NCBI GenBank assembly: GCA_021731185.1
Contig: JAKFXW010000034.1
Location: forward strand, 1 to 33,444
Source: Gallionellaceae bacterium
Lineage (GTDB): Bacteria > Pseudomonadota > Gammaproteobacteria > Burkholderiales > Gallionellaceae
Direction of reading: 5' to 3'
DNA length: 33,444 nt
In this document: positions 1 to 33,444 of the stretch, one piece after another
Layout: the number at the start of each line of letters is the position of its first letter
How positions within the stretch are numbered: position 1 is the first letter of the stretch
Program-made: the position numbers and the translations under genes
Notes under the pieces: model-generated
The model's database searches: none
The model's input: only the letters and a program-made list of their open reading frames with translations
What the model was told of the DNA's origin: nothing

Positions 1-809
1 GCACAGATTGCATCAGGCAGCGTCAATCCTTCGTCCAATTTGCTGGCTGCCAATTTGTTGGCTGCCAGTAAATTGGACGAAGGATTGCTGGTATTTTGCT
101 GCGATGCTTCAGTTTCTGAATGGAGAGGCCGATAGCGCACCTCTACCGGATAGCTGCGCCCGGTTACTTGAATAATTGGCGGCGGTGTGTGCTCATTTGC
201 AAAGTGCTGCGCGAAACGCTCGGCATCCAACGTGGCCGAGGTGATAATTAATTTAAGATCGGCGCGACACAGCAATAATTGCTTAAAATAGCCCAGTAAA
301 AAATCGATGTTTAGCGAACGTTCATGCGCCTCGTCAATGATAATTGTGTCATATTTTTTTAGCAGTGGATCACTTTGAATTTCCGCCAGTAAAATACCAT
401 CGGTCATTAATTTGATACAGGTTTCAGCAGACACGCGATCAGTAAAGCGCACCTTATATCCGACCACGCCCCCTAGCTCAGTTTTCAATTCCCGTGCAAT
501 GCGTGCCGCGACCAAACGCGCTGCCACCCGACGGGGCTGGGTATGCGCGATCATGCCTTGCACGCCGCGCCCCAACTCCAGACAAATTTTTGGAAGCTGC
601 GTAGTTTTTCCCGATCCGGTCTCGCCGCACACAATCACAATTTGATGTTGAATAATCGCTTTTATTAACTCTTCGCGCCGCAGCACAACAGGCAAATCAG
701 CTGGATATTCCAGCGGCAGGAGCGATGCTATGCGCGTGGCTCGCCGTGCCTGCGACGCTGCGTGTGGCTTGGGGGCGGAGAGAGGAAGGGAGTGGATGGG
801 TGCGATCAT
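1..809 (-). CDS. hrpA: ATP-dependent RNA helicase HrpA (DEAH box), N-terminal part; runs off the window's left edge
   Basis: Not in the ORF track. Manual translation from ATG at 809 gives [14 protein letters not shown]...[17 protein letters not shown] (Walker A), [46 protein letters not shown] (DEAH) and IITSAT, with no stop before the window edge. Confidence 0.95.
24..87. repeat. 30-bp inverted repeat (28/30) with a 4-nt loop inside the hrpA CDS; its centre holds a 15-bp tandem duplication
   Basis: 24-53 CAATCCTTCGTCCAATTTGCTGGCTGCCAA versus the reverse complement of 58-87 CAATCCTTCGTCCAATTTACTGGCAGCCAA. Tandem units at 37-51 and 52-66. Confidence 0.9.
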
Positions 810-1156
810 TCGATGCAATTTTACCTGCTAAATTAAAAAACCGGATTGAGATTTTACAGGTAGTTATTTTTGACCAATCCTAATCGTTGTGCTGAGAAAT
901 ATAAAGGAGCCGCTTGCTAAGTATTATGTGAAAACATCCTGCTCACTTGCAGTCATAATTGAAATTTATCTTGTTTCGTAGCGCGATGTAGGTTGCAGTC
1001 TAAGTGTTCTGTCCTGCGCGCGCATACTCCAACAAAAAACTCACCAATCTGGCGCGGAAATTTGGCGCAGAATGTTAAAAGGCAAGGTTTTTATGACAAT
1101 GCCATGAGCACGTTATATGAGTTATATTACGTCACGGATTGTTAAAGGTATCGAAA

Positions 1157-2980
1157 ATGTCCCCCATCACGCCACAAAAAAATTCACTCAGCAAGCCTGA
1201 AAATAAGTCAAAAAACCAACCTGTGTCAGACCGCAAACTGACATTGGCAGAGGTTGTGACGCTGCTTGTGGCGGATGGGATGGTTGCAGCAGCAGAGGCT
1301 GACAAGTTAATTGCCGCGCGCCGCAACATTCGCGCGGAGCAGCACCCGCTGGTGATTATCGGCGAACAAAAATGGCGTAATCTGATTGGCAATAACAAGA
1401 CTTTGCTGCTGGAACCACTGACCGAGTGGCTGGCTGGCAAGGTGGGCTTGCCGTATTTCCATATTGATCCGTTAAAAGTTGATTTCAGCATGGTCGCTAC
1501 TGTTATGTCCAACGAGTATGCCAAGCGCTTCAAAATTTTGCCCGTGTCCGTGAGCAGCAATGAGATATGGATCGCCACCAGCGAGCCTTATCAAATGCGC
1601 TGGGCGATTGATCTAGCGCAAATGCTCAGACGTGAGATAAAACTGGTGCTGGCAAATCCGCTGGACATCAATCGTTACCTGACAGAATTTTACAATCTGG
1701 CAAAATCGGTTAGTCGTGCGGTTGAAACCAAAAGTGGTGATATTTCAAAAATCGGTAATTTTGAGCAACTGGTCGAGCTGGGCAAGAGTGGTAAATTGGA
1801 TGCCAATGAATCACACATCGTCAGCATTTTTGATTGGCTATTGCAGTATGCTTTTGAACAGGGAGCCAGCGATATTCATCTGGAGCCGCGTCGCGAAATG
1901 GGCGTGGTGCGTTTTCGTATCGATGGCATGTTACATCAGGTCTATCAGATTCCGGCGGCGATTATGATTGCCATCACCAGCCGCATAAAATTATTGGGGC
2001 GCATGGATGTAATCGAAAAACGCCGTCCGCAAGATGGCCGCATTAAAACAAAAATGACGGATCGCGGTGAAGTGGAATTGCGGTTGTCTACCATGCCCAC
2101 GGCGTTCGGCGAAAAAGTGGTGATGCGAATTTTTGAGCCAGATATACTGGTTAAAGATTTTGTTGAACTCGGCTTTCCTGAAGAAGACGCGACGCGCTGG
2201 CTGGAGATGATAACGAAGCCCAACGGTATTATTTTGGTGACTGGACCGACCGGTTCGGGCAAAACCACCACACTGTATTCCACGCTCAAAATGTTGGCCA
2301 AACCAGAAGTCAACGTTTGCACCATCGAAGATCCGATAGAAATGATCGAACCAGCGTTTAATCAAATGCAGGTGCAAACCAACATCGGCCTGGATTTTGC
2401 CACGGGCGTGCGTACGCTTATGCGACAGGATCCCGATATCATTATGATTGGCGAAATCCGCGATCTTGAAACAGCAGAAATGGCGATTCAATCCGCGCTC
2501 ACTGGGCATCTGGTGCTATCCACTTTGCACACCAACGATGCGCCCTCTGCGGTGACACGCTTGCTGGATTTGGGCGTGGCTCCGTATTTAATTCAATCAA
2601 CCTTGCTCGGCGTATTAGCGCAAAGATTAATACGCACACTGTGTCCGCATTGCAAAGAGCCGGGGGAAATTGATGATGTCACATGGAACACGCTGGTTGC
2701 GCCGTGGAAAGCACCCAAGCCCAAAGTTGTGCAGCACGCGGTGGGGTGTTTGGAATGCCATCTCACGGGTTATCGCGGGCGAGTCGGCATTTATGAAATG
2801 CTGACCATGACTCCCACGCTTAGAAAAATCATCACCACCGATTATAATCTCGACGCGATGCGTGAGCAGGCACAACGTGATGGCATGAAAGCACTACGCA
2901 TAAGCGGCGCAATGAAAATTGCGGCGGGCATCACCACCCCTGAAGAAATTTTTAAAATAGCACCGCCAGTCAATTGCTAG
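1157..2980 (+). CDS. GspE/PulE/PilB-family secretion/pilus ATPase
   Basis: ASDIHLEP, RFRIDG, RRPQDGR, Walker A GPTGSGKTT, TIEDPIE, MRQDPDIIMIGEIRD, TGHLVLSTLHTND and tetracysteine CPHC...CLEC. ATG 1157 after AAAGG is preferred over TTG 1139. Confidence 0.92.
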   Translation: MSPITPQKNSLSKPENKSKNQPVSDRKLTLAEVVTLLVADGMVAAAEADKLIAARRNIRAEQHPLVIIGEQKWRNLIGNNKTLLLEPLTEWLAGKVGLPYFHIDPLKVDFSMVATVMSNEYAKRFKILPVSVSSNEIWIATSEPYQMRWAIDLAQMLRREIKLVLANPLDINRYLTEFYNLAKSVSRAVETKSGDISKIGNFEQLVELGKSGKLDANESHIVSIFDWLLQYAFEQGASDIHLEPRREMGVVRFRIDGMLHQVYQIPAAIMIAITSRIKLLGRMDVIEKRRPQDGRIKTKMTDRGEVELRLSTMPTAFGEKVVMRIFEPDILVKDFVELGFPEEDATRWLEMITKPNGIILVTGPTGSGKTTTLYSTLKMLAKPEVNVCTIEDPIEMIEPAFNQMQVQTNIGLDFATGVRTLMRQDPDIIMIGEIRDLETAEMAIQSALTGHLVLSTLHTNDAPSAVTRLLDLGVAPYLIQSTLLGVLAQRLIRTLCPHCKEPGEIDDVTWNTLVAPWKAPKPKVVQHAVGCLECHLTGYRGRVGIYEMLTMTPTLRKIITTDYNLDAMREQAQRDGMKALRISGAMKIAAGITTPEEIFKIAPPVNC

Positions 2981-3229
2981 CAACTTATTATAATCGCCAG
3001 CAAGTTTATTTTTCATTCCCCCGTAGAACACTCGACATACAAATTTCCATCTGCCCACCGTGCTGTTTAAGTACCACCACAACAAGCCAGGAAAAAGCGG
3101 GGTCATGGTGTTTTATAAAAGTGCGGCTCTAACCTGCATTGACTCAAGCAGTGAGTGAGATTTTAGTGTAACCTTTTTAACTATAAATTTTAAGCTGCAC
3201 CAATACCCACTACTAAACAGAGGCATGCC

Positions 3230-3868
3230 ATGAGTCCCTTTAATAACAAAATTACTCGTACCATACGACAATTTATATTAATGTTGCCAGTTGGTTTTTT
3301 TCTGGTGTTTGAGGTGGGGGTATATGCCTCTGCCCTTGTCGACATTTCTCCCGTCAGTTCAAAATTTGCCCGCGTCTCCGCTTCAAATTCCGACCTCGGT
3401 AGCTGCGTGCAGGATAATGTCACTGGCTTGATGTGGGAAGTCAAAACCGCTGATGGCGGCTTGCGTGACTGGAATAAAAGATATAGTAATTTTGATAATG
3501 CAGCAGTAGAGCAATTTTGGACTGAATCGGGTTGGATTAATCCCACACAAGCTCAGATTGATGCGCCATCAAATAGTGTGGGTTTCAAGAACAGCGTCAA
3601 TGCGCAAGGGTTGTGTGGCTTTAGTGACTGGCGTTTGCCCACAATGGATGAACTACGAAGCATCTTGGATACCAGCAAAACTTCCGGTTCCTCCCCTACT
3701 ATTGATGCACACTGGTTTCCGAATACGCAGGTCGCAGCCTACTGGTCTGCCTCGCCCAACACAGACAATTCCTCCAGCGCCTGGTATGTTTATTTCGGTA
3801 AGGGCGGTGCCTTTAAAACCATACGCCCCTATACCTATTATGTGCGGTTAGTGCGTACTAGCCATTAA
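3230..3868 (+). CDS. DUF1566 (Lcl C-terminal-like, C-type lectin fold) exported protein
   Basis: CVQDNVTGLMWE, LCGFSDWRLPTMDEL, YWSAS, AWYVYF and VRLVR motifs, with a hydrophobic N-terminal segment and GAGG before the ATG. Confidence 0.85.
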   Translation: MSPFNNKITRTIRQFILMLPVGFFLVFEVGVYASALVDISPVSSKFARVSASNSDLGSCVQDNVTGLMWEVKTADGGLRDWNKRYSNFDNAAVEQFWTESGWINPTQAQIDAPSNSVGFKNSVNAQGLCGFSDWRLPTMDELRSILDTSKTSGSSPTIDAHWFPNTQVAAYWSASPNTDNSSSAWYVYFGKGGAFKTIRPYTYYVRLVRTSH

Positions 3869-3963
3869 GTAGTTTTTAGATATTACGTGTTACTAAAGAA
3901 GTAGGGTTGCTACTCATCTGGAGAGAAAGTAACAATAGCCAAGCAACGTCAAACATGACGAAG

Positions 3964-4037
3964 CACCCGCAAGGAGTACGCCGTGGTTGTACCAAAGGCA
4001 GGCAATCCACTACGCAGCAAGCTGCGTGTGGAATTGA
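3964..4037 (+). repeat. Dispersed intergenic repeat followed by a hairpin (REP-like)
   Basis: 3964-3991 CACCCGCAAGGAGTACGCCGTGGTTGTA matches the reverse complement of 18457-18484 at 25/28. It is followed by the hairpin CAATCCACTACGCAGC-AA-GCTGCGTGTGGAATTG. Confidence 0.7.
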
Positions 4038-4066
4038 CACTAATGGGCTAATAACAAAGTCAGGCA

Positions 4067-4100
4067 ATTTGCGACTCAATAAATTGAGTGCAAAGTTGAC
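4067..4100. terminator. Hairpin between the convergent DUF1566 and cusF genes; possible terminator
   Basis: TTGCGACTCAAT-AA-ATTGAGTGCAA stem-loop with no clear U-tract. Confidence 0.3.
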
Positions 4101-4226
4101 ACAGCCCCAACAACACACGCTGCCGCATTTAAACTCAGTAGGCACGCATGGTAGTTGATCAGGGATTGAGATCGTCCAGGTCGTCAAAGACATGAAGAGT
4201 GGCCACACGGCAGTAGGTGTCCAAAA

Positions 4227-4598
4227 TTACTGAACCACTACAATTACGCTTTTGTTGCCTTGCTGCATAAACTCAACCATCACTTTATTGCCAACGATTA
4301 GCTTGCTAAACATGGCAGGGTTTTCTACCCAAAACTCCATGGTCATTGCAGGCCAATTTAAGCTGGCGATTGCTTCGTGTGCCAATAGAACGGTTCCTTT
4401 TTTAACATCCACGGCTTTCACGATTGCGGTGGTTTGATGATTCATTTTTTTCTGATCGGCACCTTTCATGCCCTTCATACCCTCCATGCCCTCCATGCCT
4501 TTCATACCCTCCATGCCTTTCATGTCTGCGGGTTGCGCGATAGCAGCGTTTGTTGCAAATAGGCTAGCAATTAAAATTAAGGTGATATGTAATTTCAT
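4227..4598 (-). CDS. cusF: CusF-family periplasmic Cu(I)/Ag(I) chaperone with a Met-rich N-terminal extension
   Basis: Signal peptide, the HEAIASLNWPAMTMEF (H-W-MxM) metal site, AAGGA RBS, and position at the end of the cus cluster. Confidence 0.88.
   Translation of the reverse strand: MKLHITLILIASLFATNAAIAQPADMKGMEGMKGMEGMEGMKGMKGADQKKMNHQTTAIVKAVDVKKGTVLLAHEAIASLNWPAMTMEFWVENPAMFSKLIVGNKVMVEFMQQGNKSVIVVVQ
4461..4523 (-). repeat. 7 x 9-bp tandem repeat encoding (M-K/E-G)7 in cusF
   Basis: Seven consecutive RCCYTYCAT units on the + strand. Confidence 0.9.
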
Positions 4599-4655
4599 GA
4601 TGATTCCTTTCGTTGATTAAACACAGTGGTAAATAATGTTTTACTTTTTTGTTAC

Positions 4656-4724
4656 TCAGATTACTTCGAATTCGATAAGAAAATGCACGAACACCGAATA
4701 CTAGATTGGAATAATTTCTATCAT
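4656..4724 (-). pseudogene. Decayed 5' remnant of a DUF2231-like membrane protein gene
   Basis: The ATG overlaps the cusA stop (ATGA) after an AGGAGA RBS. It reads MIEIIPI*YSVFVHFLIEFEVI*, resembling the MIEIIPNWHPxFVHF start I recall for DUF2231 proteins in copper clusters, with TAG at the Trp position. Confidence 0.55.
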
Positions 4725-7700
4725 TGTCCCTTCTCCTGTTTAAGATTTATTTTGTTGAAAAACTCGCGGTTTTTAACTAGTGCGTAAATTGCTGGGATTA
4801 CAATTAAGGTTAATATCGTGGATGAAATCATCCCGCCCACCATGGGTGCGGCGATGCGGCGCATAACTTCCGAGCCTGTGCCGCTGCTCCACATGATGGG
4901 TAGCAGGCCTGCCATAATCGCCACCACAGTCATCATTTTTGGGCGCACGCGCTCTACCGCGCCTTCCATCACGGCCTGGTATAAATCTGCTGGCGTGGGT
5001 TGCTGGCCGGAGCTTGCGCGTTGCTCGCACAATTTTTTCCATGCATGATCCAGATAAATCAGCATCACCACGCCTGTCTCGGCCGCCACGCCTGCCAGCG
5101 CAATGAAGCCGACTGCCACAGCGACGCTCATATTGTAATTCAGCAGCCACATCAGCCACACGCCACCGATCAGCGCAAACGGCACGGATAACATGACAAT
5201 CAATGTTTCTGTGATACGTCGGAAATTCAAATACAGCAGCAGGAAAATAATCAGCAGTGTTAACGGAATGACCATTTTTAATTTTGCAATGGCGCGTTCC
5301 ATGTATTCGAATTGCCCGCTCCACGTAACGTAATATCCGGGCGGAAATTTCACTTGTTCACGCACCGCTTGCTGCGCGTCGCGCACGTAGCTGCCGATGT
5401 CGCGCTCGCGAATATCAACATAGATATATGCCGCCAGTAGCGCATTTTCTGTGCGTATGGAAGGTGCTCCTTGCGTGATTTCAATTTTCACCAATTGCCC
5501 TAACGGGATCATTTCACCATTAGCAATCGGCACCAATACTTGGCTGGCGATCATGTGCGGGCTGTCACGCAACTCACGCGGATAGCGCACTGTCACCGCA
5601 AATCTTTCCAGCCCTTCCACGGTAGTGGTCACCACTTCGCCGCCGAGCGCGGTGGCAATCACTTGCTGCATTTCATCTATCGACACCCCGTAGCGCGCAA
5701 GCTGTAAGCGATCTGGCGCAATGTTCAAGTAATAACCACCAGTCACGCGCTCGGCATAGGCGCTGCTAGTGCCAGGAACTTGCTTGACCACGGCTTCTAC
5801 CTGCTTCGCGATTTCTTCTATGCCCGCTAAATTTTTACCGAAAACTTTAATACCTATCGGCGTGCGTATGCCAGTGGACAGCATATCAATGCGCGCTTTG
5901 ATCGGCATTGTCCAAGCATTCGACACACCGGGAAATTGTAAAGCCTGATCGAGTTCGGCAATCAGCTTGTCGGTGTTCATGCCTGCGCGCCATTCCGATT
6001 CTGGCTTGAGGTTAATTATCGTTTCAAACATTTCCAGCGGTGCCGGGTCGGTCGCCGTTTGGGCGCGACCAGCCTTGCCCATGACGGATGCTACTTCGGG
6101 AAAGCTCTTGATAATTTTGTCTTGCGTCTGCATCAGTTCGGCAGCTTTAGTCACTGACATGCCGGGTAATGAAGAAGGCATGTACAACAGTGTGCCCTCA
6201 TTTAAGGTCGGCATGAATTCGCTACCGAGTTTTACCGCCGGATAAATCGTCAGCACCATAATGCACAGCGCGAGTGCCAGCGTCGTTTTTTTCCACAGCA
6301 TGACCTGTTGAATAATTGGGCGATAGGATGAAATGAGAAATCGATTCACCGGATTTTTATTTTCTGGGATAATTTTTCCACGTATAAAAAGCAGCATCAG
6401 CACCGGCACCAGTGTCACTGAAAGCAATGCTGCGCCAGCCATGGAAAATGTTTTGGTAAAGGCTAAGGGCGAGAACAGCCGCCCTTCCTGCGCTTCTAAA
6501 GTAAAGACGGGCAGGAAAGAAACGGTAATGATAAGCAGCGAGAAAAATAAAGCAGGGCCAACTTCTTTGCAGGCGGCGAGTATGGCATTGACTCTGGCTT
6601 GGTCGGGCATTTCAAAGCTTGCTCCCTCACTTCCCATCTCCTCACCAGCCCCTCTTTTATCAGGGGAGGAATTTGGCTTTGCAGATGAGTGATCCAATCG
6701 TTCCAAATGTTTATGCGCGTTTTCTATCATCACAATAGCCGCATCCACCATTGCGCCTATAGCAATAGCAATCCCGCCTAGACTCATGATGTTGGAATTC
6801 ATACCCAGTGCATACATCAATATAAATGCGATCAATACGCCCACTGGCAACATCACAATTGCCACCAATGCGCTGCGTACATGCAACAAAAATACCATGC
6901 ACACCAACGCCACGATAATCGCCTCTTCTATTAGCGTTTTGTTCAAGGTTGCGATTGCGCGATGAATTAAATCCGAGCGATCATAAACCGCACGAATTTC
7001 AACACCACTCGGCAAGCCGCTGCTGATCTCATTTATTTTTGTTTTGACGTTTTCAATCACCGCCAACGCATTTTCTCCATAGCGCGCAATGGCAATTCCC
7101 GACACCGCCTCGCCTTCGCCATTTAATTCGGTCAAGCCGCGTCGCTCATCCGGCCCTAACTCGATGTGCGCCACATCGCGCAACAACACTGGCACGCCGC
7201 GATCACTTTTGAGCACCAGCATTTTCAGATCATCCACGCCGCGCAAATATCCCATGCCGCGCACCATGTATTCTGTTTCAGCCATCTCCACCACGCGCCC
7301 GCCAACATCGCGATTGCTGTCGCGAATAATCTGGCTGACTTGCGCCAACGGAATGCCATATGCCTGTAATTTACGCGGATCAACCACCACCTGATATTGT
7401 TTGACAAAGCCACCGATGCTGGCGACTTCTGCCACGCCATGCGCCTTGGTGAGCTGATAGCGCACGAACCAATCTTGAATAGCACGCAATTCAGCCAGCG
7501 TGTGCTGCGCGCTGATCACAACATATTGATAAACCCAGCCCACGCCCGTGGCATCGGGTCCTAGCGCGGGCGTTACGCCTGCCGGAAATCGTTGTGCGGC
7601 AGAATTTAAATATTCCAGCACACGCGAACGCGCCCAATAAATATCCGTGCCATCCTCAAAAATCACATACACAAAACTCACGCCAAAATTAGAAAAACCG

Positions 7701-7948
7701 CGCACCACTTTGGATTTGGGCACCGCCAACATAGCCGTGGTGAGTGGATAGGTGATTTGATCTTCGACCACTTGCGGGGCTTGGCCGGGGTATTCGGTAT
7801 AAATTATGACCTGCACATCAGATAAATCTGGAATGGCATCCAGCGGCGTTTTCACCAGCGCATACAGCCCCGCCCCGATGACAAACACGGTTCCCAGCAA
7901 CACCAAAAAAATGTTGCGTGCCGACCATTCAATAATCTTGGCTAACAT
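4721..7948 (-). CDS. cusA: CusA-family heavy-metal (Cu/Ag) RND efflux permease
   Basis: LDAIPDLSDVQVI, DIYWARSRVLEYL, GPDATGVGWVYQY, IGAMVDAAIVMIEN, EFMPTLNEG, TDPAPLEMFET and WTMPIKARIDM (the Cu-binding Met positions); 1075 aa. Confidence 0.95.
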   Translation of the reverse strand: MLAKIIEWSARNIFLVLLGTVFVIGAGLYALVKTPLDAIPDLSDVQVIIYTEYPGQAPQVVEDQITYPLTTAMLAVPKSKVVRGFSNFGVSFVYVIFEDGTDIYWARSRVLEYLNSAAQRFPAGVTPALGPDATGVGWVYQYVVISAQHTLAELRAIQDWFVRYQLTKAHGVAEVASIGGFVKQYQVVVDPRKLQAYGIPLAQVSQIIRDSNRDVGGRVVEMAETEYMVRGMGYLRGVDDLKMLVLKSDRGVPVLLRDVAHIELGPDERRGLTELNGEGEAVSGIAIARYGENALAVIENVKTKINEISSGLPSGVEIRAVYDRSDLIHRAIATLNKTLIEEAIIVALVCMVFLLHVRSALVAIVMLPVGVLIAFILMYALGMNSNIMSLGGIAIAIGAMVDAAIVMIENAHKHLERLDHSSAKPNSSPDKRGAGEEMGSEGASFEMPDQARVNAILAACKEVGPALFFSLLIITVSFLPVFTLEAQEGRLFSPLAFTKTFSMAGAALLSVTLVPVLMLLFIRGKIIPENKNPVNRFLISSYRPIIQQVMLWKKTTLALALCIMVLTIYPAVKLGSEFMPTLNEGTLLYMPSSLPGMSVTKAAELMQTQDKIIKSFPEVASVMGKAGRAQTATDPAPLEMFETIINLKPESEWRAGMNTDKLIAELDQALQFPGVSNAWTMPIKARIDMLSTGIRTPIGIKVFGKNLAGIEEIAKQVEAVVKQVPGTSSAYAERVTGGYYLNIAPDRLQLARYGVSIDEMQQVIATALGGEVVTTTVEGLERFAVTVRYPRELRDSPHMIASQVLVPIANGEMIPLGQLVKIEITQGAPSIRTENALLAAYIYVDIRERDIGSYVRDAQQAVREQVKFPPGYYVTWSGQFEYMERAIAKLKMVIPLTLLIIFLLLYLNFRRITETLIVMLSVPFALIGGVWLMWLLNYNMSVAVAVGFIALAGVAAETGVVMLIYLDHAWKKLCEQRASSGQQPTPADLYQAVMEGAVERVRPKMMTVVAIMAGLLPIMWSSGTGSEVMRRIAAPMVGGMISSTILTLIVIPAIYALVKNREFFNKINLKQEKGQ
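6633..6673 (-). repeat. Degenerate GC-rich palindrome in frame in the cusA cytoplasmic loop (NSSPDKRGAGEEMG)
   Basis: The minus strand reads ATTCCTCCCCTGATAAAAGAGGGGCTGGTGAGGAGATGGG, with a CCCCT/AGGGG stem and a CCTC/GAGG outer stem. The loop is longer than in typical CusA. Confidence 0.45.
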
Positions 7949-7950
7949 AT

Positions 7951-9579
7951 TCAGTGTCCTTTACGCGTGGGTGCGGGCTGTGCCACTTTGATTATTTTGG
8001 TCACCTCCCACACCCCTGGCTGGCGCTCGACAAACTCGAAATCAATTTCTTCGCCCGGCTTGATGCCTTTAATCAAGCCAGCATGAGCCAAATTAAAATT
8101 CATGCTCATCGCCGGCCAGCCCAATGCGGCAATGGCACTATGCGTTATGGTGACACTGCCAGCATCGGTCGCGTCCAAAATGCCCACACCGCGATGAGTT
8201 TGTGCGGGCTGCACGTCATTGTCCCCTTGTGGGGCTTTGTTGGCCGTGCGCGCGGGCGCACTCTGTTCGCCAAAGCCAGCGATAGCAGCTTTTAAATTGC
8301 TCTCTGCATCGATCAGAAAATTCGCACTGACCACGACTTTTTCGCCCTCAGCCACGCCTGCCAGAATTTCAATTTGATCGTCTGACTGTCTGCCCAATTT
8401 CACTACACGCGGTTCAAATTTTCCCGCACCCAAATCCACCAACACCAACTCACGCCGACCACTATAAATAATTGCAACATCCGGCACGACCAACACCGCT
8501 TGCTGATTATTTTTTATCGCCAACGTGACTTGTGCAAACATGCCGGGACGTAGCTGACCATCTGCATTATTCAATTCCAGCCGCACCTGCGCCGTGCGCG
8601 TTTGTTCATTAATCGTGGGATATATATAGCTGATGTGTGTTGTCAATTCTTTTCCGGGAAAGGCATCAATACTGACCTGCGCCGCTTGTCCGGTTTTGAG
8701 CAAAGCAATGTCCTGTTCGAACACATCGGCGATCACCCACAGCTTGGACAAATCGGCAATTTTGAACAGCGTCTCGCCTGGCATGAAACGCATACCTTTC
8801 AGCGCGAGCTTATCCAGCACGATACCGCGCACGGGCGAGCGGAAAGTAATCGTCCGTTTTATCTCGCCAGATTTATTCACATCAGATTTAGACACACCAG
8901 CTTCGCTTTGCGGGCGCAATGTTTCGGGCGCAACATCCCAATTTTTTAGCCTCGCCAAACTGGAATTCACCAGATTGTTCATGTTCGCCAGTGCTTCGGG
9001 CGAAGCATTTTTCATTGCTGCCGCGCCTTGCACGGCAATCTGATATTCGCGTTGCGCGGATAACAATTCCGGGCTGTACGCTTCAAACAGGGCTTGTCCG
9101 ACATGCACCTCAGCACCTGTTGTATTCACGTGTAACTGTTCGACCCAGCCTTCAAATTTTGGCGCGATGATGTGAATGCTGCGCTCGTTTGGCTCAACGC
9201 GACCAACGGCACGAACAGTTTGTGTGAACACCTGTTTGCCAACGACTATATTTTTTACACCTAGTTTTTGAATTTTTTCCACGCTGATTGTTACGTGCTG
9301 GCTGCTACCCGCCACCGACTCATCGCCTGCAAAAACTGGAATGTAATCCATGCCCATCGCATCTTTTTTAGGCACTGGCGAGGTGTCGGGCAAGCCCATC
9401 GGGTTGCGGTAAAACAGTGGTTTGCGCTCCGCCTGAGCAGTTACATTCTGTTGTGCCACATGGACGCTGCGCTGCATGCCCGACCAATAACCCAAGCCGA
9501 TCAATAGCAACGCCACCAAACCCCAAATAACTTTTCCTAATTTTGATTTCCCGTTCATATTTTTAGTGGCGAGTTTCAT
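7951..9579 (-). CDS. cusB: CusB-family RND periplasmic adaptor with an N-terminal Met-rich metal-binding motif and a C-terminal CusF-like domain
   Basis: YRNPMG...KKDAMGMDYIP, the MFP core (YSPELLSAQREY, IADLSKLWV, LRPGMF) and C-terminal HSAIAALGWPAMSM. Confidence 0.92.
   Translation of the reverse strand: MKLATKNMNGKSKLGKVIWGLVALLLIGLGYWSGMQRSVHVAQQNVTAQAERKPLFYRNPMGLPDTSPVPKKDAMGMDYIPVFAGDESVAGSSQHVTISVEKIQKLGVKNIVVGKQVFTQTVRAVGRVEPNERSIHIIAPKFEGWVEQLHVNTTGAEVHVGQALFEAYSPELLSAQREYQIAVQGAAAMKNASPEALANMNNLVNSSLARLKNWDVAPETLRPQSEAGVSKSDVNKSGEIKRTITFRSPVRGIVLDKLALKGMRFMPGETLFKIADLSKLWVIADVFEQDIALLKTGQAAQVSIDAFPGKELTTHISYIYPTINEQTRTAQVRLELNNADGQLRPGMFAQVTLAIKNNQQAVLVVPDVAIIYSGRRELVLVDLGAGKFEPRVVKLGRQSDDQIEILAGVAEGEKVVVSANFLIDAESNLKAAIAGFGEQSAPARTANKAPQGDNDVQPAQTHRGVGILDATDAGSVTITHSAIAALGWPAMSMNFNLAHAGLIKGIKPGEEIDFEFVERQPGVWEVTKIIKVAQPAPTRKGH
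8217..8235 (-). repeat. 18-19 bp palindromic element, copy 1 (in frame in the cusB linker, APQGDN)
   Basis: The reverse complement reads GCCCCACAAGGGGACAATG. Confidence 0.9.
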
Positions 9580-10880
9580 AATTCTTCTCCCAGCAACTTT
9601 TCAATTTGCGCCAGATTGGTTTGTGCGGCTACTTGCGCATTCAACACATCCAGCTTGGCTTGCAACAATTGGCGTTGTGCATCCAGCAAGGTGGCGAAAT
9701 CCACTTTTCCCGTTTGATAACCCGCCAGCGCTGCTTGCAACGTGGCTTCTGCTTGCGGCAACAAACTATTGCTGGCAAGATTTTCCGTGCGCTGCGCCGC
9801 CTTTAGGCTGAGTACTTGCTCGGCCAGATCGCCAATCAATTGTGTTGCCAATGCTTCTTTGCGTGATCTTGCTGCATTCAGCTCGGCACTGGCGGATCGC
9901 TCTTGTGCACGACGTGAGCCTTGCTGTAACGGAATATTGAATTCCGCCATGACACCCCACTCAGTAATTTGACCACCTTTTTGCACGGGCATCACGCCAA
10001 AAACAAAATCCGGATAACGATTTCGCAACACCAATTCATAATTTTTTTCTGCTGCAATCAGCTGGGCTTCAACAGCAAAAAGTTGTGGGTTTGTTAGCTG
10101 CAAGCGCTGTTCTAATTTAGCCTGCACCTGATGCGTTTTGTCCGGTATAACGCGCAACCTCTGCGGACCGGCCAGTGGCGCGGCGGGTGGACGACGCAAT
10201 AATGTATTCAATCGGGCGATAACATGATGATGTTCGGCATTCAGCATTACTTGTTCACGTTGCAATTGGGTTAATTCAATTTGTGCGCGTAGCACATCTT
10301 GTTGAACGGCCAGTCCGGTGGCGTAACGTGTTTGTGCGATGCGCTCTAGATTATTCAGTAACGCGAGCATTTCCTGCGTAATTTTCGTGCTGTGATGCAG
10401 TAAATAATATTGCGCGAAATTTATTTTTATTTTGCTTGCCAGATCAGCCCAAGTTTCAAAATTCAAACCCTGCGCCTGAGCAGATTCCGCCTCAGCCAAC
10501 TCGCGCCGCAAGCCACGCTTACCCCAGAACGGCACGGCTTGCATCAAAGTATAGTAGATCGTGCGGTTAGTCGTGTTGTTAGGATTGTTAATATCCATCG
10601 ACTGTGCCCGCAAGGTCGGATCAGGCAAAGCCGATGCCACATCAATACGCTGTGCTATCGCCTCGGCCTCAGCTCGACTGGCAGCCAATTCTGGATTGTG
10701 CTGCTGCGCCCAGTCCAGCAACTCTTCTACCTGTGCACCAGGAAATGGCTCGGCATAAGAATTCCAGACTGGCCACATAGTCAGGCTTGCTATGGATAGA
10801 CTCGTCATGCACAGGCTTAAATAAAAGCTAAAAAATTTCAGTACGGATATTTTATTGAATAAAAATTTTTTAATGTTCAT
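9576..10880 (-). CDS. TolC/CusC/CzcC-family outer membrane efflux protein
   Basis: OEP repeats (LPDP..., RYATG...QQDVLRAQ, YQTGKVDFATLLDAQ). It overlaps the cusB start by 4 nt. ATG 10880 follows GGAGA (the ORF track starts at TTG 10892). Confidence 0.9.
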   Translation of the reverse strand: MNIKKFLFNKISVLKFFSFYLSLCMTSLSIASLTMWPVWNSYAEPFPGAQVEELLDWAQQHNPELAASRAEAEAIAQRIDVASALPDPTLRAQSMDINNPNNTTNRTIYYTLMQAVPFWGKRGLRRELAEAESAQAQGLNFETWADLASKIKINFAQYYLLHHSTKITQEMLALLNNLERIAQTRYATGLAVQQDVLRAQIELTQLQREQVMLNAEHHHVIARLNTLLRRPPAAPLAGPQRLRVIPDKTHQVQAKLEQRLQLTNPQLFAVEAQLIAAEKNYELVLRNRYPDFVFGVMPVQKGGQITEWGVMAEFNIPLQQGSRRAQERSASAELNAARSRKEALATQLIGDLAEQVLSLKAAQRTENLASNSLLPQAEATLQAALAGYQTGKVDFATLLDAQRQLLQAKLDVLNAQVAAQTNLAQIEKLLGEEL

Positions 10881-10896
10881 CGCTTTCTCCAACTCA

Positions 10897-10990
10897 GCTA
10901 TGTGAAACTCACATTACTCGCGAGAGGCGCAGTTATCACCGCGCCCCCAAAGAAATCGCACAGCGTCACACCCTGAAGTCAGGGGCAGCT
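10897..10990 (-). promoter_or_regulatory. Structured intergenic leader upstream of the TolC gene (three hairpins)
   Basis: The minus strand has CCCTGA-CT-TCAGGG, GGGGCGCGGT-GATA-ACTGCGCCTC and ATGTGA-GTT-TCACAT before the RBS. Confidence 0.35.
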
Positions 10991-11005
10991 ATGCGGAAGC
11001 GACGG

Positions 11006-11437
11006 CTATATTAGAAACGTGCAGAAACGAATGGTGACAGGCGGACCTGTATTGAGGACTTGGTAGGACGGGATAAAGACTGAGGCCATGCACTGTACGG
11101 GCAGCGTGGCTGGCAAAAAATTTGTGGTGCTGACGTGCGCAACCGTCACATTGTGATGATCGACATTGATCTGGTCGGTTTGTGTGCAGCTCGTCAAACA
11201 CGCGTTACCATTCATCTGTACGGCCAGCTGCTGCACGATGGGATCTTGTTCCGATGATGTTGTTATTACGTGTTGGTTACAGGGCTGCTTTGTTGCATCC
11301 TGCGTAACGAAAGCCTGCGTAGGGCTCATCGACGGTAACACGCAAGCATGTGCCGCAATAACCCCATGCGCAAACAACACCGCCGCCAAGGTCAGGCGGA
11401 TGAGTAATTTATTTTTGCGCGGTGTGATAGGGATCAT
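11006..11437 (-). CDS. Small exported Cys/His-rich protein heading the metal-efflux cluster
   Basis: Signal-like N-terminus ending AHAC, then PCNQH, CLTSC and C-terminal GPPVTIRFCTFLI. It is co-oriented directly upstream of tolC-cusBA. Confidence 0.7.
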   Translation of the reverse strand: MIPITPRKNKLLIRLTLAAVLFAHGVIAAHACVLPSMSPTQAFVTQDATKQPCNQHVITTSSEQDPIVQQLAVQMNGNACLTSCTQTDQINVDHHNVTVAHVSTTNFLPATLPVQCMASVFIPSYQVLNTGPPVTIRFCTFLI

Positions 11438-11446
11438 GATGGTGGA

Positions 11447-11476
11447 ATTGTACTACTACTTTTGAGAATGAGGCAA
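11447..11476 (-). promoter_or_regulatory. Candidate sigma70 promoter for the efflux cluster, in the 3' end of waaA
   Basis: The minus strand has TTGCCT-N18-TACAAT ending 9 nt before ATG 11437, with no SD. A CTTTTG-N9-CAAAAG inverted repeat (11459-11479) overlaps the -35. Confidence 0.35.
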
Positions 11477-12736
11477 AAGCGGTGCAATGTGTGTCATCGC
11501 AAGTTGTGTCGCGCCACGATGGGCGTTCACAAATTTCAGTGCCGCCTTGCTGGCGGCATCTATTTTTTCAGGATGATTAAATAGATTTTGCACGATCTGG
11601 GTAAGTTCAGCGACATCTCGCACACGCACCGCAGCACCACATTCCACCGCTTGTTCGGTGGCTTGTGCAAAATTAAACGTGTATGGCCCGATGAGTACGG
11701 GCTTGCCTACGCTACACGCCTCAATCAAATTTTGCCCGCCGTATGGCAGCAGGCTTCCACCAATAAATGCTATGTCGCAAGCAGCGTAGTAAGCAAACAT
11801 TTCGCCCATGCTGTCGCCCAACAATACTTGTATGTCATCAGTTATCGGCAGATTTTCGCTGCGGTGCTGAAAGCGAATGTTGCGTTGCGTAAGCAAGTTC
11901 GCCACTTCATCAAAGCGCTGTGGGTGGCGCGGCACAATGACGGTCAGCATGTTGGGAATATTTATTTGCTGGAGTGCCTGTAACAGCAATGCTTCTTCAC
12001 CGATGCGCGTGCTGGCAGCTAGGAATATTTTTCGATTTTGTCCCCATTGAACACGCAACACTGCGCCTAATTTCAACATGGTTGCAGGCGGTTCGATGTC
12101 GAATTTAAGATTGCCCATGACCGCAACTTGGGGTGTACCCAGATTTTTTAGGCGCGTTGCATCGCCATCACTTTGCGCGGCAATTGCACTTAACTCTTTC
12201 AGACCCATCTGTGTGAGATGTGGAAAGCGGGCATAGCGGCTGGCAGATTTTTCGGACAGGCGTGCATTGAGCAACAGCAGCGGAATATTTTTTACGTGAC
12301 AGGCGTGAATCAAATTAAACCAGATTTCAGTCTCCAGCAAAATGCCCAAGCTCGGCTTGAAGTGCTGTAAAAAATTTGCTACGGCAAATGGATAATCGTA
12401 AGGCAGATACACGCGCAACACCTCATTGCCATAAAGTTGTTCGCTGGCCGCACGTCCTGTGGGCGTGGTGTGCGTGAGTAATAATTGATGTTGCGGGTAA
12501 GCTTTTTGCAACTGCTGAATTAAATTTGCAGCGGCGCGTGTTTCTCCAACCGACACGGTGTGCAACCAAATAATCGGGTGCTTGGAGCCAACGGTGTAGT
12601 GACCAAAACGTTCGCCAACATGTTGCAAATATTCAGGTTGCTTGCGTGCGCGCCACAGCAGATGAAACGCCACGTAAGGCAGCAGCAGCCATAAAACAAA
12701 AGTGTACAAGCGGCGGGGATTAATGAAAGAGGTCAT
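11456..12736 (-). CDS. waaA: 3-deoxy-D-manno-octulosonic acid (Kdo) transferase
   Basis: IWLHTVSVGE, TTPTG, YLPYD, ETEIWFN, NARLSEKS, GNLKFD, VPRHPQRF, GDSMGEM and GGSL..GGQNLIE. Start placed at ATG 12736 because the upstream extension is translated repeat DNA. Confidence 0.93.
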   Translation of the reverse strand: MTSFINPRRLYTFVLWLLLPYVAFHLLWRARKQPEYLQHVGERFGHYTVGSKHPIIWLHTVSVGETRAAANLIQQLQKAYPQHQLLLTHTTPTGRAASEQLYGNEVLRVYLPYDYPFAVANFLQHFKPSLGILLETEIWFNLIHACHVKNIPLLLLNARLSEKSASRYARFPHLTQMGLKELSAIAAQSDGDATRLKNLGTPQVAVMGNLKFDIEPPATMLKLGAVLRVQWGQNRKIFLAASTRIGEEALLLQALQQINIPNMLTVIVPRHPQRFDEVANLLTQRNIRFQHRSENLPITDDIQVLLGDSMGEMFAYYAACDIAFIGGSLLPYGGQNLIEACSVGKPVLIGPYTFNFAQATEQAVECGAAVRVRDVAELTQIVQNLFNHPEKIDAASKAALKFVNAHRGATQLAMTHIAPLLPHSQK

Positions 12737-12758
12737 GAACGTGGAGCAAGGAAGCATT

Positions 12759-12880
12759 GCACAGTTGGCGAGCGGGATGAAATGCAAGGCGCACGGCGCA
12801 CAGAAACCGGAATGTATAAGTAATACATGAGGATTTCGAGCACCGAGCAACACAGCAATTCGCCCGTGCAGCCACTGTGC
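12759..12880 (+). repeat. ~122-bp palindromic non-autonomous element (RPE-like)
   Basis: Terminal arms GCACAGTTGGC / GCCACTGTGC, a central ATGTAT-N5-ATACAT hairpin, and internal GCAAGGCGC...GAGCAACACAGCA motifs shared with 30081-30213. Confidence 0.75.
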
Positions 12881-12889
12881 GGTGTTTCC

Positions 12890-13738
12890 TTATTCATCGA
12901 ACGCTACATCACCCTCTGCTACAACATCCCCCGCCTTGATATTTTTAAAATTAAACCAAGTGCCATCCATCAGGTGTGAAGGTTTAGCGTTTTGCATGGC
13001 CGTGAAAATAGTTTGATTGCGCCCCGGATATTGCCGCTCCCATTCAGCCAGCATTTCTTTAATATTTTGGCGTTGTAAATTTTCCTGCGCACCACACAAA
13101 TTGCATGGGATGATGGGGAATTCCATTTCACGCGCAAAACGTGCAATGTCTTTTTCCGCAGCATAGGCCAGCGGACGTATGACCACATGATCGCCTTTAT
13201 CAGTAACCAGTTTTGGTGGCATGGCTTTTAATTTTCCGCCAAAAAACATGTTCAAAAATAGCGTTTCGATCATGTCATCGCGATGATGACCCAGTGCAAT
13301 TTTATTTGCGCCCAACTCTTTTGCAACACGATAAATAATGCCGCGCCGCAGACGCGAGCACAGCGAGCAAGTAGTTTTTCCTTCTGGAATTTTCTCCTTG
13401 ACGATGGAATAGGTGTCTTGTGTTTCGATGTGATATTCGATGCCGATGGATTTGAAATAATCCGGCAATATGTGTTCTGGAAAGCCAGGTTGCTTCTGAT
13501 CCAGATTCATGGCGATCAGCTTAAAGTCAATCGGTGCGCGCTTTTGCAAGGTTCGTAAAATTTCCAGCAGAGTGTATGAATCCTTGCCGCCGGACATACA
13601 CACCATGATGGTGTCACCATTTTCGATCATATTAAAATCGCTGATGGCGCGCCCAACATTTTGCTCTAGGCGACCACGCAGTCGCTTGGAGTTGTTGGAC
13701 AGATGTTCAAAATGTATGGGTTGTGCGATGTCGTTCAT
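12890..13738 (-). CDS. ttcA: tRNA 2-thiocytidine(32) synthetase
   Basis: PP-loop [32 protein letters not shown] and IIPCNLCG. Confidence 0.96.
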
Positions 13739-13741
13739 AAT

Positions 13742-14494
13742 TCAAATGTTAATATTTTTTCCCCCATCCACGGCAATAATTTGTCCGGTGATATAGGGTG
13801 CGTCGTTTAATAAAAATTGCACCGTGCGGGCAATGTCTTCCGGTTCACCCGCACGTTGCAGCAGTGTGTGCGCGATACTTTCTCGGCGATGCGCTTCATT
13901 TGCCCAAGAGTTATTTTCCGGCCAGATATTTACACCAGGTGAAACACCATTCACGCGCACATGTGGGGCTAATTCTTGTGCCAACGCGCGGGTTAATCCG
14001 GCCAAGCCCGATTTGGCCACGCTATATAAGAGGTGATTTTTCATCGGACGTTCGGCATGTATATCAACAATATTAACAATCGCGCCATTGGTGCGTTTTA
14101 ATTCGGCGGCAGCTGCCTGTGCCAGCAGCAATGGCGCTTTCAGATTAGTGCCGATTAGATCATGCCAGTGTTGCTCGCTTATTGTAGCCAACGGCGTGGG
14201 GAAAAAACTGGAAGCATTATTGACTAGCCCATCCAGCCGCCCAAAATACTGAATTGTATCTGCGACCAGTTTTGGCAAAATTTCGGTGTTCAGCAAATCC
14301 GCTTGCACACACAACACCGAGTTTGCGCGCACAGTATTCAACTCGGCATGCAACGCCTGCGCTTCTCGTTCGGCGGAGCGGTAATGTAAGACAATCATCG
14401 CTCCCACTGCGTGTAACCTACGACAAATTGCCGCACCCACTCGCTTCGCACCACCCGTAACTAATATTACTTTGCCTTGCACCGCACTCTCCAC
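13742..14494 (-). CDS. Pteridine reductase (SDR family, FolM-like)
   Basis: VTGGAKRVG, NNASSF, NIVDIHAERP, YSVAK and ITGQIIAVDGG. The start may be GTG 14482 (GGAG upstream). Confidence 0.88.
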   Translation of the reverse strand: MESAVQGKVILVTGGAKRVGAAICRRLHAVGAMIVLHYRSAEREAQALHAELNTVRANSVLCVQADLLNTEILPKLVADTIQYFGRLDGLVNNASSFFPTPLATISEQHWHDLIGTNLKAPLLLAQAAAAELKRTNGAIVNIVDIHAERPMKNHLLYSVAKSGLAGLTRALAQELAPHVRVNGVSPGVNIWPENNSWANEAHRRESIAHTLLQRAGEPEDIARTVQFLLNDAPYITGQIIAVDGGKNINI

Positions 14495-14614
14495 TAAACT
14501 GTTAGCCGTTGCCCACTCAGTAATTTACCATGAAGCCACTGCATAAATCTCAGACTTGCTCAGCTTTTAAAATCCTGCGGGCGAGAAATATCACGTTTAG
14601 AACTTCAAAAAGCT

Positions 14615-15778
14615 ATGTCCGCCCTACCTCAACCCTCGCCTGATGCACTGGCACACAGCAATAAACTACGTGATTTAATTAATCACGACATTGCACTGCA
14701 AGACGGTTGGATTCCCTTTTCGCGCTATATGGAGCTGGCACTGTATGCCCCGGGGCTGGGGTATTACAGCGCTGGCGCGCACAAATTTGGAGCTGCTGGC
14801 GATTTTGTAACTGCGCCGGAAATCTCACCGCTGTTTGGTCGTACTTTGGCGCGTCAAATTGTAGAAATCATGGTGCAGAGTGCACCCGTGATTCTAGAGC
14901 TGGGTGCTGGCAGCGGCAAATTAGCGGTTGATATTTTGAGTGAGCTGGAAAAATTAAACAGTCTGCCCACGCGCTATGACATTCTAGAAATCAGCACCGA
15001 TCTGCGCCAGCGTCAGAAATTATTATTGCAAGAGCATGTGCCGCATTTAATTAATCGCGTACATTGGTTGGATGCGCTGCCCGATAAAATATCAGGTTGC
15101 GTGCTAGCTAATGAAGTGCTGGATGCGTTGCCCGTTCATCTGGTGCGCTGGGCGAATGGCGAGATCAGCGAGCGCGGTGTGCTGTGCATAGATGAGCAAT
15201 TAACCTGGGATGAGCGTGCGCCACAAAGCCGGATGCTGCATCACTACGCGCTGGAAATGTCCAAGCTGGTAGTACCTGCAGACAATATGCTCAGTGAAAT
15301 ATCACTGGCCGCGCGCGGCCTCGTGAGCAGCTTGAGTGAGCGCTTGGATAAAGGTGTGTTGCTATTTATTGATTATGGTTTTGGCGCGCGTGAGTACTAC
15401 CATCCGCAGCGCAATAACGGCACGCTGATGTGCCACTATCGACATCACGCGCATGATGACCCATTTTTTTTGCCCGGCCTGCAAGACATCACTGTCCATG
15501 TGGACTTTACTGCCGTGGCCGAATCTGCCATAGATGTGGGTTTGCACTTGTACGGCTACACCACTCAAGCACACTTTTTAATTAATTGCGGCATCACTGA
15601 ATTACTTAACGACACTTCCCCCAGCAAAGTACTGCAATACTTATCGTTCTCATCGCAATTACAAAAACTCACCAGCCCTGCCGAAATGGGGGAGTTATTT
15701 AAAGTGATTGCTTTAGGAAAAGGTATTAACGAGCCGTTACGCGGCTTTGTGGCAGGAGATAAATCTCGGAGTTTGTGA
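14615..15778 (+). CDS. Class I SAM-dependent methyltransferase (MidA/NDUFAF7, DUF185)
   Basis: YMELALYAPGLGYY, GDFVTAPEIS, ELGAGSG, ANEVLDALP, IDYG, QDITVHVDF and EMGELFKV. Confidence 0.92.
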   Translation: MSALPQPSPDALAHSNKLRDLINHDIALQDGWIPFSRYMELALYAPGLGYYSAGAHKFGAAGDFVTAPEISPLFGRTLARQIVEIMVQSAPVILELGAGSGKLAVDILSELEKLNSLPTRYDILEISTDLRQRQKLLLQEHVPHLINRVHWLDALPDKISGCVLANEVLDALPVHLVRWANGEISERGVLCIDEQLTWDERAPQSRMLHHYALEMSKLVVPADNMLSEISLAARGLVSSLSERLDKGVLLFIDYGFGAREYYHPQRNNGTLMCHYRHHAHDDPFFLPGLQDITVHVDFTAVAESAIDVGLHLYGYTTQAHFLINCGITELLNDTSPSKVLQYLSFSSQLQKLTSPAEMGELFKVIALGKGINEPLRGFVAGDKSRSL

Positions 15779-15782
15779 CCAC

Positions 15783-15801
15783 GCCCCACAAGGGGACAAT
15801 G
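15783..15801 (+). repeat. 18-19 bp palindromic element, copy 2 (intergenic, 4 nt after the methyltransferase stop)
   Basis: GCCCCACAAGGGGACAATG, identical to copy 1. Confidence 0.9.
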
Positions 15802-15870
15802 TAAAAATTACACGCCGCATTTTCAGGGTTTTCTTCTTGAATATCGTTCAGTGTCTGCGCCCAATCTCAA

Positions 15871-16821
15871 TTATGCCGATGTTTTCAACGCTATCGCATA
15901 GCCAAAATGTTTTTTAAACAACGCAGCAATTTCATCGCGTGTGAGTATGTGATTTTGTCCCCCACGGCTGGCGATTTTTATGGAGCCGAGTAGCCCGGCG
16001 AGTCGTCCGCTGGTTTCCCAATCCCAGCCTTGTTGTATGCCATGCAGCAGACCTGCGCGGTAGGCATCGCCGCAGCCGGTAGGATCGAGCAATTGTTCAG
16101 CTTTTGGCGTGGGGATAATAATTTCTTTTCCGTCGCTGTAAATGATGGAGCCTTGCGCGCCCAAGGTCACAATAAAAGCGCGGGTTTGCTTGGCTAACGC
16201 TGCAATGGTTTTGCCTGTTTTGTCCTGTAGTAATTTCGCCTCGTAGTCGTTCACGGTAACGTAATCAGCTTGCTGTAGGAAGTGCAACAATTCTGCGCCG
16301 CTGAACATGGGCATTCCTTGACCAGGATCAAATACAAACGGAATCCCTGCTGTATGAAACTCCTGTGCGTGTTGCAACATGCCTGTGCGCCCGTCCGGTG
16401 AGACGATGCCAAGTGTGGCTTGCGGGGCATCCATCACGCTATTTTGTTCGGAATAGAACATCGCGCCCGGATGAAATGCGGTGATCTGATTGTCATCCAG
16501 ATCAGTGGTGATGAAGGCTTGCCCAGTAAAGCTATTTGTTATGGTGCGTATATATTTTTGTGAGATGCCTAACCTGTTCAGGCGCGCAGCATATGGGGCA
16601 AAATCATGTCCCACAGTAGCCATGATAAGTGGCTGTCCACCTAAGAGATGCAGATTGTAAGCAATGTTCCCCGCACAGCCGCCAAATTCACGGCGCATTT
16701 CTGGAACAAGGAACGCGACATTCAGTATGTGTATTTGCTCCGGCAGAATATGTTTTTTGAATTGATCGGGAAACACCATGATGGTGTCGTAAGCCAGGGA
16801 ACCGCAAATAAGAGTGTGCAT
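15871..16821 (-). CDS. PfkB-family carbohydrate/nucleoside kinase (adenosine kinase-like)
   Basis: GSLAYD, FGGCAGNIAY, FDPGQ, NDYE, VTLGAQG and DPTGCGDAYRAG. Confidence 0.9.
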   Translation of the reverse strand: MHTLICGSLAYDTIMVFPDQFKKHILPEQIHILNVAFLVPEMRREFGGCAGNIAYNLHLLGGQPLIMATVGHDFAPYAARLNRLGISQKYIRTITNSFTGQAFITTDLDDNQITAFHPGAMFYSEQNSVMDAPQATLGIVSPDGRTGMLQHAQEFHTAGIPFVFDPGQGMPMFSGAELLHFLQQADYVTVNDYEAKLLQDKTGKTIAALAKQTRAFIVTLGAQGSIIYSDGKEIIIPTPKAEQLLDPTGCGDAYRAGLLHGIQQGWDWETSGRLAGLLGSIKIASRGGQNHILTRDEIAALFKKHFGYAIALKTSA

Positions 16822-16919
16822 AGGTTATTTCAAATTCAGATAAGAACGATCATTGCGTACCCGTAAATACTACAAGAGCGTTCTCTATAATTGTAAGAAT
16901 GAGTGATAGTTTCACTTTG

Positions 16920-18269
16920 TTAGTTCGTCAGGCGGTCAATGACAATCAGAGTACGTGTAATCAGCTCATCCATTTCAGCTTCGCTGATGATGTACGGTGG
17001 GATGAAGTATAAAGTATTACCTATCGGGCGCAACAGTAGCTGCTGTTCCAGTGCCAGTGCAAAGCAGCGTTGAGCAAAGTTAGGCTTTGTTTGTTCAACT
17101 TCAAACGCCCAGATCATGCCGATGTTGCGGAAATGTTTAACGTGCGGATGTGCGCGTAAGGGTTGCGCAATGCGATTGAAATAGGCAGCTTTATTTTTAT
17201 TTTCTGCCAGCACATTGTCTTGCTCAAAAATATCCAGCGTGGCCAATGCGGCGCGGCAGGCCAACGGATTGCCTGTGTAGGAATGCGAGTGCAAAAAACC
17301 GCGTGCAATTTCATCCGCATAAAATGCCTGGTAGATTTGACCGCGAGTCATTACAACAGACAGCGGCAAATAGCCACCGGTAATTCCCTTGGACAAGCAC
17401 AGAAAGTCAGGCGTAATGCCGTTCATTTGTCCAATACCAGCCGAGGCTTGCTCACACGCAAACATCGTCCCCGTGCGCCCCATTCCCACCGCAATTTCAT
17501 CGGCAATTAAATGCACGTTAAATTGGTCGCATAATGCACGCGCACGCGCCAGATACACCGGGTGATACATGGCCATGCCAGCCGCACCTTGCACCAGTGG
17601 CTCAATAATAAAGGCGGCAATATTTTGATGATGCTGTTGCAAATAATCTTCAAGCTGCACGGCGCAGCGCAAGGCGTAGTCATGCGAACTTTCTCCAGCT
17701 TCAGCTAGACGACTATCCGGACTGGGCACGGTGGCGTGCTGCTTGAGCAGCGCGCCGTAAGCATCTTTAAATAAGGCAACATCGGTGACCGAGAGCGCGC
17801 CCAGCGTCTCGCCGTGATAACTGTTTTGCAGGCTGATAAAATTAGTTTTGTCGGGATAACCACAATTACGCCAATAGTGAGCACTCATTTTTAGTGCGAT
17901 TTCTACAGCGGATGCGCCATCTGAAGCATAAAAGCAATGTCCCAAACCCGTCGGCGCAAGTTTCGCCAAGCGTTCTGAAAGCGTGATCACAGGCTCATGC
18001 GTGAAGCCCGCCAGCATGACGTGTTCGAGTTGACCCAGTTGTTCAACAATGGCGGCATTAATGCGTGGATTGCAATGTCCGAATAGATTCACCCACCACG
18101 AACTCACCGCATCCAGATAGCGCACGCCATTAAAATCAACCAGCCAGGCTCCGTCGCCGCGTTGAATAGGGATGAGCGGCAATGTCTCATGCTGCTTCAT
18201 CTGTGTGCAAGGATGCCAGACCGCTGCACGGGAGCGGTGAAGCAGGTCAAGGTTCGATGTTTTGGTCAT
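16920..18269 (-). CDS. bioA: Adenosylmethionine-8-amino-7-oxononanoate transaminase
   Basis: WHPCTQM, DAVSSWWVNLFGH, SYHGET, IADEIAVGMGRTG, LSKGITGGYLPL (PLP Lys) and HSHSYTGNPLAC. Confidence 0.95.
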   Translation of the reverse strand: MTKTSNLDLLHRSRAAVWHPCTQMKQHETLPLIPIQRGDGAWLVDFNGVRYLDAVSSWWVNLFGHCNPRINAAIVEQLGQLEHVMLAGFTHEPVITLSERLAKLAPTGLGHCFYASDGASAVEIALKMSAHYWRNCGYPDKTNFISLQNSYHGETLGALSVTDVALFKDAYGALLKQHATVPSPDSRLAEAGESSHDYALRCAVQLEDYLQQHHQNIAAFIIEPLVQGAAGMAMYHPVYLARARALCDQFNVHLIADEIAVGMGRTGTMFACEQASAGIGQMNGITPDFLCLSKGITGGYLPLSVVMTRGQIYQAFYADEIARGFLHSHSYTGNPLACRAALATLDIFEQDNVLAENKNKAAYFNRIAQPLRAHPHVKHFRNIGMIWAFEVEQTKPNFAQRCFALALEQQLLLRPIGNTLYFIPPYIISEAEMDELITRTLIVIDRLTN

Positions 18270-18282
18270 GGCTTAAGGGTAC

Positions 18283-18380
18283 TTAAAAAATAAAGGAAAC
18301 AACGGCATATCCGGCTTTGCTTTGCACTAAATCTGCATCTTTAGCGTCATCGGAATACAGCCAGCCGCTAACCGCTAATT
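18283..18380 (-). pseudogene. Possible 3' remnant of an outer-membrane protein gene truncated by the repeat cluster
   Basis: Reads LAVSGWLYSDDAKDADLVQSKAGYAVVSFIF*, ending in a beta-signal-like terminal Phe, 13 nt upstream of the bioA ATG. The sequence upstream of it is repeat DNA. Confidence 0.25.
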
Positions 18381-18735
18381 CTAGTTTCCGATAAAAAGGA
18401 GCACAAGGCGGCAAGGATGAGGCGACGGTGCGTGGTTGTTGCCGATTCATCGGCTTTACAACCACGGTCTACCCCTTGCGGGTGAAGACAGTACATTTGA
18501 GTACGGCTATAACCAATGACTTGCCCAGCGTTAACCAGCGGCTTATGTCACCGTATTTTGGTGACTTAGCCGATTGGCTATGCAAAGCCTTTTGCTGGGT
18601 TATAACCAGCCACTTGGTTGTCGTCCTTTGACAACCTAGTGGAATGGCTAGTAGTTTCATCAGTCAGATGGCTAGTTGTTTCACTCAGGAGCCGAAGACG
18701 AAGGTAACACAGTGATCGTTTTTATCGGGAATTGG
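18381..18735. mobile_element. Composite MITE-like cluster with nested palindromic elements
   Basis: Terminal inverted repeats CTAGTTTCCGATAAAAAGGAGCAC (18381-18404) and the reverse complement of 18712-18735 CCAATTCCCGATAAAAACGATCAC match at 19/24. Inside are hairpin 18431-18466 and three related ~50-bp palindromes (18508-18676). Confidence 0.7.
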
Positions 18736-18817
18736 TGTAGTCCGTCGATACTTGATCTGGTGTGCCAGTGTCGGTTTCATCAACCAGAAAATTATTTGCA
18801 GGAGGCGGAGTATAGCC

Positions 18818-18924
18818 CGTTGCTGAAAAACTGAATGCCTGTCCCGCGTGGATAGAACGAATGCATCAGCAGGTATAGTGAAGCTGAATGATTGGTCTTT
18901 CAATGTAGTTTGCATGTCTGCTGG
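18818..18924 (-). pseudogene. Frameshifted fragment of a cadherin-like/putative Ig (CADG/He_PIG) domain from a large adhesin
   Basis: PADMQTTLKDQSFSFTIPADAFV, then after a 1-nt frameshift IHAGQAFSFSAT. This resembles the DQ..EDxxFSFTIPADAFxDxDAGDxLTYSAT pattern of CADG repeats. Confidence 0.5.
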
Positions 18925-19025
18925 CTCCCGCGTGAATACCTTCTGGATGGTAACGCATCATGTAATAATTCGTGTACCATAAAGCTGAATTTATAGAAAT
19001 GTCCTTGTCCTTTAGCGGAGAGTAT

Positions 19026-20423
19026 ATGACTGGGCTATCTGGAGTATTGAAAACAGACGCTGACGTAGCAGCCGCGCAGGATAAGCTGCGTAGGAGCTTG
19101 CTAGTGTTCGCCTGCGCACTGATGATCTGCGCAGTCATGCTGTGGCTGGCAATTTATTGGATGATGGGTCTGAAATATTCCGCCAATGTGCCGCTGACCT
19201 ATCAAATCATTTCCGTCACGTCACTGGTGATTTACCTCAAAAACGGCAATTTCGTCATTTTTCGTTTTGTGCAGCTCAGCCTATTTTTGTTCGCACCCTT
19301 TATTATGCAGTGGAGCATTGGTAGCTCGGTCACTTCCAGCGGACTCATGCTGTGGGCGTTGCTGTCCCCGATAGCTGCCATAGTAGTAGCAGGTTGGCGT
19401 GAATCTATTCCGTGGTTTGTGGCTTATATCGTATTAACAATTTTGACTGGGTTTTTTGATTACTTTTTAGGTGTAGGCGAACATGATGGCGTTTCAATGA
19501 AAGCTGTGGGCGTATTTTTTGCGATTAACTTCACGGCGATGTCGTCTATTCTATATATACTGTTGCGCTACTTCGCTTTAGAGACAGAAAAAATAAGACA
19601 GCAACTAAGCCAGCAACATCAACTACTCACGGATGCACAAAATCGATCGGAACGCCTCTTACTCAACGTGCTGCCAGCACACATTGCACTCCGCCTGAAA
19701 GACAAACAGGGCTTGATTGCAGACGCGCATCCTGACGTGACCGTGATGTTTGCCGACATCGTTAATTTTACCCAACTGGCCGAACAATTGCCGCCAGAAC
19801 GCATGGTCGATTTACTTAATACCATATTTTCCTGGCTGGATTCTTTCTCGGGAAAACATGGTCTGGAAAAAATCAAAACCATAGGCGATGCCTACATGGT
19901 GGCGGGCGGTCTTACCAACAGTCCGGATCACGTCAGCAAGGTAGCCGACATGGCGCTGGAAATTCGCAGCTTTATAGCCACCCATCCTGAGCTATCTCGA
20001 TATAACCTCGGCATGCACATCGGCATCGCCACTGGCCCGGTGGTGGCGGGTGTCATCGGCACCAAGCGATTCATTTATGACCTGTGGGGCGATACTGTCA
20101 ACACTGCCAGTCGCCTGACTGCTGATGCAGAGGTGGATCAAATTCTGGTCGACAAAAATACCTATGCGCGCTTGCGTGCGGATTATCAATTTGATCAAGC
20201 CAAGATGACTTATTTAAAAGGCAAAGGTGAAATTGCAGTTTATGGATTACTTAAAAAAGTCAGTGAGCCGCATAAAAAAGCTGTCGCTGCCCCGCAGCAG
20301 CAGAAGGTAAACACTAATAAATTTCCGTCATACGATCCATCAAGTGCGCAACAGTTAATAAAATCAAATCCCAATAAATTATCTGCGTTTGATCCGACAA
20401 GTACGCAGATACTTAAGGATTAA
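19026..20423 (+). CDS. Membrane-bound class III adenylate cyclase (multi-TM N-terminus, coiled coil, catalytic domain)
   Basis: FADIVNFT, EKIKTIGDAYMV, IGIATGPVVAGVIG and YDLWGDTVNTASRL. Lys/Asp at the specificity positions suggests ATP. ATG 19026 follows GGAG (the ORF track starts at 18972). Confidence 0.9.
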   Translation: MTGLSGVLKTDADVAAAQDKLRRSLLVFACALMICAVMLWLAIYWMMGLKYSANVPLTYQIISVTSLVIYLKNGNFVIFRFVQLSLFLFAPFIMQWSIGSSVTSSGLMLWALLSPIAAIVVAGWRESIPWFVAYIVLTILTGFFDYFLGVGEHDGVSMKAVGVFFAINFTAMSSILYILLRYFALETEKIRQQLSQQHQLLTDAQNRSERLLLNVLPAHIALRLKDKQGLIADAHPDVTVMFADIVNFTQLAEQLPPERMVDLLNTIFSWLDSFSGKHGLEKIKTIGDAYMVAGGLTNSPDHVSKVADMALEIRSFIATHPELSRYNLGMHIGIATGPVVAGVIGTKRFIYDLWGDTVNTASRLTADAEVDQILVDKNTYARLRADYQFDQAKMTYLKGKGEIAVYGLLKKVSEPHKKAVAAPQQQKVNTNKFPSYDPSSAQQLIKSNPNKLSAFDPTSTQILKD

Positions 20424-20427
20424 GGAT

Positions 20428-20464
20428 GCCTTAAAAAAATTAATCTGAAAATTAATTTGGGGGC
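20428..20464. terminator. Hairpin between the convergent cyclase and glnE genes
   Basis: AAATTAAT-CTGAAA-ATTAATTT stem with GCC/GGC outer pairs. Confidence 0.4.
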
Positions 20465-20467
20465 AAG

Positions 20468-23290
20468 CTACGCACTGGTTTTTTCTTCAAACAACTGTTT
20501 CCACAACTCCAACACTGGCTGTACATCCAGATGCTCTTTGCTGATGCGGCTGACAGGCTCATTATTCAGGCGCATTTTGTGTTGCAGCGCGCGCTCCGCT
20601 CGGTATATGTTGCAAACTGCCTGAACCATATCCTGATTAATTAATTTTAATTCTGCCGCACGATTGAGCAGCGCGATATTGCCGCTATTTTTCGTTAGCT
20701 CGGAATATTGATGTGCGTACGCCAACACTAAAAATTGCACGATGAATTCGATGTCGACCATGCCACCATGGTCATGTTTGATGTCGAACAAATCACTATC
20801 ATTGCGATGTGCATCCAGCATTTTATGGCGCATTTTTATGACCTCTGCGCGCAGGGTATTTATATCGCGTGGCTTGCATAATATCGCGGTACGTATCACT
20901 TCAAATTTCACGCCGATTTGTTCATCGCCCGCACAAAATCTGGCTCGGGTCAGAGCCTGATGTTCCCATACCCAAGCATCCTTGTTCTGGTATTGTTCAA
21001 ATGCTTCAATCGAACTGACCAACAAACCACTGGCTCCATTGGGACGCAAACGCAAGTCCGTTTCATATAATCGTCCCGAGGCGGTGTAGCTGCTCAACAC
21101 TGAATTGATGCGTTGCGCTAAGCGTGCATAGATTTGTGCTGCATCGGGATGGTCGTCTTGATATAGAAAAATAATGTCCAGATCGGCAGCATAGCCCAAT
21201 TCGCGCCCGCCCAGCTTGCCATAGGCGACGATAGAAAATTTCGGTGGGTCAGCTGCCGTGGAACCAGCTGTCATGGACCCAGCTGTCATGGAATGGGTGG
21301 CTGACATATCACGCCAGCAGATTTGTAAAACATGGTGCAGAATTAAATCTGCCAGATCACTTAAATGATCGCTCAGCGTTTCCAGCGTCAGCAAGTTTTG
21401 TATATCCATCGCCAGCAGATGAAAAATCTGGCTGTGTTGAAAGCGCCGCAGCGCATCCATTTGCTGCTCGATGTCGTCAGCATGTTGGGTCAACTCAGCT
21501 TGTAAATCGGCACTTAAGCTGACCCAATCCGGCGCACGATAAATTTCGCGGGCATCTAATAATTCATCCAGCAGCATGGGATGCTGCACTAAATATTCAC
21601 TGGCCCATTCGCTGGCGCTGGCGAGATTTGTGAGTCGCGGCAGCACCTGTGGGTACTCCGCCAGAAAAGACAAATAAGACGCACGGCGGCTGATGTTTTC
21701 CAGCAACTTAAGCACGCGCAGCAGTGCTTGATCGGGGTTGTATTGGGTGGCACACAGCGTAATAAATTGCGGAATTAATTTATCTAGCCGGCGTTGACTG
21801 GGAGCGGGTAACTGGCGGTAGCGCCCGCTCTGACGAATTTGCACGAGCCGTTCTGCCAGTGCAGAAGAATCATCAGCATAGCCAAACTTATCCAGTGCAG
21901 CGGCCACCTCTTGTGCCTGCATATTGGCATGCCATAAATCGCTGCTTGCAATGTCACTGCCTGCAATGTCGCTAGTCAGCTCCTGCTGGGTACTGAAAAT
22001 CAGCGCGAATTGTTCACTGACTAATTGCCGGTGTGTATTTAATTGTGCCAACAGTGCGGCATAATCGGAGTAGCCCATACCGAGTGCGAGAATTTCCTGG
22101 TCGACCGGATTGTCAGGTATATCCTGCGTTTGCTGATCATCCAGATATTGCAAGCGATGTTCCAGATTACGCAAAAACACATAGGCCTGACTCAAGCTAG
22201 CAACGATTTCCGGTGCTAACATACCCTTCTCAGCCAGGCGTTGTAATACTTGCAGCGTGGGGCGTGTACGTAAACCTATATTCTGTCCACCGCGTATAAG
22301 TTGAAAGACTTGTGCGATGAATTCGATTTCTCGTATGCCGCCGGGACCCAGCTTGATATTGTTTTGTCGATCACGCCGCTGCACTTCGCGTTGAATTTGT
22401 ATGTGCAATTTGCGCATGGAATCGAACGCACTGAAGTCCAGATATTTGCGAAAAATAAATGGTTGGGTAAGTTGAGTTAATTCTTGTGTGGTCGTGCTAG
22501 CAATGGGTGAAACCACGCGCGCTTTAATCCAAGCGTAGCGCTCCCATTCACGTCCTTGGGTAACCAGATATTCTTCCAGCGCGGCCAAACTCACTACCAG
22601 TGGGCCGCTGTCGCCATAAGGCCGCAGGCGCATATCCACGCGAAAGACAAAACCCTCAGCAGTTATTTCATCAATCAGATTAATAATGCGTTTGCCTAGC
22701 TTGCTGAAAAATTCGTGGTTGCTGATGGATTGATAGTGGGTAGCAGCGTTGTCCCACAAGGGGACAATGTCATCTGCACCCCCCGTTTGGCCATCTTCAG
22801 GGTAGACAAAAATCAGATCAATATCGGACGAGACATTAAGTTCCTCGCCGCCCAGTTTTCCCATGCCGATGACTAGCAGTGTTTGAATTGCGCCTGTGCT
22901 GGCACTGCGCGGTTGCCCATGTTGTTCAACTAACGACTGCATCACTCGGGTTTGAGACTGCTGTATTACGAGCTCAGCCAGCGCAGTCATAGTGCGCACG
23001 ACTTCTGCTAAATCCGCTTGCCCGCCCAGATCGCGTGTGAGCAGTTGCAGCATGACGCGCTTACGCAGTTGCCGCAGTGCAACAGATAACGAGGCTTCAT
23101 CGCTGATAGGCATGTCAGCCAGCCATTGCCGCATTTGTGCGACAGAGCAGGGTTGCAAGTAGTCGGTACGAAGCGAGGTTAAGAGCACTTCGTTGCTGGC
23201 GAGCAAACGTTGTACATAGCGGCTGCAGTGCAGCGTACGCTGCAAAGCCGCTTCAAAATCAAGTGCAGAAGCGGATGTCTGGGTATTCAT
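20468..23290 (-). CDS. glnE: Bifunctional glutamine synthetase adenylyltransferase/adenylyl-removing enzyme
   Basis: Two NT domains: MGKLGGEELNVSSDIDLIF...RVDMRLRPYG and YGKLGGRELGYAADLDIIF...ETDLRLRPNG. Also GGIREIEF and GGMVDIEF. Confidence 0.96.
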   Translation of the reverse strand: MNTQTSASALDFEAALQRTLHCSRYVQRLLASNEVLLTSLRTDYLQPCSVAQMRQWLADMPISDEASLSVALRQLRKRVMLQLLTRDLGGQADLAEVVRTMTALAELVIQQSQTRVMQSLVEQHGQPRSASTGAIQTLLVIGMGKLGGEELNVSSDIDLIFVYPEDGQTGGADDIVPLWDNAATHYQSISNHEFFSKLGKRIINLIDEITAEGFVFRVDMRLRPYGDSGPLVVSLAALEEYLVTQGREWERYAWIKARVVSPIASTTTQELTQLTQPFIFRKYLDFSAFDSMRKLHIQIQREVQRRDRQNNIKLGPGGIREIEFIAQVFQLIRGGQNIGLRTRPTLQVLQRLAEKGMLAPEIVASLSQAYVFLRNLEHRLQYLDDQQTQDIPDNPVDQEILALGMGYSDYAALLAQLNTHRQLVSEQFALIFSTQQELTSDIAGSDIASSDLWHANMQAQEVAAALDKFGYADDSSALAERLVQIRQSGRYRQLPAPSQRRLDKLIPQFITLCATQYNPDQALLRVLKLLENISRRASYLSFLAEYPQVLPRLTNLASASEWASEYLVQHPMLLDELLDAREIYRAPDWVSLSADLQAELTQHADDIEQQMDALRRFQHSQIFHLLAMDIQNLLTLETLSDHLSDLADLILHHVLQICWRDMSATHSMTAGSMTAGSTAADPPKFSIVAYGKLGGRELGYAADLDIIFLYQDDHPDAAQIYARLAQRINSVLSSYTASGRLYETDLRLRPNGASGLLVSSIEAFEQYQNKDAWVWEHQALTRARFCAGDEQIGVKFEVIRTAILCKPRDINTLRAEVIKMRHKMLDAHRNDSDLFDIKHDHGGMVDIEFIVQFLVLAYAHQYSELTKNSGNIALLNRAAELKLINQDMVQAVCNIYRAERALQHKMRLNNEPVSRISKEHLDVQPVLELWKQLFEEKTSA
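21250..21294. repeat. 3 x 15-bp tandem repeat in glnE (SMTAG-SMTAG-STAA)
   Basis: CAGCTGCCGTGGAAC / CAGCTGTCATGGACC / CAGCTGTCATGGAAT. Confidence 0.85.
22751..22769 (+). repeat. 18-19 bp palindromic element, copy 3 (antisense within glnE, in frame, DIVPLWD)
   Basis: GTCCCACAAGGGGACAATG, with a TTGTCCC/GGGACAA stem at 22749-22767. Confidence 0.9.
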
Positions 23291-23442
23291 AAGAGGTGCT
23301 TCGGGTTAAAATACACGGGGCTGAGTCATTTAAAATTTGGATTCGCTGTGGATTTAGAAATCTGTAAATATGGCTTCATTATAAAAGTGCCCTGTGCGGA
23401 CAGGTTGAATTATTTATTGGGGATGTTTAATTAGCCGCCGCT

Positions 23443-26400
23443 ATGCCAAAAAAAATCCTGAAAAATTCATTGTTAAGCTTCAAAATTCTGGCTCGCATAT
23501 TGGTAGCTGGCATAGTTTTGTTGAGCGCAGTGATATGGCTGTGGTCGAAATTCTGGCTGTTTCCGGACATTGAACACTATCACGAAGATATCACAACGAT
23601 AGCCAGCCAAGTAGCGAATCAACCGATAACAATAGGAAAAATTCAGGCGGATTGGCACGGCATTCGTCCGCGCCTGATTTTTAGCGATGTGCGTATGCTG
23701 GATAATAAAGGCCACACGACCTTGTCATTTCAGCGCATAGAAAACGTATTGTCATGGAGAACACTAATCACTAGGAAGGTCAGGTTACATAGCCTGGAAA
23801 TTCAAAATCCAGATTTGCATATTCGGCGCGATCTGCTAGGAAAAATACACGTCGCCAACTTTTCCCTGAAAAGTGAAGCAGCCGAACAGGTCACCGATAG
23901 CAATGTCCCACAAGGGGACAATGTACTGGATATGATTTTGCATCCGCCGCGCATAGTGGTCAGCGATGCGCGCATCACCTGGAAAGACGAGCTCAATGCC
24001 GCACCCGAGCTACTTTTTGAGCATGTAAATTTACTGATTGATAATGATGAATCGCGCCATCGCTTCGCGGTGCGCGCCCAACCTCCGGCGCAGCTGTCTA
24101 CGAATCTGGATGTGCGCGGTGACTTTTATGGCGACAGTTTCGCTGACCCAAAAGCGTGGTATGGACAGGCGTACACCCACCTGAATTACGCCAACATTCC
24201 GGCATGGGAACCTTGGCTGCCTACGGTAAGCGTGCTTAAACGTGGCAAGGGTGCGGTGCGGGGTTGGATGGATGTACGGGCAGGACAGGTGTTCAGAATG
24301 ACCATGGATGTTGCTTTGTCCGGTATTAGCACACAATTAGCAGATGATGTATTGCCACTTGAAATACTGACTATGCGCGGTCGCCTGGTCTGGGAAAACG
24401 TCAGTAACGGATTTGAAATTGCGTTGCGAAAATTTTCACTGAAGCTGAACAACGGCCTCGATGTGCAACCAGTTGATTTTTACCTGCGTCTAGCGAAAGC
24501 CACAGATACTCAGCCAGCCAGCGGCGAGGTGCGCGCCGACTCGTTGGAATTGATGGGACTGGTCAGCCTAGCCAGCTTTCTGCCTTTAAATTCTGACTCC
24601 AGGCAGCAGCTGATAGACTTTGCTCCAAGCGGTCAGGTAACGAAATTACAAGCTAAATGGAGCGGGAATTTTGACCGATTGCAGAATTTAGATATTCAAG
24701 CGAAATTTGACAATCTCGCCTTGCGGCGCGTGGGGGGCATCCCTGGGTTTTCTGGTTTAAGCGGACAAATCAACGGCAATGAAGATGCTGGTACATTAAC
24801 ATTACGCTCAAATAATTTGAAGCTGGATGCGCCACAAATTATGCCCGAACCATTACAGCTTGATTCGTTAACCGCCAAGACCAGTTGGCAGAAAAATGAT
24901 CTGGGTTATGCCATTCAATACGAGAATGTGTCCGTTGAGAATCAGGATGCAGCGGGCATTATTTCAGGTAGCTTTCAAACTTTAGCCGACGGCCCTGGTG
25001 AGATTGATCTAAAAGTGAATTTAACGCGGGCACTGGTGCAGCGCACGTCGCGCTACATTCCATTGGTGGCATTAAAAAGTGCGGGCAATGCCTGGGTGAA
25101 GCAGGCTTTGCTGGATGGGCAGTCCAATGATTTCAGTTTGATACTGCGCGGCAATTTAAAAAAGTTTCCATTTGATGAAAAAGATTCTGGCCTCTTTCAG
25201 ATTAAAGCCAGCGCTATTGGCGCAGCGGTAAAATATCATCCAGACTGGCCAGTCATAGATCAAGGGGTAGCAAAATTTACTATTCAAGGCCGTCGTCTCA
25301 AAACCTTTGTCTCGACGGCGGTAACTATGGGCGGGCATTTGCAAAATGTGAGTGTGGTGATGCCGGATATTACTAGCCCTAATTTAATGTTGAAAATTCG
25401 TGGTGAGGCTAAGGGTAAAACATCGCACTTTCTAGATTTTATTCAACAAAGTCCGGTGCGTGGATACATCGATGAGGCGAGTGATAACATCTCTACACAG
25501 GGCAGCGGGAAGCTAATTTTGTCGTTGGATATTCCCTTGCCTGGTCGGACGACCAACTCAAACAGCAATGAATTGCCTGATGTGGCTAATACTGCTGCGG
25601 CCAGTACGCCTGTAGCAATTGCGCCTACTGCCAGAAAAATTACTGCCAGAAAAATTGTTGCAAGCACTCCAGTCAAGGTGGCGGGCAATTATCATTTCAT
25701 TGAAAATGATGTGACATTGCCCGGTGGCATTGTTGTGCAGCAGGCCAGTGGTCATCTATTGTTTACAGAATCCTCATTGCGTACAAAAAATGTAACTGGA
25801 CAAGTTTTTGGTGGCCCAGCTTCAATAGTGCTCAAACGTAAGCTGGGCAAGCCGCTAGTTGTCAAGGCGCAAGGGGTGACACACATGGATCAATTACGGC
25901 ATAGTGTGTCCCATCCGATATTAAATTATCTGCATGGCAGCATTCCGTGGGAAGCTAATATTACGGTGCAACCCAAGCGTATCAATGTGCAGGTCACCTC
26001 AAATATGACTGGAGTTCAATTTGACATGCCGGTTCCTTTTACTAAACAGGCCAGCGAGCAGATTCCATTAGCCTTTGAGATGCAACGCACAGCCAGCCAA
26101 GAGACGCTCAGCCTGCAATATGGCAAGTTGCTGGATGCAAAATTAGTTCGCTACAAAAAGAAGGGGGAGTGGTTGGTACATGGCGGCAATATTCATTTTG
26201 GCGCATTACCGGAGCAGGGTTCGAGCGCGCAGGGTTCAAGCGCGGGTGTGATCCAGCCGGGTATATGGATGACTGGCGCTGTGCCGGAATTGGCCGTGCA
26301 GGGATGGGGCAAATTGCTCGAGTCCACGAGTGGCGATGGCGCGCTGAATTTATCCTCCTTTAATTTTAAGGGGGCAGATTTACTAATTAAAAAAATAAGT

Positions 26401-27552
26401 GGCTTGGGTTATGCGCTGAACGATGTACATATCAAGGCCAGCACGCCAGGCAAAATAATCTTGGCTAAAGTGGCTGCACCTCAAATCAATGGCGAAGTGA
26501 AATGGCAACCGCAGGGCAAGGGCAGATTAACAGTGCGATTAACATCACTGAATCTGCAAAAAGCCCCCGATTTACTCAGCGACCAGCCTGCTCGATCTTT
26601 AACAGAAACACCGCCAGGTCAGACCGACGAGCAGCCTGCCGCAGACAGCACACAGACAGGTACTGCGTTGCCAAGCGATCCGAGTATGCTGGCCATCACG
26701 GGAAAGCAAACCTTCCCAACGTTTGATTTGGCGGTGGACAATCTTACCTGGAATAAAATTTCCTGGGGTAAACTTGAGTTATTGTTGGGCAAACAGGTTA
26801 ACGGGTCGGAGCAAATCTGGCTGGCTGAACGCATACATGTCACCACACCGGAAGGCGTGATGGCAGGAGATGGCAAATGGATAATCACACCCGATAGTCA
26901 GCAAACACAAATAAATATTGGTCTGGATATTTTTAATTCCGGCAGACTGCTATCCCGGCTGGGATACCCCGATAGCGTGAAAGATGGCGCAGGTCGGCTC
27001 GAAGGAAATTTTTATTGGCAGGGCGGGCCGCAAGCATTTGGCGTTGCGGTGTTGGATGGCGCGCTGAAGTTGAATGTGGGCAAGGGGCAATTTCTGCAAG
27101 TCGATCCCGGTATAGGCAAATTGCTCAGTGTATTCAGTTTACAGGCTTTACCCAAGCGCATTACACTGGATTTTACGGACGTGTTTAGTAAAGGGTTTAA
27201 GTTTGACCAAATCAGCAGTACCGCGCAAATCAGGCAAGGCTTAATGCAAATTGATGATTTCAAAATTGAAGGATCAGCCGCCAAAGTGACCATGCGTGGA
27301 CAAGTGGATTTAATTCAGGAAACGCAGGATTTACGTGTGCGTATCCTGCCCACCATCAGCGATACCGTTTCCCTATTGGGATTTGCCGCAGGCCCTGCAG
27401 TGGGTATGGGAGTATTACTGGCTAATAAAATTTTTAGAGATCCCCTCGATAAGTTAGTATCATTTGAATACAATGTAGACGGAACATGGGCAGCACCCAA
27501 TGTAGTTAAGCTGGGTAGCAGTCGAGAGGCAGAAGGGGTGACGGGACATTGA
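23443..27552 (+). CDS. yhdP: YhdP (TIGR02099, AsmA-like) phospholipid transport family protein
   Basis: 1369 aa with an N-terminal TM anchor, C-terminal GKLLSVFSLQALPKRITLDFTDVFSKGFKFD and YNVDGTWAAP. Conserved position between glnE and nitrilase-tldD. Confidence 0.9.
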   Translation: MPKKILKNSLLSFKILARILVAGIVLLSAVIWLWSKFWLFPDIEHYHEDITTIASQVANQPITIGKIQADWHGIRPRLIFSDVRMLDNKGHTTLSFQRIENVLSWRTLITRKVRLHSLEIQNPDLHIRRDLLGKIHVANFSLKSEAAEQVTDSNVPQGDNVLDMILHPPRIVVSDARITWKDELNAAPELLFEHVNLLIDNDESRHRFAVRAQPPAQLSTNLDVRGDFYGDSFADPKAWYGQAYTHLNYANIPAWEPWLPTVSVLKRGKGAVRGWMDVRAGQVFRMTMDVALSGISTQLADDVLPLEILTMRGRLVWENVSNGFEIALRKFSLKLNNGLDVQPVDFYLRLAKATDTQPASGEVRADSLELMGLVSLASFLPLNSDSRQQLIDFAPSGQVTKLQAKWSGNFDRLQNLDIQAKFDNLALRRVGGIPGFSGLSGQINGNEDAGTLTLRSNNLKLDAPQIMPEPLQLDSLTAKTSWQKNDLGYAIQYENVSVENQDAAGIISGSFQTLADGPGEIDLKVNLTRALVQRTSRYIPLVALKSAGNAWVKQALLDGQSNDFSLILRGNLKKFPFDEKDSGLFQIKASAIGAAVKYHPDWPVIDQGVAKFTIQGRRLKTFVSTAVTMGGHLQNVSVVMPDITSPNLMLKIRGEAKGKTSHFLDFIQQSPVRGYIDEASDNISTQGSGKLILSLDIPLPGRTTNSNSNELPDVANTAAASTPVAIAPTARKITARKIVASTPVKVAGNYHFIENDVTLPGGIVVQQASGHLLFTESSLRTKNVTGQVFGGPASIVLKRKLGKPLVVKAQGVTHMDQLRHSVSHPILNYLHGSIPWEANITVQPKRINVQVTSNMTGVQFDMPVPFTKQASEQIPLAFEMQRTASQETLSLQYGKLLDAKLVRYKKKGEWLVHGGNIHFGALPEQGSSAQGSSAGVIQPGIWMTGAVPELAVQGWGKLLESTSGDGALNLSSFNFKGADLLIKKISGLGYALNDVHIKASTPGKIILAKVAAPQINGEVKWQPQGKGRLTVRLTSLNLQKAPDLLSDQPARSLTETPPGQTDEQPAADSTQTGTALPSDPSMLAITGKQTFPTFDLAVDNLTWNKISWGKLELLLGKQVNGSEQIWLAERIHVTTPEGVMAGDGKWIITPDSQQTQINIGLDIFNSGRLLSRLGYPDSVKDGAGRLEGNFYWQGGPQAFGVAVLDGALKLNVGKGQFLQVDPGIGKLLSVFSLQALPKRITLDFTDVFSKGFKFDQISSTAQIRQGLMQIDDFKIEGSAAKVTMRGQVDLIQETQDLRVRILPTISDTVSLLGFAAGPAVGMGVLLANKIFRDPLDKLVSFEYNVDGTWAAPNVVKLGSSREAEGVTGH
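23905..23923 (+). repeat. 18-19 bp palindromic element, copy 4 (in frame in yhdP, VPQGDNV)
   Basis: GTCCCACAAGGGGACAATG, with a CAATGT direct repeat at 23901-23906 and 23919-23924. Confidence 0.9.
25626..25655 (+). repeat. Perfect 2 x 15-bp tandem duplication in yhdP (TARKI-TARKI)
   Basis: TACTGCCAGAAAAAT occurs twice. Confidence 0.9.
26215..26244 (+). repeat. 2 x 15-bp tandem duplication in yhdP (QGSSA-QGSSA)
   Basis: CAGGGTTCGAGCGCG / CAGGGTTCAAGCGCG (14/15). Confidence 0.85.
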
Positions 27553-27625
27553 TACCGCCCGTACCAACAAAGGTAAAACCCTTGAAAATTGAACCCGCAG
27601 CACCATTATAAAAAGTGATTCCTAA

Positions 27626-28483
27626 ATGATAGATGTAAATTCCACTCAGAAACGCATAGCCGCACAGAAACAAAGCTTCAAAGTGGCCGCGGTGCAGATG
27701 GCCTCTGGCCCCAACGTGGTCAATAACTTAAATGAGGCTGAACGGCTGATTGAAAAAGCAGCCGAGCAAGGTGCGCAGCTGGTCGTGTTGCCTGAATATT
27801 TCCCTGTGATGGGATTGAACGATATGGCTAAGGTGGCGGTGCGCGAAAAACCTAATGACGGAGTAATTCAAACATTCCTCAGCAAGACTGCGCACAAATA
27901 TAAAGTTTGGCTGGTCGGCGGCTCTATCCCGCTGGTGGCCAGCACGCCAGACAAGGTGCTTAATAGCTGCTTAGTCTTTGACGAATACGGCGAGCAAGTG
28001 GCGCGCTATGACAAAATTCATCTATTCAATCTCAATTTAGGTAATGAGCAATATCACGAGGGTCAAACCATTGAGCCGGGTAACAAGGTTGTAGTAGTAG
28101 ACAGTCCGTTTGGTCGAATCGGCTTGGCGATTTGTTACGACCTGCGCTTTCCTGAACTCTTCCGCGCCATGGGCAATGTCGACATCATTGTTTTACCCTC
28201 GGCCTTTACTGAAACCACGGGCAAGATGCATTGGGAAGTGTTGGTGCGCGCGCGTGCGGTTGAAAACCTGGCCTACGTCGTGGCGGCAGCGCAGGGCGGT
28301 TATCATCTCAGTGGCCGCGAAACGCATGGCAATAGCATGATTGTGGATCCGTGGGGGCGTGTGCTGGATCGGTTGCCGCGTGGCTCTGGCGTTGTGATCG
28401 CCGCCGTTAATCCTTCCTACCAGAATAGCTTGCGCGCAAGCTTGCCCGCACTGTCACACCGCACGCTACAGATTGCAATGTAG
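27626..28483 (+). CDS. Carbon-nitrogen hydrolase (nitrilase superfamily, Nit1-like amidase)
   Basis: Catalytic triad motifs VVLPEYF, YDKIHLF and AICYDLRFPE, plus RARAVEN and GNSMIVDPWG. Confidence 0.92.
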   Translation: MIDVNSTQKRIAAQKQSFKVAAVQMASGPNVVNNLNEAERLIEKAAEQGAQLVVLPEYFPVMGLNDMAKVAVREKPNDGVIQTFLSKTAHKYKVWLVGGSIPLVASTPDKVLNSCLVFDEYGEQVARYDKIHLFNLNLGNEQYHEGQTIEPGNKVVVVDSPFGRIGLAICYDLRFPELFRAMGNVDIIVLPSAFTETTGKMHWEVLVRARAVENLAYVVAAAQGGYHLSGRETHGNSMIVDPWGRVLDRLPRGSGVVIAAVNPSYQNSLRASLPALSHRTLQIAM

Positions 28484-28536
28484 CTACAGATTGCAATATA
28501 AAAGGGCATCTCTAAATCCACTACACTTCATTGATG

Positions 28537-28566
28537 GGGGATTGAGTATGAATGAAGCTCAACCCC
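28537..28566. repeat. Intergenic hairpin between the nitrilase and tldD (REP-like)
   Basis: GGGGATTGAGT...GCTCAACCCC imperfect stem. Confidence 0.3.
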
Positions 28567-28622
28567 TCGTGCGTTTTAAATAGCATTTCTTAAACTGATC
28601 GCCAGATAAATAAACTTAACCT

Positions 28623-30080
28623 ATGCCCACTAACGAAACAATATTTGCACTTGCCCAGCAATCATTACTGGCTCCTCATGCTTTAGATACCGGCCATTTG
28701 GAGCAGGTGTTTGGAAAAATGATGGCGCACAAGTTGGATTATGCCGACTTGTATTTTCAGTACACCCGCGCGGAAAGTTGGTCGCTAGAAGAGGGCATCG
28801 TTAAATCCGGCAGCTTTGGCATTGACCAAGGCGTAGGGGTGCGCGCCATCAGCGGTGAGAAAACCGCGTTTGCGTATTCAGATGATATTAGCTTGGTTGC
28901 TCTGGAAAGCGCAGCACTCGCTACACGTGCCATTGCTCGGCAGGGCGGCACACAAAGCGTGCCAATGTTGCAGGGCGGTTTAAAAAAAGCGACGGATAAA
29001 AATCTGTATCTGCCACACGATCCCATTGCCAGCTTGAAAGATACCGACAAAGTGAAATTGCTGGAGCGGCTGGAGAAATACGCCAGAGCAATAGATTCAC
29101 GAGTCACGCAGGTGATGGCGGGACTGGCGGGTGAATATGATGTGGTGCTGGTGGCGCGTAGCGATGGCTTGTTGCGGGCCGATATTCGCCCATTAGTGCG
29201 ACTCTCGGTGCAGGTGATTGTCGAGAGCAATGGTCGACGCGAACAAGGCTCGTCTGGAGGCGGTGGGCGTTTTGATTATACGTATTTCACCGATGAGGTG
29301 TTGCAGGATTACGCAGCGAAAGCGGTACATCAGGCGGTCATTAATCTCGATGCCGCCCCTGCCCCTGCCGGCAATATGACAGTGGTGCTGGGTTCCGGCT
29401 GGCCGGGAATTTTGCTGCACGAAGCAGTGGGGCACGGGTTGGAAGGAGATTTTAATCGCAAGGGTAGCTCGGTTTTTTCCGGACGCATCGGCGAACGTGT
29501 GGCGGCTAAAGGCGTGACGGTGGTGGACGATGGCACCATTGCAGATCGGCGCGGTTCGCTGAACATGGATGATGAAGGCAATCCCACGCAGCGCAATGTG
29601 CTCATCGAAGATGGTATTTTGATAGGCTATCTGCAGGATACTTTAAATGCACGATTGATGGGCGTGCCCGTCACCGGCAATGCGCGGCGCGAATCGTATG
29701 CACACATCCCCATGCCGCGCATGACCAATACCACGATGATGAATGGCACACGCGATCCGCAGGAAATTATTGCGTCGGTCAAACGTGGTTTGTATGCAGT
29801 GAATTTTGGTGGTGGGCAAGTCGACATCACCAGCGGTAAATTTGTTTTCTCTACTGCAGAAGCGTACATGATCGAAGATGGAAAAATTACCTATCCGGTA
29901 AAAGGCGCGACACTCATCGGTAATGGTCCGGAAGCACTCACGCGTGTTTCCATGATCGGAAACGACACCGCACTCGATCCCGGCGTGGGCGTGTGCGGCA
30001 AAGAAGGGCAGAGTGTGCCGGTGGGAGTAGGCCAGCCTACCGTGAGAATCGATGGGTTGACGGTGGGTGGCACAGCGTAA
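28623..30080 (+). CDS. tldD: Metalloprotease TldD
   Basis: [54 protein letters not shown] (HExxGH), PMPRMTNT and [16 protein letters not shown]. Confidence 0.97.
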
Positions 30081-30213
30081 AAAAATTAAATTTCCGTCGC
30101 TATGCTGTGTTGCTCATAAAAAATTATGCCTAACATATCAAAAATATGCGTCGGCTTAATTTTTTACTCGCGCCTTGCCTAGCTTGGATATTTAAATTTT
30201 TGAGAGTCCCTAG
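30081..30213 (-). repeat. ~130-bp palindromic non-autonomous element (RPE-like), left arm abutting the tldD stop
   Basis: Outer arms AAAAATTAAATTTCC / GGATATTTAAATTTTT and inner AAAAAATTA..GCC..CATAT-N5-ATATG..GGC.TAATTTTTT. The minus strand carries GCAAGGCGC...GAGCAACACAGCA as in 12759-12880. Confidence 0.75.
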
Positions 30214-30226
30214 GTCATGTTATGAA

Positions 30227-31027
30227 TCAGAAACGCTGCCCCATCTTGATGCCGAATTCTAGGGTGTTGTTCAGCGGCTCTACGAGACCAAATCCCGCAA
30301 AGAGACCATTGATGAGTTTGGGGACAACTTCTGATTCCTCAATATTCCAGTAATGCACGTAAGGGCCTATCGACGATTTATCTTGATCGTAAGTCATGCT
30401 CATCTTCAGGCCATAACCTTTATTCTGGGTATTGGTGGGGTCACTGTGGCCTTGTCCGCCATCCGATAATCTGGAAACTTGTTTGCCAATTAGCAGATGA
30501 TCATATTCCAGAGTTAATACCAACCGTGCATCGTCTGCTAGCGCGCTACGGTGTATCAGGCCAACCGGTAAATAAAAATAATTACTCTCGCGGCGATAGC
30601 CAAAATATCCCGCCGTGGTTATACCGCGCCCATCATGAAGCAGGTAGCGATAGCCGATTCCTGTATAAATGGCCAATACTGCATTGTCGCCCCCCCAGTC
30701 ATGACCGACTAATCCTCTGGCTTCCATGTACCAAATGGGATTGCCCGTGGCACTGCCAGTGCCAGAACTACTGTAATCCACTTGACCCAATGCAAAGCGC
30801 ACATCACCGCGCACAAAGTGACCATTCGGCAAAGCCTTGGTCGCAAGAAAATCTAGTCCCAATTTATACCCATCCAGCGACATCAGTCCCGGTTCTTTGT
30901 AGCGGTATGAACCTATGGATGCGCTGATTTCCTTACCTGTTTCAGTGTTAAGAGGAAGTGCTTCAACGCAGGTAGAGAAGTTGATAAAAAATACTGTCGA
31001 GAGGATTGCAGCGGGTATTTTTGTCAT
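30227..31027 (-). CDS. Outer membrane beta-barrel protein of unknown function
   Basis: Signal peptide, YRYKEPGLM, alternating aromatic strands (YTGIGYRYL, YFYLPVGL) and C-terminal EFGIKMGQRF. ATG 31027 is preferred over TTG 31060. Confidence 0.75.
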   Translation of the reverse strand: MTKIPAAILSTVFFINFSTCVEALPLNTETGKEISASIGSYRYKEPGLMSLDGYKLGLDFLATKALPNGHFVRGDVRFALGQVDYSSSGTGSATGNPIWYMEARGLVGHDWGGDNAVLAIYTGIGYRYLLHDGRGITTAGYFGYRRESNYFYLPVGLIHRSALADDARLVLTLEYDHLLIGKQVSRLSDGGQGHSDPTNTQNKGYGLKMSMTYDQDKSSIGPYVHYWNIEESEVVPKLINGLFAGFGLVEPLNNTLEFGIKMGQRF

Positions 31028-31436
31028 AGGAAACACGGCGGATTCAAAAACCAACCGCAACAGTTAACAGTCGAGCCAGTAAAACATCGGTGCAATCGGC
31101 CGATCCCTTGCTGGTATTTATTTTGGTACGCTACGTCGATATTCGCTGTTGAAATATTTAGTGACTACGCGAACCTCGGTTTGGTCTATTTTAATTCAAA
31201 ATTGAATGAACCGAAACCCAAGTAATTTACCATACCGGCTACTATTTCATTTATGCCTACGATGTTCTGTGCGCTAACGCACATTAAAGAAGATTTTTTA
31301 GGTAACCGTATCAAAACAATAGTGAGAAACCTTGCGATAAAGAAGGAGTGCACGGGCAAATAATGGCGCAATGCACAGAAGGAAAGATGAGACCGGAAAA
31401 CGCGGTCAAGCGACTGACATTAGCTAAGCAGCCTTC

Positions 31437-31466
31437 TTAATTATGGTTAATTATGGTTAGTTGTGG
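31437..31466. repeat. 10-bp tandem repeat spanning the topA stop codon
   Basis: TTAATTATGG / TTAATTATGG / TTAGTTGTGG. Confidence 0.7.
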
Positions 31467-33444
31467 CTATTGATTTTTTACGCGTAGGTTTTTTGGGAGA
31501 GGCTGGGGGGTTCGTGGTGGATGGATTTTCCGTAAGCGCAGCTTTCTTGGTAGTGATAGTCCTGGTAGTTACAATTTTCTTTATCGCAGGTTGAGCTGCT
31601 GACTTTACTGTTGTCTTTTTGGTTGTCGCTTTCTCAGCAGTGGGTTTTTTTCTAGAGGTTGATTTTTTTTGCACTGGCCCTTTGGCGATGCGAGCCGCTA
31701 ACAGAGCCAAACCTTCCTCCAAAGTCATTTCTTCCGGGGTTATATCCTTAGGCAAAGACGCATTAATCTTGCCATGCTTTACATAAGGGCCGTAACGACC
31801 TTCACAGATGGTGATGGGCATCTTATCCTCAGGGTGTGGGCCTAGCTCCCGCAACACGGCATTCGAGGTTCGGGCTTGCGCCAATAACTCCACCGCACGG
31901 TCTAATTTAATGTTTAGAATATTGTCGCTTCTGGGGATGGATTTAAATTTTCCGTCATGCGCTATATAAGGTCCAAAGCGACCAATATTGACCACAACTT
32001 TTTTGCCCGTTTCTGGATGCTCGCCTAGTTCTTTCGGTAATTGCAGCAGTTGCAGTGCGAGGGCTAAATCGGCAATTTCAGGCGAGATTTCTTTGGGCAA
32101 TGAAACGCGTTTAGGTTTAGCTTTGACCTCAGGCTTTGCATCACCTTCAGCCTTGGCTTTGCTACCCGATTTAACTTTACTATCTGGCTTGGCTTTACTT
32201 TCAGGCTTGGTTTTTATTTCAGGTACAACCTCGCCCAATTGCACGTAATAACCAAAAGGGCCGCGCAATAATAGTACAGGCAAGCCACTGACCGGATCCG
32301 CGCCCAATTCTTTTCGCGCCTCCCCTGCATCGGCATCGCCTGCCATGTTGCGGGTGTAGTCACATTCCGGATAGGCCGTGCAGCCGATGAAATTACCGCG
32401 CTTGCCCAGCCGCGTAGCCAGTGGCTTGCCGCACTTGGGGCAAGCTTCGTTAATCAGTGCCTGCGTAACATCCTTGCGCTCAATGTGCATTTTTTCTTGA
32501 ATGAGCGCGGTAAATGGATGCCAGAATTCGCTGAGCACAGGAATCCAATCACGCTTTCCATCCGACACTTCGTCCAGCTCATCTTCCATTTGCGCAGTGA
32601 AGCCATAGTCAACATAGCGCGTGAAATGTTCAGTTAAAAATCGAATCACCACTCGCCCTACATCGGTAGGCTTGAAACGCTTCTTGTCGAGCAACGCATA
32701 TTCGCGCGCTTGCAGGGTAGAAATTATGCTGGCGTATGTCGAAGGGCGACCGATGCCATACTCTTCCAGCGCCTTAATTAAACTGGCTTCAGAAAAACGC
32801 GGCGGAGCCTGGGTGAAATGTTGTTCGCCATAAAGTTTATCCAGCGAAATAGTTTCACCTTCAGCCAGCGGCGGCAACTTGTTGCTGGCCTCTTCTTCAG
32901 CATCATCAACACTTTCCTGGTAGACCGAAATAAATCCCGGAAAGATCAACGTCTGGCCACTGGCGCGAAATAAAGTATCATCACCGCCTAAACGAATATC
33001 CAAACTGACAATTTCAAAACGCGCAGGCGTAATTTGGCTGGCCAGCGTGCGCTTCCATATCATTTCATAAAGCCGGGCTTGATCCGCATTCAGAAATTTT
33101 TGTACGTTATCCGGTATGCGGGCAATACCGGTTGGACGTATAGCCTCATGGGCTTCCTGCGCGTTTTTTGTTTTGCTCTTATACACCATCGGTGCACCGG
33201 GCAGATAGTCCGCTGAAAAATGCTCAGTGATATATCCGCGAATCTCCTGCAAAGCTTCTTTCGCCAGCGTTACCGAGTCGGTACGCATATAGGTAATCAA
33301 GCCGACAGTTTGCCCGCCAATGTCGATACCTTCATATAATTGCTGCGCGATGCGCATGGTGCGATCTGCCGACATACCCAGTTTACGCGCCGCCTCCTGC
33401 TGCATGGTTGAAGTAGTAAAAGGCGCGGCGGCATGACGCTGTTT
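31447..33444 (-). CDS. topA: DNA topoisomerase I (type IA), C-terminal part; 5' end is beyond the window
   Basis: The frame is open to the edge (APFTTSTMQQEAARKLG). Motifs: GLITYMRTDS (catalytic Tyr), AQEAHEAIRPT and GIGRPSTYA, one Zn finger CPKC..CTAYPEC, three G.FGPY-type C-terminal repeats and a Lys-rich tail. Confidence 0.96.
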   Translation of the reverse strand, partial: KQRHAAAPFTTSTMQQEAARKLGMSADRTMRIAQQLYEGIDIGGQTVGLITYMRTDSVTLAKEALQEIRGYITEHFSADYLPGAPMVYKSKTKNAQEAHEAIRPTGIARIPDNVQKFLNADQARLYEMIWKRTLASQITPARFEIVSLDIRLGGDDTLFRASGQTLIFPGFISVYQESVDDAEEEASNKLPPLAEGETISLDKLYGEQHFTQAPPRFSEASLIKALEEYGIGRPSTYASIISTLQAREYALLDKKRFKPTDVGRVVIRFLTEHFTRYVDYGFTAQMEDELDEVSDGKRDWIPVLSEFWHPFTALIQEKMHIERKDVTQALINEACPKCGKPLATRLGKRGNFIGCTAYPECDYTRNMAGDADAGEARKELGADPVSGLPVLLLRGPFGYYVQLGEVVPEIKTKPESKAKPDSKVKSGSKAKAEGDAKPEVKAKPKRVSLPKEISPEIADLALALQLLQLPKELGEHPETGKKVVVNIGRFGPYIAHDGKFKSIPRSDNILNIKLDRAVELLAQARTSNAVLRELGPHPEDKMPITICEGRYGPYVKHGKINASLPKDITPEEMTLEEGLALLAARIAKGPVQKKSTSRKKPTAEKATTKKTTVKSAAQPAIKKIVTTRTITTKKAALTENPSTTNPPASPKKPTRKKSIATTNHN
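32107..32214 (-). repeat. 6 x 18-bp degenerate tandem repeat in topA
   Basis: KTKPES-KAKPDS-KVKSGS-KAKAEG-DAKPEV-KAKPKR. Confidence 0.75.

Follow-up and report, generated by a model that had tools for sequence, protein, structure and literature searches.

Nested gene-less hairpin elements inside a MITE of a Gallionellaceae genome, three of them members of one family of small repeats

The SDRs of Nostocaceae, reportedly described by Elhai et al. in 2008, are said to be gene-less repeats of 21-27 nt with compensatory changes in their stems, which nest in themselves and in MITEs and insert precisely. We know of no enzyme that has been identified as moving them. PMC4390886 cites that description (Genome Res 18:1484) and mentions SDR5. 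SMR-A of Haloquadratum walsbyi is directed at palindromes belonging to other mobile elements, and its mobilisation has been called enigmatic; a 52-bp PATE with a single hairpin appears to be mobile in Haloquadratum (PMC3119063). CGTC repeats are also described as being without a dedicated transposase (PMC3733652). REP elements are served by TnpA-REP, which requires a mismatch in the stem, cuts at C|T with little further specificity, acts at a distance of more than 400 nt to the hairpin and produces tandem units in vitro, and whose integration has been proposed to require a REP-carrying target (PMC3333891). Changes in the guide yield cuts at CC, CA, GA or GT (PMC8266576).

Our analysis concerns one locus within a window of 33,444 nucleotides, which is the whole stretch of DNA under study and belongs to a 1.9-Mb assembly that is 91.8% complete (G000). 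Between bioA and a divergently oriented cyclase gene, positions 18379-18735 hold what is almost certainly a real nest of small mobile elements. The stretch consists of a 124-bp MITE with terminal inverted repeats, here called O, and of four gene-less hairpin elements, namely one element R and three copies (A, B and C) of a family here called T. The features are the following:

16920 to 18269, minus strand: flanking gene bioA, given as context (TIGR00508, 545 bits against a cut-off of 405).
18376 to 18378, plus strand: left 3-bp target duplication (TAA) of MITE O, identified from the duplicated 3-mers around complete O copies.
18379 to 18427, plus strand: left part of MITE O with the left terminal inverted repeat (the empty O is 124 bp long; alignments).
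18428 to 18484, plus strand: element R, 57 bp, inserted in O without duplication (empty versus filled O sites).
18485 to 18509, plus strand: middle part of MITE O, whose last base is the A of the A|G site of the T elements.
18510 to 18531, plus strand: copy C of the T family, from the 5' arm to the loop (the reconstructed body is intact elsewhere).
18532 to 18588, plus strand: copy B of the T family, 57 nt with an 8-nt B-type tail, lying in the loop of C (model match of 44.8 bits).
18589 to 18602, plus strand: copy C, remaining loop and inner 3' arm.
18603 to 18662, plus strand: copy A of the T family, 60 nt with a 12-nt A-type tail, at an A|G of the 3' arm of C.
18663 to 18674, plus strand: copy C, outer 3' arm.
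18675 to 18687, plus strand: 13-nt A-type tail that closes copy C (the layout is alike at the congener locus L385, there without A and B).
18688 to 18735, plus strand: right part of MITE O, of which the final 2 bases and the right duplication are missing (contigs of related populations join across at 18730).
18972 to 20423, plus strand: flanking adenylate/guanylate cyclase gene, divergent from bioA, given as context (PF00211, E-value 5e-54).

R and the three T copies inserted precisely and without target duplication. O came first, C followed, and then B entered the loop of C and A its 3' arm. R is a hairpin with a variable top stem and a small terminal hairpin, and its boundary is ambiguous by 1 nt. 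A, B and R fold better than their shuffled versions on both strands (z-scores from -3.1 to -5.5), and copy A scores 87.2 bits with the covariance model of the T family, of whose training set it is a member. Between 18200 and 19050, the Rfam covariance models returned one chance match (E-value 1.3, 15 bits against a gathering score of 70). A promoter and terminator scan returned none of either.

An earlier note on this DNA had read the locus as palindromic elements inserted into each other. All the strings and coordinates that it quoted are present, and the terminal inverted repeats of the stack do match at 19 of 24 positions. Its nesting of B and A within C also stands, as the joined pieces of C make a 48-nt body with five exact, uninterrupted copies in the genome. 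The ends of the elements needed correction: T copies start at TAACCA and end 8-13 nt past TGGCTA, so that the unit, which had been given as about 50 bp without its 3' tail, is 54-61 nt long. The host, which had been taken for an RPE-like element, is instead a MITE with terminal inverted repeats and a 3-bp duplication, and the list of open reading frames bears out that there is no transposase in the window. The two absences that the note had itself set against its reading, of stand-alone copies and of an intact C-type element, are contradicted, because copies are dispersed through the genome and the five intact C bodies exist. Elsewhere in the window, we observed a near-perfect 30-bp inverted repeat with a 4-nt loop (24-87), a run of open reading frames on the minus strand that by eye resembles a Cus-type metal efflux operon (4227-10892), and a 9-bp tandem repeat at 4462-4524, within the smallest frame of that run.

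O has 29 complete copies in the genome, of which 20 are 124 bp long and the others carry inserts or a deletion. Identical 3-mers flank 28 of the 29, and in 27 the 3-mer is TAA or TTA. Being short, non-coding, bounded by terminal inverted repeats and associated with a target duplication, O has the features of a MITE. It most likely moves by an ordinary DDE transposase, as we infer from the terminal repeats and the duplication; no cognate IS with the same terminal inverted repeats was found in G000, in the examined loci or in 10 loci picked from 30 matches, in a type of assembly (metagenome-assembled genomes) that often misses IS. A supposed likeness to ERIC was dropped after blastn returned no match in 5,426 Escherichia coli genomes, nor in plasmids.

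The empty and filled states of the insertion sites can be counted directly. In pattern counts that include partial copies, the numbers of empty and filled cases are 36 and 9 for the R site of O, 28 and 12 for the T site of O, 6 and 8 for the loop site of C, and 10 and 2 for the arm site of C. R-like copies number 19 in the genome. Most nesting intermediates are present in G000 or in a congener: O with R and one T (contig C172 of G000), O with R and a C that carries B (contig C94 of G000), and O with R and an intact C (congener locus L385). C-type bodies of G000 are nearly always followed by a different tail and then by a second tail. This arrangement could indicate that a fourth T copy was deleted under C in G000, but L385 has the same single-tail layout as the C of the window, so that such a loss is no more than a possibility.

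Contigs assembled from other sequencing runs show that stack-bearing and stack-free states both exist among related populations, since some bridge the locus and others enter O. In run X12, one contig joins 18299 to 18730 through 63 letters of other sequence, the shorter of its sides being 100 letters long. Run X13 has similar but short joints, and the joints to 18730 in runs X6 and X8, with a shorter side of 21-22 letters, are weak alone. In runs X9 and X10, contigs pass from bioA into the left end of O. Run X1 is possibly the window's own sample and hence not independent. In the congener genome G002, bioA and the cyclase gene lie on different contigs and O is absent beside bioA. No RNA data set was listed as a carrier, which has no bearing on expression.

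The T unit is composed of a 48-nt hairpin body and of a 3' tail of 12-13 nt in A and C and of 8 nt in B. A length of 54-61 nt is found in 209 of 218 uninterrupted copies, and in 165 of the 218 the length is divisible by three. With a covariance model built from 72 distinct 60-nt copies, we obtained 62 matches in G000 (E-value up to 0.1), so that the dispersal expected by the earlier note is evident. Covariation analysis also confirmed the compensatory stem variation that the note had pointed out: pairing is kept at 97.2%, two-sided changes occur in 10 of 17 pairs, with 179 cells as compared to 50.8 when shuffled, and slid controls collapse. We take this as strong support for the predicted hairpin rather than as a probability, because the copies are related and the structure was chosen by the analyst. 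In a set of 99 distinct 48-nt bodies, G-T pairs in the variable stem number 64 and A-C pairs 8, which identifies the strand with TAACCA as the folding strand. The same bodies keep three mismatches, A-C in 95, T-T in 97 and G-A or A-G in 92, the last of which swaps sides among bodies. Mismatches that are kept while pairs vary suggest that a protein reads them.

T is widespread in Gallionellaceae. Its model matches 11 of 151 genomes of the order, which are G000, all three other members of the family and seven genomes of other families, and the T pattern is present in 13 of 35 genomes of the genus. A scan of genome collections returned at least 121 stretches, with named records mostly from Gallionella, Sideroxydans and Ferrigenium. 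Of 151 family genomes, 57 had matches to the pattern of the B-tail, some of these being chance matches in genes. We found no match in annotated plasmids and phages, and three viral contigs carry T. On viral contig L355, the first ATG of a 445-aa open reading frame comes from a T copy.

In-frame coding copies, for which the earlier note had proposed a test, also occur in relatives. Sixteen copies lie deep inside long open reading frames, and the 10 T-containing frames that we scanned all encode recognisable proteins, among them MetRS (twice), CysRS, MutS, UvrD, MoeA and a Mur ligase. An in-frame T adds 18-20 residues to these housekeeping proteins. G000 has only one such candidate, a putative N-terminal extension on contig C103. 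Locus L281 (approximately 3010-3290) has an array of five T-like copies of 56 nt each, with a sixth, degenerate one behind them; a short-chain dehydrogenase-like frame on the opposite strand takes its predicted start and its first residues from this array.

Other small repeats were seen along the way. Two more 51-nt families with a hairpin and a tail, U1 and U2, sit at fixed points inside R (contigs C9, C94, C121 and C149 of G000; loci L385 and L214); U2 is itself entered by T (L111). In L234 (approximately 1103-1152, minus strand) and in L242 (approximately 2281-2330), the frame of an IS1111-type transposase contains a U-type element. A mini-hairpin repeat of 18 nt is more abundant than T, at 258 pattern matches in G000, and its copies lie within one another and within a T loop (contig C31). 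In the window it occurs at 8216-8233 (minus strand), 15785-15802, 22753-22770 and 23907-23924, and is in frame in the open reading frames 7951-9579, 20468-23290 and 23443-27552.

The ends of T are precise in 71 target classes of the A-tail (174 copies) and 24 of the B-tail (44 copies). T has neither terminal inverted repeats nor a target duplication; its 8-13-nt tail is asymmetric, and at most one base is ambiguous. At the left end (N|TAACC), the preceding base is A in 132, T in 23, G in 5 and C in 5 of 166 cases, with one altered end. Among the 48 A-tail copies that were not picked by a pattern ending in G, the target is A|G in 43, G|G in 4 and A|A in 1. All 44 B-tail junctions read C followed by a pyrimidine, and the base before the cut is T in 26, C in 12, A in 5 and G in 1, mostly giving T|Y. 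The two tail types thus enter different sites, A|G for the A-tail and N|Y for the B-tail. Targets are nearly fixed only at positions -1 and +1, and homology between T and target is 0-1 base in most cases. For the B-tail, both empty-site variants that bear on a replacement of the base after the cut are common.

On these features, T can be set against the described systems. Like the SDRs of Nostocaceae, T is very small, gene-less, variable in a compensatory way in its stems, nested in itself, resident in MITEs and precisely inserted; unlike them, it is 54-61 nt long as compared to a reported 21-27 nt, betaproteobacterial, and endowed with two tails that follow different target rules. This comparison covers the general features of the SDRs. 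T resembles SMR-A of H. walsbyi in being without duplication and in being found inside other mobile palindromes, and differs from it since SMR-A is about 110 bp long and has terminal inverted repeats (PMC3119063). With PATEs it shares the lack of terminal inverted repeats and of duplication and a near-terminal palindrome; PATEs, however, match IS605-type ends and have a 4-6-base target, whereas T follows a 1-2-base rule and matched no IS in the loci scanned (PMC3119063). The imperfect hairpin with a kept mismatch and one active strand, the C|Y junction, the tandem amplification and the in-frame copies are all reminiscent of REP, BIME and REPIN elements (PMC3333891, PMC8266576, PMC6006769, PMC3733652, PMC3116915). 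Unlike REPs, T has no 5' GTAG or GTGG on the folding strand and forms no inverted doublets; no RAYT gene in the scanned loci has it as its flanking repeat, and it inserts into GTAG REPs. MITEs have terminal repeats and a duplication, and T has neither. O itself is of ERIC-like size for a bacterial MITE and differs from ERIC, Correia and RUP in its 3-bp TWA duplication instead of TA, while the position of T in frame inside housekeeping proteins recalls the RPEs of Rickettsia (PMC3184786, PMC10969869). On the features tested, T belongs to none of REPs, PATEs, MITEs, SMR-A and attC sites. We found no description of the family in the full-text literature searched (PMC2884548 included), which holds main texts and few subscription journals.

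The earlier note had proposed that targeting depends on structure, and the data support this in part. When empty sites were rebuilt in G000, 22 of 30 had copies elsewhere, as compared to 389 of 2000 intergenic AG controls. B-tail sites fold well (-8.5 versus -4.5 kcal/mol when shuffled, n = 29), and of the 44 B insertions 16 lie in T loops, 16 in a mixed class made largely of REP-like hairpins and TAACC-like sites, six behind another B and six elsewhere. On the other side, A-tail sites in G000 fold over 50 nt at -3.5 kcal/mol (n = 23), no better than intergenic controls (-4.4, n = 600), although in other genomes they reach -6.8 versus -5.0 when shuffled.

It is possible, though somewhat unlikely, that the preference for palindromes is only apparent: T may enter any A|G or N|Y and survive in dispensable repeats, and the filled repeats may then multiply as units. 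This explanation bears on targeting only and is compatible with any of the enzymes considered below. The poor folding of the A-tail sites of G000 is in its favour, and several of the 16 classes into which the 37 T sites of this genome fall have clearly been amplified with their host. Because hosts multiply after being filled, counts of sites overstate the number of independent events. However, 4 of the 16 classes (16 of the 37 sites) lie inside T itself, which makes up only about 2% of the non-ORF DNA of G000; the B-tail sites do fold well; and, from one genome to another, identical positions of T and O hold different T variants. We also observed that the outer-stem variant of A-tail copies is associated with the type of target, while inner stems differ (best chi-squared P-value 4e-7 over 165 tests on 157 collapsed copies), and that the commonest A-tail outer-stem variant fills the foot of T in 0 of 19 cases. 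This association may reflect either history or guidance.

Tandem copies inform on how T may move. B-type arrays of unit length run head to tail in loci L281, L282, L284 and L285. A scan for A-type junctions returned 10 metagenome stretches, nine of which are real T tandems: five have identical neighbours, one is a duplicated composite of A with B, different copies are joined in two, and another is truncated by a contig end. Junctions between the tail and TAACCA are exact, with at most one base of flanking homology, and unit-length repeats with so little homology would fit a circular intermediate or a rolling-circle step. No circle-type joint was present among the joints listed in eight runs, in contigs that drop rare forms.

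We tentatively favour, as a possibility short of a firm expectation, that T moves as a single-stranded circle, cut and rejoined in trans by a putative Y1-HUH enzyme similar to RAYT or TnpA. The hairpin would be the protein-binding site, the end of the tail would be joined to the foot of the hairpin to give a circle, and the circle would be inserted at a one- or two-base site. Repeats would be favoured as targets because they expose folded single strands and tolerate insertions, and the filled MITEs would multiply as units through their own, separate DDE-type transposase. Single-strand HUH chemistry appears to fit best because of the small size, the exact ends, the lack of duplication, the single folding strand with fixed mismatches, the 1-2-base target and the unit-length tandems. 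The next base after the A-tail is G in 47 of the 48 unselected cases, which is C|T on the other strand; the tail junction of T thus reads C|Y and may in part fit the cleavage at C|T by TnpA-REP. Several features argue against an HUH enzyme. The A-tail and the B-tail have their C|Y junction on opposite strands, the 5' foot of the folding strand has no GTAG (GTAG or GTTG lies 3'), and the targets of the B-tail are mostly T|Y and not C|T. A crude and weak test by GC skew detected no lagging-strand bias (12:17 and 30:29).

Linkage to a Y1 or RAYT transposase, which the earlier note had proposed to test, was absent from the loci scanned. In favour of an HUH enzyme, RAYT-family matches are present in G000 and in all five T-carrying family genomes tested. 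T is a terminal element of the gene in none of 87 Y1 loci, nine of which hold ordinary nested copies, and the T model detected no terminal T in 85 Y1, IS110 and reverse transcriptase loci, nor any match at the ends of the scanned IS200-type loci, L001 included. No autonomous element bounded by T occurs among the 121 loci from the genome-collection scan, seven odd ones of which were read closely, and the small genes between neighbouring T copies, read by eye, include no recurring nuclease. Across genomes, RAYT is found in 32 of the 35 genomes of the genus as compared to 13 with T, so that most RAYT genomes have no T; the RAYT type of contig C85 occurs in nine of the 35 and does not track T. In the single-contig genome G093, the sole RAYT matches are two adjacent pieces, apparently of one split gene. 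The TnpB domain matched in 2 of 29 T-carrying genomes. None of the enzyme families tested (RAYT, IS110, reverse transcriptase and TnpB) tracks T across genomes.

Some of these genes are worth recording in their own right. In G000, a reverse transcriptase (L002, 16-1308, contig C75) lies directly upstream of a RAYT gene and has its best scores, below cut-off, with the Drt4 and Drt3b defence models. The Pfam Y1_Tnp search did not detect a RAYT-like protein whose gene contains repeat-like DNA (L292, contig C85, 4722-5306). On contig C97, a tnpA of IS200 type (L001) is followed or preceded closely by a tnpB-like frame and lies beside phage-like frames; its ends are not T-like.

The failure to find a partner gene in the loci scanned would also be expected if no transposase were dedicated to T. 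The folded T may be captured by template switching at stalled hairpins, through the replication or repair machinery of the host or a small orphan nuclease, and recombination may reshuffle the copies, as the chimeric copies on contigs C4, C31 and C189 would suggest; unrelated families (T, R, U and the 18-mer) moreover share the same habit in one genome. We consider this explanation unlikely, as 95 target classes show ends of single-base precision, the base that follows varies with the type of tail, the mismatches are kept while pairs vary, which suggests recognition by a protein, and target homology is 0-1 base in most cases.

Even less likely is a route through RNA, reportedly proposed for the SDRs of cyanobacteria, in which a reverse transcriptase acting in trans would copy T from its folded RNA. 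The G-T wobbles and the T-rich or CTTG loops on one strand would fit RNA folding, and tandem B arrays follow stop codons in sense orientation (L282 and L285). Nevertheless, a crude test detected no significant bias in gene orientation (18 sense and 29 antisense for the A-tail, P-value 0.14; 6 and 7 for the B-tail), only 2 of 5 T-carrying genomes have RVT_1 and both single-contig genomes are without it, and the reverse transcriptase of G000 is closest to defence-type DRT models, below cut-off.

T may alternatively be a miniature donor for an IS110/IS1111 recombinase acting in trans with a bridge or seek RNA, which we regard as improbable. The lack of duplication and the CT dinucleotide at one junction are in line with such an enzyme, and the reverse strand of the A-tail is loosely similar to IS1111-type left ends in L024, L226 and L234. 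The 95 target classes, however, share 1-2 bases and no word of guide length, the polarity expected at the second junction of a staggered 2-base core is seen in 0 of 166 cases, and a double-stranded circle does not form easily from 54-60 bp. Over-cut-off IS110 matches occur in 8 of 17 T-carrying genomes and in none of the contigs of G000, whose assembly is 91.8% complete. A lead in L234, where a B copy lies beside an IS1111-type gene, was dropped, as the copy is about 1.1 kb from the end of the element. ISPpu10 does use a target stem-loop, which is a further point for this family of enzymes (bioRxiv 10.64898/2026.03.19.712850).

It is very improbable that an integron integrase moves T as a stand-alone attC-like site: the size of T, the TAAC at one end, the variable terminal stem and one B copy near an IS1111-type element in an apparent cassette array (L234) recall attC, yet the boundary lies 5' of TAAC and not at the integrase crossover G|TT, and the empty sites give the whole TAACC to T, so that the junctions contradict it.

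T is of a kind already known but mechanistically unexplained, that of small mobile repeats similar to SDRs and SMR-A. A bolder possibility, which we hold doubtful, is that T represents an undescribed minimal class of mobile DNA, in which a hairpin and a tail would close as a 54-60-nt single-stranded dumbbell, the tail and outer stem would set the insertion site, and the element would parasitise mobile palindromes, moved by an enzyme or host process newly linked to transposition and shared with look-alikes in other phyla. If so, swapping 8-12 bases would retarget T, because the tail and the outer stem would set its site.

How gene-less repeats of fewer than 100 bases move without target duplication is an old open question, common to SDRs, SMRs, CGTC repeats and RPEs. 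T makes it testable, because its ends are exact, its joined form is defined, it has one folding strand on which mismatches are fixed, and its tails are swapped in nature along with a change of target. Should the enzyme be found, scarless integration of a donor of 60 bases would be of use in practice. For the Gallionellaceae themselves, nests of T break assemblies, and the element is abundant in a family that has cultured members.
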